NCBI GenBank assembly: GCA_016789705.1
Contig: JAEUQR010000141.1
Location: 7,175 to 71,174, forward strand
Direction of reading: 5' to 3'
DNA length: 64,000 bases
Source: Acidobacteriota bacterium
Lineage (GTDB): Bacteria > Acidobacteriota > Vicinamibacteria > Vicinamibacterales > UBA2999
The position numbers and the translations under genes are program-made. Shown here piece after piece: positions 1-64,000 of this stretch. The notes under the pieces were generated by a model. That model had not been told where the DNA came from. It did not search any database and was given only the letters and a program-made list of their open reading frames with translations. Position 1 is the stretch's first letter; each line of letters begins with the position of its first letter.

Positions 1-1156
1 TCGTGGAAGGCACGCGCGTCTTCGGATCGAGGCGCGCCGCCCACGCCGGCAGCAGGCCGTCACGGCCCATCGCAAAGAAGATCCGGGGCTGGCCGTACTG
101 GAAGACCAGCAGCACGGCGGCCATCGACACGGCCGCGCCGAGCGCCACCACCCAGCCCACCGCGGTGAAGCCGGCGATCTCGAGCGCGCGGGCGAGCGGG
201 TCGGCCACGGCGAGCTGCTGATACGGCACCATGCCGGTGAGCACCGCGCCGACGATCACGTAAATAAGCGTGCACACGGCCAGCCCGCCGAGGATGCCGA
301 TCGGCAGGTTGCGCTGCGGGTTGACCGTCTCTTCGGCGGCCGTCGAGATCGCGTCGAAGCCGATGTAGGCGAAGAAGACGATCGCCGCGCCCTGATGGAT
401 GCCGGTGAAGCCGTTCGGCGCGAACGGCTGGTAGTTGGCGGGGTTGATGCTGCCAAACCCGACCGCGAGGAACAGGCCGATCGCCAGCAGCTTCACGATC
501 ACCATCACGTTGTTGGCGCGGGCGCTTTCCTTCGCCCCGCGCATCAGCAGCCAGGTGATGAGGGCCACGATGCCGAATGCCGGCAGGTTCACGAGCACCG
601 GCAGGCCGAAGAGGCGCGGGGCGCTGTCTACGAGTCCGTGCACGGCCGGGTTCGACGACAGGGCCGCCGTGCGGTACCCGGTCGTCAGCCACACGGGCAG
701 ATCGAGCCCGAAGCCGCGCAGCAGCGTCGTGAAGTAATCACCCCACGAAATGGCCACGGCCACGTTCCCCACGGCGTACTCGAGGATGAGGTCCCAGCCG
801 ATGATCCAGGCGATGAATTCTCCGAGTGTCGCATACGCGTAGGCGTAGGCGCTGCCGGCGTGCGGGATCATCGCCGCGAGCTCGGCGTAACAGAGCGCCG
901 CCAGCGCGCAGGCGCCCCCGAGCAGCAGGAACGAGAACACCAGGGCCGGACCCGCGCCGTAGCGGATGACCGCGCCGGACGGGTCGGTCTGCCCGGCGGC
1001 CGCGGTGCCGATGGCGCCGAAGATGCCGGCGCCAATCACCGCGCCGATCGCCAGCATGATGAGATCGCCGGCGCCCAGCACGCGGCGCAGCGACTGTTCC
1101 GCGCCTTCGTGCGCTGTCAGATCCGCGATGGGCTTGCGTCGGAACACCTGTGACAT
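1..1156 (-). CDS. APC-superfamily amino acid permease (cationic amino acid transporter-like); C-terminal end cut by the window edge
   Basis: Absent from the ORF track because it runs off the window. My translation starts at the ATG on the complement of 1154-1156: MSQVFRRKPIADLTAHEGAEQSLRRVLGAGDLIMLAIGAVIGAGIFGAIGTAAAG...HAGSAYAYAYATLGEFIAWIIGWDLILEYAVGNVAVAISWGDYF. This is a typical AA_permease N-terminal signature followed by several hydrophobic helices. Third codon positions are GC-rich. Confidence 0.85.
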   Translation of the reverse strand, partial: MSQVFRRKPIADLTAHEGAEQSLRRVLGAGDLIMLAIGAVIGAGIFGAIGTAAAGQTDPSGAVIRYGAGPALVFSFLLLGGACALAALCYAELAAMIPHAGSAYAYAYATLGEFIAWIIGWDLILEYAVGNVAVAISWGDYFTTLLRGFGLDLPVWLTTGYRTAALSSNPAVHGLVDSAPRLFGLPVLVNLPAFGIVALITWLLMRGAKESARANNVMVIVKLLAIGLFLAVGFGSINPANYQPFAPNGFTGIHQGAAIVFFAYIGFDAISTAAEETVNPQRNLPIGILGGLAVCTLIYVIVGAVLTGMVPYQQLAVADPLARALEIAGFTAVGWVVALGAAVSMAAVLLVFQYGQPRIFFAMGRDGLLPAWAARLDPKTRVPST

Positions 1157-1208
1157 GCGGTTGCGCGGCGGCGGGCGTAGGTTAGTCGGCCGCGTGTTGT
1201 TGATGCAA

Positions 1209-2210
1209 TCAGGGAATCGACGGGAAGCTGTACAGCGTGTCGGCCGTGGCGGCCACGAGGTCGCCGCCCGGCAGGAACGCGACCCCCACGAGAGACGGCC
1301 CCGAGACCACCAGACGACGGCTGCCACCGGCTGGACACCGATAGATCCCGCTCACGCCGGCCAGGGCCTCCACGACGTGCAGCACGCCGTGCGCGTCGAA
1401 GCCGAGCCCCTGCGGCCGGCCGAAGGTGCGGTCCAGCACCTCCTGGCGTCCGCTCGCATCGAAGCGGTAGATCGCGTCGTGCGTGGCGAGCGTGGGTCCG
1501 GTGACGTAGAGCTGTTCGTCGGGCCCCATCGCCAGGTGATACGCGGCCACACTCGCCGGCATCGTCGCGAAGACCGTCGTGCGGAGGCCGTCGGCACTCA
1601 CGTGGTGCAGCGTGCCCGTGCGATCGCCGACGAACAGCGAGCCGTCGGGCGCGAAGGCGAGGCCACAGGCCACGCCGAGTTCACTGACGAACGGATTGGT
1701 ACGGCCGTCGTCGCCCACGCGGTAGACCACGCCGTCGTAGCGGCTCGACACGTGCAGCACGCCCGTGGGCGAGAACGCCAGACTCGTCGCGTTGACGATC
1801 CCTTCGACGAACGGCTCACGGCCGCCGTCGGCCTCGACGCGGTACACCGAGACGGGGGTGTCCTGGCCGCGCGGGCCACTGAAGGCGGCGTAGACGCGGC
1901 CCTGGGCGTCCACGGCGGGGCTGTCGACCTGATGCAGCCCCGTCGCCATCGGCATCCCGACGTGCACGAAGAGTGTTGCCCCCGGTGACCATGCGGCACG
2001 CACCGGCGTCGGGCCCGGCTCGACGACGCGCGGCACCTCCACGGCAATCCGGTCCGGCGCCGCGAAGAGCACGCGCGCCGGCGCGCCACCCACCGACACG
2101 CCGGCCTCGGCCGCCGGCACCGGCACGCCGGCACCGCGCAGCCACAGCCGCGCGCCAGCCAGCACGCCGGGCGGTTCGATGCCGGTCAGCGTCACCGCGG
2201 GAAACGTCAT
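1209..2210 (-). CDS. IPT/TIG domain plus six-bladed beta-propeller protein (NHL / SMP-30-gluconolactonase-like)
   Basis: 333-aa ORF. The N-terminus (VTLTGIEPPGVLAGARLWLRGAGV...VSVGGAPARVLFAAPDRIAVEVP) looks like IPT/TIG. The rest has repeated blades such as GVACGLAFAPDGSLFVGD, LAMGPDEQLYVT and PQGLGFDAHGVLHVV. Confidence 0.7.
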   Translation of the reverse strand: MTFPAVTLTGIEPPGVLAGARLWLRGAGVPVPAAEAGVSVGGAPARVLFAAPDRIAVEVPRVVEPGPTPVRAAWSPGATLFVHVGMPMATGLHQVDSPAVDAQGRVYAAFSGPRGQDTPVSVYRVEADGGREPFVEGIVNATSLAFSPTGVLHVSSRYDGVVYRVGDDGRTNPFVSELGVACGLAFAPDGSLFVGDRTGTLHHVSADGLRTTVFATMPASVAAYHLAMGPDEQLYVTGPTLATHDAIYRFDASGRQEVLDRTFGRPQGLGFDAHGVLHVVEALAGVSGIYRCPAGGSRRLVVSGPSLVGVAFLPGGDLVAATADTLYSFPSIP

Positions 2211-2237
2211 GGTCGGATCCTAGCGCAGCCCGGCCGT

Positions 2238-2966
2238 GTGGTCTGGTACGATTCCGCCATGACCTGCCCGGGCTGTGGCCAGCGCATGCAGAGCCTCGCG
2301 CTCGCCGGCCATTACGGCCGCACGCTGACCATTGACCTGTGTCCGGCCTGCGCGCACGTGTGGTTCGATGGACACGAGGACCTGCATCTGGCGCCGGCGG
2401 CCGTGCTGCGGCTGTTCGAGGCGATGGGCCGGGCCGCGTCCGGTACGCGGGTGGCGGTCGCGGCCAGAAAAGTCTGTCCGCGCTGCGCCACCGGCCTCAT
2501 GCGCACACACGACCGCATCCGCCAGACGCCCTACGAGTATTTCCGCTGCACGCAGGGGCACGGACGCTTCATGGGCTTCGCCGCCTTCCTGAGGGCGCGC
2601 CATTTCGTGCGCGACCTGAGCGAGGAAGAAGTGCGCACACTGCGCATCGACGCGCGCGTCATCAAGTGTGTGAACTGCGGCGCCGCCACCGACATCTCGA
2701 CGCGCTCGGCCTGCGAATACTGCCAGGCGCCGATTGCCATTCTCGACGCCGATCAGCTGGCGAAGACGATTGCCGACCTGACGGCCGCCGACGCGAAGAG
2801 CGACGACGTCGATCCCACCTGGCCGCTGCGGGCCGAGCAGGCGCGCCGACAGACCGAAGCCGCGTTCGCAGAATTGCGGCGCGGACGCGGCGCCTCGCCC
2901 GAGCACGATCTGGTGGAGGCCGGCCTGAGCCTGTTTGCCGGCGTGGTGTCGCGCCTGCTCCGCTAG
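2238..2966 (+). CDS. Zinc-ribbon protein with three CxxC...CxxC modules (TFIIB-type zf-ribbon-like)
   Basis: Cysteine modules: MTCPGCGQRM...LCPACAHVWFDGHE, then CPRCATGL...FRCTQGHGRF, then CVNCGAAT...CEYCQAPI. The start is uncertain; an alternative ATG lies at 2259 (MTCPGC). Confidence 0.6.
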   Translation: MVWYDSAMTCPGCGQRMQSLALAGHYGRTLTIDLCPACAHVWFDGHEDLHLAPAAVLRLFEAMGRAASGTRVAVAARKVCPRCATGLMRTHDRIRQTPYEYFRCTQGHGRFMGFAAFLRARHFVRDLSEEEVRTLRIDARVIKCVNCGAATDISTRSACEYCQAPIAILDADQLAKTIADLTAADAKSDDVDPTWPLRAEQARRQTEAAFAELRRGRGASPEHDLVEAGLSLFAGVVSRLLR

Positions 2967-3505
2967 GGGCTGGCGTCGTCGTCCAGCTCGAGATTCCAGT
3001 AGAGGTAGTCGCGCCAGCTCTCGGGCGTGCGGCGCAGGCCGATCGTGACACGCAGCGCCGGCACCGTGTCGGGCCGCCGCGGCGCCCGCACCAGATGCAT
3101 GCCGGCTTCCGCGGGCGTGCGTCCGCCCTTGCGCCGGTTGCAGGCGACGCAGCAGGTGACGATGTTCTCCCAGTCCTTGCGGCCGCCCTGCGAAACCGGG
3201 ATGACGTGGTCGAAGGTGAGGTCCTGCGTGGGATGGTGCCGATTGCAGTACTGGCAGCTGTGGTGATCGCGCGCGTAGATGTTGGCGCGCGAGAACGGCA
3301 CGTAGTCGAATCGTTTCTTGATGCGCACGTAGCGCAGCAGCCGGATCACCGAGGGCAGGCGCAGACTGAATGACACGGCGCGGACCTCGCGGTCGTGCGA
3401 CGCGATGATCTCTACTTTCCCCTGGCACCAGAGCGTGATGGCCTTCTGCCAATGCACGACCTTGAGGGGCTCGTAGGTGGCGTTGAGGAGGAGCGTCTGC
3501 TCCAT
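2963..3505 (-). CDS. HNH endonuclease family protein
   Basis: This is the C-terminal 180 aa of track ORF 2963..4117, starting at MEQTLLLNATYEPLKVVHW (ATG on the complement of 3503-3505). HNH core: DHHSCQYCNRHHPTQDLTFDHVIPVSQGGRKDWENIVTCCVACNRRKG. The upstream extension of the ORF is R/A/G-rich junk that overlaps the NlpC/P60 gene on the opposite strand. Confidence 0.85.
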   Translation of the reverse strand: MEQTLLLNATYEPLKVVHWQKAITLWCQGKVEIIASHDREVRAVSFSLRLPSVIRLLRYVRIKKRFDYVPFSRANIYARDHHSCQYCNRHHPTQDLTFDHVIPVSQGGRKDWENIVTCCVACNRRKGGRTPAEAGMHLVRAPRRPDTVPALRVTIGLRRTPESWRDYLYWNLELDDDASP

Positions 3506-3517
3506 GGCCTGCCCCGT

Positions 3518-3546
3518 ATTGTGGACAGGCGGCCGGCGTGTGTCAA
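3518..3546 (-). promoter_or_regulatory. Candidate sigma-70-type promoter for the HNH gene (TTGACA-N17-CACAAT)
   Basis: Read on the minus strand: TTGACA (3546-3541), a 17-nt spacer, CACAAT (3523-3518), then 12 nt to the ATG. This implies a very short leader. Sequence match only. Confidence 0.3.
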
Positions 3547-3649
3547 GATGGGCTGTCGCCCGTAAAGAGCTGCGAACGCAGGGCTTAGCAGAATCGACGC
3601 GCGGCAGGGTGCACACGACCGCACGCCGCGCCGATACAACCACCGATCG

Positions 3650-4150
3650 ATGCGGAAACTGGTGCTCGTCGTCTTCGTGGCGCTCGTCGCCTCGGCCTGT
3701 GCCTCGGGCGGCGGTGTGCCGCGGCCGGGCCTGCCGGGCAGCGCGCCGGCGAACGGGCGCACCACCGACACCGAGGCCGACGCCCTCGGCCACCGCGTCG
3801 TCGCCACCGCGCTCGACCTGCGCGGCGTGCCATATCGCAACGGCGGCACCGACGCGCGCGGCTTCGACTGCAGCGGCCTTGTGGCCTACGTCTTCCGGCA
3901 ATACGGCGTGAGCGTGCCACGACAGACGAGCGCCCAGTTCGAGGTGGGACGCGGAGTGAAGCGGGACGAGATCCAGCCGGGCGACCTCTTGTTCTTCTCC
4001 ACCGTCGCACCGGGCGCCTCGCACGTCGGCATCGCGATCGACGACGACGAGTTCGTGCACGCGCCGAGCAGCCGCGGCGTGGTGCGGGTGGAACGCCTGA
4101 CCCTGCCCTACTGGCAACGCCGCTTCGTGGGCGCGCGCCGGGTGCGCTGA
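3650..4150 (+). CDS. NlpC/P60 family cell-wall peptidase lipoprotein
   Basis: Signal and lipobox: MRKLVLVVFVALVASAC. NlpC/P60 catalytic core: GFDCSGLVAYVF ... ASHVGIAIDDDEFVHAPS. Confidence 0.9.
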   Translation: MRKLVLVVFVALVASACASGGGVPRPGLPGSAPANGRTTDTEADALGHRVVATALDLRGVPYRNGGTDARGFDCSGLVAYVFRQYGVSVPRQTSAQFEVGRGVKRDEIQPGDLLFFSTVAPGASHVGIAIDDDEFVHAPSSRGVVRVERLTLPYWQRRFVGARRVR

Positions 4151-4151
4151 T

Positions 4152-4934
4152 CTACGAGGGCGGCGGGGCTGGAGGCGGCGCGGCTACCGCGGGTGCGGGC
4201 GCGGCAGGTGCCGGCGCGGGCGCCTCGGCCGGCGGCGTCGCGCGTCCCATGCGGCCGAGGATGATCTGCTGGCGCCGCAGCAGCCGCCGGGTCGGCTTCG
4301 CCGGGCTGTGCACGCGGGGATTGATGATCGCGCCGGCCAACATCGCGGCCTCGGCCGGGCCGAGATCGGCGGCGCTCTTGCCGAAATAGGCGCGAGCCGC
4401 CGCCTCGCAGCCGAAGATGCCGTCGCCCCACTCGATCGAGTTCAGGTAGATCTCGAAAATCCGCCGCTTGCTGAGCGCGGTCTCGAGGCGCCGCGTGATG
4501 ATGAGCTCCTTGAGCTTGCGGGTGGGGTTGCGCGACTCCGACAGGTACAGGTTCTTCGCCAGTTGCTGCGTGATCGTGCTCGCGCCGCGCATCGCGCCGC
4601 CCTCTTCGAGGCTGTCTTCGATCGACTCGCGGATCTGCTGGTAGTCCAGGCCCTCGTGCTCGAAGAACGCGCTGTCCTCGGCCACGATGACCGCCCGCTT
4701 GAGGTGGTTCGAAATGCGGTTGTAGGGCACCCAGCGGCGGCGCAGCGTGAAGCTCTTCCCGGCGTCGTGGGCTTCGTCGCGCCGGATCTCGATGAAGGCC
4801 GTGGTCTCGGGGTTGGTCGTGGCGAGCACCCGTACGTCGGGCAGCGTCAGGTACATCCACGCGAGATACGCGAAGCCCACGCCGAGGGCGCCGACCAACC
4901 AGCGTGACCAGGCAAAGCGGGAACGGCGCGCCAT
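4152..4934 (-). CDS. mtgA: Monofunctional biosynthetic peptidoglycan transglycosylase (GT51)
   Basis: N-terminal membrane anchor. GT51 motifs: AVIVAEDSAFFEHEGLD, GASTITQQLAKNLYL, RKLKELIITRRLE, RIFEIYLNSIEWG. Confidence 0.9.
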   Translation of the reverse strand: MARRSRFAWSRWLVGALGVGFAYLAWMYLTLPDVRVLATTNPETTAFIEIRRDEAHDAGKSFTLRRRWVPYNRISNHLKRAVIVAEDSAFFEHEGLDYQQIRESIEDSLEEGGAMRGASTITQQLAKNLYLSESRNPTRKLKELIITRRLETALSKRRIFEIYLNSIEWGDGIFGCEAAARAYFGKSAADLGPAEAAMLAGAIINPRVHSPAKPTRRLLRRQQIILGRMGRATPPAEAPAPAPAAPAPAVAAPPPAPPPS

Positions 4935-4967
4935 CGGCGCTCGATTATAGAGCCCGCCGGAGGCGCG

Positions 4968-6443
4968 TCAGCCTTCGACCACGATCTTGAGACGCGTGCC
5001 CGCGGCGGGCTGCGTGTTCACGGCGTGGCCGTTCATCAGTGCCAGGCGCGTGGCCGGGACGAGGCCGCGACCGGCGCGCTGCGCGATGCCCTGCCAGGTA
5101 TCGCCGGGCTTCGCCGTGTAGAGCGCGACGCGATTCGGCCGGATGCGCGACGCCTCGGCGCCCGACAGTTCGCGGAACGATCGCACGGCCGCGGCGAACT
5201 CCGCGTCGACGCGCGCGAAGTCAGCCTCCGGCGCCACACCTGCCACCATGTAGACCTGGCGCCCGGCCCGGATGTGCGCGGCGCGGATGCGCACGGCCCC
5301 GACCTGGCGCGCCTTGCCACGGTAGAGGCCCACGAAGGCGTCTCGTCCGCTCACGGTGTCGAGGGCGCCGTGTTCGAACGTGAAGCCAAGACCGCGCATG
5401 TGTTTCCTGGCGCCGTCGTCGAGCGCCACGCCGTTCGCGTCGGAGGCCGCGCGCATCAGCATGAGCACCTGCTCGCCCTCGAGCTGCGCGACGACCTGCT
5501 CGCTCGAGTTCTGCACGTCCCAGCCCTCCGGGAAGTCCACTGCGATACGCAGATCCGGATGCAGGAAGCGATGCGCCTGCACGACACCTTCGGCAGGGTC
5601 GTCGCCATAGGCGAGCCCGTCGATACGGCGCAGGAACTCATCGCGATTCCGGTCACGCGCCCCCTCGCTCCGGCTGGCTGCGACTGGCGCGGCTTTCACC
5701 ACGCGCGAGCCGGGGTCCGGATGTGTGGAGAGCCAGTTGGGCACACCCCGCACGCTCATCGCGTCGAGGCGCGACAGCGTGGTCAGGAACCGCGGCACGC
5801 TCTCGGGATCCCAGCCCGCCCTGGACGCGTACTCCACCCCCAGCCGGTCGGACTCGAGCTCGTCGTCGCGCCCGTACTTCAGGAAGAGGGTGCCGAGCCC
5901 GGCGGATGCCAGGTCGCTGAACGGCGCGACGCCCGGCACGAAGATGCTCGCAAGCAGCACGCCGATCGAGCCGCCGGTGCTGCGTGTGAGCTGCTGCGAG
6001 GCATGGCGTGCGGTGACGTGCCCGATTTCGTGGCCGAGCACACCGGCCAGCTCCGATTCGTCGCCGAGGTGCGCCAGCAGGCCGCGCGTGACGTAGATGT
6101 AGCCGCCGGGCAGCGCGAAGGCGTTCACGGCCGGCACGTCCACGACCGTGAACGTCCACGGCAGCGTGGGGCGATGCGACACGGCGGCGAGGCGTTCGCC
6201 GACGCCGGTCACGTAGCGCTGCAGCTCTTCGTCGTGATACACGCCCATCTCGCGGCGGATCTCGGCGTCGCCGCGCTGACCGATGGCGATCTCTTCCGCT
6301 TCACTGAGGAACGACACCTCACGCCGGCCGGTGACCGGATTCGACGCGCATGCGGCGGAGGCGACAAGCGCCAGCGCCGCAAGGCCCGCGGCCAGATGAC
6401 GAGGAACGGACAGGACCCGACAGGTGGCGGTGCGCGGCATCAC
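4968..6443 (-). CDS. M48 family zinc metallopeptidase lipoprotein with C-terminal LysM domain
   Basis: Lipobox LVASAAC. HExxH site: GVLGHEIGHVTARH. The C-terminus YTAKPGDTWQGIAQR...NGHAVNTQPAAGTRLKIV is LysM-like. Confidence 0.85.
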   Translation of the reverse strand: MMPRTATCRVLSVPRHLAAGLAALALVASAACASNPVTGRREVSFLSEAEEIAIGQRGDAEIRREMGVYHDEELQRYVTGVGERLAAVSHRPTLPWTFTVVDVPAVNAFALPGGYIYVTRGLLAHLGDESELAGVLGHEIGHVTARHASQQLTRSTGGSIGVLLASIFVPGVAPFSDLASAGLGTLFLKYGRDDELESDRLGVEYASRAGWDPESVPRFLTTLSRLDAMSVRGVPNWLSTHPDPGSRVVKAAPVAASRSEGARDRNRDEFLRRIDGLAYGDDPAEGVVQAHRFLHPDLRIAVDFPEGWDVQNSSEQVVAQLEGEQVLMLMRAASDANGVALDDGARKHMRGLGFTFEHGALDTVSGRDAFVGLYRGKARQVGAVRIRAAHIRAGRQVYMVAGVAPEADFARVDAEFAAAVRSFRELSGAEASRIRPNRVALYTAKPGDTWQGIAQRAGRGLVPATRLALMNGHAVNTQPAAGTRLKIVVEG

Positions 6444-6587
6444 CTCAGCCTCCGCCGGGTCACGGCTGCAACTGCTGTACCACGCAGGACACGGGCAGGC
6501 GGTCAGCCGGAGCGCCGGAATCCATGGAAATCCGCACCGCCACGACAGCGGGCGCGCGACACGGTGTCGCCCGAAGGGGGCACCGGC

Positions 6588-7514
6588 TCAGGTCGTCGCC
6601 GGATCGGCGTCGAGCGGCGCCGGCTGCAGCAGCGGCACGCCCAGGTCGGTCAGCGTCCGGCGCAGCCCCTCGACAACGGCGCGCGGCGCCGGGCCGAGCG
6701 GCGCCCGCGGCAGCCCGCCGTCGAAGCCCATCAGATCCAGCGCGGCCTTGAGCGCCGGCACGCCGTGCAGGCCGCCAATCGTCCGCGCGAGGGGCGTCAG
6801 CCGACGCTGGATCGCGCGTGCTTCCAGGATGCGGCCGGCCCGCACGTGGTCGTGGATGTCGGCGCACAAATCCGGAACCACGCCGGCCAGCGCGATGACG
6901 GCACCTTCCGCACCGGCCACCAGCCCGGAAAAATAGGTCACGCCGCTGCCGGCCAGCACGAAGAACTCCGGCCCCGAGCGCGCGATGTAATCGGCCAGCA
7001 GGCTCGCTTCACTGCCCGATTCCTTCATGCCGACGATGTTCGGATGTTCGGCGAGCAGGCCGACGGCGTCGGGCGGCAGCGTGACGCCGGTGTACATCGT
7101 GACGTTGTAGAGCAGCACCGGCACGGGGCTCGCTTCGGCCACGGCGACGTAGTGACGCACGTAGACGTCGCTCGTCATCATGTTCTTGAAGAACGACGGC
7201 GTGCGCACGAGCACCGCATCCGCGCCGGCCCGCGCCGCGCGCACGCAGGCGGCAATCGTCGCCTTGGTGGATTCGGCCCCGGTACCGGCGATGAGCGGCC
7301 GTGAGGCCGGCATGGCCGAGCGGGCCGCCACGATGACTCGCTCTGCCTCCGAGTCGTCGAGCAGCACCGCCTCGCCATTCGAGCCGAGCACGACGAGCCC
7401 GGTCAGACGCGTCTGCATGTAGCGTTCGACATTGCGGCGAATCGCCGCGTCATCGACCGTGTCGTTGCGGAAGGGGGTGACGATCGGCGTGTACAGGCCG
7501 GACAGCGCGGGCAT
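6588..7514 (-). CDS. Dihydrodipicolinate synthase / N-acetylneuraminate lyase family (class I aldolase)
   Basis: LYTPIVTPF...GLVVLGSNGE...AGTG...; Schiff-base lysine context NIVGMKESG. The substrate cannot be assigned from sequence. Confidence 0.8.
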   Translation of the reverse strand: MPALSGLYTPIVTPFRNDTVDDAAIRRNVERYMQTRLTGLVVLGSNGEAVLLDDSEAERVIVAARSAMPASRPLIAGTGAESTKATIAACVRAARAGADAVLVRTPSFFKNMMTSDVYVRHYVAVAEASPVPVLLYNVTMYTGVTLPPDAVGLLAEHPNIVGMKESGSEASLLADYIARSGPEFFVLAGSGVTYFSGLVAGAEGAVIALAGVVPDLCADIHDHVRAGRILEARAIQRRLTPLARTIGGLHGVPALKAALDLMGFDGGLPRAPLGPAPRAVVEGLRRTLTDLGVPLLQPAPLDADPATT

Positions 7515-7523
7515 GGTCCGAGT

Positions 7524-8468
7524 TTATCCCGAGCGCGCGGCGTCGGGCGTGTGCCGCTCACGGGCCGGCTCGAGCAGCACGTTCGTGACGAGCACCACGA
7601 GGAACATGGCGAGCGCCGGCGCCAGCGTCCACGGGGCCCGCGTCATCGCCGAGATCGTGGCGGCATCACTGAGCGCCGTGCCCCAGCTCGGCACGCCGTC
7701 GGGGAAACCGAGCCCGACGTACGACAGCGTGGCTTCGGCGAGCACGAACATCGGCACGAGCAGGGCCGTCTGCACCGCGAGATAGCCGTGGCAGGCCGGC
7801 AGCAGGTGCCGCGTCATCACACGCCAGCGCGAGGCGCCGAGCGCGACGGCGGCCAGCACGTGTTCCTGCCGCGCCTCCGCGCGCACGATCGCCCAGACCC
7901 CGCGGGCGATCCGCGGCCAGCCGAGCAGCACGAAGATCGCGGCCAGCACGCCGACGATGACCGGCAGCGGCAGCACGAGTGGCAGCGCGGCCCGCAGGGC
8001 CACGACGACATAGAGCACCGGCAGCACCATCAGCACGTCGCCCGTCTTGAGCACGAGGCGCTCGACGAGACCACCGGCCAGGCCGGCCCAGCTCCCGAGC
8101 AGCGCCCCGAGGAGCAGCGTGCCGGCCGTGGCGACGAGCGCGAGCCCGAGTGAGGCACGCGCGCCGTGCAGCGTGCGCGAGAGGACGTCGCGCCCGAGAC
8201 GGTCGGCGCCGAGCAGCAACACGGGCGTGGCCGCAGGTGTCGTCCACGGCAGACCGGCCCGCTGCGACGGGTCTTCGGCGAACGTCTGCTCGAGGCGATC
8301 GAGGGGTCGCAGCGGCACGGTGTAGAGGCCACGACCATCGAGGTGCAGCGGCATGGGCGGCGCGTGCAGATGGTCGTCGAACCGCGTCACGGGGCCATAG
8401 GGCGCCACGAGCGGCCCGGCCACGGCCACCGCGACGAGCACGGCCACGAGCATGAGGGCGCGCCTCAT
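7524..8468 (-). CDS. ABC transporter permease, DppC/OppC-like
   Basis: Real start at MRRALMLVAVLVAVAV (ATG on the complement of 8466-8468). It overlaps the upstream stop in ATGA. Binding-protein-dependent permease pattern: ...SYVGLGFPDGVPSWGTAL. The longer 400-aa track ORF has an R-rich N-terminal extension that overlaps the upstream gene. Confidence 0.85.
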   Translation of the reverse strand: MRRALMLVAVLVAVAVAGPLVAPYGPVTRFDDHLHAPPMPLHLDGRGLYTVPLRPLDRLEQTFAEDPSQRAGLPWTTPAATPVLLLGADRLGRDVLSRTLHGARASLGLALVATAGTLLLGALLGSWAGLAGGLVERLVLKTGDVLMVLPVLYVVVALRAALPLVLPLPVIVGVLAAIFVLLGWPRIARGVWAIVRAEARQEHVLAAVALGASRWRVMTRHLLPACHGYLAVQTALLVPMFVLAEATLSYVGLGFPDGVPSWGTALSDAATISAMTRAPWTLAPALAMFLVVLVTNVLLEPARERHTPDAARSG

Positions 8469-9427
8469 TCGATGCGCCCCTCCAGCACGCGCGGGTCGAG
8501 CGCGGCATGCGCGATGTCGGCCAGTGTCGTGCCGGCGGCGAGCGACACGGCGCCGAGGGCGCCGCAGCCCGCCACGAGCCAGACATCGCGGGCACTGAGG
8601 GCGTCGAATAGCAGCCGTCCGAGTCCGGGCCACGCCGTCACGATCTCGACCACGAAGCTGCCGCTGAAAAGCGCGCCCACGAGCACGCCGTAGGTGCCGA
8701 GCACCGGCGCCAGCGACACCGGCCACGCATGCACCCGCGCGGCGGCGTCGGCGTCGAGGCCACGGGCGCGGCTCGCGGCCACGAACGAGCGCCCGAGCGT
8801 GTCGGCCATGGCGCGTGCCTGCAGACGTTCAAGCGTGGCGGCGAGCGGCAGCGCGAGCGCCAGCGTGGGCACCGGCAGGTGCCGCAGCAGATCGACGAAC
8901 CACGCGGCCCCCGTGAGGCCGCCTGACGTGATGCCGCCTGCCGGCAGCCAGCCGGTGCGGGCGGCGATGAACACGAGCAGGAGCGCGCTCAAGAGCGGCG
9001 GCACCGACAGCACGGCCAGCGACAGCGCGCGCACGACGCGCGACAAGCTGCCCTGGGTCGAACCGGCCAGCCGCCCGAGCGGCAGCCCGATGCCGGTCGC
9101 CACGACGAGCGCCGCCAGCGCGAGCAGCGCCGTGTTCGCGGCGCGCTCGCCCACGAGGTCGGTCACCGGGCGGCGGTACAGCGAGGACCGGCCCATGTCC
9201 AGGCGCAGCAGTCCACCGAGCCAGTGCGCGTACTGGGTCAGGAAGGGCCGGTCGAGTCCGAGCTCGGCGCGCAGCGCCGCGACCTCCTCCGGCGAACGCT
9301 GCAGGCGATCTTCGAGGGCGGGATCGCCCGGCACCAGGCGCGCCAGCAGCAGCGTGAGCGACGCGACGACCAGGGCGAAGATCGCCCCGCTCACGACGCG
9401 ACGCACGGCAAAACGCGCGAGCGACAT
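8465..9427 (-). CDS. ABC transporter permease, DppB/OppB-like
   Basis: MSLARFAVRRVVSGAIFALVVASLTLLLARLVPGDP...; typical DppB N-terminus and six hydrophobic segments. Confidence 0.85.
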   Translation of the reverse strand: MSLARFAVRRVVSGAIFALVVASLTLLLARLVPGDPALEDRLQRSPEEVAALRAELGLDRPFLTQYAHWLGGLLRLDMGRSSLYRRPVTDLVGERAANTALLALAALVVATGIGLPLGRLAGSTQGSLSRVVRALSLAVLSVPPLLSALLLVFIAARTGWLPAGGITSGGLTGAAWFVDLLRHLPVPTLALALPLAATLERLQARAMADTLGRSFVAASRARGLDADAAARVHAWPVSLAPVLGTYGVLVGALFSGSFVVEIVTAWPGLGRLLFDALSARDVWLVAGCGALGAVSLAAGTTLADIAHAALDPRVLEGRIE

Positions 9428-9430
9428 CGA

Positions 9431-11188
9431 CTAGCGGCTCGTGGGCGCGGCCCCGGCGGCGAGCGCCAGCGTGTCGGCGCTCCACAGCAGTTGCGGGCGG
9501 GTCACACCCGGCGTCTCGTTGCGCACGCGCGGCCCGACGGCCACGAAGAGACGGGGTGCGGCGAAATACATCGCCGGCAGGTGTTCACTGAACACCCGCT
9601 GCACGTCGCGGAAGAGGCGCACACGTTCAGCCGGATCCACGTTGGCCGCCTGGCGGTTCACGAGCGCATCCATCTCGCGCTCCCACTCGGTTGCGGGCGT
9701 CTTCTGCGAGATGTTCCAGATGTGCGCGCTGCCGCTGCTCAGCCAGAAGTCGCGTTGCATTGCCGGGTCCGGGTCGGTGGCGACGTAGTTGAAGAAGATC
9801 GCTTCGAAGGTGCCGGCCAGCATCCGCTCGATGAGCGTGCCGGGTTCGAGCGGCGCCAGATCCATCGCAACGCCAACGCGCTCGAAGCTTTCCTTGAGCA
9901 CCTGCGCCCCACGTTCGATCGCGGTGTTGCCCTTGTAGTGGATGAGCGTGAAGCGCGCTTCGTTGCCGGCGGCGTCTTCGAGGAAGGCATCGGCGTCGCG
10001 ATTGGCCAGGCCGAGTTCGGCGAGCAGCGCCGCCGACTTCTCGCGGTCGAAGGCGTACCGTGGCAGGTCGGGCCAGAACCACGCCTTGTTGCCCGGCGAG
10101 ACCGGACCATGCACCGGCACTGCGGCGCCGAGGAACACGGTGTTCGCATAGGCCTCGCGGTCGACGGCGTGATTGAGCGCCTTGCGGAACGTGTCGGTGA
10201 ACAGCCACGCGCGGCGCGGGTCCTTCGCCCACATCGCCGGCCGCAGGTTGAAGAAGAACACGTCGGGATCGAGCGACACGCCCACTTCGGCCATGCGCAG
10301 CCGGCCGGCGCGTTCCATCTCGCGCGCCGTGCCGTAATCGTCGGGCCGGAGCTGCTGCTGCGTGAGGTCGAGATCGGCGGACTGCAGGCCGAGGAGCTCG
10401 GCGTTCTGGTCGGGCACGATCCGCAGCACCAGGCCATCGAGATACGGCAGGCCGATGCCGCGATCGTCCTTGCGCCAGTAGTGGGGATTGCGGGCGAAGG
10501 TGAGCCGCTGCCCCGGTTCGTACTGACTGAGCACGAACGGGCCCATGCCGACGATCTCCGCGGGAGCGGTCGTGGTGCCCCACGCGTCGGCCATCGTGCC
10601 GCCGGTGAGCGCGGCTTCGAGCTTGTGCTTCGGCAGGATGGTCAGGTTGTCGAGCAGGCGAATACCGGGACCGAAGGGATGCGGAAACGTGACCACGACG
10701 GTGCGCGCATCGGGCGTGGCGACCGCGAGCGGATCGCCATCGACCTGCAGGCTGCTCGCGAGCACGCTCTTCACGCGCGGGTCGAACACCGCCGCGAACG
10801 TGAAGGCGACGTCGGCCGACGAGAACGGCACGCCGTCAGACCACGAGAGGCCGTCGCGCAGGGTGAGCGTGTGGACGAGGCCGTCGGGCGACGACGTCCA
10901 CGACTCCGCGAGCCACGACTCGAGCTCATAGGTGGCCATGTTCACGCGCACGAGCCGTGCCTGCGTCAGCAGCGCGAAGAGCTGGGTGGCGTAGTCGCGC
11001 GAGACCAGACGGTTGAACGACCGCGGCTCGCTGCGCAGTGACGCGGCCAGCACGCCGCCACGCTGAGGCAGCTCGACCGTGGGACGGGCGTCCGGCGTGG
11101 GCGCCAGGCTGCGGCTACCCCACCAGAAGTAGCCGAACAGGCCCACCACGAGGATGGCGATGAGGGGAAATCGCGATTGTCGGTTCAC
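9431..11188 (-). CDS. ABC transporter substrate-binding protein, family 5 (peptide/nickel type)
   Basis: 585 aa with a GTG start and an N-terminal signal anchor (FPLIAILVVGLFGYFWW). SBP_bac_5-like segments: RNPHYWRKDDRG..PYLDGLVLRIVPD. It sits directly upstream of the two permease genes. Confidence 0.85.
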   Translation of the reverse strand: MNRQSRFPLIAILVVGLFGYFWWGSRSLAPTPDARPTVELPQRGGVLAASLRSEPRSFNRLVSRDYATQLFALLTQARLVRVNMATYELESWLAESWTSSPDGLVHTLTLRDGLSWSDGVPFSSADVAFTFAAVFDPRVKSVLASSLQVDGDPLAVATPDARTVVVTFPHPFGPGIRLLDNLTILPKHKLEAALTGGTMADAWGTTTAPAEIVGMGPFVLSQYEPGQRLTFARNPHYWRKDDRGIGLPYLDGLVLRIVPDQNAELLGLQSADLDLTQQQLRPDDYGTAREMERAGRLRMAEVGVSLDPDVFFFNLRPAMWAKDPRRAWLFTDTFRKALNHAVDREAYANTVFLGAAVPVHGPVSPGNKAWFWPDLPRYAFDREKSAALLAELGLANRDADAFLEDAAGNEARFTLIHYKGNTAIERGAQVLKESFERVGVAMDLAPLEPGTLIERMLAGTFEAIFFNYVATDPDPAMQRDFWLSSGSAHIWNISQKTPATEWEREMDALVNRQAANVDPAERVRLFRDVQRVFSEHLPAMYFAAPRLFVAVGPRVRNETPGVTRPQLLWSADTLALAAGAAPTSR

Positions 11189-11191
11189 TTG

Positions 11192-11219
11192 TTGGCCGAT
11201 CGGCCAAGAACTTGGCCAA
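11192..11219. promoter_or_regulatory. Perfect 16-bp palindrome TTGGCCGATCGGCCAA plus adjacent 8-bp palindrome TTGGCCAA; candidate regulator or enhancer site
   Basis: Read directly: 11192-11207 TTGGCCGATCGGCCAA and 11212-11219 TTGGCCAA. The site is 4 nt upstream of the SBP GTG start on the minus strand. It is also about 215-230 bp upstream of the sigma-54-like promoter on the plus strand. Confidence 0.35.
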
Positions 11220-11419
11220 TCGTCTCGCTGTTAGTTTTTCGGCCTGTTTTTGCACGGGCTGCACGGTTTCCCGAGCCGCCGGGAGTTCCGCGCAGAGAGA
11301 GCCAACAGCTTGTCCACCAGCTCGCTCGGGCCGTCGCAGCCCAGCCCCGGCGCATCCTAGACCACCAAGTTCTTTGATTGCAATTACTTACGGAAGACCC
11401 CGTAGCCACTGCCGGCCGC

Positions 11420-11434
11420 TGGCACCAGCCCTGC
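11420..11434 (+). promoter_or_regulatory. Sigma-54 (-24/-12) type promoter candidate: TGGCAC-N5-CTGC
   Basis: TGGCACcagccCTGC compared with the consensus TGGCAC-N5-TTGC; the GG and GC dinucleotides have the correct spacing. The -12 GC is 23 nt upstream of the HTH ATG (11458), with GGAG at 11448-11451. An AT-rich tract (11377-11397) lies just upstream. A sigma-54 activator gene lies downstream on the same strand. Confidence 0.5.
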
Positions 11435-11457
11435 CTCTCTTATCGGCGGAGTTCGCT

Positions 11458-11664
11458 ATGGAAACCACTCAGAACCTGACCAGTTCCCCGGCTCTTCCCC
11501 AGCTGGGACGCAGCGTGACCATCGAGCGAGCCGCGGAGATCCTCGGCGTGTCGCGCCGGACGGTTTACTACCGCATCAGCGAAGGCGTTCTGCAGACCGT
11601 CCGCACACGCGGCGGTTCTCAGCGCGTCGTGGTCGAGTCGCTGCTCGGTCAGTCGAAGCACTGA
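11458..11664 (+). CDS. Small helix-turn-helix DNA-binding protein (excisionase/MerR-like HTH_17 type)
   Basis: 68 aa starting at METTQNLTS. HTH segment: VTIERAAEILGVSRRTVYYRISEGVLQTVRTRGGSQRVV. The 150-aa track ORF has an implausible N-terminal extension across the intergenic region. Confidence 0.7.
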   Translation: METTQNLTSSPALPQLGRSVTIERAAEILGVSRRTVYYRISEGVLQTVRTRGGSQRVVVESLLGQSKH

Positions 11665-11723
11665 CGCCCCTTCACCGACACGTTCGCAGGCACAGAGTCC
11701 CCCCGGACCAGGACACAACTTCA

Positions 11724-13469
11724 ATGACCAGCCGCATTCTCGCCGCCCTCGTCGCCGTCGCGATGGCCTCCCCGGCACTGGCCGGCCCCGGTCGCCGCGC
11801 CAGGCTGTCAGCGGACCTCTCCGACGAGATTCGCAAGGGCAACCGCAGCACCGTCGAAGTGATCGTCGATGGCGACGACGCCACGATCAGCCGCGTGCTC
11901 TCGCGCCACCCGCTGCTGCTCAAGAAGCGGCTGCGCCGCGGCGCGGTGCTGGAAGTGCCTGCAGGCCAGCTCGACGCGCTCGCCGCCGACGCCGACGTGA
12001 ACGCGGTGGCCGCCAACGCCGTGGTCACCTCGCACATGGCACTCACCACGGCCACGACAGGCGCCGACGCGGCGCTGAACGGCCTGGTTTCCACCCTCGG
12101 CGCGGTGAACGGCAGCGGCGTGGGCGTGGCCATCATCGACTCGGGTATCGCGGCCCACCGGTCGCTGGCGGGCAAGGTCGTGGCGAGCGTGGACTTCACG
12201 CGCGACGGCCGCGGGCGCGGGCGTGACGGCTACGGACACGGCACCCACATCGCCGGGATCGTGGCCGGCGACGCCATCAGCGTGAAGAACGGCGACGGCG
12301 CCGCGGGCATGGCCCCCGGCGCGCACCTCATCAACCTGCGCGTCCTCGGCAACGACGGCTCCGGTCAGGTGGCCGACGTCATCGAAGCGGTGGACTGGGC
12401 CATCGAGAACCGCGGCCAGTACAACATCCGCGTCATCAACATGTCGCTTGGCACGGCGGTGACGCAGTCCTACAAGGACGACCCGCTCGGTCAGGCCGTG
12501 GAGCGCGCCGTCAAGGCGGGTATCGTGGTGGTGGCTTCAGCCGGCAATCGCGGCGAAACGGCCGACGGCAAGACGGTGCTCGGCAGCGTGACCTCCCCGG
12601 GCAACTCGCCCTACGTCATCACGGTGGGCGCGGTGCGCGCCAACGGCACGGCCGACCGGAGTGACGACACGCTGGCGCCCTGGAGTTCGCGCGGCCCCAC
12701 GCAGTTCGACTCGCTCGTGAAGCCCGACATCGCGGCGCCCGGCAGCCTCATCGCCTCGGCCGGCGTCGAGGGCTCGACCCTGGCGCTGACGCGTCCCGAC
12801 CGGATGAGCAACGCGGGCAAAGCAGCCTACATGACGCTCAGCGGCACCAGCCAGGCGGCGGCCGTGGTAAGCGGCGCGGTGGCCCTGCTGATTGACTCGA
12901 ACCCCCGTTTGACGCCTCTCGGAGTGCGACTCGCGCTGCAGGCCTCGGCGGACTTCATGCCCGAGGCGGGTCTGACCGGCGCGGGAGCTGGCGAACTGAA
13001 CTTGCTGAACGCGCTTCAGGATGGCCAGGTGCTGCCCACGCGCACGACCGCGGACCTGTTCCCGGCCAGCTGGGGTGTGACGGCGAAGGCGGAGGTGGTG
13101 CGGAACAGCTCCGTGAAGGGGCAGACGCTGGTATGGGGCGAGACCCTCGTATGGGGCGACGCCCTCGTATGGGGCGACACCCTCGTATGGGGCGACACCC
13201 TCGTATGGGGCGAGACCCTCGTATGGGGCGACACCCTCGTATGGGGCGACACCCTCGTGTGGGGCGACACCCTCGTGTGGGGCGATACCCTCGTGTGGGG
13301 CGACACCCTCGTGTGGGGCGACACCCTCGTATGGGGTGACTCGATCATTTGGGGCAACTCGATCATTTGGGGCAACTCGATCATCTGGGGCAACTCGATC
13401 ATCTGGGGCAACTCGATCATCTGGGGTAACTCGATCATCTGGGGCAACTCGATCATCTGGGGCAACTAG
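11724..13469 (+). CDS. Secreted subtilisin-like serine protease (peptidase S8) with I9-like propeptide and a C-terminal tandem hexapeptide repeat tail
   Basis: Signal peptide MTSRILAALVAVAMASPALA. Catalytic triad contexts: VAIIDSGI (Asp), GHGTHIAG (His), LSGTSQAAAVVSG (Ser). The last 115 aa are 12x (D/E)TLVWG followed by 7x (D/N)SIIWG. Confidence 0.9.
   Translation: MTSRILAALVAVAMASPALAGPGRRARLSADLSDEIRKGNRSTVEVIVDGDDATISRVLSRHPLLLKKRLRRGAVLEVPAGQLDALAADADVNAVAANAVVTSHMALTTATTGADAALNGLVSTLGAVNGSGVGVAIIDSGIAAHRSLAGKVVASVDFTRDGRGRGRDGYGHGTHIAGIVAGDAISVKNGDGAAGMAPGAHLINLRVLGNDGSGQVADVIEAVDWAIENRGQYNIRVINMSLGTAVTQSYKDDPLGQAVERAVKAGIVVVASAGNRGETADGKTVLGSVTSPGNSPYVITVGAVRANGTADRSDDTLAPWSSRGPTQFDSLVKPDIAAPGSLIASAGVEGSTLALTRPDRMSNAGKAAYMTLSGTSQAAAVVSGAVALLIDSNPRLTPLGVRLALQASADFMPEAGLTGAGAGELNLLNALQDGQVLPTRTTADLFPASWGVTAKAEVVRNSSVKGQTLVWGETLVWGDALVWGDTLVWGDTLVWGETLVWGDTLVWGDTLVWGDTLVWGDTLVWGDTLVWGDTLVWGDSIIWGNSIIWGNSIIWGNSIIWGNSIIWGNSIIWGNSIIWGN
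13122..13337 (+). repeat. Tandem repeat type A: 12 x 18 nt (consensus GACACCCTCGTRTGGGGC, encoding DTLVWG)
   Basis: Units read one by one. They differ at only a few positions: CAG/GAG/GAC/GAT in the first codon, ACG/GCC/ACC in the second, CTG/CTC in the third, GTA versus GTG in the fourth, and a final GGT. Confidence 0.95.
13338..13463 (+). repeat. Tandem repeat type B: 7 x 18 nt (consensus AACTCGATCATYTGGGGC, encoding NSIIWG)
   Basis: Follows type A with no spacer. The units are followed only by AAC TAG. Variants are ATT in units 1-2, ATC in units 3-7 and one GGT. Confidence 0.95.
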
Positions 13470-13545
13470 CCCGGCGCCGAAGCACGTAGTTGTGTGCAGT
13501 TCGCTAACGTCCCTATAGCTCGCACTCTGATTTGCCGAGGTACAT

Positions 13546-13575
13546 ATGAAGCCGCTCATCATCTGGGGCGAGTAG
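13546..13575 (+). other. Orphan degenerate copy of the type B repeat unit (mini-ORF MKPLIIWGE) in the S8 / HD-GYP intergenic region
   Basis: ATGAAGCCGCTCATCATCTGGGGCGAGTAG. The 12-mer ATCATCTGGGGC is identical to the core of the type B unit. It is in a different frame from the S8 ORF and 77 nt past its stop. Confidence 0.5.
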
Positions 13576-13597
13576 AAGCAACAAACCGGTTGGCAGC

Positions 13598-15931
13598 GTG
13601 GTGGACACCCCAAAGAACCGAGTCGGTCGTGTCTACCTCTGGGCGGTTCCCACCGCCGGACTGCTAACGCTCGCCTGGGCGGCAAGAGACTTGGTCGCCC
13701 ACCCTCCTTCAAACTACTGGATTGCGCTTGCAGTCTTAACCGGCCTGACCGGTTCGTTTACAGTAAAGATCCCCGGCATGGTGGCTCGGCTGTCTGTTTC
13801 CGAGCCATTTGTCTTTGCCTCCGCCATGCTGTTCGGCCCAGCCGCCGGCACCGTGACGGTAGCGATTGATGCCTGCGTAATGTCGCTGCGGCTGATGCCG
13901 TCGCTTCGGACGCCCCATCGAATTCTCTTCAACGTCGGCACGCTTGTCGTGTCGGTCGCAGTGTCGGCCGTTGCGTTCTTCAAGCTAGCAGGCATCGACC
14001 CTCGCGCCCCGCACTACCCCTCCGTCGACACCTTTATCTGGCCGCTGTACGTTTTCACCACGCTGTGCTTCGTGCTGAACAGCGGGCTCGTCGCACTGGC
14101 ACTCAGTATCGAGCGACGTGCATCGGCCTTCGCAATATGGCGACAGCAGTTCATGTGGCTTTCGGTGAACTACTTCGCAGGCGCGTCAGTGGCTGCATTG
14201 CTAGTGGTTTACGCCAGAACGGTCGATGCTGCGATTCTCGGTGTCGTCATTCCGTTGATCGCAATCCTGTACCTGACTTTCCGTACAACACTGGGACGTC
14301 TCGATGACGCCAACAAGCACCTCAGCGAGGTGAACTCGCTATACCTTTCGACCATCGAGACGCTCGCGATGGCGATCGATGCCAAAGACCAAGTCACGCA
14401 CGGTCATATCCGTCGCGTACAGCGGTTCGCCGTCGGCTTGGCCAAAGCGCTAGGCGTCAGCGACGACCGTCAGCTGCGTGCGATTGAAGCTGCCGCCCTG
14501 CTTCACGACATGGGCAAGCTTGCGATTCCTGAATTCATTCTCAACAAGCCAGGAAAGCTGACGACTCGCGAGTTCTCCGTCATGAAGACGCACGCGGCAG
14601 TCGGCGCTGATCTGCTCTCATCGATCCAGTTTCCCTACCCGGTTGTGCCGATCGTCCGCCATCACCACGAGAATTGGGATGGCAGCGGATACCCCGACGG
14701 AATCAGGGGATCCGACATTCCGCTGGGTGCAAGAATCCTTTCCGTCGTCGACTGCTACGACGCTCTGACGTCTGACCGCCCGTACCGGCCCGCGATGTCT
14801 CCCGAAGACGCCCTCGACATTCTCTCGCAGCGTCGAGGCAAGATGTACGACCCGCTCGTAGTCGATGCCTTCATCCGCGATCACGTGGCACTCTGTGCGG
14901 GCGTAGAGCTGCGGGACATACCAGCGTTGATTCTGGCGAACCAAGCCGAGACGCATGCGGGCACACAGCCTTCTGCGTCAGACATTAGTACTGTGCAACT
15001 GGAGCCGATCGAGTCTCTTCGCCTGATCGCAAGCCTCTCGCCATTTCCTGAGGGCGCTCCACTGCCAGCCATCTGTCGCCAGATCGTTGACAGCCTCCGC
15101 ACGATTGCCTCATTCGACACGGCCACGGTGTTCTTGCTGGACGATGACTCAAGCGATGCAGAGGCCGTATTCGCCGCAGGCTCCGTCGCGCAACAGGTCG
15201 CGGGCATACGCATTCCGATCGCGGAACGCTTGACTGGATGGGTAGCCGCTCACAGGACGGCAGTCTGGAACTCAGATGCTGCGCTTGACTTAGCCTCAGT
15301 GGCGTCGGGAGCTTCGCTCACGCTTGGGTCGAGTCTCCCCTTGAGCGTCGGCGACGCATTAATCGGAGTGCTTTCACTGTATGGCCGGTCAGACCAAGAG
15401 GTCACTGTCGGCCAGCGCCGCGCTCTTGAATCACTCCTCCCAGCAATCTCTGCCAGTCTTGGCGCAGCCGCTCAGAGACCAGGAATCGCAATCGACTGTG
15501 CCGACGAGCCTACACGACAGGCTGCAACGTCTGCCCTCGATGCCGTGTTGTCTCACGAGCGAGGATCATCAAGCGGCCGGGTCTCGGTGATTGCCGTCAA
15601 TATCGCGCACATAGCATCAGACACTTCGAGGCCTGAGCGCCTTGAGTTGGCGGCGATTGAGCTCTCGGCCCTCCTGTCGCCTTATCGGTCTCGCCACCGC
15701 TGTGTAATTCGCCTCTCGAACAATCAGTTCCTGTTATGCGCCCTTGACGACGCTAACGCGGATGTCCTCGAGGCCGAAGTGGAACGGGCCGGAAAGCATC
15801 GAGCGTTGAGCGCAGTTCGGCTGCTTACTACCCGACTAAATAGCGCTCTTGACCTGCAGGATCGCATCCGCAAGATCGCCGACGGCTCCTCGGCTACGTC
15901 TATTCATGGCCCGATGAGCCGAATCCACTAA
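13598..15931 (+). CDS. Multi-pass membrane HD-GYP domain protein (putative c-di-GMP phosphodiesterase) with GAF and a degenerate GGDEF-like C-terminus
   Basis: GTG start. About 230 aa of TM helices come first. HD-GYP core: HGHIRRVQ...LLHDMGKLAIP...HHHENWDGSGYPDG...ARILSVVDCYDALTSDRPYR. GAF-like segment: ICRQIVDSL...TATVFLLDD...LIGVLSLYG. The tail VSVIAVNIAHIAS...CVIRLSNNQFLLCAL resembles a GGDEF domain with NNQF in place of GGDEF (15710-15730). Confidence 0.85.
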   Translation: MVDTPKNRVGRVYLWAVPTAGLLTLAWAARDLVAHPPSNYWIALAVLTGLTGSFTVKIPGMVARLSVSEPFVFASAMLFGPAAGTVTVAIDACVMSLRLMPSLRTPHRILFNVGTLVVSVAVSAVAFFKLAGIDPRAPHYPSVDTFIWPLYVFTTLCFVLNSGLVALALSIERRASAFAIWRQQFMWLSVNYFAGASVAALLVVYARTVDAAILGVVIPLIAILYLTFRTTLGRLDDANKHLSEVNSLYLSTIETLAMAIDAKDQVTHGHIRRVQRFAVGLAKALGVSDDRQLRAIEAAALLHDMGKLAIPEFILNKPGKLTTREFSVMKTHAAVGADLLSSIQFPYPVVPIVRHHHENWDGSGYPDGIRGSDIPLGARILSVVDCYDALTSDRPYRPAMSPEDALDILSQRRGKMYDPLVVDAFIRDHVALCAGVELRDIPALILANQAETHAGTQPSASDISTVQLEPIESLRLIASLSPFPEGAPLPAICRQIVDSLRTIASFDTATVFLLDDDSSDAEAVFAAGSVAQQVAGIRIPIAERLTGWVAAHRTAVWNSDAALDLASVASGASLTLGSSLPLSVGDALIGVLSLYGRSDQEVTVGQRRALESLLPAISASLGAAAQRPGIAIDCADEPTRQAATSALDAVLSHERGSSSGRVSVIAVNIAHIASDTSRPERLELAAIELSALLSPYRSRHRCVIRLSNNQFLLCALDDANADVLEAEVERAGKHRALSAVRLLTTRLNSALDLQDRIRKIADGSSATSIHGPMSRIH

Positions 15932-15932
15932 C

Positions 15933-18728
15933 GTGCGCGCTCCCGTCGAACACCTTGCAGCCATCGGGAACGTCACCGAGGCTCTGAAGCACCTCAGACA
16001 GGTCACTAATCCTAGTCTGGAGCTCAAAGTGCTGAGGGCAGAGCTCGAAGCCCTGGCGTCACACCGAGAGTTGGCACTCGATCTGGCCACGAGTGTCGCC
16101 TCCAGCGCCGGGCCAGCAGGCGTAATCGTCCGCGCCTTGGCCGTAGCCGGTCGCCTGCACTACTTCTCCGGAAACACACTTGAAGGACGACATCAGTTCG
16201 ACCGAGCAGTCGACATTGCAGCCCACAGCGGCGATGCCGAGCTGGAAGCCCTGGCGTTAGGCGGCCATATTCAGTCGTTGCTTCGATTCATCGGACTGGA
16301 GGCTGCCGTCGGGGGCATCAGCCGGTACAGAAAAGCGGCAATACGCTCAGGCAAGTCGTCTAGCCTCGCAGCTCTTCACAGAACGCTTGCCGAGGCGGAA
16401 CTCAAAGGCGGCAGACGCCACCGGGCATTGCGAGAGCTCGAGCTTTCTGGACTGCACGTCGAAGTGACGCAGGACCAAGTCGCACTCGCGCAGCTGCACT
16501 TTGCGAGAAGCGCAGCCGAGGGCCTGTTAGGCGACCACCTCGCCTCTTTAGAACACGCGAAGCAAGCGGTTACGATCGCAAGCGACTGTGGCGCCACGGC
16601 GATCCTGCAATCAGCGCTCGTCAATGTCGCCCACTGCCAGACTGTCTTGGGCCATCACCGGGAGGCTGAGCAGACCTTCGCAAGACTTGAAGCAGCCAAC
16701 GTCCCCTCTGTCGGCCGCGAGCTGATCGTCCGGAGCAACCAGCTTCTCCTTGCAACAGCCCAACGCGACGAGCATCTCGCCACCGCAATCGACTCTCGAT
16801 ATGGGCCTATCGCGGCCGACCAAGCGCTGACGACAGCGCAATGGTATAAGTTGCAGGCGGTTGAATACCACTTGGCTTTCGGTCGCGCAGCCGAGGCAAT
16901 CACGCTGGGAAGACGCTGCATTGCGGAGCCCACAGAGTCTGACCGTGACTTCTTGGCGAGGACCGAAGCCGCGACTGCCGAGGCGCTTGCGGCAGGAAAC
17001 GAACCCAAGGAAGCGGCCACGCTACTTTGGAGGGTTGCATCCGGGCATTCTGGCGCGTTGCCGGAGTTTCTTGCAGCTGTCCAGAGAGTGGGCGGGAGGC
17101 TCTCGCGCGACTCTGCGAGCGCTGCATTCGAGCTCTTCGCGCGCTCGGGGCGCCTCTACGCCAGTACCGGCCACATTATTGGCTCTGGCGAGGCACTCCA
17201 CGCCGCCGCCACACTGCGCGCCTCTCGCGCGCCGGCAGGCTCGCCCGACGCCGTCGTCCCCCACATCACCACGTTCTACCAGAAGCCACCGGCGTCCTTC
17301 GGACGTGTGGACGAGCGGTCGGACGCCACGCCGACGACGATGCCGGAGGCCGTCGCCAGCGCTGTGCGCGCATCGGCCGCGATGGTGGACCTTACGTCCC
17401 GGCCGGCGCTGGCCGGATACGAGCTGCTCTCCCTGGCCGCTGCGAGCGGCGCGGCGGCATCGGCCGTGATGTTCGCACGCGGCGCCAAGGGCATCGAGAC
17501 GCTCGGCTGGGTGGGCAGCGAGACGCCGGATCTCGCGCTGCACCAGCCGTCGGACGACTGCGTCACGTTCGTGCTGGGTAATGAGCGCGACCGAGAGGTC
17601 TCGGTGGTCGTGCGTCCACGCAACCAGCAGTCGGCACGCACCACGCTCATCGCCCTGCAGCGTCTCGTGACCAACGGCCTGACCCTGCATCGCGCGGCCG
17701 TGGCCGAGAGCGAGAAGTCGGCCATCTGGCCCGAGCCCCTGCCGGAGCAGCAGCTGGGATTCGTCTGCGTGGCCGAATCGATGCTCGAGCTGATGCGGGT
17801 CACCCGTCGGGTGGCCGCCAGCCACTTCACCGTGCTCGTCACCGGCGAGACGGGCACCGGTAAGGAGCTGCTGGCCCGCGCGATCCACAACTGCTCACCA
17901 CGGGCGAAGAAGCCTTTCACGCCGTTCAACTGCACGGCCGTGCCGCGCGAGATGCTCGACAGCCAGCTCTTCGGCTACAAGCGCGGCGCTTTCACGGGCG
18001 CCCTCGACAACTTCCCGGGTGTGATCCGCGGTGCCGCCGGCGGCACGCTGTTCCTCGACGAAATCGGTGAGATCGGCATGGACGTGCAGCCCAAGCTGCT
18101 GCGCTTCCTCGAGTCGAGTGATGTACATCCACTGGGCGAGTCTGCGCCGGTCAGTGTCGACGTTCGCATCGTCGCCGCGACGAACGCGAACCTCGATCGG
18201 ATGGTCGCGGACGGCAGATTCCGCGACGATCTGTACTACCGGCTGAACGTCGTGAAGCTCACGATTCCGCCGCTGCGCGAGCGGCGCGAGGAAATCCCCC
18301 TGCTGCTCGACCACTTCCTGGAACGCAGCATGAAGGAGTGCAGCAAGGCGGGCATCCGCATCGGCGAGACCGCGGCGGAGTTCTTGCTGCTCTACGACTG
18401 GCCAGGCAACGTGCGGGAACTCGCCAACGAGGTGCGGCGGGCGGTGGCGCTCGCCGAATCGGGTGCGGTCCTGATGCCCGAGCACCTGTCGGCGCGTCTG
18501 GCCGCCTCGCGGCGCACGGTGCCGGTGGGCCAGCGTCCGCCGGCCCCCACCGAGCTGCTCGTGCGTCGCGATCAGCCGCTCAACGCCGCGGTGGAACATG
18601 TCGAACGCGCGCTCATCCAGGATGCCCTGCGCATCCACGGCAACGTCGAAGACGCCGCCCGCGCGCTCGGGCTTTCGCGCAAGGGCCTCTACCTGAAGCG
18701 TCAGCGGCTCCGTATCGACGAGGAATAG
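15933..18728 (+). CDS. Sigma-54-dependent transcriptional activator (bacterial enhancer-binding protein) with a long (about 600 aa) helical-repeat/GAF-like N-terminal region
   Basis: The GTG start is 1 nt after the upstream TAA. AAA+ sigma-54 interaction domain: VLVTGETGTGKELLARAIH, GAFTGA (17985-18002), GTLFLDEIGE, RIVAATN. C-terminal Fis-type HTH: AARALGLSRKGLYLKRQRL. Confidence 0.9.
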   Translation: MRAPVEHLAAIGNVTEALKHLRQVTNPSLELKVLRAELEALASHRELALDLATSVASSAGPAGVIVRALAVAGRLHYFSGNTLEGRHQFDRAVDIAAHSGDAELEALALGGHIQSLLRFIGLEAAVGGISRYRKAAIRSGKSSSLAALHRTLAEAELKGGRRHRALRELELSGLHVEVTQDQVALAQLHFARSAAEGLLGDHLASLEHAKQAVTIASDCGATAILQSALVNVAHCQTVLGHHREAEQTFARLEAANVPSVGRELIVRSNQLLLATAQRDEHLATAIDSRYGPIAADQALTTAQWYKLQAVEYHLAFGRAAEAITLGRRCIAEPTESDRDFLARTEAATAEALAAGNEPKEAATLLWRVASGHSGALPEFLAAVQRVGGRLSRDSASAAFELFARSGRLYASTGHIIGSGEALHAAATLRASRAPAGSPDAVVPHITTFYQKPPASFGRVDERSDATPTTMPEAVASAVRASAAMVDLTSRPALAGYELLSLAAASGAAASAVMFARGAKGIETLGWVGSETPDLALHQPSDDCVTFVLGNERDREVSVVVRPRNQQSARTTLIALQRLVTNGLTLHRAAVAESEKSAIWPEPLPEQQLGFVCVAESMLELMRVTRRVAASHFTVLVTGETGTGKELLARAIHNCSPRAKKPFTPFNCTAVPREMLDSQLFGYKRGAFTGALDNFPGVIRGAAGGTLFLDEIGEIGMDVQPKLLRFLESSDVHPLGESAPVSVDVRIVAATNANLDRMVADGRFRDDLYYRLNVVKLTIPPLRERREEIPLLLDHFLERSMKECSKAGIRIGETAAEFLLLYDWPGNVRELANEVRRAVALAESGAVLMPEHLSARLAASRRTVPVGQRPPAPTELLVRRDQPLNAAVEHVERALIQDALRIHGNVEDAARALGLSRKGLYLKRQRLRIDEE

Positions 18729-18735
18729 CGCCCGC

Positions 18736-21222
18736 TCAGTTCCCGCCGCCACCCAGGGGCGGGCCGGGGCTCAGCGGATACCGCGATCGCGGCCGCGTCC
18801 CCCAGCCCGGCGCGATGAACTTCGGTGCGTTCGCGGCGGGATTCTGCAGATACCGCGTGATGTCCGTTTCCGCCTGCCGCAGGTGCGCCTCGGCCATCGG
18901 GTCGGCGTCCTTCCGCGCGGCCAGGCTCTGCCCGAGCGCGCGAATCTGCTGCAGCACGTAGGCCCGCACCTCAGGCGTCGTGTCGGCGTGTCCGCCCAGG
19001 ATCATCAGTGCATCGAGCGCGGCCCGTTCGGTCACACGGCGAATGGAGACGTGCCGTGGCGACTCGCTGCCGTGCGGTCCCCAGGTGGCCTTGAGCACCT
19101 CGGCCACGACGTCCGGCAAGGTGAGGGCGTTGGTCTGCCGATCCGCGAACGCCACGAGGCGGGCGGCGCGGTCTGGCTGCAACAGGTCGCCCAGCACCAT
19201 GGCCGCAAGAATGCGCGCGGCGCGAAGGTGGTCGAAGGCGTAGTCGCTGGACATGTCTTCGAGGTTGCTGCCCGGGTGCGGCGTCAGCTGCGCCAGCAGC
19301 GGCTCGGGCAACTCGAGCGCGGCGGGCGCGATCGCCGACAGCAACAGGCCGAGCACCTCGCGCTGCGTGGCCGCGGGCACGATCTCGGTCGGGGCGCCGG
19401 CGTCGCCTTTGACGTTGAAGGAGTGGAACATCCCGCCCACGTACCGCAGGCCGGATTCGATCGCCCAGCGGTGGTGCAGATAGGTCATCCACAGCCGCGC
19501 ATCGCGCAGCGCGCCCACCGGCTCACCCGGCCGCAGGATGTTCTGGCCGTAGTTGTTGAGCATGATGGCGCGAGCGGCCATCGTCTCCTTCAAGTACTCC
19601 GACGGCGTCGCGCGGTCGTCGTACCACGACCACCGCGGGTCGGTCTCGGGCACGAAAAGGAGGCTCCTGGCGCGCAGCTCGCGGATGACGCCGTCAAGGC
19701 CGGCCTTCTCCTGGTCGGCGGGAAACACGGAGTAGGCGTACTTCGCCATCATCTCGTCGTAGGGGCCGATGGCACGCTGGAACGCGTCGCTCAGGTCGAG
19801 GCGACCGTTCGTGACCTTGACGCGCGGCGTCGGGTACTCCATGACCGAGGCGAAGTTGTTGAGGCTCGCCGAGAAATTGTGCTGGAAGCCCATGACGTGG
19901 CCAAGTTCATGCGCCGTGAGCAGCGTCTGGCGCAGCAGCACCAGGTCGCGCTCGGCCGCGGGCATGCCGTCGGTGGGCTGGCCTTCGGCCAGCGCCTCGA
20001 CCAGCGCCGGATCGCCGGCAAAGAGCGCCGCGTCGTCGTCCGCGCCGCCGGTGGTGGGGGTGTAGGCTTCGAAGTAGTTGCCGATGGTGCGGATGCGATG
20101 CGAGTCCATCCGCGTCTTCGAGCCGAGGATCTCGCCGGTGCGCGGGTCACGGAACGTGCCGCCGCTCGAGAAGCCGCGCTCGTCGCGATTGATCCAGAGG
20201 ATCCACGCGTAGCGGATATCCATCGGATCCATGTCCGGCGTCGGGTCTTTCACCTGCACGGCGTTGCGGAAGCCGGCGGCCTCGTAGGCCCTGTTCCACC
20301 ATAACGCGCCGTTGCGCATCGCCGTGCGTGTGGGCTCTGGAATGCCGGGGTCGAGGTAGAACACGATCGGCGTCTTCGGCTCGCTCATCGCCGCCGCCGG
20401 GTCTTTCTTCTCGAGGCGCCAGCGCGTGATCCACTGCACCTCGGTGTCCTGGTCGAACGGCTTCGTGAAGTCGCGGAACGTGATGGTGCTCACGCCGATC
20501 CTGGGGTCGGCCATGCGGGGTGTGTAGCCCTCCGGCGCCTTCAGGAACGAGTGATGGATGCGCAGCGTGAAGAACCGGCCGTCGGGGGTGACGTTGTTCA
20601 CGAGCAACCCGGGATTGTCGGCCACGAAGGTCACCACGGTTTCGACCTCGGCGTTCAGCGGGAAGCTTCTGATGCGCGCCGGATAGAAGGCGCTCCGCGT
20701 CGCGTCGAAGCGGAAGGTGCCCTGATTGACGCGCCGGAAGCGGCCTTCGACATCGGCAGCGTCGCGCAGGAAGAGCGGCGAGGCGTCGACGAGCACGCGT
20801 CCGTTCTCGTCGGCCTCGACGGGCAGTGCCGCGAGCACGGAACTGGCGAACGAGTCGCGCACGTTCTCGATCTGCGCGGCCGAGCCCCCCACCGCGCGGT
20901 ACCGCTGGTTCTGCGCGATGACCAGCACACGCGGTCCCGACCGCTGGAAGTGGATAACTTCGGTGCCGAGGATGCCACGGTCGAACGGCAGTTCCACGGA
21001 GCCCGCGCCCGACGCCGCCGACACGTAGTACAGCACGTCGCTGTCGAACACCGGCACTTCGGCCAGCACACGCCCGCGCGCCGCATCCCAGTAGAGCGGC
21101 ACGAAGCCGTCGAGTCTGGTGAGGCCTTTCGTGCGTTCCGCCAGCGTCGTGGCGGGTTGGGCGGCCGCCGACGCGGCGAGCGCCGCCGCCAGCACCCACG
21201 CCATCGCGATCGTGCGCGTCAT
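18736..21222 (-). CDS. Secreted zinc-dependent metalloprotease (met-zincin-like, DUF4953/DUF5117-type)
   Basis: Start chosen at MTRTIAMAWVLAAALAASAAAQ (signal peptide; ATG on the complement of 21220-21222). Zinc site: LLTAHELGHVMGFQHNF. Confidence 0.8.
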   Translation of the reverse strand: MTRTIAMAWVLAAALAASAAAQPATTLAERTKGLTRLDGFVPLYWDAARGRVLAEVPVFDSDVLYYVSAASGAGSVELPFDRGILGTEVIHFQRSGPRVLVIAQNQRYRAVGGSAAQIENVRDSFASSVLAALPVEADENGRVLVDASPLFLRDAADVEGRFRRVNQGTFRFDATRSAFYPARIRSFPLNAEVETVVTFVADNPGLLVNNVTPDGRFFTLRIHHSFLKAPEGYTPRMADPRIGVSTITFRDFTKPFDQDTEVQWITRWRLEKKDPAAAMSEPKTPIVFYLDPGIPEPTRTAMRNGALWWNRAYEAAGFRNAVQVKDPTPDMDPMDIRYAWILWINRDERGFSSGGTFRDPRTGEILGSKTRMDSHRIRTIGNYFEAYTPTTGGADDDAALFAGDPALVEALAEGQPTDGMPAAERDLVLLRQTLLTAHELGHVMGFQHNFSASLNNFASVMEYPTPRVKVTNGRLDLSDAFQRAIGPYDEMMAKYAYSVFPADQEKAGLDGVIRELRARSLLFVPETDPRWSWYDDRATPSEYLKETMAARAIMLNNYGQNILRPGEPVGALRDARLWMTYLHHRWAIESGLRYVGGMFHSFNVKGDAGAPTEIVPAATQREVLGLLLSAIAPAALELPEPLLAQLTPHPGSNLEDMSSDYAFDHLRAARILAAMVLGDLLQPDRAARLVAFADRQTNALTLPDVVAEVLKATWGPHGSESPRHVSIRRVTERAALDALMILGGHADTTPEVRAYVLQQIRALGQSLAARKDADPMAEAHLRQAETDITRYLQNPAANAPKFIAPGWGTRPRSRYPLSPGPPLGGGGN

Positions 21223-21301
21223 CGTCTGCTCCTTCACCGAGGGGGACGTCGATTCCCCGCGTGGATTGTCGGCAGGGCGTTCGGTCAAGTCAAGGCATGC
21301 G

Positions 21302-24061
21302 TCAGCCGACGTCCACGGAAGCCGGCGCCGCATGCGCCTTCAGCTTCTCGCGCGCGGCCTCCGCCGTGGTGCGCAGCAGCGGGTCGGCGTCGCCAGCCCA
21401 GCGGTCCACGACTTCCGCGAAGTGCGCCAGACGCAGCTCGCCGATGGCGTAGGCGGCGCACGACTGCAGCCAGCGGTCGCGGCTGAGCGCGAGCACCTCC
21501 ACCGCCTCCTCGCGCGAGCCCACGGCCACGCCCACCAGGCGCTCGGCGATTCCCGCCCGTTCTTCGATCGACACTTCGCGGTCGAAGAGCGGCACGACGA
21601 GTGCGCGGACCGGCGGCGGCAGCACGTTCTCGAGGAACTCGAGCGCGTTGTCGTGCACGCTGCGGTCCGCCGACTGCACACCCACGAACGCGCTGTGCAG
21701 GTCGTGGTCGGGGTAGAGCACCTTCATCAGCCGGAAGATCCGCTCGCTCTCCTGCAGGAGCGAGTCGCGCACCGCCTGCAGCACCGGCTCGGCGCCGGCG
21801 AGCGACCCGCCCATCGTGCCGAGCACCTGATACGAGCGGTAGTGGCCCGTGATCTCCGCGGCGAGCGCCGTCTCGACGATGCCGCGATCGACCTCCCGCC
21901 CCGGATGCAGTTGCAGGAGCTTGTTGAGCGCCGTCACGGCCCGCAGGCGCACCACCGTGTCGGCATCGAGCAGACTTTCCACGAGCACCGTCTGCGCCGC
22001 CGGCGTGCCGATCGCCTGGAGCGCGCCGGGCAGCTCGCGCCGGATCGCATCGGGCGTGTCGCGGTCCATCAGGTAGTCGCGCAGCGTGCCGACGATGCGG
22101 TCGCCGAGCTGCCCGAGCGCCGTCACCACGTCGCCGGTGAGCCACGGCTCGGCGATGCGGTCGACGAGGCGGTGCACGAGTGCCCGCTTCCCCAGGCGGC
22201 CGGCCGACCGCACGGCCTCGCGCGCCACCTCCGGTGCGTCGTCCTCGAGCAGCTTGCGGAGCTCGCGCTCGAAGACGTCGGGCGACAGACCGATGACTCG
22301 CGCCGCCTGGATGCGTCCGCGCAGTCCGTCATCGCCGCCGTCGGCGACCATCCGCTGCAGGATGAGCTGCGCCGCCTCGACGTTCTGCGCGCGGCCCGGA
22401 CGCGCGAGGAACGCCACCATCGCCGCCTGGATCGAGAATCCCTCGAAGTCGCCGACGCGCTCGATCACGGTGAGCGGATCGACCGCCGTCGTGTGCGTGA
22501 GGTACAGCAGCGCCTCCGTGCGCACCTCGAGCTGCGGGTCGCGCAGCAAGGCCTCCACCTGCGGCACGACCGACCGCACGTTGGCCTGCGCGAGCATCGC
22601 CACGGCGCGCACGCGCACCTCGGCCGATTCGTGGCTCAGCAGACCAGGGATCGCCGGGTGCACGCGGTCCGCCCTCGCCACCTCGAAGAGACTGAGCGCA
22701 TAGATGATGTCGGCGGGGTGACCTTCGAGCTTGCGCGCCAGCGCGTCGGCTGCGTTGCGATCGAGAAGGGCGCCGTTCGCGCGTTCGGCATCCATCCGGT
22801 GCTGCAGGATGCTCTCGTGCAGATTCGTCACATACTGCCGCCGGGCCGTCGCCGCAGCCAGAAGCCACGCGGCCACCACGGCGAGCGTGACCCAGCCCAC
22901 CTGCACCGGCGACCAGCCGAAGCCGGCGGCGAAGGCGAGCACGGCCAGGCCGCCCAGCCCGTCGCCGAAGCGATAGACCACCGTGTCGATGAAGGCCTTC
23001 ACTCGGAAGGTTTCGGCCGCCGAGAGCGGCAGATACAGCAGCTCCACCGTGGACTTGTCGATCGAATAGCGCAGGACCTGATCGCTCGCCTTGAGCGCCG
23101 ACACCGCGGCGAGCGAACCGAGCACGAGCACCGCGACGGACGTCGAGGCCATGGCGAGCGGCACGATAAAGAGCGCCACGCCGACGCCCGCCGTGCGCAG
23201 CACACGGCCGGTCAGCACGAGCTGCATGACGAGCGAGGCGCCGCCAGCCAGCATGTTGAAGAGGCCGAAAAACGCCGTCAGCTGGTCAGTGTCTGGAATC
23301 CCGGCCTTGGCGATCGCCTTGAATTGCCAGCCGGCGATGGTCGTCGCAAACGACGCCAGCCCGATGACACAGGCAATCGCGCGCAGATACGGTGAACCGG
23401 CGATATGCCGCAGGCTCTCGCGCAGGCCCGGTGGCGCCGCCGTCTGGTCCACGGGCGCGATGCTGCCACGGCGCCACAGGAGCTGCACGAGCCCTACCGA
23501 GGCCACGAGGCTCGCCGCCACCCAGAGCAGCAGCGTCTCGGTACCGAGCGACCTGGCCGTGACGCTCGTGGCCAGGCCGCCCACGATCCAGCCGAGAATG
23601 GCGCCGCTGCCGATGAATCCGAAGGCCCGTTTGGCCTCGCGGGTTGTGAGCACGACACTCGCGAGCGTCCACACCTGTGTCGGCGCCAGCGCGCCGAACA
23701 CGCCCACCCAGAGATAGATGGCGATGAAGAGCACCCCGTCATCGGCCAGCGCGACGCTGAGCCACCAGAACGCCAGGCTGGTGACGGCGAAGAACAGTAG
23801 CGTGCCGGTCTGCAGGGCCCGCATCGACAGCCAGCGCAGGCCCCGCAGATACACCGCCACGGCGACCCCGACGAGAACCGCGATGGCGATATCGACGTAG
23901 GGAAGTTCAGCGGCCGGATAGCGGTCTAGGAAGAGCGCGTCCCGGGTGGCCTTCGAGGCCACCGTCGCGGCCGTGGTGAGGAAGAGGTAGGTGAACAGCG
24001 GCCAGGCGCGTCCCCACTCGCCCTCGTTCAGGCCAAGAACCCGCCGCACCCCTGTCAGCAT
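21302..24061 (-). CDS. TLC (ATP/ADP translocase-like, COG3202-type) membrane transporter fused to C-terminal HEAT repeats
   Basis: The N-terminus EWGRAWPLFTYLFLTTAATVASKATRDALFLDRYPAAELPYV aligns by eye with the Npt/Tlc N-terminal motif (..P.F..F......R..KD.L......A..P). About 12 TM segments follow. After them come about 480 aa of HEAT-like repeats (HESAEVRVRAVAML..., DPQLEVRTEALLYL..., DDAPEVAREAVRSAGRLG, DADTVVRLRAVTAL). Confidence 0.65.
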   Translation of the reverse strand: MLTGVRRVLGLNEGEWGRAWPLFTYLFLTTAATVASKATRDALFLDRYPAAELPYVDIAIAVLVGVAVAVYLRGLRWLSMRALQTGTLLFFAVTSLAFWWLSVALADDGVLFIAIYLWVGVFGALAPTQVWTLASVVLTTREAKRAFGFIGSGAILGWIVGGLATSVTARSLGTETLLLWVAASLVASVGLVQLLWRRGSIAPVDQTAAPPGLRESLRHIAGSPYLRAIACVIGLASFATTIAGWQFKAIAKAGIPDTDQLTAFFGLFNMLAGGASLVMQLVLTGRVLRTAGVGVALFIVPLAMASTSVAVLVLGSLAAVSALKASDQVLRYSIDKSTVELLYLPLSAAETFRVKAFIDTVVYRFGDGLGGLAVLAFAAGFGWSPVQVGWVTLAVVAAWLLAAATARRQYVTNLHESILQHRMDAERANGALLDRNAADALARKLEGHPADIIYALSLFEVARADRVHPAIPGLLSHESAEVRVRAVAMLAQANVRSVVPQVEALLRDPQLEVRTEALLYLTHTTAVDPLTVIERVGDFEGFSIQAAMVAFLARPGRAQNVEAAQLILQRMVADGGDDGLRGRIQAARVIGLSPDVFERELRKLLEDDAPEVAREAVRSAGRLGKRALVHRLVDRIAEPWLTGDVVTALGQLGDRIVGTLRDYLMDRDTPDAIRRELPGALQAIGTPAAQTVLVESLLDADTVVRLRAVTALNKLLQLHPGREVDRGIVETALAAEITGHYRSYQVLGTMGGSLAGAEPVLQAVRDSLLQESERIFRLMKVLYPDHDLHSAFVGVQSADRSVHDNALEFLENVLPPPVRALVVPLFDREVSIEERAGIAERLVGVAVGSREEAVEVLALSRDRWLQSCAAYAIGELRLAHFAEVVDRWAGDADPLLRTTAEAAREKLKAHAAPASVDVG

Positions 24062-24124
24062 TCAACTACGTATCGTATTGCCGGGCGGCGCCGGCACTGC
24101 ATAAGATTCACCCCACCGTCCCCC

Positions 24125-27100
24125 ATGCCGTCATCCGACACACGACCGTCACGCCTCGCCCGCTGGCTCGCCCCCATCGCCGAACTCCGCGATGGCGAAG
24201 GCGCCACGGCGTTCCTGCTCTTCCTGTACTCGTTCCTGGCGATGACGTCGTACAACATCGTCAAGCCGGTCACACGCTCGCAGTTCATCTCGAGTCTGGG
24301 CGCCGACAACCTGCCGTGGGTGCAGTTCGGCGCCGGCATGCTCATCGGCCTGCTGATGCAGGGCTACACGAAGGCGATCGCGGCCGTGCCGCGCCGCTGG
24401 ACGATCCCGGTCACACAAGCCGGCATGATCGCGCTGCTCGTCACGTTCTGGGTGCTCTTCACCCGGGTGGGCAGCGAGTGGGTCTCGGTGGGCTTCTACC
24501 TGTTCGGGCTCATCCTCGGCATCCTGCTCATCAGCCAGTTCTGGACGCTCGCCAACGACATCTACGACCCGCGGCAGGCCAAGCGTCTGTTCGGCCTCAT
24601 CGGCGGCGGCTCGAGCCTCGGCGGCGCCACCGGCGCCGCGCTCACCGCCGGCCTCGTCGAATCACTCGGCACGAAGACGATGCTGCTCGTCAGCGCCGGC
24701 ATCATGTTCGTGTGCCTGCTCATCGTCGTGCGCATCATCCGCTCCAACGAGAAAGCCGGCCAGTCCGATGCCGCGAAGACCGGCGAAGAGGAAGGCGTCG
24801 GCGGCGGTGAGGCGCTGGCACTGCTGCGCGGCTCGCGCCACCTGCAGATCATCGCCCTCGTCATCACGTTCGCGGCCATCGGCGCCGCGATCATCGAGCA
24901 GCAGCTCAACATGGCCACGGCGGAGGCCAAGGGCCAGTCGAACACCGACGGCATCACCGCCTTCCTCGCGCAGGTCACCGTCTACCTGTCGCTCATCGGC
25001 CTCTTCATCCAGGTGGCGCTCACGAGCCGCATCCACCGGCTGCTCGGCATCGGCTTCGCGCTGCTCATCCTGCCCGTCAGCCTCGGCGCCTCGGGCCTGC
25101 TGATGCTCTCGGTGGGCGCGCTCTGGACGTCGGGCCTGGCGCGCGTGCTCGACACGTCGCTGCGCTACACGGTCGACAAGACCACACGCGAGATTCTGTT
25201 CCTGCCGCTGCCGGCCGACGTGAAATACCGCGCCAAGCCCTTCATCGACGTCACCGTCGATCGGCTGTCGAAGGGCGCCGGCGCACTGCTGATCCTCGTC
25301 CTCATCAAGGACTGGGGGCTGGCGCTCAGCTGGCGGCAGTTGAGTTACGCGAGCCTGGCCATCATGGCGCTCTGGGTCTTCTTCGCGTTGCGGGCGCGCA
25401 AGGAGTACATGGCGGCGTTCCGCCGGAGCATCGTGCAGCAGGACATGAAGGCCGGCGAGATCCGCCTCGAAACGGCCGACCTCTCCACCATCGAAGCGCT
25501 GGTCGAGGAACTGGGACACCACGAACCGAAGCGTGTCGTCTACGCGCTCGACCTCATCGAGTCGCTCGACAAGCGGCACCTGGTCAGCCCGCTGATGCTG
25601 CACCACGAGCATCCGGACGTCCGCACCCGCGTGCTGCAGCTCGCCGAAGCCACCGGCCCGTCGGGCGCCACGCGCTGGCAACGCGGCATCGAACGCGGGC
25701 TGGCCGATGCCGAAGGCGACGTCCGCGCCGCGGCCGTGCGGGCGCTGGCCGCCGTGAAGGGCCAGGGCGCCGCCGCCCTCATGCGGCCCTACCTGCGGGA
25801 TGGCGATCCGGCCCTCGTCGTCACCGCCGCATCGGCGCTGTCGAACAGCACCGACACGGCCGACGTGACCGCCGCGATGGACGCCTTCCGCGCGCTCATC
25901 GACGACTCGCGTGAACAACGCGCATCGACGCGCGCCGAAGTGGCGCGCGCGCTCGGCCGCGTGACGAATCCGGAGTTCCGTCCGCTGCTTGTGCCGCTCA
26001 TGTTCGACGCCGACACCGAGGTGGCGCGCGCCGCCATCCGCAGCGCCGCCAGGCTCGGCGCCGGCGACTTCCTGTTCGTGCCGCCCCTCGTCTCGCTGCT
26101 GCGCAACCGGCTGCTCAAAGGCGCGGCGCGCGACGTGCTGGCCGGCTACGGCGAGGCCGTCGTGCCCACGCTCGTGTACTTCATGAAGGACCGCGAGGAA
26201 GACGTGTGGGTGCGCCGGCACATGCCGGCCACACTCGCCCGCATCCCCTGCGCCGCCACGCTCCAGGCCCTGCTCGAGACGGTGGACGACCCGGACGGCT
26301 TCCTGCGCTACAAGGCGCTCGCCGCCCTGGAACACCTGCGCCGCACGCGGCCCGACCTGGTCATCCCGACGGTCACCGTGGAGAAACTCATCGCCGGCGA
26401 GACGACGCGGGCATTCAACCGTCTCACGCTGCACTACAACCTGTTCCACGCCGGCGGCCTCGACGGCACGAGCCTGCTGGCACGCGCGCTCACCGAAAAA
26501 TACGCGCGCGCGTTCGACCGCGTGTTCACGCTGCTGAGCCTCATCCATCCGCCCACCGACATCGCCGCCGTGCGGCACGCGCTCGTGACGGGCGACGCGC
26601 GGAGCCGTTCAGGCGCCGCCGAATACCTCGACAACATCCTCACCGGCGAGGCGCGGGCGCGCGTCATGCTGCTCGCCGAGGAGATGCCGCTCGACGTGCG
26701 CATCCGCAAGGGCAACACGCTCTTCCGCACGCGCCAGCGCGACGTCGAGGACACGCTCGCGCAGCTCATCCACGACGAAAGCCAGGAAGTGGCGGCCACC
26801 GCGATCCAGCTGGTGGAGGCGCAGCAGCGCTGGACGCTCGCCCCCGACCTCGAGCACACACTCGAGCACCGGCCGGTGCGCGACTGGTGGGTCTTCGAGG
26901 CAGCCTCGTGGGCGCTGGCGGCGCACCGCATGCCCGCGGAGCGGCGGCGCGTGCTCTGGCAGGAGCCGTTGCCGGCCGTCGAGCTCGCCGACCGCCTGCG
27001 CCGCATCCGCCTGTTCGACTTCGTGTCGGTGGACGAACTCTTCCGCGTGGCGAGCCTGGGCCGTCAGGTGCGGCACGAAGCCGGCCGCGTCATCGCGCAG

Positions 27101-27874
27101 GAAGGCCAGGCCACCGATGCGCTGCACTTCGTGCTCGACGGCCGGGTGTCGGTGGGCGGCAGCCACTGCGGCCCCGACGAGCTGGGGGCCCCCGGCGTCA
27201 TCGGCTTCGAGGACGTGCTCGAAGGGCACCCCGTGCGCCACACGGCCACGGCCCTCGAGCCGACGATCACGCTGACGATGACGACCGACGCGTTCCTCAC
27301 GCTCGTGTCCGAGAACGTGGAGATCGCACAGGGCATCTTCCGCCTGCTGCTCGAGACGCGCTGCGCGCCGGCCTGGCGCACGGTCGTGCACGGCACGCTG
27401 TCGGACGAACTGACGAAACGGGTCGCCGACGGGGTGCAGACACTCGACGGCCTGCTGCTCCTGCAGTCGAGCCCGCTGTTGCAGCGGGCGACGACGGCCG
27501 ACCTGGTGCGGCTGGCGGGCATCGCCCGCATCCTGCCGCTCGCGGCCGGCGACACGCTGTTCAAGGCCGGCGACGGGGCGGCCATCCATGCCGTCGTGAC
27601 CGGCGCCATCGCGATTGCCGGCGACGGGGGCGACACCGACACCGCCGAAAGTGGCGACGTGGTGGGAATGTATGAAGCCCTCGGGGGCCGCTACATGACC
27701 TCCGCCGGCAAGGTCACGGTGGCCGGCGAGGTGCTGCGCATCGACCGCGCAGAGCTCTTCGAGCTGATGGCCGACAACATCCCGCTGCTGCAGGGCATCT
27801 TCAGCGGCCTGCTCCACGCCTCCACGCACGCGACGGCCGGCGATCACACGCACGCGGCCGGGGCCGCCCACTGA
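24125..27874 (+). CDS. TLC-like transporter + HEAT repeats + two cyclic-nucleotide-binding (cNMP) domains
   Basis: Paralog of 21302..24061 (EGATAFLLFLYSFLAMTSYNIVKPVTRSQFISSLGADNLPWV). HEAT repeats: HEHPDVRTRVLQLA, EGDVRAAAVRALA, DADTEVARAAIRSAARLG. Two cNMP-binding-like domains: LFDFVSVDELFRVASLGRQVRHEAGRVIAQEGQATDALHFVLDGRV and SPLLQRATTADLVRLAGIARILPLAAGDTLFKAGDGAAIHAVVTGAI. Confidence 0.65.
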   Translation: MPSSDTRPSRLARWLAPIAELRDGEGATAFLLFLYSFLAMTSYNIVKPVTRSQFISSLGADNLPWVQFGAGMLIGLLMQGYTKAIAAVPRRWTIPVTQAGMIALLVTFWVLFTRVGSEWVSVGFYLFGLILGILLISQFWTLANDIYDPRQAKRLFGLIGGGSSLGGATGAALTAGLVESLGTKTMLLVSAGIMFVCLLIVVRIIRSNEKAGQSDAAKTGEEEGVGGGEALALLRGSRHLQIIALVITFAAIGAAIIEQQLNMATAEAKGQSNTDGITAFLAQVTVYLSLIGLFIQVALTSRIHRLLGIGFALLILPVSLGASGLLMLSVGALWTSGLARVLDTSLRYTVDKTTREILFLPLPADVKYRAKPFIDVTVDRLSKGAGALLILVLIKDWGLALSWRQLSYASLAIMALWVFFALRARKEYMAAFRRSIVQQDMKAGEIRLETADLSTIEALVEELGHHEPKRVVYALDLIESLDKRHLVSPLMLHHEHPDVRTRVLQLAEATGPSGATRWQRGIERGLADAEGDVRAAAVRALAAVKGQGAAALMRPYLRDGDPALVVTAASALSNSTDTADVTAAMDAFRALIDDSREQRASTRAEVARALGRVTNPEFRPLLVPLMFDADTEVARAAIRSAARLGAGDFLFVPPLVSLLRNRLLKGAARDVLAGYGEAVVPTLVYFMKDREEDVWVRRHMPATLARIPCAATLQALLETVDDPDGFLRYKALAALEHLRRTRPDLVIPTVTVEKLIAGETTRAFNRLTLHYNLFHAGGLDGTSLLARALTEKYARAFDRVFTLLSLIHPPTDIAAVRHALVTGDARSRSGAAEYLDNILTGEARARVMLLAEEMPLDVRIRKGNTLFRTRQRDVEDTLAQLIHDESQEVAATAIQLVEAQQRWTLAPDLEHTLEHRPVRDWWVFEAASWALAAHRMPAERRRVLWQEPLPAVELADRLRRIRLFDFVSVDELFRVASLGRQVRHEAGRVIAQEGQATDALHFVLDGRVSVGGSHCGPDELGAPGVIGFEDVLEGHPVRHTATALEPTITLTMTTDAFLTLVSENVEIAQGIFRLLLETRCAPAWRTVVHGTLSDELTKRVADGVQTLDGLLLLQSSPLLQRATTADLVRLAGIARILPLAAGDTLFKAGDGAAIHAVVTGAIAIAGDGGDTDTAESGDVVGMYEALGGRYMTSAGKVTVAGEVLRIDRAELFELMADNIPLLQGIFSGLLHASTHATAGDHTHAAGAAH

Positions 27875-27893
27875 CCGCCGCCGCCCTCGGGGG

Positions 27894-29414
27894 CTAACGC
27901 GGCAGGCGCACGTCGAAGGTCGTGCCGGTGCCTGGCGTGCTCGTCACGCTCACGCGGCCGCCGTGCCGTTCCACGATCGCTTTCACGATCGAGAGGCCGA
28001 GGCCCGTGCCGGGGCCGTCGGCCCGCGCGGGATCGGCCTTGTAGAAGCGGTCGAAGACGTGCGGCAGGTGTTCCGGACCGATGCCTTCGCCGGTATCGCT
28101 CACGCGAAGCACGGCGTCACCACCCTCGACGAACGCCTGCCAGCTGACACGGCCACCGGCCGGCGTGTGGCGGAGGGCATTCGCCGTGAGGTTCTGCACG
28201 ACCTGCTCGAGCCGGCGGGCATCACCGGGCACGGTGTCGAGGCCGCCGGCGATCGAGGTCTCGAGTGTGACGGCCGCGGCCGCCGCCGTCGGCCCATGCC
28301 GCTCGACCACGCGCGTGAAGAGGGCCGCCACGGCTACCGGCACGCGCTCGAACGCGGCGCCGCCGGCATCGACACGCGCCAGGTCGAGCAGGTCGTTCAC
28401 CAGCCGCTCGAGGCGCTGCGCCTCGACATCGACGATGTGCACAAAGCGGCGGCCTTCATCACTGGACGGCGCGAAGGCCGGCAGGGTCAACGTCTCGGCG
28501 TAGCCGCGAATGGCCGTGAGCGGCGTGCGCAGTTCGTGGGTGACATCGGCGAGCAGTTGCCGGCGGGCGCGGTCGGCCTCGACGAGCGCGGCCTCGCGCG
28601 CCGCCGCCTCGTCGGCCATACGGTTGAAGGCGCGGGCCACGGCCGCCACCTCGTCGCCGCCGCGCTCGACGGCGCGGGCCGTGAGATCACCGGCGCCGAA
28701 ACGCCGCGCCGCCTGTTCGAGGTCGCTGAGCCTGGCCTGCGCCGGGCGGAACACGGCAAGAGAGGCCAGCGCCGTCCCGGCCGCGAGCAGCACGGCCAGG
28801 CCCACAGCGAGCCACGGGGCGAGTTCGCGCGCCACCGCGGCGGGTGGCCGTCCGCGCGCCACCATCACCGCCGCGACGACGTGGTCGTTCACGCGCACCG
28901 GGGCCACCGCCCAGGGCGGCCCGAGCGGCCGCGGCCCGGGTCGGCTCTGCCCGCGCGCCCCGCGTGTCTCACTGTCGCGCTCCTGCGGCCGCAGATCCCG
29001 CCGGCGGGTGTTCGGCCGCCGGCCGGGCGGCCACGCCGCGTCCCCGGCGGCGAGCTGAGCCCGCACGTCCTCCACGAGCGGCGGCGGCGGCTCGAGGTCG
29101 CCGGCCACCACGCGGCCATCCGCCAGCACGAGTGCGGCCGGGCGCCCCAGATCGCGGAAGCGTTCGTCGGCCAGCAGCGCCAGATCCATGCCGCTCCCGC
29201 GTTCGGCGGCGTCGCCGAGTTCCTCGGCCACGAGCGCGGCCAGGTCACCGAGCAGGCGCGGCGGCAGCGCCGCTTCCCGCTGCGTCGAGAGCCACAGAAA
29301 AAGGCCGCCCTGCGCCACGAGCGTCGCCGCGAGGAACGCGATGAAGCCGATGGCGATGCGCCAGTAGAGGCTGCGGTACCAGCGGCGCGGGCCGGGCAGG
29401 GTCGGCTCAGACAT
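27894..29414 (-). CDS. Sensor histidine kinase (two TM segments, HAMP, HisKA, HATPase_c)
   Basis: H-box DVTHELRTPLTAIRGY; N-box QNLTANALRHTP; G-boxes VSDTGEGI and GTGLGLSIVKAIVERHGG. Start taken at MSEPTLPG; it overlaps the response regulator stop by 8 nt. Confidence 0.9.
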   Translation of the reverse strand: MSEPTLPGPRRWYRSLYWRIAIGFIAFLAATLVAQGGLFLWLSTQREAALPPRLLGDLAALVAEELGDAAERGSGMDLALLADERFRDLGRPAALVLADGRVVAGDLEPPPPLVEDVRAQLAAGDAAWPPGRRPNTRRRDLRPQERDSETRGARGQSRPGPRPLGPPWAVAPVRVNDHVVAAVMVARGRPPAAVARELAPWLAVGLAVLLAAGTALASLAVFRPAQARLSDLEQAARRFGAGDLTARAVERGGDEVAAVARAFNRMADEAAAREAALVEADRARRQLLADVTHELRTPLTAIRGYAETLTLPAFAPSSDEGRRFVHIVDVEAQRLERLVNDLLDLARVDAGGAAFERVPVAVAALFTRVVERHGPTAAAAAVTLETSIAGGLDTVPGDARRLEQVVQNLTANALRHTPAGGRVSWQAFVEGGDAVLRVSDTGEGIGPEHLPHVFDRFYKADPARADGPGTGLGLSIVKAIVERHGGRVSVTSTPGTGTTFDVRLPR

Positions 29415-30108
29415 CGGCGAACTTGTAGCCCGCACCCCACACCGTGAGGATGAGGACGGGCGCCTCCGTGTCGGCTTCGACGCGCTTGCGCAGCCGCTTC
29501 ACGAGCGTGTCGACACTGCGCGGCGTGACGAAGGTCTGATCGGGCCACACCTTCGCCAGCAGCGCCTCGCGGCTGAAGACGATGCCGGGATGCGTCGCCA
29601 GCAGGTGCAGCAGCTTGAACTCCTGCGTGGTGAGTTCCACATCCTGCCCGCGCACGCGCACACGCCGGCGCGCCGGATCGATCTCGACGCCGTGCAGGGT
29701 CACGACCTTCCCCGCGTCGCCGCCCGGGACGACGATGGCGCGCGGGCGGCGCAGCAGCGCCCGCACGCGGGCGACGAACTCGCGGATGCCAAAAGGCTTC
29801 GCCAGGTAGTCGTCGGCGCCGGTCTCGAGGCCGAGCACCTTGTCCGACTCCTCGCCGCGCGCCGTCAGCATCAGCACCGGCGTCCCGGTGTTGACGCCGC
29901 TGCGCCGCATGGCCTTGCACACGGTCAGTCCGTCCACGCCGGGCAGCATCAGATCCAGCACCACCAGGTCGACGCGCGTCGACTCGAGACGGGCGAGCGC
30001 CTCGCGGCCGTCGCCGACGAGCGTGCACTCGAGCCCCTCGAGGCCGAGGTGCAGCGCGATGAGGTCGCGGATGTGGGCGTCGTCTTCGACGACGAGGACA
30101 TGGGCCAT
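29407..30108 (-). CDS. OmpR-family response regulator
   Basis: Starts at MAHVLVVEDDAHIRD. Receiver domain: DLVVLDLMLPGVDG...LMLTA. Winged-helix output domain: VELTTQEFKLLHLLA...ILTVWGAGYKF. Confidence 0.9.
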   Translation of the reverse strand: MAHVLVVEDDAHIRDLIALHLGLEGLECTLVGDGREALARLESTRVDLVVLDLMLPGVDGLTVCKAMRRSGVNTGTPVLMLTARGEESDKVLGLETGADDYLAKPFGIREFVARVRALLRRPRAIVVPGGDAGKVVTLHGVEIDPARRRVRVRGQDVELTTQEFKLLHLLATHPGIVFSREALLAKVWPDQTFVTPRSVDTLVKRLRKRVEADTEAPVLILTVWGAGYKFADV

Positions 30109-30263
30109 GCGAGCGGCGCCCAACGGCGCCGTGCGGTCGATCTTACGGGCACCGGCCGGAGTTTCCCCCGCCAAGTGACGCCTGCCATACTTTTGTCACG
30201 CGCGCGCCGCCGCCGCGCCACGCGCGTCCCGTCTAGTAGGACAGGAAGGCTGGAGGGCATCCG

Positions 30264-30806
30264 ATGACCAAGAGATGGAAGATGGCAACTGGCGCGATTC
30301 TGGGCGTGGCGCTGCTCGCGGGCACGGGCGCCGCCGTGGTGGCCGCGGGGGATCAGGGTCCGGGCGGTCCGGGCGGGATGATGGGCCGGCGCGGCGGGCC
30401 GGGCGGCATCGTGCCCGGTCTGCGCGGGCTCGACCTGACCGACGCCCAGCGCGAGCAGGTGAAGGCGACGATGGACGCGCACAAGGCGACCTTCGATGCC
30501 CAGCGCGACAAGCTCGTGGCCGCGCACAAGGCGCTCAACGAGGCGGTGACGGCCGGCACGTTCGACGAAGCCACCGTGCGCCAGAAGGCCGCCGACCTGG
30601 CGGCCGTCGAGGCCGACGGCGCCGTGCTCCGCGCCAAGGTCCACAGCGAGGTGTGGGCGCTGCTCACGCCGGAGCAGCAGACGAAGGCGAAGGCGCTGCT
30701 GACGGAGCGGGCCGAGCGCGCCGGGCAGATGCGCGAGCGGTTCGAGGCGCGGCGCGACCAGCGTGGCCGGCGCGGCGAGCGGACGCCGCGGCCGCAGGGC
30801 GACTGA
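30264..30806 (+). CDS. Periplasmic Spy/CpxP-family (LTXXQ motif) protein
   Basis: Signal peptide MTKRWKMATGAILGVALLAGTGAA. LTXXQ-type motifs LDLTDAQREQVKA and LLTPEQQTKAKALL. Transcribed divergently from the two-component operon. Confidence 0.75.
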   Translation: MTKRWKMATGAILGVALLAGTGAAVVAAGDQGPGGPGGMMGRRGGPGGIVPGLRGLDLTDAQREQVKATMDAHKATFDAQRDKLVAAHKALNEAVTAGTFDEATVRQKAADLAAVEADGAVLRAKVHSEVWALLTPEQQTKAKALLTERAERAGQMRERFEARRDQRGRRGERTPRPQGD

Positions 30807-30829
30807 CGCCTGACGGCGCGGGTCAGAGC

Positions 30830-30859
30830 GAGGCGGCACCGGAGGTCCGGTGCCGCCTC
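30830..30859 (+). terminator. Strong GC hairpin downstream of the Spy/CpxP-like gene (13-bp perfect stem, 4-nt loop)
   Basis: GAGGCGGCACCGG-AGGT-CCGGTGCCGCCTC, 24 nt after the stop. No U-tract follows. Confidence 0.55.
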
Positions 30860-30878
30860 GGCTGTGTACCGGCCGGAC

Positions 30879-30906
30879 TTGACTCTCGCGGTCCGAGGCG
30901 CATAAT
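30879..30906 (+). promoter_or_regulatory. Sigma-70-type promoter candidate for the CBS gene (TTGACT-N16-CATAAT)
   Basis: TTGACT 30879-30884, 16-nt spacer, CATAAT 30901-30906. GGAGG lies 6 nt before the ATG at 30951. Confidence 0.45.
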
Positions 30907-30950
30907 CCGCCTTTCGGCGTCCGCATCCGTCGTCAGCCCTGGAGGTACCC

Positions 30951-31379
30951 ATGAAGACCGTCCAGCAGGTTCTGCACGCGAAGTCCGGCCCCGTCCTCTC
31001 CGTCCGTCCGGATACCACGGTATACGACGCGCTCGTGCTGATGGCCCGGCACGACATCGGCGCGCTGCTCGTGCTCGACGGCGACCGTCTCTCCGGCATG
31101 TTCTCGGAGCGTGACTACGCGCGCAAGGTCATCCTCCACGGGCGGTCGTCGCGCACGATGCCGGTGGCCGACGTGATGACACGCGAGGTGGTGGCCGTGC
31201 CGGCGTGCCTCACGGTGGACGAGTGCATGGCGCTCATGACCGACCACCGCGTGCGCCACCTGCCGGTGGTCGAGGATGGCGACATCGTCGGGCTGGTGTC
31301 GATTGGCGACCTCGTCAAGGCGCAGATCGACGACCAGCGCTTCGTCATCGAGCAGCTCGAACACTACATCGCGCACTGA
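30951..31379 (+). CDS. CBS domain pair protein
   Basis: 142 aa. Two CBS motifs: VYDALVLMARHDIGALLVLDGDRLSGMFSERD and VDECMALMTDHRVRHLPVVEDGDIVGLVSIGD. Confidence 0.85.
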   Translation: MKTVQQVLHAKSGPVLSVRPDTTVYDALVLMARHDIGALLVLDGDRLSGMFSERDYARKVILHGRSSRTMPVADVMTREVVAVPACLTVDECMALMTDHRVRHLPVVEDGDIVGLVSIGDLVKAQIDDQRFVIEQLEHYIAH

Positions 31380-31403
31380 CCGGCCATCGGCGGTACACCG
31401 GCC

Positions 31404-33695
31404 TCAGAAGCGGAAGAGGCGCGTGAACTTCACGACGATCCCGCGGTTCTGCAGGCCCGGCAGGCCGCGCGGATCGGTGTCGCGTCCTTCGCTGTACACC
31501 ACGAAGAGATCCGATCCCGGCTGGTATTCCCAGCGGAAGCGGACGTTGGCCGACACCGTGTGCGTGGCCGATGCGTACTGCACGAGCGCGCCCACGAACG
31601 AGCGCGGCGAGAGCGTGTGGGTGGCGCGGGTACGCGCCACGGTGTTGCGGAACGTCCCGTACGGCAGGTCCACCCAGTTGACCGACACCGCCGGCTCGAA
31701 CATCAGCGAGCCGTTCGCTTCGACCCGTCCGCTGTAGCTCACCTCGGTGCGGTCGCCGTCGAAGAACTGACCGCGGGTCAGGCCGACGCGGCCGGCGATC
31801 TTCCGCTGCGGTCCGAAGTTGAACGACGACTGCACTTCCTGGAAGGTGTAACCCCCGACGGGGATGGTGACACCCGTCGCGACCTGAAACGGGCGCACGA
31901 GCCGCTCGAAGTCGCGCAGGTACTTCACCTCGAAGTTGTCGCCGCCACGGAAGTCGCCGCGCGTGCTCACCTCGAGGACGCGGGTCTCGAGATCGCCCGC
32001 CGGGTTCGTGACGTAGTCGAGGCTGACTTCGTTGTGCACCTGACGCAGCCGCGTGCGTCTGAGGCGCGGGCTGAAGCGCACCTGGCCGAAGTTACGGCGA
32101 AAGTCGAGCCGGCGCAGGAAGCCGACCTCGGGCGTGAACCCCGGGCCGACGAAGAGGTGTTCGTACTGCATGCCGTAACGATCCACGGCGAAGTCCACGC
32201 GGCTCCAGTAGCTCGTGCCCTCCCCCTGGCCGCGCGACGACAGGCTGCGCACGTAGGCGCCGTCCATGGTCCACGAGTTGCGGAAGGCCATGCCCGCATC
32301 CACGCCGACGACCTGGCTCGACCCACCCCCTGCCGCGGCAACATCGCGGCTGGTGGCCAGCACGCCGATGCTGCCCCGCTTCAGCAGGTCGCGGCGCACA
32401 CGGAGCACCGAGAAGTTCGTGGAGCGTGTGACGCCGTCCTCCGACTCGCCGGTCTGGATGTTGATGGCGCCGATCGAATAGGCACCGGCGCGGCCGGTCA
32501 TGCGACCGCCGGCGAGGATGGGCACCGGACGGTTGCCGTTCAGGCCGATGCGGCGGCTGAAGAACACGACCGGCGTGTCGCCGGGGCCCTGGTTGCCGCC
32601 GGTGAGCGCGCCGGGGCTCACGCGCGTCGAGACGCCGCCGAACTGGAAGATGCCCTGCCCTTCGAGGAAGAACTCCCGCTTCTCGGGGAAGAAGACGCTG
32701 AAGCGGGTCAGGTTGACCTGCTGCTCGTCATCTTCGACCTGCGCGAAGTCGGTGTTGAACGAGAAGTCGGCGGTGAGGCTCTTCGTGACGCCGACCTTCA
32801 GATCGCCGCCGACGTCGCCGCCCGGTTCGTTGCTGCGGCGCGGCGTGCCGACGTTATCGGTGCGGACGGCGCCGGTCACGTACGGCTTCAGTTCGAGCGT
32901 GCGCGAGGCGGCGCCCGGATTCACGCCCACCATCGTGGCGAACGACGACGCCTTGTAGACACCGCGCTGCGCCCACGCCGCCGGCACGCGCGTGAGGTGC
33001 GAGAGTTCGTTCTTCCAGCGCACGACGCGCAGGAAGTTGATGCCCCAGATTTGTTCGCCGCTGCCCTGGTAGCGCAGCGACTTGAAGGGGATCGCCGTCT
33101 CGAACATCCAGCCGGTGTCGTCACGGCGGGCGCGCACGTCCCACACCGTGCTCCAGTCGACGTTGTGCACGCGTTCGTCGGTGATGTAGCCGTCGCGCAG
33201 GGCGCCGAGCGGATTGGTTTCGAACAGGAACGAGTTGCGCTTGTCGTGATACGTGTCGATGACGGCGATGAAGTTCTCGTTCTGGTAGATGTTCAGGTGA
33301 TCGCGCCGCCGCTCGTTCACCACCTCGAGTTCCGGGTGCGTATCCCAGCAGTGGGCGCTGATGTAGAGCGTGGAGTCGTCGAAGAACACCCACACGTCGG
33401 TCTTCTCGGTGGCCGGAGCGCCTTCGCGCGGCTCCTGCTGGATGAACTCGCTCATCGGATGGATGCGCTGGTAGACGGCCTCGTCGAGGCGGCCGTCGAA
33501 CGTCAGCGGGGCATCGAGGCGCACGGCCCGCACGGTCACGCGCCCGGCGTCGTCACGTGCCACCGTCACCGGCAATTCCGGCGCGGGCGGACCATCGGCC
33601 GCAGCGACCGGCGTCTGCGCCCGGGCGCCACTCACCCAGACCAGCGTGACAAGGACGACGAGCGCGGCACGAACGGCAGACGACGGACGCGGCAT
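31404..33695 (-). CDS. Secreted or outer-membrane protein with N-terminal CBM9/DOMON-like domain and large beta-rich DUF5916-like region
   Basis: Start at MPRPSSAVRAALVVLVTLVWVSGARAQ (signal peptide). Contains LTFDGRLDEAVYQ...EFIQQEPREGAPATEKTDVWVFFDDSTLYISAHCWD. Ends in an aromatic residue (...KFTRLFRF), as outer-membrane beta-barrels do. Confidence 0.65.
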   Translation of the reverse strand: MPRPSSAVRAALVVLVTLVWVSGARAQTPVAAADGPPAPELPVTVARDDAGRVTVRAVRLDAPLTFDGRLDEAVYQRIHPMSEFIQQEPREGAPATEKTDVWVFFDDSTLYISAHCWDTHPELEVVNERRRDHLNIYQNENFIAVIDTYHDKRNSFLFETNPLGALRDGYITDERVHNVDWSTVWDVRARRDDTGWMFETAIPFKSLRYQGSGEQIWGINFLRVVRWKNELSHLTRVPAAWAQRGVYKASSFATMVGVNPGAASRTLELKPYVTGAVRTDNVGTPRRSNEPGGDVGGDLKVGVTKSLTADFSFNTDFAQVEDDEQQVNLTRFSVFFPEKREFFLEGQGIFQFGGVSTRVSPGALTGGNQGPGDTPVVFFSRRIGLNGNRPVPILAGGRMTGRAGAYSIGAINIQTGESEDGVTRSTNFSVLRVRRDLLKRGSIGVLATSRDVAAAGGGSSQVVGVDAGMAFRNSWTMDGAYVRSLSSRGQGEGTSYWSRVDFAVDRYGMQYEHLFVGPGFTPEVGFLRRLDFRRNFGQVRFSPRLRRTRLRQVHNEVSLDYVTNPAGDLETRVLEVSTRGDFRGGDNFEVKYLRDFERLVRPFQVATGVTIPVGGYTFQEVQSSFNFGPQRKIAGRVGLTRGQFFDGDRTEVSYSGRVEANGSLMFEPAVSVNWVDLPYGTFRNTVARTRATHTLSPRSFVGALVQYASATHTVSANVRFRWEYQPGSDLFVVYSEGRDTDPRGLPGLQNRGIVVKFTRLFRF

Positions 33696-33763
33696 GCGAA
33701 GGATGAGGCGGCAGTGTAGCCGTGAACCTCCGCGACGCCGTGTCTGGAGTTGTGACCGGCGTC

Positions 33764-35059
33764 TCAGCGGCGCAGGCGCAGCAGGCGCAGGCCGTTCAGT
33801 GTCACCGCCACGGTCGCCCCGGTGTCGGCCACGACGGCCAGCCACAGCGGGGCCGAGCCGAGCAGCGCTGAGACGAGGAAAGCGAGCTTGGTGACGAGCG
33901 AGATGCCCACGTTCTGACGGATGACGGCCACGGCGTGCGCGGCCTGACGGCCGAGGAGCCCGAGTGTCTCGGCATCCGGCGCGCCGGCCACGATGACCAC
34001 GTCGGCCGCGTCGAGCGTGTCGGCGTCGTCATCGTCGGAGGCGATGCGCACGCCCACGGCATCGAAAGCATCGCGCGTGTGATGGGTGGTGGCGGCCGCG
34101 CGTTCGAGCGGCGCCCCGCCCTTCACGACCACGCCGCGCGTGGCGAGGGCCGTCACGGCGGCGACGACCGTGACTGGCGTAGAGATGACGAGCGCGCACG
34201 GGCAGGCCATCACGAGGAACACAAGCGCGCGATAGAACCAGCCCGCCCACTGACCGTCGAGCAGCGGCGGCACGACCGCGACCACGATCGCGGCCAGGGT
34301 CACCGCCGGCGTGTAGATGGTGGCGAAGCGTTCGATCCAGCGTTCGACCGGCGCGGACTGCTGACTGCTCTCGGCCGAGACCACGCCGCGGCGCGCGACG
34401 GTGGCCAGCGCATCACGCGCGCGTTCGAGGCTCCACGCTTCGAGACGGTGCGCCACGGCGAACAGGAACGCGACGGCCGCGGCTTCGGCCCACTGGCCGA
34501 TCGCGGCGGCGCCCGCCGCCGAGACGCAGACGAGCACGTGCATGTCGAGGCGCAGGAGCCGGAGCGCCGCGAGCGCGCGCGGCCACATGCGCCAGAGTCC
34601 CACCACCACGGCGGCCGCGTAGAGCGGCACGGCGCCGGGCGCGTGCGCGTGCGCAAGCGCGCTGGCATCGGCGTGTCCGAACAGCGCCTCGCTCCAGCTG
34701 TCGGCCGCCGCGCCGTCCACGATCCACCCGGCGAAGAACAGGCCGCCGCCGAGCAGCACGTCGGTCATGCGCGCGCGGGCACGCGGGGCCGGCGTGACCG
34801 TGGCATCGGCCACGGGCATCGCTTCCACCGTGAGGCCGGTCTTCGCGATCGCCTCGCGCAGCTTCGTCTCCGACGTCAGCGCGGGGTCGATCGTGAGATC
34901 GACGCGGGCGTGGACGAGGTCGAAGGCCACCGCCACGACGCCCTCGTCGGTCTCCACCGCGCTCCTCACGAGCGCCACCTCATCCGCGCAGTCCATCGCC
35001 GGCACGCGCAGGCGCACGTCACGCAGGCTGGAGGCGGGGCGCGGTGGGGACGGGGACAT
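33764..35059 (-). CDS. P1B-type heavy-metal ATPase-derived membrane protein lacking A, P and N domains (HMA domain + CPC transmembrane core only)
   Basis: HMA-like: LRVPAMDCADEVALVRSAVE. P1B membrane-core strings: LDMHVLVCVSAAGAAAIGQWAEAAAVAFLFAVAHRLE, SAPVERWIERFATIYTP, VMACPCALVISTP (CPC at 34195-34203), IRQNVGISLVTKLAFL, LWLAVVADTGATVAVTLNGLRLL. No TGES, DKTGT or GDGxND motif is present. The start is uncertain (35059 or 35098). Confidence 0.6.
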   Translation of the reverse strand: MSPSPPRPASSLRDVRLRVPAMDCADEVALVRSAVETDEGVVAVAFDLVHARVDLTIDPALTSETKLREAIAKTGLTVEAMPVADATVTPAPRARARMTDVLLGGGLFFAGWIVDGAAADSWSEALFGHADASALAHAHAPGAVPLYAAAVVVGLWRMWPRALAALRLLRLDMHVLVCVSAAGAAAIGQWAEAAAVAFLFAVAHRLEAWSLERARDALATVARRGVVSAESSQQSAPVERWIERFATIYTPAVTLAAIVVAVVPPLLDGQWAGWFYRALVFLVMACPCALVISTPVTVVAAVTALATRGVVVKGGAPLERAAATTHHTRDAFDAVGVRIASDDDDADTLDAADVVIVAGAPDAETLGLLGRQAAHAVAVIRQNVGISLVTKLAFLVSALLGSAPLWLAVVADTGATVAVTLNGLRLLRLRR

Positions 35060-35156
35060 GGAGGTCGGTGGACGTCGGGCTACAGGAGAGCCAGCCATTA
35101 TCGCGTGCGGCCGGTCCGGAGGCTGCACGGGTCCGATGCCGCCCGGCCGCCCCCGG

Positions 35157-38100
35157 TTACGGTTGCGCGGTGGTCGCCGGGCGCTGGGCGGCGACCGCCG
35201 CATGCGAGCGCCGCGGTTCGGCACCGCCCTCCACGGTGCCACGGGCCGCATCGACAAGCACCGCCGAGGCATAGCCGTAGCGCACCTCGCCCTTGCGGCC
35301 GATCTTCTGGAACCGGTGCCCGCGCCGCTGCAGGTCCTGCACCACGGTGGCAGGGAAGCGATCTTCGATTTCGAGCCGTCCCGCCTGTTCGAGCGGGTCG
35401 GCGGGATCGCGGCCGGGCAGGAAGCGCGGCGCCTCGATCGCCTGCTGCGCGCCGAGGCCGCCGTCGACGACGCCGGTGATGACGTTGTAGACGGTGAGCG
35501 GAATCCACGCGTTGCCGGCGCAACCCACGGCGAGCTTCGGCACGAGCGTGCTGCCGTTCTCGGCGAAGACCAGTGTCGGCACGGTGCCGGTGGTCGAGCG
35601 CATGAGCGGCACGAGGCTGCCGTAGGCGCCTTCGGTCGTGCGCGTGCTGCGCAGGTGGTTGTTGTAGAGGAAGCCGAGCCCCTTCGACACGTAGAAGGTG
35701 CCGCCCCAGGTGCTCAGCGTCTGCGTGACGGCGATGAGGTTGCCGTCGGCATCCCCCACCGCGAAGGCCGTCGTGCCACGGCCGATGCGCGCCGGCGGCG
35801 GCATGAACGGGCCGTCGTCGGGCGTCTGGCGCTCGAGTATGGAGGCACGCGCGCGATCGATCTTGCGGAAGAGACGCACGGCGTGGTCGGTGCGCAGGTG
35901 CTCCGCGTACTCGACCGGCCAGCGTTCCGGATCGGCGACGCGGCGCAGCGGATCGCGCACCTTCCAGGCCTCGATGACGTGATGCCAGTAGTCGGCATCG
36001 GTCGTCGTGCGGGCGCCGGGACGCGGCGTGTACTGATTGAGCACCTGCAGCGACTCGATGAGCTGGATGCCCGTGGCTACCGGCGGCCCGGCCGAGAAGA
36101 TCCGATGGCCGCGGTACTGGCCCTCGACCGGCGCGCGTTCCATCGCCCGGTACTGCGCCATGTCGGCGTAGGTGATGATGCCGCCCTCTTCGGCCATGTC
36201 GGCGGCGATCTTCTTCGCGATGGCGCCCCGGTAGAACGTCTCGGCGCCGTCACGCGCGATCGCCCGCAGCGTCTCGGCGTAGTCCTTGTTGACGAACCGG
36301 TCACCGGGCTGCGGCACCTTGCCGCCGGGCAGGAAGATCTTCGCGGCTTCCGGATACTTCTCGAGGAAGTGGCGGCCCTCGCTGATGCTCGACGGCAGCG
36401 CCTCGTCGAGGATGAAGCCCTCGTCGGCGAGCGCGATGGCCGGCTCGATGAGCGATGCCCAGCTCACCTTGCCGCTGCCGTAGTGGCGGTAGAGATGGTC
36501 GAGACCGGCGACGACGCCGGGGATGTTGGCGGCGGCCGGACCGTCGGCCACGATGCGGCCGTCACGCGCGATGACCGGGTTGTCCATCGTGGCGTGGATG
36601 GGCGTCTGGTCCTTGTATTCGACGACGGTCGGCTTCGCCATGCCCTTGAGGTAGAGCACGGCCGTGCCGTCGCCACCGAGCCCCGAGGCCTCGGGCTCGA
36701 CGACGCCGAGCGCGAACGACACGGCGATCATCGCGTCCACGATGTTGCCGCCGCGTTCGAAGACCCGCCGGCCGGCTTCCGAAGCCAGCGGATGGCCCGA
36801 GACGACGACCGCGCCGCGCGACGTGACGACCGGCTTGATGAGCGGCTGCTCGGCCACGAGGGCGTCGAGCACGGCTTCGAGCGCCTCGGCGTTCTTCGCA
36901 GCCTCGGCCTGCGGCCGGTACTTGTCGCGCAGCGTCACCCACGTCGCGGCGGCCGGGCCGTTCGCGTAGTAAAGCCGGCGCAGCGTGTCCCACGTGCGGT
37001 CGAACATCGCCGTCCACGCGCGCGGCTGGGCGAGTGAACTCGTGATCTCGCCGCCAGCTTCGTCGATCGGCAGCGGCGCCGGGATGCGCCACAGGCGGAA
37101 CGCCGCCGACGTCGCAAACAGCGGCGGCGCCACGCCGTCGTCACGGCGAGGGTTGCCGTTATAGGTGGGCTCGGGATCGGGGAGGCCCGCCACGAGCAGC
37201 GTACGGCCGTCGGGCGACCACGCCGGGGCCCCGGCGCGCCGCGACACGAGTTGCGGCGGCGCGGCAGGTTTCGGGCGCGCGAGCGGCGGCGTGTCGCCTT
37301 CGGTCTGCGGCAGTTCCACCGTGGCGACCCAGACCGCGCCCACGCCGCCACGCACGGCGTGGAACGCGAGTCGCGCGCTGTCGGGCGCCCAGGCGAGGTG
37401 GCTCTCCGCCCCCGTCGCCCGCGCGACTCGCGTGGGCCGCGGCGCCGCCGGCGCGTTGTCACCACGCGTGCGGACGGAGCGCGCGCCGAGCGCCACCGGC
37501 GTCTCGTCGGCGTCGGGCACGGCCATCACCCAGATGTCCACGTCGTCGTCGGACGTCCGGTCCGACACGAACGCCACGAGCGCGCCATCGGGCGACACCC
37601 GTGGATACGTCTCGCTGTCGGCGGTGTCGGTGAGCGCCACCGGCGCCTGCCAGGCAGTGGAGCCCGTGACCTCGCGCGTGATGAAGAGGTCCCACTGCGC
37701 GCCGGGGTCGGCGCCAGTGCGGCTGCCGCGCGGCGCGCGGCTGGCAAAGACGAGCCTGCCGTCCGGGGTCCACGACGGCCAGCGCTCGTCGCCGGCGAGC
37801 GCGGTCACGGGCGTGATCGCGCCGTCCTTGACCGTGGCGACGAAGAGATCGAAGCCGGCGCCGCGATTCGCGGCAAACGCGATACGTGTGCCGTCGGGCG
37901 ACCACGCCGGATCGCGCTCGATGCCGGGCGCCGCGCCGCGCACGAGCGGCGACGGCTGGCGGCCATCCGGCGCGAGCGTCCAGAGCGTGTCGAGGGCGGA
38001 GACCGCCACGCGGCGGCCGTCCGGGGCCCATGCCGGATCCTGCGCGCCAACAACAGCGGCCACGCCGCCTGGCTGCGCCCCGAGCCGCGCGTGCCCCGAC

Positions 38101-38165
38101 CCGACGAGCAGGCTCACGAGCCCCGCGGCCGCAACCGCCCGCCGCGCCGAGAGCGGCCGGGTCAC
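35157..38165 (-). CDS. ggt: Secreted fusion protein: N-terminal PD40/TolB-like beta-propeller repeats + C-terminal gamma-glutamyltranspeptidase
   Basis: GTG start at the complement of 38163-38165, overlapping the tkt stop (GTGA). Signal-like segment: RRAVAAAGLVSLLVGS. PD40 repeats: PAWAPDGRRVA, PAWSPDGTRIAF, PSWTPDGRLVF, PRVSPDGALVAF, LAWAPDSARLAF, PAWSPDGRTLL. GGT part: VVSGHPLASEAGRRVFERGGNIVDAMIA...EPEASGLGGDG. Nucleophile context: GRGTTAFAVGDADGNLIAVTQTL. Confidence 0.8.
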   Translation of the reverse strand: MTRPLSARRAVAAAGLVSLLVGSGHARLGAQPGGVAAVVGAQDPAWAPDGRRVAVSALDTLWTLAPDGRQPSPLVRGAAPGIERDPAWSPDGTRIAFAANRGAGFDLFVATVKDGAITPVTALAGDERWPSWTPDGRLVFASRAPRGSRTGADPGAQWDLFITREVTGSTAWQAPVALTDTADSETYPRVSPDGALVAFVSDRTSDDDVDIWVMAVPDADETPVALGARSVRTRGDNAPAAPRPTRVARATGAESHLAWAPDSARLAFHAVRGGVGAVWVATVELPQTEGDTPPLARPKPAAPPQLVSRRAGAPAWSPDGRTLLVAGLPDPEPTYNGNPRRDDGVAPPLFATSAAFRLWRIPAPLPIDEAGGEITSSLAQPRAWTAMFDRTWDTLRRLYYANGPAAATWVTLRDKYRPQAEAAKNAEALEAVLDALVAEQPLIKPVVTSRGAVVVSGHPLASEAGRRVFERGGNIVDAMIAVSFALGVVEPEASGLGGDGTAVLYLKGMAKPTVVEYKDQTPIHATMDNPVIARDGRIVADGPAAANIPGVVAGLDHLYRHYGSGKVSWASLIEPAIALADEGFILDEALPSSISEGRHFLEKYPEAAKIFLPGGKVPQPGDRFVNKDYAETLRAIARDGAETFYRGAIAKKIAADMAEEGGIITYADMAQYRAMERAPVEGQYRGHRIFSAGPPVATGIQLIESLQVLNQYTPRPGARTTTDADYWHHVIEAWKVRDPLRRVADPERWPVEYAEHLRTDHAVRLFRKIDRARASILERQTPDDGPFMPPPARIGRGTTAFAVGDADGNLIAVTQTLSTWGGTFYVSKGLGFLYNNHLRSTRTTEGAYGSLVPLMRSTTGTVPTLVFAENGSTLVPKLAVGCAGNAWIPLTVYNVITGVVDGGLGAQQAIEAPRFLPGRDPADPLEQAGRLEIEDRFPATVVQDLQRRGHRFQKIGRKGEVRYGYASAVLVDAARGTVEGGAEPRRSHAAVAAQRPATTAQP

Positions 38166-40018
38166 CGCGTTGCGCGCACGGCGTCGGCGATCTTGGCCGC
38201 CGAGAGGCCGTAGACGTCCACGAGTTCTTCCGGTGTGCCGCTGCGCGGAATCTCGCGCACGCAGAGGCGCGTCACGGTCGCGCCCACGCCGGCCACGGCG
38301 CGCGCCACCGCGTCGCCGAGGCCGCCCACCGCGTAGTGGTCCTCGACGGTGATGAGGCGTCCCGTGTCCGTCGCGCAGCGCTGCATGGTGGCGGCGTCGA
38401 TCGGCTGGATGGAATAGGCGTCGACGACACGAATCGCGATGCCCTCCTTCGCCAGCAGGTCGTGCGCCTTGAGCGCTTCGAAGAGCGTGATGCCGGCGCC
38501 GATGACGGTGGCCACGTCGGCCGCGCTCTCGCGCAGCACGGTGGAGCCGCCCACCGTGAATGTCGCGTCGTTCGGGTAGATGACGGGCGTCTTCGGCCGT
38601 GAGGTGCGGATGTAGACGGGCCCCTCGTGGTACGCGGCGGCGGCCACGAGGCCCTCGGCGCACACGGCGTCACTCGGGTAGAGCACCGTCATGTTCGGCT
38701 CGGCGCTCATCATCGCCAGGTCTTCGAGCGCCATCTGCGACGCGCCGTCTTCGCCGATCGAGACACCGGCGTGCGAGCCGGCCATCTTGATGTTCAGTCC
38801 GCTGATGGCGGCCATGCGGATGAAGTCGGCCGCGCGCGACAGGAACGCCGCGAAGGTGGACGGGAACGGAATGGCGCCGCGGCTGGCGAGCCCCATCGCC
38901 GCGCCGATCATCACCTGCTCGGCGATGAAGCACTGATAGAAGCGGTCGGGGTGTTTGACCTCGAAGCGCTCGCTGAAGGTGGAGTTCTTGACGTCGGCGT
39001 CCAGGGCGACGACGCGCGGATCCGCATCGCCCAGCTTCGCAATCGCCGTGCCGTAGGCTTCGCGTGTCGCGACGAGCTCGCCGAACGTGTAGGCGGGTGG
39101 CGCCACGGCTTTCGGCGTGACGGGCGTGTGCGCGGGGCCCGACGGGCGGCGGACCTCGGCCGACGAGCCGGCCGGTTCTGGCACGAGCTGCGCGTCGAGT
39201 TCGGCGAAGGCGCGCGTGAGCTCGTCGCCCTTCTTGAGCGCCTTGCCGTGCCAGCCGGGCTGGCCGGCCAGGAAGCTCACGCCCTGCCCCTTGAGCGTGC
39301 GGGCGAGGATCATCGTGGGCTTGCCGGTGGTGCTGCGCGCCTCGGCGAGCGCGCCGAGGATCTGCGCCATGTCGTGGCCGTCGATGGCGATGGCGTGCCA
39401 GCCGAACGCCTTCCAGCGGCGCTCGAACGACGCGAGGTCGTGCTCGAACTGCGTGCCACGGCTCTGGCCGAGGGCGTTGATGTCGGTGATGCCGACGAGA
39501 TTATCGAGGGCGAAGAACTGACCGGCCGCCGCCGCTTCCCACACCGAACCTTCGGCGCTCTCGCCGTCGCCCATGAGTACGTAGGTGCGGTAGTCGGAAT
39601 TGAGGCGCCGGGCGTTGAGCGCCGTGCCGATGCCGGCGCAGAGGCCCTGCCCGAGCGAGCCCGTGGCGACATCCACGAACGGCAGCCGCGGCGTGGGGTG
39701 TCCTTCGAGATCCGAGGTGAACTTGCGGAGGTTGAGCAGGTCGGCCTTGTCGATGAACCCGGCCTCGGCCCACGCGGCGTAGAGGAGCGGCGCGGCGTGC
39801 CCCTTCGAGAGCACCAGCCGGTCGGCGTGCTCGTGGCGGGGGTTGGCGGGGTCGTACCGCATCTCGGCGAAGAACAGCGCCGCCATGAGGTCGGCCGCCG
39901 ACATGCAGGTCGTCGGGTGGCCGCTGGCCGACTCGGTCGTGGCACGAATCGACTCGATGCGCAGCCGCGTCGCGATGTTCTTCAGTACAGGCACGACACG
40001 GGACGTCTCAGCACTCAC
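38162..40018 (-). CDS. tkt: Transketolase
   Basis: 618 aa. ESASGHPTTCMSAADLMAALFF...LVLSKGHAAPLLYA...; ThDP motif VLMGDGESAEGSVWEA. Confidence 0.9.
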   Translation of the reverse strand: MSAETSRVVPVLKNIATRLRIESIRATTESASGHPTTCMSAADLMAALFFAEMRYDPANPRHEHADRLVLSKGHAAPLLYAAWAEAGFIDKADLLNLRKFTSDLEGHPTPRLPFVDVATGSLGQGLCAGIGTALNARRLNSDYRTYVLMGDGESAEGSVWEAAAAGQFFALDNLVGITDINALGQSRGTQFEHDLASFERRWKAFGWHAIAIDGHDMAQILGALAEARSTTGKPTMILARTLKGQGVSFLAGQPGWHGKALKKGDELTRAFAELDAQLVPEPAGSSAEVRRPSGPAHTPVTPKAVAPPAYTFGELVATREAYGTAIAKLGDADPRVVALDADVKNSTFSERFEVKHPDRFYQCFIAEQVMIGAAMGLASRGAIPFPSTFAAFLSRAADFIRMAAISGLNIKMAGSHAGVSIGEDGASQMALEDLAMMSAEPNMTVLYPSDAVCAEGLVAAAAYHEGPVYIRTSRPKTPVIYPNDATFTVGGSTVLRESAADVATVIGAGITLFEALKAHDLLAKEGIAIRVVDAYSIQPIDAATMQRCATDTGRLITVEDHYAVGGLGDAVARAVAGVGATVTRLCVREIPRSGTPEELVDVYGLSAAKIADAVRATR

Positions 40019-40110
40019 GCGAAATCCTCCGCGCAGAGTCTAACAGCCGCCTCCGGACGCGAGCAACGACGAAGCGTGGACGAGAACGCCCGGGTTGGAC
40101 CCAAACCCAC

Positions 40111-40116
40111 TAAAAT
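40111..40116 (+). promoter_or_regulatory. Possible -10 element (TAAAAT) placed for a leaderless transcript of the downstream membrane-protein gene
   Basis: TAAAAT, then 6 nt (GGTCGG), then the ATG at 40123. I see no good -35 and no SD. Weak, sequence-only call. Confidence 0.2.
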
Positions 40117-40122
40117 GGTCGG

Positions 40123-40611
40123 ATGATCGTATTGCGCTACGCCTACGTGCTGGCGCTCGTCGTGTGGGTCGGGGCCCTCGTGGCCGCCGGGGCGTTCGTG
40201 GCGCCGGCGCTCTTCGGGGTGCTCCAGGCCGAGGCGGGCGCCACCGGGCGCATGCTGGCGGGCGCCGCGTTCGGCGAGGTGCTGCGCCGGGTGCTGCTCG
40301 CCGGCGACGTGGCGGGCGTCGTGATGCTCGTCACGATGACAATCCTGCGGCTGTTCGGGCCGAAGCCCGTCAGTTACGGCATCCGGGCGCTGCTGCTCGG
40401 CGCCATGCTGCTCGCCAACGCCTACACGGCACACATCCTGTTGCCCGAGGCCGAAGGCCTCCGGCGTGAAATCAACGGCCCGCTGGCCTCGGTCGCGGCC
40501 ACCGATCCGCGCCGGGTGCGCTTCGATTCCCTGCACGGTCTGTCGACCACGATCGTCACCGTGATGGCCCTGGCGGGCATCGCCGTGGCGGCGTGGGAGG
40601 CGCGAGAATAG
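40123..40611 (+). CDS. Small integral membrane protein (DUF4149/TMEM205-like)
   Basis: 162 aa with four hydrophobic helices (YVLALVVWVGALVAAGAFVAPALF...). Family assignment is tentative. Confidence 0.5.
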   Translation: MIVLRYAYVLALVVWVGALVAAGAFVAPALFGVLQAEAGATGRMLAGAAFGEVLRRVLLAGDVAGVVMLVTMTILRLFGPKPVSYGIRALLLGAMLLANAYTAHILLPEAEGLRREINGPLASVAATDPRRVRFDSLHGLSTTIVTVMALAGIAVAAWEARE

Positions 40612-40624
40612 GTACACATCCCGC

Positions 40625-41638
40625 ATGACTCACACGATTACGCTCCTTCCTGGTGACGGCATTGGTCCGGAGGTCACCGCCGCCGTCGTCCAGGTGCTCG
40701 AAGCTGCCGGGCTCTCGGCCACCTGGGAATCCTTCGAGGCCGGCGCCAACGCCGTGGCCGCGCACGGCACGACGCTGCCCGAGCCGCTGCTCGCCTCGAT
40801 CAGGAAGACCCGGTGCGCCCTCAAGGGCCCGATCACGACGCCCATCGGCGAAGGCTTCACCAGCGTGAACGTCGGCCTGCGCAAAGCGCTCGAGCTCTAC
40901 GCCAATCTGCGCCCGGTGTGGAACCTGCCGAACGTGAAGTCGCGCTACGAAGGCGTGGACCTCGTGATCGTGCGCGAGAACACCGAGGACCTCTACGCCG
41001 GCCTCGAGCACACGGTCATCCCCGGCGTGGTCGAGAGCCTGAAGATCATCACCGACGCCGCCTCGACCAGGATCGCGCGCTTCGCCTTCGAACACGCGCG
41101 CCGCCAGAAGCGCAAGCGCGTCACCGCCGTGCACAAGGCGAACATCATGAAGCTGAGCGACGGCCTCTTCATCGAGTGCGCCCGCCGCGTCGCGAAGGAC
41201 TTCCCCGAGGTCCAGTACGACGAACGGATCGTCGACGCGGCATGCATGCAGCTCGTGATGTTCCCGGAGAAGTTCGACGTGCTGCTGCTGCCGAACCTCT
41301 ACGGCGACATCGTGTCGGACCTGTGCGCCGGCCTCGTCGGCGGCCTCGGCGTGGTGCCGGCGGCCAACCTCGGCGCTGATGGCGTGGGCGTGTTCGAAGC
41401 CGTGCACGGCAGCGCGCCCGACATCGCCGGCAAGAACATCGCCAATCCACTCGCGCTGCTGCTCTCGGGCGTGCTGATGCTGCGCCACCTCGACGAAGAC
41501 GCGGCCGCCGACCGCGTGATGCGCGGCGTGACCACGGTGCTCGCCGGCGCGACGCGCACCCGCGACATCGGCGGCACGGCATCGACGAGCGAGTTCGCCG
41601 ACGCCATCTGCCGCGCCATGGAGGCCGACGGGCGATGA
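40625..41638 (+). CDS. Isocitrate/isopropylmalate dehydrogenase family enzyme; best guess NAD-dependent isocitrate dehydrogenase
   Basis: ITLLPGDGIGPEV...KGPITTPIGEGFTSVNVGLRKALELYANLRP...VIVRENTEDLYAG...NLYGDIVSDL... Confidence 0.8.
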   Translation: MTHTITLLPGDGIGPEVTAAVVQVLEAAGLSATWESFEAGANAVAAHGTTLPEPLLASIRKTRCALKGPITTPIGEGFTSVNVGLRKALELYANLRPVWNLPNVKSRYEGVDLVIVRENTEDLYAGLEHTVIPGVVESLKIITDAASTRIARFAFEHARRQKRKRVTAVHKANIMKLSDGLFIECARRVAKDFPEVQYDERIVDAACMQLVMFPEKFDVLLLPNLYGDIVSDLCAGLVGGLGVVPAANLGADGVGVFEAVHGSAPDIAGKNIANPLALLLSGVLMLRHLDEDAAADRVMRGVTTVLAGATRTRDIGGTASTSEFADAICRAMEADGR

Positions 41639-42762
41639 GCGACCCGATCGCCGAGGCGGTCTTCGCGCGGGCGGAAGTGGCGCAGTACCTGGCCGGCAGC
41701 CACGGCGTGCATGGCGAGGAGGCGCGCGCCCGCGTCGTGGGCTACCTCGACGAGCTGCGCACGACGCAGCGCTACGAGCTCTACCGGGCGCTCGAGTACC
41801 CGCTCTATCCGATCCTGCGCAAGCTCGAACGCATCGACGAGCACGTGTCGATCGCGAGCGAGACAGTGGCCGCGGGGCACCGCGTGGTCTACGCGTCGAA
41901 CCACCGCAGCCACATGGACTACCTGCTCGAGCTGCTGGCGCTCGACGACGCCGGGCTGCGTCCGCCGGTCATCGCCGCCGGCATCAACCTGTTCGGCGGG
42001 CCGCTCGGCCTCATCCAGCGCCACGTCGTCGGGGCGCTGCCGATTCGCCGCAACACCAAGGACCCGGCGTACCACATCACGCTCAAGGCCTACGTCGCCG
42101 AGCTGCTGCGCACGCAGGACTTCTTCTTCTATCCCGAAGGCGGCCGCAGCTACAGCGGCGAGATCAAGTCGCCCAAGACCGGGCTGCTCACCGCCTGCCT
42201 GCAGTCGGCGCAGCCGGGCCTGGTCATCCTGCCGGTGTCGATTGCCTACGACCTCGTGCTCGAGGACCACGTGCTGGCACGGCAGAAGGTCAAGCGTTCG
42301 CAGCGCGCCTTCAGCCGTGAAGTGGCCGAGATGGTGCGCTACGCCGTGGGCTACCGCAGCCGCGCCTTCGTCACCTTCGGCGCGCCAATCCGCCTCGACG
42401 GCTTCAGCGCCGAGTCGCGGACGTCGGTGCTCGAGCTCGGGCATCACGTGATGGAACGCATCGGCCGCCAGGTGAAGGTGCTGCCGACGGCGCTCATGGC
42501 CACGGCCCTCGGCCCGTCGATGTCGGATCAGGAACTGGAGGACCGCATCGCCGGCCTCCTCGACACCCTCAAGGCCGCCGGCGCCAACCTCGACGCGACG
42601 ACCGCGGCGGCGGTGGTGGCCGCGGCGGCCGAACCGCTCGAAGCCCGCGGCATCATCGCGCGCGACGACGGCCGGTTCCGCGTGCGCGACAGGAACCTGC
42701 TCAAGTACTACGCGCGGGCCATCGAGCACCTGCTGCCGGCGCCCGCCGCCGACACGCCCTGA
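41635..42762 (+). CDS. PlsB-like glycerol-3-phosphate / lysophospholipid acyltransferase
   Basis: HX4D motif NHRSHMDYLL; FFYPEGGRSYSG motif; ILPVSIAYD. The ATG overlaps the upstream stop (ATGA). Confidence 0.75.
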   Translation: MSDPIAEAVFARAEVAQYLAGSHGVHGEEARARVVGYLDELRTTQRYELYRALEYPLYPILRKLERIDEHVSIASETVAAGHRVVYASNHRSHMDYLLELLALDDAGLRPPVIAAGINLFGGPLGLIQRHVVGALPIRRNTKDPAYHITLKAYVAELLRTQDFFFYPEGGRSYSGEIKSPKTGLLTACLQSAQPGLVILPVSIAYDLVLEDHVLARQKVKRSQRAFSREVAEMVRYAVGYRSRAFVTFGAPIRLDGFSAESRTSVLELGHHVMERIGRQVKVLPTALMATALGPSMSDQELEDRIAGLLDTLKAAGANLDATTAAAVVAAAAEPLEARGIIARDDGRFRVRDRNLLKYYARAIEHLLPAPAADTP

Positions 42763-43715
42763 TGATTGCCGCCACGTCGAAGGCACTGTTCCACACGCTG
42801 GCACGCATCGACCTGCTGCGCCGTGTGGCCTCGCGCTACGGGATGGCGCCCGGTTACGGCTTCGCGCGACGATTCATCGCCGGCGAGACCACGGAGGAGG
42901 CCCTTGCCGCGGCTCGCACGCTCGGGGCGCGCGGCTTCGGCGTGTCGCTCGACTATCTCGGGGAGAGTGTCGCCTCGGTGGAACTCGCCGCGCAGGCGGC
43001 GCGGGACTACGTGCGCCTCATCGACGCGGTGGTCGAGGCGGGCGTCGAGCGGAACCTCTCGCTGAAGCTGACCCAGCTCGGTCTCGATGTCGACCGCGCC
43101 ACCGCCGTGGACAACCTGCGCCGCGTGCTCGACGCAGCGGCGCCGCATGGCTTCTTCGTGCGCATCGACATGGAGAACTCGCCGTACACCGACGCCACGC
43201 TCGACATCCTCGAGACGGTGTGGGGCCTCGGCTTCACCGGCGTCGGCACGGTAATCCAGTCGTGTCTGCTGCGCAGTCCTGGAGACATCGAACGGCTGAA
43301 CCGCCTCGGCGCGCGCGTGCGGCTGGTCAAGGGCGCGTATCGCGAACCCGACAGCGTCGCCCACCAGCGCCTCGAAGACGTCAACGCCGCCTTCGTGCGG
43401 CTCGCCGAAACGCTCCTCGCGCACAACCCCTACCCCGCTATCGCCACGCACGATCCGCTGATGATCGACGCGGTGAAGGCCTACGCGGCGGCGCACGGCA
43501 TCGGCCGGGATCGCGTCGAGTTCCAGATGCTCTACGGCATCCGGCGCGACCTGCAGACGCAACTGCTCGCCGACGGCTACAAGGTGCGCGTCTACGTGCC
43601 GTTCGGCAAACAGTGGTTCCCGTACTTCATGCGGCGGCTCGGCGAGCGGCCGGCCAACGTCGGGTTCGTGCTGCGCGGCATCCTGCGCGACCGCCACGCC
43701 GGCGGCGATTTGTAA
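42762..43715 (+). CDS. Monofunctional proline dehydrogenase
   Basis: FIAGETTEEAL...GFGVSLDYLGE...LSLKLTQLG...VRIDMENS...RLVKGAY...IATHD...EFQMLYGIR...YVPFG. 1-nt overlap (TGATG) with the upstream gene. Confidence 0.85.
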   Translation: MIAATSKALFHTLARIDLLRRVASRYGMAPGYGFARRFIAGETTEEALAAARTLGARGFGVSLDYLGESVASVELAAQAARDYVRLIDAVVEAGVERNLSLKLTQLGLDVDRATAVDNLRRVLDAAAPHGFFVRIDMENSPYTDATLDILETVWGLGFTGVGTVIQSCLLRSPGDIERLNRLGARVRLVKGAYREPDSVAHQRLEDVNAAFVRLAETLLAHNPYPAIATHDPLMIDAVKAYAAAHGIGRDRVEFQMLYGIRRDLQTQLLADGYKVRVYVPFGKQWFPYFMRRLGERPANVGFVLRGILRDRHAGGDL

Positions 43716-43789
43716 CGGGGTCTGTCACCGTCACCGAGTGTGACGGCGCCGGAGACAGGCGGTGACCGTGACAGACCCCGTTACAAATC
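43707..43789. repeat. 83-bp palindromic element: 29-bp inverted repeat (28/29 paired) around a 25-nt loop, between convergent genes; probable bidirectional terminator or REP-like element
   Basis: Arm 1 (43707-43735): GATTTGTAACGGGGTCTGTCACCGTCACC. Arm 2 (43761-43789): GGTGACCGTGACAGACCCCGTTACAAATC. Base-by-base pairing was checked, with one C-C mismatch. Arm 1 includes the proline dehydrogenase stop codon. Confidence 0.7.
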
Positions 43790-43799
43790 ACCCCGGGTC

Positions 43800-44936
43800 T
43801 CAGCGGCACCAGGCGCGGATCGTCGCCGCCAGGGCATCGCGGCACTGGCGGACGCTCGTCAGGTCCACCCACTCGTCGGTGCTGTGGAGACCTGCGCCCG
43901 CGGGCCCGAAGAGCACCGTCGGGATGCCGGCGCCGCCGAGCACCGCCGCGTCCGTCCAGAAACTCATGCCGATGGTGTCGGCGCGGCAGCCGGCGGCGCG
44001 GGCCGCAGCGCCGAGCAGCCCCGGCAGCGGATGCGCGGCGTCGATTTCGTACGGCGGGCGGGCGAACAGCACGGTTGCCGCAGCCTGAAACGCCGGGTCG
44101 GCGGCGGCCAGGCTCGCCAGGATTTCCTCAATCTCCTCAGCCAGCACCGTCTGGGGCTCGCCGGGAATCGTGCGCCGCTCGACCTGCAGCGCGCAGTGGT
44201 CGGGATAACTGCTCAGTTCCCGGCCGCCGCTGATGATCGAGGCGTGCAGGGACGCGGCGCCGAGGCGGGCGTGACGGGCGCCGGCCTGCAGGCGCTGGTC
44301 GAGCGCGCCGAGCGCCACGAGCACGCGGCCCATGTGCACGATCGCATCCACGCCGTCGGCCGGCCGGCTGCCGTGCGCGGCCTTGCCGGTCGTGACGATT
44401 TCACTCCACGCGAACCCCTTGTGGCAGACGGCGACGTCGAGGTCCGTCGGCTCGGTGACGATGCCGGCGTCCGCCCGCCAGCGCGTCACGAGCGCGTCGG
44501 CGCCGATGCTCGAGTGTTCCTCGTCGACGACGCACGCCACGACGACGTCGCCGGCGGCCAGCCCGCCGCCGCCCGCCACGACGCGCACTGCGTCGATCAT
44601 CGCCGCCACACCGCTCTTCATGTCCTGCGTGCCGCGGCCATACATCCGGCCGTCGCGGACGGCGGGCTCGAACGGCGCGGCCATGCCGGCAACGCCGACC
44701 GTGTCGATGTGGCCGCAGAGCATCAGCGACGGCCCGGGCGCGCGGCCGGCCAGTGTGGCGACGACGTTCGGCCGTCCGGGCGCCACCTCCTGCACTTCCA
44801 CGCCGAGGCCCATGGCCTCGAACTCCTGTACGAGCCGCCGCGCGATGGCCGCCTCCCCCGCCGCTCCCGGCACGAGCGAAGGATTCACGGAATCGATGGC
44901 CACCAGGTCGTGCAGCAGACGCGTGACGGAGTCCAT
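43800..44936 (-). CDS. M20 family metallopeptidase / deacylase (ArgE/DapE-like)
   Basis: Start at MDSVTRLLHDLVAIDSVNP. Motifs: LCGHIDTV, GRGTQDMKSG, VVDEEHSS, HSTDEWV. Confidence 0.85.
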   Translation of the reverse strand: MDSVTRLLHDLVAIDSVNPSLVPGAAGEAAIARRLVQEFEAMGLGVEVQEVAPGRPNVVATLAGRAPGPSLMLCGHIDTVGVAGMAAPFEPAVRDGRMYGRGTQDMKSGVAAMIDAVRVVAGGGGLAAGDVVVACVVDEEHSSIGADALVTRWRADAGIVTEPTDLDVAVCHKGFAWSEIVTTGKAAHGSRPADGVDAIVHMGRVLVALGALDQRLQAGARHARLGAASLHASIISGGRELSSYPDHCALQVERRTIPGEPQTVLAEEIEEILASLAAADPAFQAAATVLFARPPYEIDAAHPLPGLLGAAARAAGCRADTIGMSFWTDAAVLGGAGIPTVLFGPAGAGLHSTDEWVDLTSVRQCRDALAATIRAWCR

Positions 44937-45017
44937 GCGTCTCGAATTGTAATGGGGACAGTCCCCATTCCGGGCGGGGCCAGACAAGTGGCAGAACCTG
45001 CGAGTACGATAATCGGC

Positions 45018-46391
45018 GTGAGCACCGCCGCCACGCCGTTCGAACTCGCGCTCGCCGTGGCCCATGCGGCGCGCGCCCGCGGCGGCCGCACGCTCGTCGT
45101 CGGCGGCTTCGTGCGCGATCGACTGCTCGGGCGGCCCTCGAAGGATCTCGATCTTGAGGTGTTCGGCGTCGCTGAAGCCGAGCTGGCGCCGATGCTCGCC
45201 GCCATCGGCCGCGTGGAGCCGGTGGGCCGGGCCTTTCCGGTCTACAAGCTCGGCCCGATCGACGTCGCCCTGCCGCGGCGCGAGTCGAAGAGCGGACGCG
45301 GCCACACGGCCTTCACCGTGCAGGGCGACCCCCACATGTCGTTCGAGGAGGCGGCCCGCCGCCGCGACTTCACGATGAACGCCATCTCGTGGGACCCGCT
45401 GACCGACGAGTACGTCGATCCGTTCCACGGCCGCGCCGACCTCGACGCCCGGCGGCTGACGGTTGTCGATCCGCGGACCTTCGCCGACGACAGCCTGCGC
45501 GTGCTGCGCGCGCTGCAGTTCGCCGCCCGCTTCGAGGCGACGCTCGACGACGAGGCGACCGCGATCTGCCGCGCCATCCGGCTCGACGATCTGCCGGCCG
45601 AGCGCCTGTGGGGCGAGTTCGAGAAGCTGCTGCTCGTGGCCGAGCGGCCGTCCGTCGGCTTTGCGCTCGCCCGCGCGCTCGGCGTCGTCGAGCAGATCCT
45701 GCCGGAGATGGTGCCGCTCTACGACTGCCCGCAGGACGCCGAATGGCATCCCGAAGGCGACGTGTGGACGCACACGCTCATGGTGATCGACGAAGCGCGG
45801 CGCCGCAACGCCGGCCTCGACCGCCCGCGGCTCGCCACGGTGATGCTCGGCGCCGTGTGCCACGACCTCGGCAAGCCGGCGACCACGGCGATGATCGACG
45901 GCCGCTGGCGCTCACCCGGCCACGAGGCGGCCGGCGTCGTCCCCGCCACGCGCATCCTCGACCGCCTGAACGTCTACACGATCGACGGCTACGACGTCCG
46001 CCGGCAGGTGCTGGCCATCACGGCGGAACACCTGCGGCCGAGCGCGTTCTTCAAGGCGAAGGACACCGTGCGCGACGGCGCCTTCCGCCGCCTGGCGCAG
46101 CGCGTGGACCTCGAGCTGCTGGTGCGTTTCGGCCGCGCCGACTGCCACGGGCGCACCGGCACGTTCGACTGTTCGGCGATGGATTGGTTCCTCGAACGGG
46201 CGCGTGCCCTCGGCGTCGAACACGCGCCGCCGGCGCCCCTGCTGCTCGGCCGTCACCTCATCACGCTCGGCGTGACGCCCGGCCCGCGCATGGGTGAGAT
46301 CCTGCGCGCGGTGTACGAGAAACAACTCGACGGCACGGTGACGACGGTTGACGAGGCGGTGATAGAGGCTCGGAATCTTGTGAGCGCGTGA
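45018..46391 (+). CDS. cca: CCA-adding tRNA nucleotidyltransferase family enzyme with C-terminal HD domain
   Basis: GTG start. VVGGFVRDRLLG, DLDLEV, RRDFTMNA, DSLRVLRALQF. HD part: VWTHTLMV...CHDLGK. The upstream part of the 883-aa track ORF is antisense to the M20 gene and was rejected. Confidence 0.8.
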   Translation: MSTAATPFELALAVAHAARARGGRTLVVGGFVRDRLLGRPSKDLDLEVFGVAEAELAPMLAAIGRVEPVGRAFPVYKLGPIDVALPRRESKSGRGHTAFTVQGDPHMSFEEAARRRDFTMNAISWDPLTDEYVDPFHGRADLDARRLTVVDPRTFADDSLRVLRALQFAARFEATLDDEATAICRAIRLDDLPAERLWGEFEKLLLVAERPSVGFALARALGVVEQILPEMVPLYDCPQDAEWHPEGDVWTHTLMVIDEARRRNAGLDRPRLATVMLGAVCHDLGKPATTAMIDGRWRSPGHEAAGVVPATRILDRLNVYTIDGYDVRRQVLAITAEHLRPSAFFKAKDTVRDGAFRRLAQRVDLELLVRFGRADCHGRTGTFDCSAMDWFLERARALGVEHAPPAPLLLGRHLITLGVTPGPRMGEILRAVYEKQLDGTVTTVDEAVIEARNLVSA

Positions 46392-46404
46392 TCGGGTGAT
46401 TGAT

Positions 46405-46428
46405 GTGGTGACGTGGTGATGTGGTGAT
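46405..46428. repeat. Short 8-nt tandem repeat, 3 x GTGGTGAY, inside a G/T-rich convergent intergenic spacer
   Basis: GTGGTGAC GTGGTGAT GTGGTGAT read directly, flanked by GGGTGATTGAT and CCGGTGGGGG. Confidence 0.8.
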
Positions 46429-46438
46429 CCGGTGGGGG

Positions 46439-46912
46439 CTATCCGAGCAGGTCGAGGCGTTCGTGTTCGATCGTGCTGCCGGTGATGCGCAGGATCGAGA
46501 GCGTGACGGGCAGGGTGAAGCGGCGAGGACCGGCGCTGCCGGGATCGAGATAGAGCACGCCGCGCCTCCACTCCGCTTTCGGCTGGTGCGAATGGCCGGT
46601 GATGACGGCGGCGAATCCCGCGGCCACCGGGTCGAGGTCGAGCGCGCCAAGGTCGTGGAGCATATAGACGTCGAGCGTGCCCAGGCGCACGACCTCCGTC
46701 ATCGGCAGCGCCGTGGCCCATCCCCCATGATCGACGTTGCCGCGCACGGCCGTCGTCGGCGCGATCGCGCGCAGCGCGTCGAGCACCGCCGGCGTGCCGA
46801 CGTCGCCCGCGTGCAGGATCTGGTCCACGGCCGCCAGGGCTGACGCAGCCTCCGGTCGCAGCACGCCGTGCGTGTCCGAGATGACGCCGACCGTGAGCGT
46901 GGTGGTGTTCAT
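46439..46912 (-). CDS. YfcE/MJ0936-type metallophosphoesterase
   Basis: VISDTHG, HAGDVG, GNVD, ITGHSHQP. Confidence 0.85.
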   Translation of the reverse strand: MNTTTLTVGVISDTHGVLRPEAASALAAVDQILHAGDVGTPAVLDALRAIAPTTAVRGNVDHGGWATALPMTEVVRLGTLDVYMLHDLGALDLDPVAAGFAAVITGHSHQPKAEWRRGVLYLDPGSAGPRRFTLPVTLSILRITGSTIEHERLDLLG

Positions 46913-46960
46913 GTTCGCAGCCGGCGGCAGCCGGGCCGCGTGAGCCCCGGCCCCTGGACC

Positions 46961-47926
46961 CTAGCTAGTGATGTATTTCGCGAAGTGATCCGGCTGCACG
47001 TTGCCGCCGCTCACGATGGCGGCCACGGTGCCCACCGGCGCGCCCAGCCCCAGCATCACCGCCGCCGTCGGCGCGGCGCCACTCGGTTCGGCCACGATGC
47101 GCGCCTGGCGGAACAGCCACTTGACGGCCTGCGCCATCGCCTCGTCTGGCACGGCCACGAGGTCGTCCACGTACTGCTGCACGTGCGCGAAGGTGAGGTC
47201 GCCGGCGCGCATGTTCATGATGCCGTCCCCGATGCTCGCCGTCTTCTCGAGCGTGACCGGATGCCCGGCGTCGCGGGCGGCGCGCATCTTCATCGCGCCC
47301 ACCGGCTCGACGCCCACCACGCGCACGTCGGGGCGCGAGAGTTTGATGGCGGCCGACACGCCGGCGATGAGGCCGCCGCCGCCCATCGGCACGAACACGG
47401 TGCCGAGGTCGGGAAGCTGTTCGAGCAGCTCGAGCCCCACCGTGCCCTGTCCGGCGATGACCATCGGGTGATCGAACGGCGGGATGATCGACAGACCGCG
47501 CGCCGCCGCCTCGGCTTCGGCCCGCGACTGGCGCTCGAGGGAGGTGGTGCCGGCGAAGATGACCTCGGCGCCGTAGCTGCGCACGCCCTCGACCTTGACC
47601 GCCGGCGCCGTCGTCGGCATCACGATCACGGCCGGCACGCCCATGGCTGCCGCCGCCATCGCCACGCCCTGGCCGTGGTTGCCCGAAGAATACGTGATGA
47701 CGCCGCGGGCCCGGGCGTCCGCCGGCAGCTGCGCCAGCATGTTGAACGCGCCGCGCACCTTGAACGCGCCCATCGGCTGCAGGTTCTCGCACTTGATGTG
47801 GAACGGGTGCGCCGGCGTCGTCGCCGGCCACGGCAGCGCGAGCACCGGCGTGCGCACGGCTGCGCCGCGCACGCGCTCGGCGGCAGCGCGCAGGTCCTCG
47901 AGGGTGACGAGGGCCGGAGCCGCCAT
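46961..47926 (-). CDS. PLP-dependent threonine/serine dehydratase (threonine ammonia-lyase, short form)
   Basis: Start at MAAPALVTLEDL. PLP lysine context: ENLQPMGAFKVRGAFN. Also SSGNHGQGVAMAA and PMGGGGLIAG. The 522-aa track ORF extension overlaps the M28 gene. Confidence 0.85.
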   Translation of the reverse strand: MAAPALVTLEDLRAAAERVRGAAVRTPVLALPWPATTPAHPFHIKCENLQPMGAFKVRGAFNMLAQLPADARARGVITYSSGNHGQGVAMAAAAMGVPAVIVMPTTAPAVKVEGVRSYGAEVIFAGTTSLERQSRAEAEAAARGLSIIPPFDHPMVIAGQGTVGLELLEQLPDLGTVFVPMGGGGLIAGVSAAIKLSRPDVRVVGVEPVGAMKMRAARDAGHPVTLEKTASIGDGIMNMRAGDLTFAHVQQYVDDLVAVPDEAMAQAVKWLFRQARIVAEPSGAAPTAAVMLGLGAPVGTVAAIVSGGNVQPDHFAKYITS

Positions 47927-49587
47927 CACTTCTTCCGCACCTGGGCGAACTGATCGCCGGCGTTGTAGGCGGGCATCGCCGGCGCCGCGGCCACCTGCCA
48001 GGCCAGGGCCGTCAGCAGCTTCATGTCCTCGGCCGCGCCGCTGAAGTCCCATGCCGGGTCGTACTCGTCCGAGGGCTGGTGGTAGTCCTTGCCGTTGTAG
48101 GCCTCCTGCCGCGCCAGCAGCGCGGCGGCATTCGGCCCTTCGAACTGCTTCGGCTCGCTCAGCGACAGCGCCGGCACGCCGGCCTTGGCGAACGGGAAGT
48201 GGTCCGAGCGGAAGAAGTAACCGCGTTCGGGATGGGTGTCTTCCCCGACCGCGCGGCCGCGCGCCTTCGCCAGATCCGCGAACATCGTGCCGAGTGACGA
48301 CCGGTCGGAACCGAGCATGACGATGTCCTTCGTCCGCCCGAGGTAGTTGGCGCCGTCCACATTGATGTTGGCGGCGATGCGATCCATCGGCAGCGGCGGA
48401 TGCGCGGCGAAGAATTCGCTGCCGAGCAGGCCCGATTCCTCCGCCGTCGTGAACGCGAAGTAGATCGAGCGGGCCGGTGCGCCGCCGGCGCGGGTGAGCG
48501 CCTGCGCCATCGTCAGCACGGCCGCGCACCCGGAGGCGTTGTCGTAGGCGCCGTTGTGGATGCGGTCGGCATCCGGTGTGTCACCCGGCTGCGGCGCCCG
48601 CACGCCGAAGTGGTCCCAGTGCGCCGTGATGGCCACGGCCTCGTTCGTGTTCGTGCCCGGAAGCACACCGACGACGTTCGGCGACACGCGCCGCGCCGAC
48701 GTCTGCGTGAGCGACGCGGTGGCGGTGATGCCGAGCGGCACGGCGGTGAAGCCGCGCGCCGACGCGCTCGAGCGCAGCTGGTCGAGGCTGCGGCCGGCGC
48801 GCGTCACCAGGTCGTTCGCCGCGCCATTCGCGATCCACGCCTTCACACCCAGAGCCGGGGCCCCGGGCGCCGGCGGCAGCGAGTACTGCGTGCCGGTCCA
48901 CGACGACTGCACGACCTGCCAGGGATACGTGGCGGACTCGTCGGTGTGGATGAGGAGCGCGCCCGCCGCACCCTGCCGCGCCGCTTCCTCGAACTTGTAG
49001 GTCCAGCGGCCGTAGTAGGTCAGCGCCTTGCCGCCGAAGAGCGTCGGCTCGTTCGCCGGTGCCGGCGGGTCGTTGACCATGATGAGCACCCACTTGCCCT
49101 TCACGTCCACGCCGGCGTAGTCATTCCATTTGAGCTCGGGCGCCACGATGCCGTGGCCGACGAACACCACCTCGCCCTTCACCGACACTTTCGGGTCCTC
49201 GACGCCCGAGAACGCGACGACGTCGTCGAGGTACTTGAAGGTGCGTCCGGGCACGCTCAGCGAGAACGTGCGATCGACCGTGGCCTCCACGATCGGGACG
49301 TCCTGGAAATACGTGCCGTTGTCGCCGGCCGGCGCGATGCCGAGGAGCGCGAGCTGATTGGCGAGATAGGCGGTCGCCAGTTCGCCGCCGCGGGTCGCCG
49401 GCGCGCGGCCTTCGAAATGGTCGTGCGAGAGCATGCGTACGTGGGCGGCGATGCGGTCAGCCGTGATCTCGGACTCAGCCGGCCCGGCGGTAACCGCCGG
49501 CGCCGGGGACCGCGCGGGCGCCGAACACGCGGCCAGGGCCAGGAGACCGGCCGCGATCGCGGACGAGCGAAGGGATCGAGACAGCAT
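47926..49587 (-). CDS. M28 family aminopeptidase lipoprotein with PA domain
   Basis: Lipobox LLALAACS. Motifs: ITAHWDHFG, NGAYDNASGCA, FTTAEESGLLGS, FRSDHFPFAKAGVP. Confidence 0.85.
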   Translation of the reverse strand: MLSRSLRSSAIAAGLLALAACSAPARSPAPAVTAGPAESEITADRIAAHVRMLSHDHFEGRAPATRGGELATAYLANQLALLGIAPAGDNGTYFQDVPIVEATVDRTFSLSVPGRTFKYLDDVVAFSGVEDPKVSVKGEVVFVGHGIVAPELKWNDYAGVDVKGKWVLIMVNDPPAPANEPTLFGGKALTYYGRWTYKFEEAARQGAAGALLIHTDESATYPWQVVQSSWTGTQYSLPPAPGAPALGVKAWIANGAANDLVTRAGRSLDQLRSSASARGFTAVPLGITATASLTQTSARRVSPNVVGVLPGTNTNEAVAITAHWDHFGVRAPQPGDTPDADRIHNGAYDNASGCAAVLTMAQALTRAGGAPARSIYFAFTTAEESGLLGSEFFAAHPPLPMDRIAANINVDGANYLGRTKDIVMLGSDRSSLGTMFADLAKARGRAVGEDTHPERGYFFRSDHFPFAKAGVPALSLSEPKQFEGPNAAALLARQEAYNGKDYHQPSDEYDPAWDFSGAAEDMKLLTALAWQVAAAPAMPAYNAGDQFAQVRKK

Positions 49588-49647
49588 GCGCAGCAGTATA
49601 GCCGCGCCCTTCCGGAGCGGCGCGTCAGCGCCGGGTGGTGCGGGCCG

Positions 49648-50913
49648 CTACGTCGGGCGGCCGGTCTTCCTGAACGCGAGAATCAGCTCGCCGCGCAGGA
49701 TGTAGCGCGTGGCTTCGTGCCGGAATCCGAGCGCCTCGAACCGCTCGATGAGTTCGGCGCGGGTGTAGTGCGCGATGTGTTCGTCGGCGTAGGCGCCGGG
49801 CGCGAAGAAACCGTAGAGCTTCTCGGTGACGACCCATTCCCAGTTGGCGTAGTCGGGCGTACCGAGCACGAGACGGCCGCCGGGCGCGAGCGTGCGCACG
49901 AGCTCCGACAGGATCGGCGACTCCTTGGGCACGTGTTCGATGACCTGCGAGCAGAGCACGCACGGGAAGCTCTCGTCGGCGAACGGCAGGGCGAATCCGG
50001 AGGCGTGCACTCGCGGACGGCCGAAGCGGCGGGCGTACCGCAGCTTGCGCAGCAGCACGTCCACGGCCACGCTGCCCTTCGGCAGCGCGCCGATGATGCG
50101 GCTCGAGCCGCAGCCCACGTCGAGCACCGCGCCCTGCCCGTCGATGAGCTCGGTCACGTGGCGGTGACGCTCACGCTGCCAGTAGCGCTGCAGCGGAATC
50201 GCGCTGTCGTGGGCGCGGGCGTCGTAATCGGCGCACTCGATCGAGTTGCGCAGCTTCCACAGGCGCCAGAAGGTGCGCGCGTAGTCGGTGGCGAAACGCT
50301 GGGCACGGGCGTGTGACGTGCCGCGCGGATCGGCGCGATAGACGAACGGCACCTCGACGACGCGCCAGCCTTCGGCATAGACGCGCACCAGGATCGTCTG
50401 CAGGGCGTCGAGCCCGGCCGGGAGCGGTCCGGCGGCATCGAGGATGGCGCGGCGGCAGAGCCGCACGCCGCTCGACATGTCACGGACGCCGAGTGAGAGG
50501 CCGCGGCCGAAGATCCCGTTGAGCAGGCGGCTGCCGGTGCGGCGCCACCATGGCAGCTCGACCGAGCCGCCGTCGACGTAGCGGGAGCCGATGACCACCT
50601 CGGCGTCGTGCCGGCGCGCCCACAGATCAGGCACGACGCGCGATACATCGAGGATGTCGGCGTCGATCGTCAGCACCCACGTGCCGCGCGCCCGCCCGAA
50701 TCCGGTGGCGAGCGCCGCGCCGTACCCGGGACCGGCCGGCGGCACGAGCGTGACGCCAGCCTCGGCGGGCAGGCCGGGGAGCTGCGGCTCGGGCGTGATG
50801 CAGAGGATCTCGGCGGCGCAGCCGAGGGCCGCGACGGCGCGCGCCACGCGCCCCAGCGCGGCACCGGCGTCGGGTTCGCCTTCCGCCGGGACGATGACCG
50901 AAAGCTCGATCAC
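49648..50913 (-). CDS. Fusion of family-2 glycosyltransferase and class I SAM-dependent methyltransferase
   Basis: GTG start overlapping the upstream stop (GTGA). GT2 part: LSVIVPA...TIDADI...RLCRRA. Methyltransferase part: VLDVGCGSSRI...FPCVLCSQVIEHV...APGGRLVL. Confidence 0.75.
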   Translation of the reverse strand: MIELSVIVPAEGEPDAGAALGRVARAVAALGCAAEILCITPEPQLPGLPAEAGVTLVPPAGPGYGAALATGFGRARGTWVLTIDADILDVSRVVPDLWARRHDAEVVIGSRYVDGGSVELPWWRRTGSRLLNGIFGRGLSLGVRDMSSGVRLCRRAILDAAGPLPAGLDALQTILVRVYAEGWRVVEVPFVYRADPRGTSHARAQRFATDYARTFWRLWKLRNSIECADYDARAHDSAIPLQRYWQRERHRHVTELIDGQGAVLDVGCGSSRIIGALPKGSVAVDVLLRKLRYARRFGRPRVHASGFALPFADESFPCVLCSQVIEHVPKESPILSELVRTLAPGGRLVLGTPDYANWEWVVTEKLYGFFAPGAYADEHIAHYTRAELIERFEALGFRHEATRYILRGELILAFRKTGRPT

Positions 50914-51815
50914 CCGCGTCCCGCGGCGCGCCGGAACTCCTCGAAGAGGCGTGGCGCGTTGCCGGTGATGCCCCGCATGGTCGGCGTCCAACCGAGGGCG
51001 CGCGCGCGAGGGCTGCGCACGACCTGATCGAGCGCCAGGGCGTCCGCGTACGGGCCCATCTTGGCCTGAGCCTCGGCGATCGGCATGTGGCGGATGTCGG
51101 CCGGCGGGTCGACGTGCGAAGCAATCGCGTCGGCGATGTCACCCACCCGCTCGTCTTCGTCGTCGGTGGCGTGGAAAACGCCCGAGGCGCCAGCGGTCGC
51201 CAGGATCCGGACGTACAGATCGCCGAGGTCGCGGTGATACACCGACGGCCAGCGGTTGCGGCCGTCGCCGATGACACGCACGAGGCCGTTGAGCGCGTCC
51301 TTCAGCATGTCCGACACGATGCCGGTGGCGCCGCCATAGACGATGCCGGGGCGGATGACGGCTGTCCGGACGGTGGCCGAGGCCGCCGCCAGGACCTGCT
51401 GTTCGTGTGCCGGGCGCCAGCTGACGAGCGGGATCGGCGCCAGGGCCGCGTTCTCGTCCACCGGCTCGGGGCAGGAGCCGAGCACCCAGACGCCCGACGT
51501 GAACAGGAACACCCGCGGCGCGCCTGCGCCGGCGAGCGCCGGCAGCACCGCGTCGAGGAACGCCTTGTCGGCGGCCGGACCGCGCGGCGACGACTCGAAC
51601 GCCGTGTGCACGACGGCGTCCGCGGCGGCCGCCTGCGTCGAATAGCGAGCCGGTCCGGCCAGTTCGCCCATGACCGGGGTGGCGCCACGGGCCTCGAGGC
51701 GCGCCGCTTTTTCCGGATCGCGCACGAGGGCCGTGACGTGATGGCCCGATTTGATCAGGGCGTCGAGGACGGCCGCGCCGATATAACCCGTGCCGCCTGT
51801 GAGGAATACCTGCAT
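50910..51815 (-). CDS. NAD(P)-dependent epimerase/dehydratase family (SDR, NmrA-like)
   Basis: Rossmann motif MQVFLTGGTGYIGAAV; 301 aa. Confidence 0.8.
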   Translation of the reverse strand: MQVFLTGGTGYIGAAVLDALIKSGHHVTALVRDPEKAARLEARGATPVMGELAGPARYSTQAAAADAVVHTAFESSPRGPAADKAFLDAVLPALAGAGAPRVFLFTSGVWVLGSCPEPVDENAALAPIPLVSWRPAHEQQVLAAASATVRTAVIRPGIVYGGATGIVSDMLKDALNGLVRVIGDGRNRWPSVYHRDLGDLYVRILATAGASGVFHATDDEDERVGDIADAIASHVDPPADIRHMPIAEAQAKMGPYADALALDQVVRSPRARALGWTPTMRGITGNAPRLFEEFRRAAGRG

Positions 51816-51887
51816 GGAGCAACCGTCAGGGGAGGGCGCGATCTTACTCGGCCGGAGTCGTTTCGCGCCAGCGCCAACGCGGCCGGG

Positions 51888-53264
51888 TCACAGATCCCAG
51901 ATCCGCCCGCCGTCGTAGAAGGTGATGAGCCCGTCTTCGCTGACCTTCAGCACGGGCCCGAACCGGCTGGCGGCGATGGCGGCAGTCGTGCGCGCGCCCT
52001 CGGCCAGACCGTCCGACTTGGCGTGTTCGCTCGTGAGGGGATGCCTGAGGATGGCGCCCACCGCGAGCATCGCACCATCGGCGTCGGTCACCGTGGCGCC
52101 GTCCAGTGTGGCGAGCGCAGCAAGCACGCTCGGATCGAGTTCGGTGATCGTGCGCCCGGCGAGCAGGTGCAGCAGATCGCGCCGGGAGGGCGCGCCCGGG
52201 GCGGCGGCCGGGCCGACGAGTTCCATGTCGAGGCGGTCGGCGGCGGCCACGAGCTGGGCCAGCGACTCGATCGGCCGGCGCAGCACGACGAAGAGCGCGC
52301 CCTGCCGCGCGTCTGACAGGTCGAGCGCCGTGCGGAACACCCGCTCGGCCAGCGCGGCGTTGCCCACCGCCGACTGCCAGAGCGCGTACTTCGAGTTCTG
52401 GTCGAGGAGCCGCCAGTCGGCGTGGCTGAAGCTGAAGACCTGGGCGCCGTCGGAGAAGACCTTGATCTCTCGCCGCGGGTTGAGCACGACGCAGACGTGC
52501 GGCCCGGCCACCGTGGCGCGCGCGTGGCCGCCGTAGGTCTGCGCGCAGGGCACGTCGAGCCCCGCCGCAGGTCCGGCTGCCGCGGCCCAGCGGTTGATGT
52601 CCACGATGTCGAGCAGGCGCCCGGCGCGGTTCACGAGGAACACGGTGCGCAGGCCGTCGGCCAGCCGGTAGAAGCTCTTGATGGAGGCGAGCGCGCCCGT
52701 GTAGTGCAGCGCGTCGCGTTCAGCCGCGGGATAGTGCCCCACCGGGTCTTCATCGGTACCGAGCAGGAGGACACCGGTGGAAATCGGCTGGTTCTCGTAG
52801 GTCGAGAGCGCCGCCACGCGCATCATCTCGATGGCCAGCGCCACGCGGTCGGGCGCCGCCGGCACGCCGGCCTGGAACTGGTAGGGCGCGCGGTCGAAGA
52901 ACGCGCCGATGTAGCGGTCCTCGATTTCGCCGCGAAAGAGGTCCTCGCGCTCGACCATGAGCTGCGGGCTCAGAATGGCCCGGTATCTGGCCGAGAGCAC
53001 GGCGCCGATGGCCCGGGCGAACCGCACTTCGTGAGGCGTGAACGGCCGCGACGGCGGCACGCGGAGGGTGTAACGGGTGCCGAACCAGCGCACCGACAGG
53101 GCGGCCGGGTCGCCCGTGGGCTCGATGGCCAGACGGCCGTCCGAGGACGGTGAGGGGACGGCTTCGGTTTCGAGCGCGGCGCGCTCGAAGAACTGCGTCA
53201 GGGCCGACTGGAGCAGGCTGTCGTACTGGGCTCCTACGGCGAGAGCGGGCGGCAGCGGCGGCAT
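51888..53264 (-). CDS. Hypothetical protein with degenerate diadenylate cyclase (DisA_N/DAC)-like C-terminal domain
   Basis: Start chosen at MPPLPPALAV. The C-terminus RQGALFVVL...LDGATVTDADGAMLAVGAIL...EGARTTAAIAASRFGPVLKVSEDGLITFYDGG parallels the DAC core (GALIVI / HDGAVII / GTRHRAA / IVVSEETG.IS), but RTT replaces RHR. Confidence 0.45.
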   Translation of the reverse strand: MPPLPPALAVGAQYDSLLQSALTQFFERAALETEAVPSPSSDGRLAIEPTGDPAALSVRWFGTRYTLRVPPSRPFTPHEVRFARAIGAVLSARYRAILSPQLMVEREDLFRGEIEDRYIGAFFDRAPYQFQAGVPAAPDRVALAIEMMRVAALSTYENQPISTGVLLLGTDEDPVGHYPAAERDALHYTGALASIKSFYRLADGLRTVFLVNRAGRLLDIVDINRWAAAAGPAAGLDVPCAQTYGGHARATVAGPHVCVVLNPRREIKVFSDGAQVFSFSHADWRLLDQNSKYALWQSAVGNAALAERVFRTALDLSDARQGALFVVLRRPIESLAQLVAAADRLDMELVGPAAAPGAPSRRDLLHLLAGRTITELDPSVLAALATLDGATVTDADGAMLAVGAILRHPLTSEHAKSDGLAEGARTTAAIAASRFGPVLKVSEDGLITFYDGGRIWDL

Positions 53265-53386
53265 CGGAGGTCGGAAGATGCGATCATAGTGCACGGGCGG
53301 ACGCCCCGGGAGCAGGCCGCGATCTGGCGGCAGCCGTGCTGGACGCCATGTGACATGATGTGGCACACTTCTTGTTTGGAGCCCAC

Positions 53387-53605
53387 TTGAGCAAAGACGA
53401 TCTGATCGACATGCAAGGCACCGTCGTGGCGGTGCACAGCGGCGGCCTGTACCGGGTGCAGACCGAATCCGGCCACGAAGTGCTGGCGCAGCTCAGCGGC
53501 CGCATGCGGCGGTTCCGCATCAAGGTCGTCCCCGGCGACCGTGTCACCGTCGGCGTGTCGCCGTACGATCCCGTCCGCGGGATCATCACGTTCCGCGCCC
53601 GGTAG
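53387..53605 (+). CDS. infA: Translation initiation factor IF-1
   Basis: TTG start with GGAG 5 nt upstream. 72 aa: SKDDLIDMQGTVVAVHSGGLYRVQTESGHEVLAQLSGRMRRFRIKVVPGDRVTVGVSPYDPVRGIITFR, the classic S1-fold IF-1 pattern. Confidence 0.9.
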   Translation: MSKDDLIDMQGTVVAVHSGGLYRVQTESGHEVLAQLSGRMRRFRIKVVPGDRVTVGVSPYDPVRGIITFRAR

Positions 53606-53616
53606 CCAGGGCCGCC

Positions 53617-54885
53617 TTGACGTCCGCGAACTCCTCTCCTCCTCCTCACCGTCGCCGCGGTGGCGCCGTTCGGGGCCGCCGCCGCAGCTCGTCCGCACCG
53701 GTCGGCGCGCCCGCGCCCGAGATCGCCTCGGACATTCCGTGGGAACTCGGCGACGACCTGCCGCCCACGACCTTCAAGAACCTCGGGCTGGACTCGCGCC
53801 TCATGGCCGGCTGCGCCGACATGGGCTACGAAGACACGCGGCCCGTGCAGACCGCCGTCATCCCGATGGCCCTCGAAGGCAAGGATGTCGTGGCCTGCGC
53901 CGAAACCGGCACCGGCAAGACGCTCGGCTTCGTCGTGCCCATCCTGCAGCGCCTGCTCACCGAACAGCCGCCTTACGGCGATGCCCAGCGCGAACCCTAC
54001 ACGCGCGCCCTCATCCTCGCGCCGACGCGTGAGCTCGCCTCGCAGATCGAAGACACGATCGTCGGCCTGACCTATCACACGCCGTGTTCGAGCGTGCCGG
54101 TCTACGGCGGCGTCGAAATGGGACCGCAGGAACGCGCGCTCAAGGCCGGCGTGGACATCGTCGTGGCGACGCCGGGCCGCCTCATGGATCACATGCGGCA
54201 CGACTCGGTGGACTTCACGCGCGTGCAGACGCTCGTGCTCGATGAAGCCGACCGTATGCTCGACATGGGCTTCTGGCCGGATGTGCAACGCATTCTCGGC
54301 GCGCTGCCGAAGGATCGGCAGACGCTGCTCTTCTCGGCCACCATGCCGAATGAGATCGTGAAACTGGCCAAGGAGATGCAGCGCAGCGCGCGCTACGTCC
54401 AGATCGGCCGCCGCACGGGCGCCGCCCGCACCATCACGCATGCGATGGAGGAAGTGGAGACGCGCGACAAGATCGACCGTCTCGCCCGCTTCATCCGCGG
54501 TGAGGCCGATGGCCCGGTGCTGGTGTTCGTGCGCACGAAGATCGGCGCCGACAAGGTGGCCCGGTCGCTGCAGGCCAAGGGCGTGCGCGCCGCGGCCCTG
54601 CACGCCGACCGCACGCAGATCGACCGGCAGCGCGCCGTCGAGGGCTTCCGCTCCGGGCTCCACCCGGTGCTCGTCGCCACCGACATCGCCGCCCGCGGAC
54701 TCGACATCGACGGCATCGCGGTGGTCGTGAACTTCGAAGTGCCCGACACCAAGGAAAGTTACGTGCACCGCGTCGGACGCACGGGCCGCGCCGGCTCGAG
54801 CGGCCGCGCGCTCACACTCGTCGCGCCGGATCAGCGGCGCGAATGGAAGGCCATGGAGACCGCGCTTGGACTCGAACTCGCCTAG
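53617..54885 (+). CDS. DEAD-box ATP-dependent RNA helicase (RhlE-like)
   Basis: Q-motif region FKNLGL...PVQ; AETGTGKT, PTRELA, DEAD, SAT, HRVGRTGRAG. The exact start is uncertain (the track uses TTG at 53617). Confidence 0.9.
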   Translation: MTSANSSPPPHRRRGGAVRGRRRSSSAPVGAPAPEIASDIPWELGDDLPPTTFKNLGLDSRLMAGCADMGYEDTRPVQTAVIPMALEGKDVVACAETGTGKTLGFVVPILQRLLTEQPPYGDAQREPYTRALILAPTRELASQIEDTIVGLTYHTPCSSVPVYGGVEMGPQERALKAGVDIVVATPGRLMDHMRHDSVDFTRVQTLVLDEADRMLDMGFWPDVQRILGALPKDRQTLLFSATMPNEIVKLAKEMQRSARYVQIGRRTGAARTITHAMEEVETRDKIDRLARFIRGEADGPVLVFVRTKIGADKVARSLQAKGVRAAALHADRTQIDRQRAVEGFRSGLHPVLVATDIAARGLDIDGIAVVVNFEVPDTKESYVHRVGRTGRAGSSGRALTLVAPDQRREWKAMETALGLELA

Positions 54886-55153
54886 CGATCCGCCCGTCAC
54901 CGGTGCGCCGGGCGGCGAGGCGCCGGCGCTGTCGCAGGGGCAGACGCGATTCAATACCTGCCGGTGGCAGCGCGCCGCCGAGGGCGACACCCCGGCCTGC
55001 TGCGGGCATCGCGACGTACTGCCGATGGCGGGCACGACCGGCTTCAACCCCGATTCGTGGTGTGCCGACTGCGAGTACTACAAGGTGAAACGCGCCCCGA
55101 AGGCGCGGCCGCCGGCTCCGGCTTCGTCGTCGTACCCGCGCTGGAACGACTGA
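54866..55153 (+). CDS. Small cysteine-rich hypothetical protein (possible zinc-binding)
   Basis: 95 aa: ...RFNTCRWQRAAEGDTPACCGHRDVL...NPDSWCADCEYYKVK. Third codon positions are strongly GC-biased (my codon-by-codon reading), consistent with real coding. Overlaps the helicase end by 20 nt. Confidence 0.45.
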   Translation: MDSNSPSDPPVTGAPGGEAPALSQGQTRFNTCRWQRAAEGDTPACCGHRDVLPMAGTTGFNPDSWCADCEYYKVKRAPKARPPAPASSSYPRWND

Positions 55154-55159
55154 GCGCGG

Positions 55160-56032
55160 CTAGCGCGCGGGCGGCGGCTCGTCGCCGAATTCCTTCGCCA
55201 GGTCCACCCACTCGCCCTCGGGCGCGAGGAACTGGTACGCACGCCAGTGCTGCCGGGCTTCGGCCGACCGCCCGAGCTTCTCGAGCGTGACCGCCAGATA
55301 GAAGTGCCCCTCGGCGTACTGCCCGTTGAGGGACAGCGCACGCCGGTAGGACTCGACGGCCTCGGCGTGTCGCCCCAGATCGTGATGGATGTTGCCGAGG
55401 TTGAAGTGCGCCTCGAAGAAGCTGTCGTCGAGACGCAAGGCCCGCTCGTACAGCGCCTGGGCTTCCGGCAATTCGTCACACGCGTAGCGGATGTTGGCGA
55501 GGTTGATGATCGCGGCGACCAGGTCCGGATCGTCGTGCAGCGCCTTGCGGTAGGCGCGCGCCGCTTCCTGCTGCCGGTCGGGCGTGCCATCGTCGAGCAG
55601 CGAGCCTTCGAGGAACTGCTGCTCGGCCGGCGTGAGCGCGCGCGTGCCGTCGAGCGTCACGTCGGCAATCGACGACTTGGCCGCCGCCACCGGCGGCTGC
55701 TTCTTCGCGAGCGCGATGATGCGCGCCGGTTCGGCGTCGAGGCGGAAGTCGAAGGCGAGCTGGCCCTGCCGCTGGGCCTGCAGCTCGCGCAGCGCGGCGC
55801 GGAAGGCGATGCCGCGCTGCAGTTCGCTGTGAATCTGCCGCAGCAGGCTCAGGTCGGCGAACGAGAACTGCGTGCCGCCGCCCCGCTGCCCGGGCGTGAT
55901 GAAGCCCCATTTCTGCAGGTAACGCACGTGGTCTTCACGCAGCGCCGGATACATGCCGAGCACGTCGCGCGGCCCGGGTGTCGGGATCGCCGCCGCAGGT
56001 GGTGCGAGAGTGTCAGTGGGCTCGGCGGACAT
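55160..56032 (-). CDS. MerR-like HTH protein fused to TPR repeats
   Basis: Start at MSAEPTD. The N-terminus (REDHVRYLQKWGFITPG...FSFADLSLLRQI) is MerR-like. The C-terminus has TPR repeats: AYRKALHDDPDLVAAIINLANI, ALYERALRLDDSFFEAHFNLGNI, SYRRALSLNGQYAEGHFYLAV. Confidence 0.65.
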   Translation of the reverse strand: MSAEPTDTLAPPAAAIPTPGPRDVLGMYPALREDHVRYLQKWGFITPGQRGGGTQFSFADLSLLRQIHSELQRGIAFRAALRELQAQRQGQLAFDFRLDAEPARIIALAKKQPPVAAAKSSIADVTLDGTRALTPAEQQFLEGSLLDDGTPDRQQEAARAYRKALHDDPDLVAAIINLANIRYACDELPEAQALYERALRLDDSFFEAHFNLGNIHHDLGRHAEAVESYRRALSLNGQYAEGHFYLAVTLEKLGRSAEARQHWRAYQFLAPEGEWVDLAKEFGDEPPPAR

Positions 56033-56103
56033 CGACGTACCAAGATGGCGAATGTGATGGCACCGTGTCAACGCATGATCGTGCCCGCGCATACACTATT
56101 GCG

Positions 56104-57063
56104 ATGATTCTCGCGGCTGACGTCGGCGGCTCGAAAACGCTCGTGGGGCTGTTCGAGGAGGCGAGGCCGCGCCCCGTGCTGCGCGCTGTGCGCGAGCTCC
56201 GCACACTCGAGCACAGCGGACTGCCGGCGCTGCTCGACGCCGCGTTCGGCGTGCGCGATCCGCGCATCACGCGTGTCGCCCTGGGGATCGCCGGGCCGAT
56301 CGTGGACGGCGAAGTCACGATGACCAACGTGCCATGGCGGGTGCGGCACGACGAGATGGTCGAGGCCACCGGCGAAACGCGCCTGCGCCTCCTGAACGAT
56401 CTCGAGGCGATGGCATGGGCCGTGCCGGTGCTCGGCACGAGCGAGCTGCACACGTTGCAGGCAGGCACACCGAATCCGTCCGGCAACGCCGCGCTCATCG
56501 CCGCCGGCACCGGCCTCGGCGAGGCCATCCTGCACCGTGTCGGCGAACGTCTGTTGCCCGTGCCGTCGGAAGCCGGGCATGCCGATTTCGCGGCCCGCAC
56601 GGACGCGGAGCTGGCGCTCGTGCGGGCGATTCGCGCCGAGGTCGGCCGCGTCGACATCGAACGGGTCGTCTCGGGCATCGGCCTCGTGCACATCGCCGCA
56701 CACCGGCACGGCGGCAACACCTGCGCGGTGGCCGGCCGCTTCGCCGAACGCGACGGCATCGCGCGCCTGTCGCAGGCGGCCGCGGCAGGCACCTGCGCGC
56801 ACTGTGCAGCCGTGATGGACCTCTTCGCCGACGCCTATGGCGCCGAAGCCGGCAATCTCGCGCTCCGCGCCGTCGCCACGGCGGGCCTCTACGTGGGCGG
56901 CGGCATTGCGCCGAAGATCCTGCCGCTGCTCGAGCGCCGCTTCATGGCGCCGTTCCTCGACAAGGCGCCAATGACGGCGCTCCTCGCGACGATGCCGGTG
57001 CACGTCATCCTGAACGAACAGGCCGCACTGCTCGGCGCCGCCGTCGCTGCCCTCGATATGTAA
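56104..57063 (+). CDS. glk: Glucokinase (Glk family)
   Basis: MILAADVGGSKT...GIAGPIVDGEVTMTNVPW...LLNDLEAMAW...AGTGLGEA...SEAGHADFA... Confidence 0.85.
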   Translation: MILAADVGGSKTLVGLFEEARPRPVLRAVRELRTLEHSGLPALLDAAFGVRDPRITRVALGIAGPIVDGEVTMTNVPWRVRHDEMVEATGETRLRLLNDLEAMAWAVPVLGTSELHTLQAGTPNPSGNAALIAAGTGLGEAILHRVGERLLPVPSEAGHADFAARTDAELALVRAIRAEVGRVDIERVVSGIGLVHIAAHRHGGNTCAVAGRFAERDGIARLSQAAAAGTCAHCAAVMDLFADAYGAEAGNLALRAVATAGLYVGGGIAPKILPLLERRFMAPFLDKAPMTALLATMPVHVILNEQAALLGAAVAALDM

Positions 57064-57141
57064 TGGCCCGGCCCCGTCCGGCACGGAATCGGCGCAGGTT
57101 TCATGCCATTGGAGGCCGGGCAACCGGACGGGCGCCCGCCG

Positions 57142-58848
57142 TCAGGCCGCGGCCTGACGCACGGCCGTCTGCAGGTCGGCCAGCGTGCCGCGCGCGGCGG
57201 GATCGGCGGCGAGGCAGCGCATGATCGCCGCGGCGGCCGACGCCGGAAGGCCGGGCGCAGACACCGCCGGCGGCGCGCCGGCGAACATCGCGCCGATGAG
57301 TTCCGGCAGAGTAGGCGCCTGGAACGGCAGGCGGGCGCTCGCGAGCTCGTAGGCGACGACGCCGATCGTGAAGAGGTCGGCGCGCGCATCCGGCGGACGC
57401 CCGGTGAGCACTTCCGGCGCCAGGTAGGGCAATTCGAGTTCGTTGGCTTCGACGCCGCGCAGTTCCGTCTCGCGCATCGTCGCCAGCACGTCGCTCAGCA
57501 CGCGGATGCCGCCGCTCGTGAGCACGAGATGTTCGGCGCCGGCGTCGCCGGTGACGCGAATCGTGTCGGGATTGACGCCGGTGAGCAGCCCGCCGTGGCG
57601 GTGCAGCGCGCCGGCCGCGTCGGTCATCTGCAGGACCATGCGCCGCGTCCGCGCCCACTCGAGCCCGCCGCCGGCGATCACTGCCCGCAGGCTGGGGCCG
57701 TCCACGAGGTCGGTCACGACGAACACACCGCTGGCGTCTTCGCCGTAGTCACGCACGTTGAGCAGGTGTGGATGCCGCACCTGGAGCGTGCGCGCCTCCT
57801 GCAGGAACCGCGCGCGCAGCGCGTCCCACTGCGTCTGCCCTTCACGCTTCAGATGACGGATGGCGACGGGGATCGAGAGCGCCCGATGCGTGCCACGCCT
57901 GACGATGCTGCCGAGACGTCCCGGGCCCAGGACATCGCCGAGGTCGTAGCGTGCCAGCAGCCCGTCGCCGTCGAGCGTTCCGCCGGTGTCGTCCGACGGG
58001 CCCGCCGCATCGAGCGCGTCGAGCAGCGCGTCCACGAATGCCGACACGCTCGGCCAGCGTTCGCCCGGCACGCGGGTCATGCCGCGGGCGATGACGGTAT
58101 CGACGCCCGGCGGCAGCCCCGGCCGCACCGACGAGGGAGGCGAGGTCGTGCCGCTCATCACCTGCTGCGCGAGTGCCATCGGCTCCGGCGCCTCGAACGG
58201 CCGCCGGCCCGTGAGCATCTCGTAGGCGATGACGGCGAGCGAGTACTGGTCGGAGGCGGGGCTCACGGCGTCGCCGGCCAGCTGTTCCGGCGGCGCGTAG
58301 GCGATGGTGCCGAGGAAGGTGAACGGCAGCGTGAGTCGGGTGACATCCGGCGCCGCCGCCATCGACGCCAGGCCGAAGTCGATCACCTTGTAGACGCGAT
58401 CCCCCGACCCGTAGCGGTGCGCCACGATATTGGCCGGCTTGAGGTCGCGGTGCGTGATGCCGTGGTCGTGGGCGAGCTGCACCGCGCTCGCCACGACGCG
58501 CAGCACTTCGGCCGCGCGGGCCGGCCCGAGCGCGCCGCCAAGGTCGAGTTCATCGCGCAGACTCGGCCCGCTCAGCAGTTCCATGACCAGGAACGGCCGC
58601 CCTTCGGCGTCCATGTCGAAGTCGAGGATCGAGACGATGTGCGGGTGGCGGAGCTGCGCCGAGGCGCGGCTCTCGCGCAGGAACCGTTCGCGCGCCTCGC
58701 GGTCGGCGTCGGGCGACAGCAGCACCTTCAGCGCCACCTCGTCGCCGAGCGTGACGCGGCGCGCCTTGTAGATCTGCCCCATGCCCCCGGCGCCGAGCGG
58801 GCCGAGGATCTCGTAGCGGCCGTCGATGACGTGGCCGGGGGGCAGCAC
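57142..58848 (-). CDS. Cytoplasmic tandem protein: active Hanks-type Ser/Thr kinase domain followed by a pseudokinase domain
   Basis: Domain 1: GAGGMGQIY, VALKVL, HRDLKPANI, DFGLA, YAPPE. Domain 2: GPGRLGS, VAIRHL (Lys to Arg), HRHGGLLTGVNPDTI (no HRD Asp), no DFG, YLAPE retained. No TM segment is visible. Confidence 0.8.
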   Translation of the reverse strand: MLPPGHVIDGRYEILGPLGAGGMGQIYKARRVTLGDEVALKVLLSPDADREARERFLRESRASAQLRHPHIVSILDFDMDAEGRPFLVMELLSGPSLRDELDLGGALGPARAAEVLRVVASAVQLAHDHGITHRDLKPANIVAHRYGSGDRVYKVIDFGLASMAAAPDVTRLTLPFTFLGTIAYAPPEQLAGDAVSPASDQYSLAVIAYEMLTGRRPFEAPEPMALAQQVMSGTTSPPSSVRPGLPPGVDTVIARGMTRVPGERWPSVSAFVDALLDALDAAGPSDDTGGTLDGDGLLARYDLGDVLGPGRLGSIVRRGTHRALSIPVAIRHLKREGQTQWDALRARFLQEARTLQVRHPHLLNVRDYGEDASGVFVVTDLVDGPSLRAVIAGGGLEWARTRRMVLQMTDAAGALHRHGGLLTGVNPDTIRVTGDAGAEHLVLTSGGIRVLSDVLATMRETELRGVEANELELPYLAPEVLTGRPPDARADLFTIGVVAYELASARLPFQAPTLPELIGAMFAGAPPAVSAPGLPASAAAAIMRCLAADPAARGTLADLQTAVRQAAA

Positions 58849-58857
58849 CCGCCCAGT

Positions 58858-61800
58858 CTACACGTGCGCGAGGGGCTGCGGCGCGCGCGCCAGCACGTGC
58901 GCCAGCCACAGATCGGCGATGCGCTCCTGCACGCTGTTCTGCTTGAGGCGCGCCCGCAGGTTGGCGAAGTCCACGCGGTCGAGTTCCTGGTCCTGGTTGT
59001 AGCAGGAGAACACGAACTCCTCGCGGCCGGTCGCCGGATCGACGTGGCGCTGCAGGCACTGGGCGCAGACTTCCTTCATCATGCACTGCATCGGCGAGTT
59101 GATGCTGCCGATGGCGACGTGCGGCGTCAAATGCGGCGCGAGCACGCCGTGCCGCGCCCCCTGCACCGCGTGCATCATGCGGTCGGAACCGATGGCGATA
59201 ATGCGCGAGACCGACGGCAGCGGCACGACGGCGCCGCCCAGCCGGCCCTCGGCGTAGGCCAGCATCGCCTGGACGATGTTCCCGCGGAAGTGCCGGTCCT
59301 GCGGCCGCCCGGGCGCGATCTCGACGCCGGTGTCGGTGGCCCAGATCACCTGATCGGTGGCCGCCTCGATGTCTTCGCGCTTGAAGAGGTCGGCGCCGTT
59401 CTTGTAGCCGGCGAAGTAGAGCACGCGGCTGCCGCGCGCCTTGAGCGCGCGGGCGATGGAGAAGAGCACCGCGTTGCCCAGCCCGCCGCCGGCGAGCAGG
59501 ACCGACTCGCCGTCGGGAATCTCGGTGGGCGCGCCGGTCGGGCCCATCACCACCACGGGCTCGCCGGGCTGCAGGTAGCCGCAGAGGCGGCTCGACACGC
59601 CCATCTCGAGCGTGATGAGCGACAGCAGCCCCCGTTCGCGGTCCACCCACGCGCCGGTGAGGGCGATGCCTTCCATGACGAGCGACGAGACCTGCCCGTC
59701 AGTCGTGATGCGCGCGCTGCCGCGTTCGAAGTTCTGGAGCCGGTAGAACTGCCCCGGCTCGAAGTAGCGCGCCGCTGCCGGCGCCTTCACGATCACTTCG
59801 ATGATCGTCGACGTCAGGCGCTCCACGCGCTCGACGCGGGCGAGCAGGTCGTGATCGAAGCGCGCGACGAGCGCGTGCCAGGCGGCATCCCGCGCCGGCT
59901 GCGCCGCCGGATCGAGCGCAGCCAGGTGCTCGGCGAAGAGCGCCACCACGTGGTGGTAGCCGTGTTTGGCCGAGGCCATGGCCTTGACGACGTTGCCGTT
60001 GTAGCGTGGATGGTTGTCGCCGTAGTAGCTGACGAAGCGGCCCTCGCGCGCGTAGGACGTGAAGAAGCCCTGCGCGTCCTCGACGAGCGCGCGCGCGCCG
60101 CTGGCGTCGCGCTCGACGCGGTAGCCCCTGAAGTATTTCGCCTTGCCGTCGAGGGCGAACGTGCCGGGATGTTCCTTCTCGTAGGTCACGTTCGGCGCCG
60201 TGCCGGCGGCCACGAGCACGGTGCGCGCCGGCAGTTCCACACGCTCGCCGCCGCTCCTGAAGATCATCGCCCGCGCGTGGCCGAAGGCGTCGGGCACGGC
60301 TTCCACGGGCTCGAGGTTCTCGGCGAAGGTGATGCCCTCTTCGAGCGCCTTGGCCACTTCTTCGTGGTTCAGGCGGTAGGCCGGGGCATCCTGCAGGCGC
60401 TTGCGGTAGGCGAGCGTCACGCCGCCCCACTGCCGCACGAGCGGCACGAAGTCGGGCGCTTCACCGGCTGCCGCGGCGCGGGCTCGTTCGGCGCGCACGG
60501 CGCGGCCGTGCGCCAGGAACTCATCGAGGATGCCGCGTTCCTCGTCGTCGAACGTCCGCCGTACTTCGGCGTCGCCGACCGTGGCCACGAGCGCCTCGTA
60601 GCGATCGAGCATCTTCTCGACCTGCAACGGGTAGTAAGCCAGCAGCTCCGTGGCCGTATCGACGCCGGTGAGGCCGCCGCCGATGACCACCGCCGGCAGG
60701 CGCACCTGCAGGTTCGACAGCGCATCGGCCTTGAAGGCGCCGGTCAGCTGCAGCGCCATCAGGAAGTCGCTGGCCTTGCGGATCCCGCGGATGAGATTGT
60801 TTCTGATGTCGATGATCGTCGGACGGCCGGCGCCGGCGGCGATCGCCACGTGGTCGATGCCGTTGGCCCAGGCGTCGTCGATCGGGAGCGCGCCCCCGAA
60901 GCGGACGCCGCCGTAGATCCTGAGGCGAGTGCGCCGCGCCAGCGTCAGGTGGATGAGCGACAGGAAGTTCTTGTCCCAGCGCACCGTGATGCCGTACTCC
61001 GACACGCCGCCGAACCCTTCGAGCACACGCTCGTCGAGCGGACGGTAGATGTCGGACCACCGCGCAATCGGCTGCGGCGCCACGCCGGGTCTGCCGGCCA
61101 GCGCCGGGTCGGGCGGCTCGATCTTCAGGCCGTCGATGGCCACGACACCGAAGCCTTCGTTGAGCAGGTAGTGCGAGAGCGTGTAGCCGGCCGGGCCGAG
61201 GCCCACGACGAGCACGTTCTTCCCGTTGTACGGCAGCGCGTGGGGCCGCACGTGGTTGAGCGGGTTCCAGCGCGTGAGCAGCCCGTAGATCTCGACGCCC
61301 CAGGGCAGGTGCAGCACGTCGGTGAGCGCGCTCGTTTCGATCTGCGGGATGTTGACGGGTTCCTGCTTCTGGTAGATGCAGGCCTTCATGCAGTCGTTGC
61401 AGATCCGGTGGCCGGTGCCCGGGCACATCGGATTGTCGAGCATCACGAGCGCCAGCGCGCCGAGCACGTCGCCGCGCTTGCGCAGCAGGTGCATCTCCGA
61501 GATCTTCTCGTCGAGCGGGCAGCCGGCCAGCGGAATGCCGAGGGCGTTCGACGTGACGGCGCCCTGCTTGTCGGTGATGCCCTTGCTGCAGCTGTCCTTG
61601 TCGCGCTCGTGGCAGAGCACGCAGTAGTGCACTTCGCTCAGGACCTCGCGCGTCGAGTAGCGCGGGTCGGTAAGCGTGAAGCCGTCGCGGCGGCGGCGCA
61701 GCGCGTCGGGGCCGGCCACCACGTTCGGCAGCGCCTGATTCGGCCGCGTGATGTGCACGAGGTGCTCGGCGTCGAGGTTCTCGGGGAACTTGAAGACCAC

Positions 61801-62400
61801 CCAGTCGCGGTACGCCGGATGGCGCAGGTGCGCCGCGCACCAGCGCTTCAGCGCGTCGATCTCGGCCGCCACCGCCGCCTTCGCGGCCTCGTCGCCGCCG
61901 GTGCGCGCGGCCTCGTCGCGATCGAGCAGGGCGCAGCCGGCACGCGCCACGAGCAGTTCCCGGGCGCCGGCCTCGGTCGCGCCGGCGAGGATCGCGTCGA
62001 CGTAGGCGTGATCGCCGGCCGTGACCGGCACCGGCGCGCCGCCCTTGAGGAGCGGCAGCGCCCGGCGGCGCACGAAGTCGATCTTGAAGCGGAAGAGGTC
62101 GTCGTAGGCGCGGGTGGTGGCGGCGAGCACCTCCGCCTCCGGGCCCACGGCGAACAGCCGGGCGATGAAGCGGCTGACGTGCGGCGCGAGCGCCACGAGC
62201 AGGGCCGAGCGGTCCACCGGGCCCGGCGGCGCGCCTGCCTGCGCCTGCCAGCGTTCCCACAAGGCCGGCTCGGTGGCCACGACGTCGTCCACGAAGCGGG
62301 TGTAGAGGTCCGCGAGGCGGGCGGGCTCGTGCAGGTCCGCGAAGGTGAAATCGGGCAGTCCCAGGCGATCGACGGAAGAAGGCGCGGCGCTCATAGTCAC
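58858..62400 (-). CDS. Large multidomain flavoprotein oxidoreductase: N-terminal uncharacterised region + Fe-S cysteine clusters + GltD-like FAD/NAD(P) domain + PyrK-like ferredoxin-reductase module
   Basis: Cys clusters: HYCVLCHERDKDSCSKG...GCPLDEKI...MCPGTGHRICNDCMKACIYQ. Dinucleotide fold: KNVLVVGLGPAGYTLSHYL and a second VVIGGGLTGVD. C-terminal PyrK-like part: LLAGGGLGNAVLFSIARAL and the cluster PMQCMMKEVCAQCLQ. Confidence 0.7.
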   Translation of the reverse strand: MTMSAAPSSVDRLGLPDFTFADLHEPARLADLYTRFVDDVVATEPALWERWQAQAGAPPGPVDRSALLVALAPHVSRFIARLFAVGPEAEVLAATTRAYDDLFRFKIDFVRRRALPLLKGGAPVPVTAGDHAYVDAILAGATEAGARELLVARAGCALLDRDEAARTGGDEAAKAAVAAEIDALKRWCAAHLRHPAYRDWVVFKFPENLDAEHLVHITRPNQALPNVVAGPDALRRRRDGFTLTDPRYSTREVLSEVHYCVLCHERDKDSCSKGITDKQGAVTSNALGIPLAGCPLDEKISEMHLLRKRGDVLGALALVMLDNPMCPGTGHRICNDCMKACIYQKQEPVNIPQIETSALTDVLHLPWGVEIYGLLTRWNPLNHVRPHALPYNGKNVLVVGLGPAGYTLSHYLLNEGFGVVAIDGLKIEPPDPALAGRPGVAPQPIARWSDIYRPLDERVLEGFGGVSEYGITVRWDKNFLSLIHLTLARRTRLRIYGGVRFGGALPIDDAWANGIDHVAIAAGAGRPTIIDIRNNLIRGIRKASDFLMALQLTGAFKADALSNLQVRLPAVVIGGGLTGVDTATELLAYYPLQVEKMLDRYEALVATVGDAEVRRTFDDEERGILDEFLAHGRAVRAERARAAAAGEAPDFVPLVRQWGGVTLAYRKRLQDAPAYRLNHEEVAKALEEGITFAENLEPVEAVPDAFGHARAMIFRSGGERVELPARTVLVAAGTAPNVTYEKEHPGTFALDGKAKYFRGYRVERDASGARALVEDAQGFFTSYAREGRFVSYYGDNHPRYNGNVVKAMASAKHGYHHVVALFAEHLAALDPAAQPARDAAWHALVARFDHDLLARVERVERLTSTIIEVIVKAPAAARYFEPGQFYRLQNFERGSARITTDGQVSSLVMEGIALTGAWVDRERGLLSLITLEMGVSSRLCGYLQPGEPVVVMGPTGAPTEIPDGESVLLAGGGLGNAVLFSIARALKARGSRVLYFAGYKNGADLFKREDIEAATDQVIWATDTGVEIAPGRPQDRHFRGNIVQAMLAYAEGRLGGAVVPLPSVSRIIAIGSDRMMHAVQGARHGVLAPHLTPHVAIGSINSPMQCMMKEVCAQCLQRHVDPATGREEFVFSCYNQDQELDRVDFANLRARLKQNSVQERIADLWLAHVLARAPQPLAHV

Positions 62401-62712
62401 GTGGCCCCTCGATAGGCCGACTGATCACGGTACATCCGCGTTGCGTGAACGTCAAACGAGTGTTCAAACAGCGCGGTGCCACCTGCGCCGTGACGGGTTT
62501 CCGCACAGCAGAACTGGCAGTTCGTCCTCGATTCCGTTGTTCCGCCGCGGCATCCACACCAGTCTCACCCTGCGGGGCGGCGAACTCTCCGAGAATTCTG
62601 CAACCCCGGCAATGGCACGGCGCGGGAACGCGTCTTGCTCGTCGGGCACTGGCGCCGACTCGCCCCGGTCGGTCACGCCAGCGCCGATTACATTTCTGAG
62701 CGGAGTGAACAC

Positions 62713-63759
62713 ATGAACATGGTGAGACTGGTGAAGAACGGCATGCTCGCTCTGGCGATGCTGCTGCTGGCCGGACGGGCGCACGCACTCGGGCTCCAGG
62801 ACCGCGTGCTCGGCAGCAACCCGCTGGCCGGGGCCTTCCAGCAACTGCAGGTCGAGGGCAAAGCCACCATCAGCGCGGTCAGCGGCGCGTGCCCCACGGT
62901 CGTGCTGACGATCGCCGGCATCCCGGTGACGGTGAATGCGACGACGACGTTCCCCGCCGGCCAGTCCTGCGGTCAGCTCGCCGCCAACCTGCGCGTCGAA
63001 GTGCGCGGCATGCTGACGATCGATGCCGGCGCGCTGTCGGTCGTGGCGACCACGATCGAGATCGAGGACGGCAGCGAAGGCGAGGGCGAAGGCCGCGTGA
63101 CCGACGTGCAGGGAACCTGCCCGAACATCACCCTGACCGTCGACGGCCTCACGGTGAAGGCCGACGCGCTCACGAAGTACGTGCCCGCGAACCGCGGCGC
63201 CGGCTGCGACCAGATCAGAATCGGCACGAAGATCAAGGTGAAGGCCGTGCCCGCGACGGGCGGCGGCTATCGCGCCCGCCTCATCGAAATCAAGGGGCAC
63301 CGGCACTTCGGTGAAGGTGAGGGGCGCATCACGCAGGTCACCGGGACCTGCCCCGATGCGACGATCTACTTCGGTGCCACCGCCGTGCAGGTGAACGCGG
63401 CCACGAATTTCGTGGGCGGCAGCTGCGCCGACCTGGCCGTGGGCGTCCGCGTGCAGGCGCGCGGCTTCAAGGACGACGACGCCACCGCGAACGTCGCCAG
63501 CTGGATCCGCTTCAAGTCGCGGCGCGTCGAGGGACGCTCGACCATCACGGCGGTGAGCGGCACCTGCCCGGCGCTGTCGTTCACGGTGGCCGGCGTGGTC
63601 AAGGTCGTGACCGACGCCAGCACGGAGTTCGAGCACGGCACGTGCGCCAGCCTCGCGGTGGGCACGAGGGTGCGCGTGAAGGGCGACATGAAGACCGACG
63701 ACGGCGAGGTCATCGCCGAAGAAGTCGAGATCGAAAGCCGCCCCGGCGGCTCCCGCTAG
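62713..63759 (+). CDS. Secreted protein made of four DUF5666-like repeats with conserved cysteine pairs
   Basis: Start at MNMVRLVKNGMLALAMLLLAGRAHA. Four units of about 75-80 aa each contain G(A/T)CP...(F/L)T(I/V).G..V and G.(S/G/T)C..L..G..V.V.G: GACPTVVLTIAGIPV/GQSCGQLA; GTCPNITLTVDGLTV/GAGCDQIR; GTCPDATIYFGATAV/GGSCADLA; GTCPALSFTVAGVVK/HGTCASLA. Confidence 0.7.
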   Translation: MNMVRLVKNGMLALAMLLLAGRAHALGLQDRVLGSNPLAGAFQQLQVEGKATISAVSGACPTVVLTIAGIPVTVNATTTFPAGQSCGQLAANLRVEVRGMLTIDAGALSVVATTIEIEDGSEGEGEGRVTDVQGTCPNITLTVDGLTVKADALTKYVPANRGAGCDQIRIGTKIKVKAVPATGGGYRARLIEIKGHRHFGEGEGRITQVTGTCPDATIYFGATAVQVNAATNFVGGSCADLAVGVRVQARGFKDDDATANVASWIRFKSRRVEGRSTITAVSGTCPALSFTVAGVVKVVTDASTEFEHGTCASLAVGTRVRVKGDMKTDDGEVIAEEVEIESRPGGSR

Positions 63760-63782
63760 CCGCTCCCTCCGCACGTTCGCCC

Positions 63783-63807
63783 GGGGGAGGGGGGCATCCC
63801 CTCCCCC
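63783..63807 (+). terminator. GC hairpin after the DUF5666-like gene (10-bp perfect stem, 5-nt loop)
   Basis: GGGGGAGGGG-GGCAT-CCCCTCCCCC, 24 nt after the TAG. No U-tract follows. Confidence 0.5.
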
Positions 63808-63868
63808 GCGCGCCTTGACTTGCCTTCCAAGCGCTGAGTACGCTCGCCTGCGTACGCCTCCGCGCTCC

Positions 63869-64000
63869 GTGACCATTCAACTGAACGGCGACCCCTTCGA
63901 CCTGGACGGCCCGATCTCGGTGGCTGCGCTCCTGGCGAGGCTGCAGATCGACCCCCGCCGCGTCGCGGTCGAGCTGAACCTCGTCGTGCTGAAGCGGGCC
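63869..64000 (+). CDS. thiS: Sulfur carrier protein ThiS (N-terminal part; runs off the window)
   Basis: My translation from the GTG at 63869: VTIQLNGDPFDLDGPISVAALLARLQIDPRRVAVELNLVVLKRA. This matches the ThiS pattern (M.I.lNGe......tl..LL..l.......vAVe.N..iv.r). Confidence 0.6.
   Translation, partial: MTIQLNGDPFDLDGPISVAALLARLQIDPRRVAVELNLVVLKRA

Follow-up and report, generated by a model that had tools for sequence, protein, structure and literature searches.

A family of P1B-2 ATPase derivatives in Vicinamibacterales that lack the ATP-using domains and keep the membrane metal pathway

The main finding of our analysis of a 64-kb stretch of acidobacterial DNA (the window) was a gene that, judged from its sequence, is a derivative of the Zn/Cd/Pb-type (P1B-2) ATPases without an A domain, an N domain or the catalytic core of the P domain. 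The gene belongs to a stable family that is under purifying selection in the Vicinamibacterales (Acidobacteriota) and is carried by more than 100 species of soil Acidobacteriota, and we consider the identity of the gene together with the selection on its family practically certain. As conservation under purifying selection is combined with the loss of the ATP-using domains, the protein probably handles metal without ATP, where the independence from ATP is inferred from the missing domains and has not been shown. The explanation that we favour, with a probability of roughly 0.45, is that of an ATP-independent carrier or channel for a zinc-type divalent metal, gated by metal-sensing segments. 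It is inferred, and functional data on transport, metal specificity, direction and gating are lacking.

Identity of the gene

The gene and its alternative start were located as follows:

33764..35059, minus strand: pump-derived coding sequence, a P1B-2 ATPase derivative of 431 aa plus stop (from the ORF list, homologue starts and a translation check)
35098, minus strand: alternative upstream ATG, which would give 444 aa

The stop codon lies at 33764-33766 on the minus strand. An earlier, sequence-only reading had given the ORF as 33764-35098 without stating the strand; the ATG at 35098 is real, but database homologues start from the ATG equivalent to 35059 and are called at 429-432 aa. The strings quoted in that reading (MDCADE, VMACPCALVISTP, IRQNVGISLVTKLAFL and LWLAVVADTGATVAVTLNGLRLL) were each found in the translated protein, and the parts that it listed as retained (the HMA domain, the P1B-specific helices, the CPC helix and the C-terminal helices) were borne out by the alignment to ZntA, the AlphaFold (AF2) model and the Pfam HMA match.

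Using ZntA profile models and the sequence of the ZntA structure 4umv we found three separate ZntA-matching pieces (query 159-233 with ZntA 155-230, query 241-350 with ZntA 333-440 and query 347-443 with ZntA 640-732), and a pairwise alignment gave 39% identity to E. coli ZntA over the aligned columns. The proposed alignment to full-length ZntA yielded two gaps that mark the deletion junctions, one over the A domain (ZntA ~234-327) and one over the P-domain core and the N domain (~441-640). The structure prediction, also proposed before, has eight TM helices (pLDDT 85.3, pTM 0.81), with ZntA 4umw (E = 4e-9), ATP7B and CadA 7qbz as the best Foldseek matches. The membrane helices had originally been aligned by eye, and this alignment proved correct according to the ZntA alignment, the AlphaFold model and the best Foldseek match. 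The presence of the eight membrane helices MA, MB and M1-M6 (AF2, Foldseek, ZntA alignment) supports membership of the P1B-2 group. All curated P1B cutoffs were missed (NF008262, 181 of 1005 bits; NF033775, 173 of 1240; TIGR01512, 137 of 313.5; TIGR01525, 136 of 346), and the score for the HAD-IC P-type ATPase superfamily (TIGR01494) also stayed below its cutoff (36.4 against 62.3 bits).

Distribution and selection

Homologues of similarly short length (410-460 aa), for which a search had been suggested, were indeed found; they make up more than 100 protein clusters, with identities as low as 52%. The gene is present in 114 species-representative genomes, the sequences all being of the Vicinamibacterales/Acidobacteriota type, and 77 intact coding sequences (398-469 aa, without internal stops) were recovered from independent assemblies. 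The deletion boundaries are identical even at 52% identity. The suggested test for purifying selection gave a pooled dN/dS of 0.16, with 0.20 for the remnant of the A domain, 0.22 for that of the P domain and 0.10-0.20 in close pairs; the ratios were taken from 29 pairs with dS 0.1-0.6, as saturated pairs (mean dS 0.93) give inflated values.

That the gene is a pseudogene in decay, or that a full-length pump was wrongly assembled or called, had to be considered because members are automatically annotated as 'heavy metal translocating P-type ATPase' and because the gene in the window, taken alone, could pass for an internally deleted pump. The intact coding sequences, found among others on Mb-scale contigs and on one complete 5.35-Mb chromosome, the spread over 114 genomes, the low dN/dS and the shared deletion boundaries effectively refute this explanation, including the assembly collapse that had been named as a possible refuter. 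The short homologues, intact genes and low dN/dS likewise support the original proposal of a functional derivative rather than random decay.

Loss of the catalytic domains

Two remnants mark the positions of the lost cytoplasmic domains:

34352..34393, minus strand: A-domain stub, a ~14-residue loop (RRGVVSAESSQQSA) that stands for the ~95-residue actuator domain
33977..34141, minus strand: P-domain remnant, residues 307-361 (from the ZntA alignment and AF2 strands)

The actuator domain had been described as reduced to about 10 residues, in agreement with the 9 residues that we counted between ATVARRG and SAPVERW, opposite the first of the two ZntA gaps. The stub is a coil of lower pLDDT in the AF2 model, and the Pfam E1-E2_ATPase match is limited to profile positions 102-180 of 181 (the last 80). 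For the P/N module, said to be cut to about 35 residues, the reduction was confirmed (28 residues between KGGAPLERAA and AADVVIVAG), but a full stripping was not, as a P-domain remnant of ~55 residues aligns to ZntA. The remnant consists of the VVVKGGAPLE hairpin and the last beta-alpha-beta unit (GVRIAS...AADVVIV), with predicted strands at 310-312, 339-341 and 354-356, and is without the DKTGT strand, the Rossmann core, the N domain and GDGxND. The reported absence of TGES, DKTGT and GDGxND held in a regular-expression search of the protein (no TGE, DKTG or GDGxND); motif searches and the aligned motif table yielded no D-x-T-G, HP or TGD motif, and the protein had no Pfam match to PF00702 (HAD/hydrolase). 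With the catalytic domains absent, ATP binding or hydrolysis and an aspartyl-phosphate are not to be expected, from which we infer that the protein works without ATP. ATP-driven transport by the polypeptide alone seems implausible, given the absent catalytic motifs.

In principle the A and P/N domains could be supplied in trans by soluble proteins, forming a complex that still hydrolyses ATP, and the stubs, being under purifying selection, could be docking sites. We consider such a split pump very improbable. A trans-encoded A or P/N domain was sought near the gene and none was found in the window or the neighbourhoods examined: no PF00702 or E1-E2 A-domain gene occurs in two family loci that were read fully or among the 13 ORFs of the window scanned with Pfam, and in a tblastn search of the 64-kb window E. 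coli ZntA matched this locus alone, leaving no other full-length P1B ATPase there. Moreover, in the graded series of relatives described below the DKTGT motif is the first thing to die and the domains are then still in place, the reverse of what a split would give. To our knowledge no split P-type ATPase has been described.

Domain-reduced relatives

Another important finding was a graded series among relatives in the Acidobacteriota, running from canonical pumps via a dead DKTGT motif and loss of the N domain to loss of the P/N domains and of the A domain, all members of which keep the CPC/K/D pathway. In P0272 and P0279 (~670 aa) DKTGT has become DRQG or GRAG, P0284, P0291, P0295 and P0322 (550-600 aa) are without the N domain, P0123 and P0125 (~490 aa) retain the A domain and have a stub for P/N, and P0135 and P0166 (388-420 aa) have neither A nor P/N. 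Nevertheless, P0284 passes the curated TIGR01512 cutoff despite its lost N domain; the canonical clade members P0126 and P0270 pass those of TIGR01512 and TIGR01525.

These degenerate relatives, which are uncharacterised, share with the family a DCA(E/D)E-type HMA motif, a His-containing MA-MB loop and the CPC/K/D pathway, but most of them keep the A domain or part of the P domain, whereas the Vicinamibacterales family forms a separate clade with its own invariant H174, C178 and H204. In a neighbour-joining (NJ) tree this clade is monophyletic (100% bootstrap) and the canonical P0126 is sister to the degenerate P0277/P0322 (99%), and on these two nodes it follows that degeneration arose independently at least twice. 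The backbone of the tree, on which the order of the domain losses would depend, is unresolved (bootstrap <40%), and only the well-supported nodes were used. The graded series with its preserved pathway and the repeated degeneration suggest that a function independent of ATP is viable.

The genomic contexts of the relatives differ and include a Fur/PerR-like regulator, an ECF sigma factor or an aromatic amino-acid operon. Orthologous Fur/PerR-like regulators divergently adjoin the two distant reduced relatives P0123 and P0135; in the 82 Vicinamibacterales loci and the window, tblastn found no Fur-family regulator. Control by this family does not fix the direction of transport, since Fur/PerR-regulated P1B-4 pumps such as PfeT and FrvA are exporters according to the reference list of PMC10654040.

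Genomic neighbourhood

The following genes surround the pump-derived gene in the window:

35157..38150, minus strand: PD40/Tricorn beta-propeller fused to gamma-glutamyltranspeptidase (GGT) (from Pfam; true start uncertain)
30264-30806, plus strand: CpxP/Spy/ZraP-like Metal_resist/LTXXQ gene, divergent from the response regulator gene (Pfam, NCBIfam)
29407-30174, minus strand: OmpR-type response regulator (Pfam, NCBIfam)
27897-~29400, minus strand: HAMP histidine kinase (Pfam, NCBIfam)

Of 82 related loci, 71 have the GGT-fusion gene upstream in the same orientation; in the window its stop codon lies 58-97 nt ahead of the start of the pump-derived gene. The short gap and the shared orientation make it probable that the two genes are co-transcribed. 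Consensus scans found no sigma-70-like site in 33400-35500 and no terminator in the gap between both genes (three weak terminator-like matches inside the coding sequence were regarded as chance), and an Rfam scan of the whole window gave no structured RNAs or riboswitches at gathering thresholds. The LTXXQ gene occurs downstream on the opposite strand, together with the two-component system, in at least 50 of the 82 loci; a functional link between this module and the pump-derived gene has not been shown. A bcp peroxiredoxin gene is located directly upstream in 53 loci, and genes for transketolase and isocitrate/isopropylmalate dehydrogenase also co-occur nearby. Because the regional gene order is conserved in general, we take the neighbourhood as weak functional evidence. 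With that reservation, the Metal_resist and two-component neighbours, bcp, and the Fur/PerR-like regulators next to distant relatives point to a metal or redox context.

Two other neighbours were rejected: a CBS-pair protein, considered as a conserved partner, is adjacent in just 16 of the 82 loci and is not a feature of the family, and the 813-aa DUF5916/CBM9 gene that lies directly downstream in the window, present in only 6 of them, is unrelated.

The membrane metal pathway

The membrane part is encoded by the following segments:

34559..34765, minus strand: helices MA (99-118) and MB (143-167) with the MA-MB loop (AF2 helices)
34394..34543, minus strand: helices M1 and M2 (residues mapped to ZntA over 77 sequences)
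34142..34351, minus strand: helices M3 and M4, with the funnel residue E243 (ZntA D348) and the CPC site
34196-34204, minus strand: CPC metal site C286-P287-C288 in M4, invariant in 77/77
33779..33976, minus strand: helices M5 and M6, bearing N383(x)7K391 and D412-x-G414(x)7N422 as P1B-2 signatures

By alignment and structure prediction, the protein keeps all eight helices and every metal-pathway residue of ZntA. The ZntA permeation residues CPC, D714, K693, exit E202 and cap F210 have equivalents that are invariant in all 77 sequences, and the P1B-2 signatures CPC (M4), N(x)7K (M5) and DxG(x)7N (M6) are all met, the roles of residues and signatures being as given in PMC6305203. Segment M3-M4 is the most constrained (dN/dS 0.065), with E243 present in 77/77 and an invariant periplasmic loop (DGxWxxWFYR). 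The dN/dS of M5-M6 is 0.10, and in this segment N383, K391, D412, G414 and N422 are each found in 77/77. In M1 and M2 the residues equivalent to those of ZntA are H174 (E184; 77/77), V177 (M187; 76/77), C178 (S188; 72/77), E192 (E202; 77/77), F200 (F210; 77/77) and H204 (E214; 77/77), so that two funnel glutamates of ZntA are His throughout the family. That H174, C178, H204 and E243 are close to each other rests on their equivalence to ZntA funnel residues and not on model coordinates. The periplasmic MA-MB loop (residues 119-142, GHADASALAHAHAP) is extended and contains histidines, at least two in 73 of the 77 sequences, and has a dN/dS of 0.19.

The preserved pathway would also fit a secondary active exporter that exchanges metal for protons, draws on the proton-motive force and keeps the ancestral outward direction. 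P1B-2 pumps are ancestrally exporters, and the family retains all the entry residues on the cytoplasmic side and all the exit residues on the periplasmic side. The neighbouring Metal_resist/CpxP-like gene suggests metal stress in the periplasm, and the histidines newly present at the cytoplasmic mouth could, by inference, be proton-titratable. In ZntA, however, K693 acts as a built-in counter-ion (PMC6305203), which leaves the ancestral site without evident proton counter-transport, and the equivalent K391 is invariant in the family. As no new membrane carboxylate was seen either and data on coupling are lacking, we regard antiport as quite unlikely.

The HMA domain and linker

The cytoplasmic N-terminus consists of the following parts:

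34820..35026, minus strand: N-terminal cytoplasmic HMA (ferredoxin-like) metal-binding domain, residues 12-80 (Pfam HMA, Foldseek)
34979..34993, minus strand: HMA metal motif D23-C24-A-D-E27, with DCxxE replacing CxxC
34766..34819, minus strand: variable linker from the HMA domain to helix MA, Pro/Ala-rich in the gene of the window

The domain matches Pfam HMA (PF00403) with 30.8 bits against a cutoff of 24.8, the AF2 secondary structure agrees, and Foldseek gave a TM-score of ~0.9 with MerP, CopZ and the metal-binding domains of ATP7; its dN/dS is 0.16. C24 and E27 are invariant (74 sequences aligned). All 77 sequences carry DC[AG][DE]E, with Glu for the second Cys in each, and the CxxC motif of HMA domains was not met in any of them. 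ZntA has the similar GMDCAAC at this position, the Asp of which we take to be a Zn ligand. The family motif may by analogy be a zinc-type site, given that the CCxxE motif of plant HMA4 binds Zn(II) (PMC6305203), but data on metal binding are not available. The linker is the least constrained segment (dN/dS 0.52) and is His-rich in most relatives, with at least three His in 56 of 77 (e.g. DDHHHHDHHHD). The likeness of DCxxE to CCxxE of HMA4, the His-rich linker, the histidines of the MA-MB loop and the change of E184 and E214 to His together suggest zinc-type chemistry.

Such a wealth of putative binding sites might also serve a membrane metal sensor, chaperone or regulatory partner that does not transport and causes no net transmembrane flux. 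Metal bound by the HMA domain, the CPC site and the His-rich segments would then be signalled or handed on to another protein, which could be a canonical pump, the histidine kinase next door together with its CpxP/ZraP-like protein, or the periplasmic GGT fusion that is probably co-transcribed. The absence of an energy-coupling domain, the new invariant His2-Glu-Cys cluster at the cytoplasmic mouth and the frequent adjacency of the Metal_resist gene and two-component system are in line with this, as is the general knowledge on P1B-2 pumps that high-affinity Cys2-Asp sites favour binding over turnover (PMC6305203), and the idea of P1B pumps as transceptors has already been raised in the literature (PMC10654040). 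Nevertheless, there is no output or interaction domain besides HMA, the Metal_resist and two-component genes form separate, convergent or divergent transcription units in a region of generally conserved gene order, and E192, F200, K391 and the M3-M4 loop are invariant and would be needless in a cytoplasmic sensor. It is difficult to see why periplasm-facing and exit residues should be invariant if metal were bound only on the cytoplasmic side, and we consider a role without transport possible but less likely than translocation.

A proposed carrier or channel without ATP

The favoured ATP-independent carrier or channel would translocate a divalent metal of the Zn(II) type, passively or by secondary transport, along the retained ZntA pathway, from the periplasmic to the cytoplasmic mouth or in reverse. 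The periplasmic end would be formed by the His-rich loop between MA and MB together with E192 at the exit, and the central site by C286, C288 and D412, with K391 as built-in counter-charge; the cytoplasmic mouth would be remodelled by H174, C178, H204 and E243. Switching between inward-open and outward-open states would be thermal, without phosphorylation. Cytoplasmic metal may be sensed, and the pathway gated, by the HMA domain with its DCxxE motif, by the linker that is His-rich in most members and by the His2-Glu-Cys site at the mouth. Direction and coupling are undetermined: an uncoupled carrier would, with the inside-negative potential, lead to uptake, and proton antiport to export.

Several considerations count against a carrier. 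The membrane gates of P-type ATPases are driven by the A and P domains, and we know of no natural or engineered P1B membrane domain that was shown to translocate metal alone. In addition, high-affinity Cys2-Asp sites free their metal only slowly without energy input, which favours binding or sensing over flux. We put forward only tentatively that evolution has repurposed a P-type membrane domain as an autonomous, ATP-independent metal carrier or channel, which would be the first natural 'engine-less' P-type ATPase, and that this transition, in which the catalytic site dies and the N, P and A domains are then lost step by step, was repeated in Acidobacteriota.

Significance

In textbooks, P-type ATPases exemplify how tightly an ATP-driven engine in the cytoplasm is coupled to an ion pathway in the membrane. 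A widespread natural protein with the pathway but no engine raises the question what a P-type membrane domain does alone, be it as carrier, channel or sensor. The intermediate relatives are a ready-made dissection series, and together with the family they offer a minimal system of ~430 aa for the study of metal binding, occlusion and gating in P1B pumps. If the protein is a carrier, the P1B-2 membrane core with HMA would be a self-sufficient functional unit.

Database annotation presents the family, as well as its relatives of 550-670 aa in which DKTGT is dead, as 'heavy metal translocating P-type ATPase' or 'Cd2+/Zn2+-exporting ATPase', and the numbers of metal-resistance genes in soil Acidobacteriota metagenomes are therefore probably inflated. 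Vicinamibacterales are abundant in soil and freshwater, and an unrecognised metal-handling protein conserved across the order bears on its trace-metal physiology.

Comparison with known systems

We know of no characterised P-type ATPase relative that handles metal without ATP. The sequence-only reading was likewise aware of no characterised example, and our literature searches, which included a 2023 review of P-type ATPases, found no description of P1B ATPases without catalytic domains; subscription journals were mostly not covered and the absence is no proof.

The best match in sequence and fold is ZntA of E. coli and Shigella sonnei (Zn(II)/Cd(II)/Pb(II), P1B-2; PDB 4UMV/4UMW), with which the family has in common the N-terminal HMA domain, MA, MB and M1-M6, CPC, N(x)7K and DxG(x)7N, the exit Glu (E202) and the cap Phe (F210). 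Unlike ZntA, the family protein is without the A domain (TGES), DKTGT, the N domain and GDGxND, and it reaches only 181 bits with the ZntA equivalog model (cutoff 1005). It has DCxxE where the HMA motif of ZntA is DCxxC, invariant His for E184 and E214, Val for M187 and Cys for S188 in the funnel, and a long, histidine-rich periplasmic MA-MB loop. The second-best PDB sequence match is the cadmium P1B-2 pump CadA (7QBZ), whose 'cadmium family' model TIGR01512 (cutoff 313.5 bits) the window protein, lacking all catalytic domains, matches with 137 bits. The N-terminal HMA domains of plant HMA2/HMA4 (CCxxE; PDB 2KKH, which was among the Foldseek matches) share with the family the ferredoxin-like fold and Glu for the second Cys of CxxC, but the family has Asp at the position of the first Cys in plants, and its metal binding is putative.

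A functional parallel may be found in the '19-kDa membranes' of Na,K-ATPase, which after shaving with trypsin reportedly still bind and occlude cations (Karlish and co-workers, 1990). Like the family, these are said to consist of a P-type membrane core without cytoplasmic domains; unlike the family, they are an artificial proteolytic product of a P2C pump and carry out no net transport.

Domain losses and predicted fold

The short gene, a minus-strand ORF at 33764-35059, encodes an HMA domain and a P1B-2 (ZntA/CadA-type) membrane core of eight helices (MA, MB and M1-M6).

33764-33766, minus strand: stop codon of the short gene

The ATG at 35098, chosen in the sequence-only reading, would give 444 aa, and the ATG at 35059, the start called for database homologues, gives 431 aa; residues are numbered on the latter. 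Within Pfam, the HMA domain scored above threshold, and of the E1-E2_ATPase model no more than its last 80 positions were matched; the NCBIfam ZntA and P1B models aligned in three disjoint pieces, far under their cutoffs (181 bits vs 1005 for the ZntA-type equivalog). The best PDB-sequence match, ZntA (4umv), was also in three pieces that skipped ZntA residues ~231-332 and ~441-639; when the protein was aligned with E. coli ZntA in a multiple alignment, the first gap fell on the actuator (A) domain and the second on the core of the P domain together with the N domain. Regular-expression searches of the short protein found no TGE, DKTG, GDGxND or HP. The three-piece matches, the alignment gaps and the missing motifs together confirm what had been read from the sequence, namely a P1B ATPase without catalytic cytoplasmic domains that keeps the HMA domain and the membrane core. 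The loss of the P/N module had been overstated: its core and the N domain are gone, but about 55 residues (307-361, between M4 and M5) remain of the P domain, aligning to the KGGxxLE hairpin and the last beta-alpha-beta unit (GIAMG...ADAAL in ZntA), and AlphaFold predicts three short strands in this remnant.

The AlphaFold2 model (mean pLDDT 85.3, pTM 0.81, 74-sequence alignment) has a ferredoxin-like HMA domain and eight long helices, of which MB is kinked and M4 interrupted at CPC; where the A domain would be there is only a short coil, and where P/N would be, a stub of three strands. Foldseek placed P1B ATPases on top in the PDB (ZntA 4umw, E = 4e-9, then ATP7B and CadA), and the HMA domain resembled MerP and CopZ-like domains (TM-score ~0.9).

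Conservation and selection

Among 5.8 billion proteins searched, over 100 clusters of 410-460 aa matched at identities between 52% and 100%, and those with a named source belonged to Vicinamibacterales or Acidobacteriota. Two family-specific peptide patterns (LDMH[VA]LVC and DGxW[AGS]xWFYR) located relatives in 114 species-representative genomes, and every match in the 80 retained loci, Mb-scale contigs and one complete 5.35-Mb chromosome included, was ~410-440 aa long. From these loci 77 complete coding sequences (398-469 aa) were taken, with zero internal stops. Ratios of dN/dS from mostly saturated pairs came out higher and were replaced by those of pairs with unsaturated synonymous divergence.

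dN/dS by region (Nei-Gojobori, 29 pairs, dS 0.1-0.6)
Overall: 0.16
M3-M4: 0.065
M5-M6: 0.10
MA, MB, M1, M2: 0.12
HMA domain: 0.16
MA-MB loop: 0.19
Remnant at the A-domain position: 0.20
Remnant at the P/N position: 0.22
HMA-MA linker: 0.52

The short gene is real, conserved and under selection. The intact coding sequences without internal stops, the number of species genomes and the low dN/dS exclude assembly collapse of a full-length pump and pseudogene decay; against that evidence, an artefact or pseudogene hardly deserves consideration.

Metal pathway

The pathway residues of ZntA (funnel E184, E214 and D348; metal site C392, C394 and D714; caps M187 and F210; exit E202; counter-ion K693), which carries the signatures N(x)7K and DxG(x)7N (PMC6305203), were mapped one by one onto the 77 family sequences. 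All 77 sequences share the metal site (C286, P287, C288, D412), K391, N383, G414, N422, the exit residue E192 and the cap residue F200; in 76/77, Val takes the place of ZntA M187, as it does in plant HMA4. The funnel differs from that of ZntA, with E184 changed to H174, E214 to H204 and D348 to E243 (77/77 each), and S188, a neighbour of the funnel, is C178 in 72/77. Since the wider clade has mostly N, V/L, G and E at H174, C178, H204 and E243, the His2-Glu-Cys set is an innovation of the Vicinamibacterales family. By inference, its composition is that of a zinc site. At the level of residues, the ion pathway of the short family is intact and its cytoplasmic mouth remodelled.

The HMA metal motif is D-C-x-x-E in 77/77; ZntA itself has GMDCAAC in the motif table aligned to it, the Asp of which is presumably a Zn ligand. 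The CCxxE of plant Zn pumps binds Zn(II) (PMC6305203). A His-rich stretch (e.g. DDHHHHDHHHD) lies in the cytoplasmic linker of 56/77 sequences, the window's own subclade being without it, and 73/77 have at least two His in the periplasmic MA-MB loop. Taken together, funnel, HMA motif and His-rich segments speak for divalent metals of the Zn(II) type and not for Cu(I).

Graded loss of the ATP engine

Relatives have lost the catalytic parts to different degrees. With a profile search over 1.84 billion representative proteins, a second homologue search and the motif table, the Vicinamibacterales family could be placed in a P1B-2 clade, whose members have in common DCA(E/D)E as their HMA motif and an MA-MB loop that contains His.

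Stages of loss among relatives (P numbers denote their proteins)
Stage i: P0126 (743 aa) and P0270 (675 aa); canonical, with TGE(S), DKTG, HP, TGD and GDGxND
Stage ii: P0129, P0272 and P0279; full size, DKTGT changed to DKTA, DRQG or GRAG, GDGxND degenerate
Stage iii (550-600 aa): P0284, P0291, P0290, P0295, P0128, P0124, P0133 and P0139; no N domain or DKTGT, TGES kept
Stage iii variants: P0322 and P0277; GDHDHRH at the TGES position
Stage iv: P0123 and P0125 (~490 aa); A domain kept, P/N cut to the same stub as in the short family
Stage v: P0135 (388 aa), P0166 (420 aa) and the Vicinamibacterales family; neither A nor P/N

The canonical P0126 and P0270 exceed the TIGR01525 and TIGR01512 cutoffs, and no stage has lost CPC, K, D or the exit Glu. 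The genes of degenerate relatives are intact and lie on long contigs (for P0322 many contigs, the longest 3.6 Mb; for P0295 up to 486 kb; for P0123 one of 67 kb). In a neighbour-joining tree of 384 shared columns the backbone was unresolved, so that the order and number of losses are not fixed. The tree did recover the Vicinamibacterales clade as monophyletic (100%) and the degenerate P0277/P0322 as sister to canonical P0126 (99%), from which it follows that catalytic death occurred at least twice independently. From the graded series it can be argued that HMA domain and membrane core stay useful in this clade once ATP turnover has gone.

In P0322/P0277 (about 600 aa; loci L085-L087) a His-rich insert, THGDHDHRH, replaces the TGES loop of the A domain; the gene adjoins an ECF sigma factor and anti-sigma pair, and the protein occurs on many contigs, wastewater metagenomes among them. 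P0284 (556 aa, source name 'Candidatus Solibacter usitatus') has neither DKTGT nor an N domain. Its score of 332.8 nevertheless clears the TIGR01512 cutoff of 313.5, so that automatic annotation would call it a cadmium-translocating ATPase, which is a pitfall.

Genomic neighbourhood

35157-38663, minus strand: PD40/Tricorn-propeller-GGT fusion, 1000+ aa (longest ORF), upstream of the short gene
31404-33845, minus strand: DUF5916/CBM9 gene, 813 aa, signal-peptide-like start, between the short gene and the CBS-pair gene
30951-31379, plus strand: stand-alone CBS-pair gene

The first of these is a gamma-glutamyltranspeptidase fused to an N-terminal PD40/Tricorn-type beta-propeller; its longest ORF overlaps the preceding transketolase gene, which makes a true start near 38150 probable. 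The 58-97 nt between the fusion and the short gene showed neither a promoter-like nor a terminator-like site. Further downstream lies a CpxP/Spy/ZraP-like Metal_resist/LTXXQ gene, divergent from an OmpR-type regulator and a HAMP kinase, a layout that we take to resemble cpxP-cpxRA and zraP-zraSR.

Neighbours in 82 related loci (lower bounds, flanks being limited)
GGT fusion, upstream, same strand: at least 71
bcp peroxiredoxin, immediately upstream: at least 53
LTXXQ gene, downstream, opposite strand: at least 50
Response regulator: at least 47
Histidine kinase: at least 47
CBS-pair gene: at least 16
DUF5916 gene: at least 6

With only 16/82 loci, the CBS-pair gene is probably no dedicated partner. 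The bcp gene (PRK09437, 151 bits vs cutoff 140) occurs in the majority subclade (~50% identity), where it shares the strand of the short gene and ends 0-60 nt before its start or, often, overlaps it. This layout suggests that the two form a bcp operon connected with peroxide stress; in the window's subclade it was lost or never existed.

Locus L003 9571-10041, and ~5500-6040 in 52 other loci: Bcp/PrxQ-type thiol peroxidase FYPKDDTPGCTQETC, absent from the window
Locus L084 7361-7732, minus strand: Fur/PerR-like regulator, divergent from P0123 (8001-9485; A domain kept)
Locus L089 971-1375, minus strand: Fur/PerR-like regulator, divergent from P0135 (1459-2625; no A domain)

Both regulators are orthologous (66% mutually identical) and under every NCBIfam cutoff. 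Going by the references given in PMC10654040, PfeT and FrvA are Fur/PerR-linked exporters, so Fur/PerR control leaves the direction of transport unfixed. Because gene order in the region is conserved in general, the context is only suggestive of metal or peroxide-stress physiology and no proof. No second P1B ATPase was found in the 64-kb window; that the short protein is part of a split pump is very improbable.

Elsewhere in the window, 21305-24061 (minus) and 23930-27871 (plus) encode very large fusions of an MFS/TLC (ATP/ADP-translocase-like) membrane domain with HEAT repeats, the latter also with cyclic-nucleotide-binding domains; both are conserved in related loci. GC dips to 0.60 (vs ~0.70) at an HD_5 (HD-GYP-like) and GAF gene (13598-15931, plus), directly followed by a 931-aa sigma-54 activator (15933-18728, plus), a hint that this signalling module was acquired recently or differs in composition.

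Proposed mechanism and classification

The short protein lacks the catalytic apparatus and keeps, under selection, the whole metal pathway and the metal-binding appendages; that it cannot use ATP is inferred. Our main reading, likewise an inference and given a probability of about 0.45, is ATP-independent transport. The membrane core would alternate thermally between inward-facing and outward-facing states and move a Zn-type divalent cation along the ZntA pathway, K391 serving to neutralise the site when it is empty. Gating may fall to the HMA domain, His-rich linker and His2-Glu-Cys mouth site, as sensors of cytoplasmic metal. Without coupling, such a carrier would bring metal into the cell along the membrane potential; proton antiport would export it, and a proton-coupled exporter of this kind seems unlikely.

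The main point against transport is twofold: in P-type pumps it is normally the A and P domains that drive the gates, and Cys2-Asp sites are slow to let metal go. A non-transporting sensor, chaperone or partner is possible, if doubtful. Transport is favoured over mere binding because residues are invariant on both membrane sides (exit E192, the periplasmic M3-M4 loop DGxWxxWFYR, cap F200 and the K391-D412 pair).

By descent the short protein is a P1B-2 ATPase relative that meets all P1B-2 membrane signatures. As it fails every P-type catalytic criterion and curated family cutoff, it should neither be filed as a P-type ATPase nor be annotated 'heavy metal translocating ATPase'. Pfam and NCBIfam yielded no curated family for the short form, and the literature searched no description of P1B proteins without catalytic domains, an earlier one not being ruled out given incomplete coverage. 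The short protein is a homologue of a well-known pump, and ATP-independent action, which would be qualitatively different, remains to be demonstrated. The nearest experimental analogue known to us is the trypsin-shaved membrane preparation of Na,K-ATPase, which reportedly still occludes cations.
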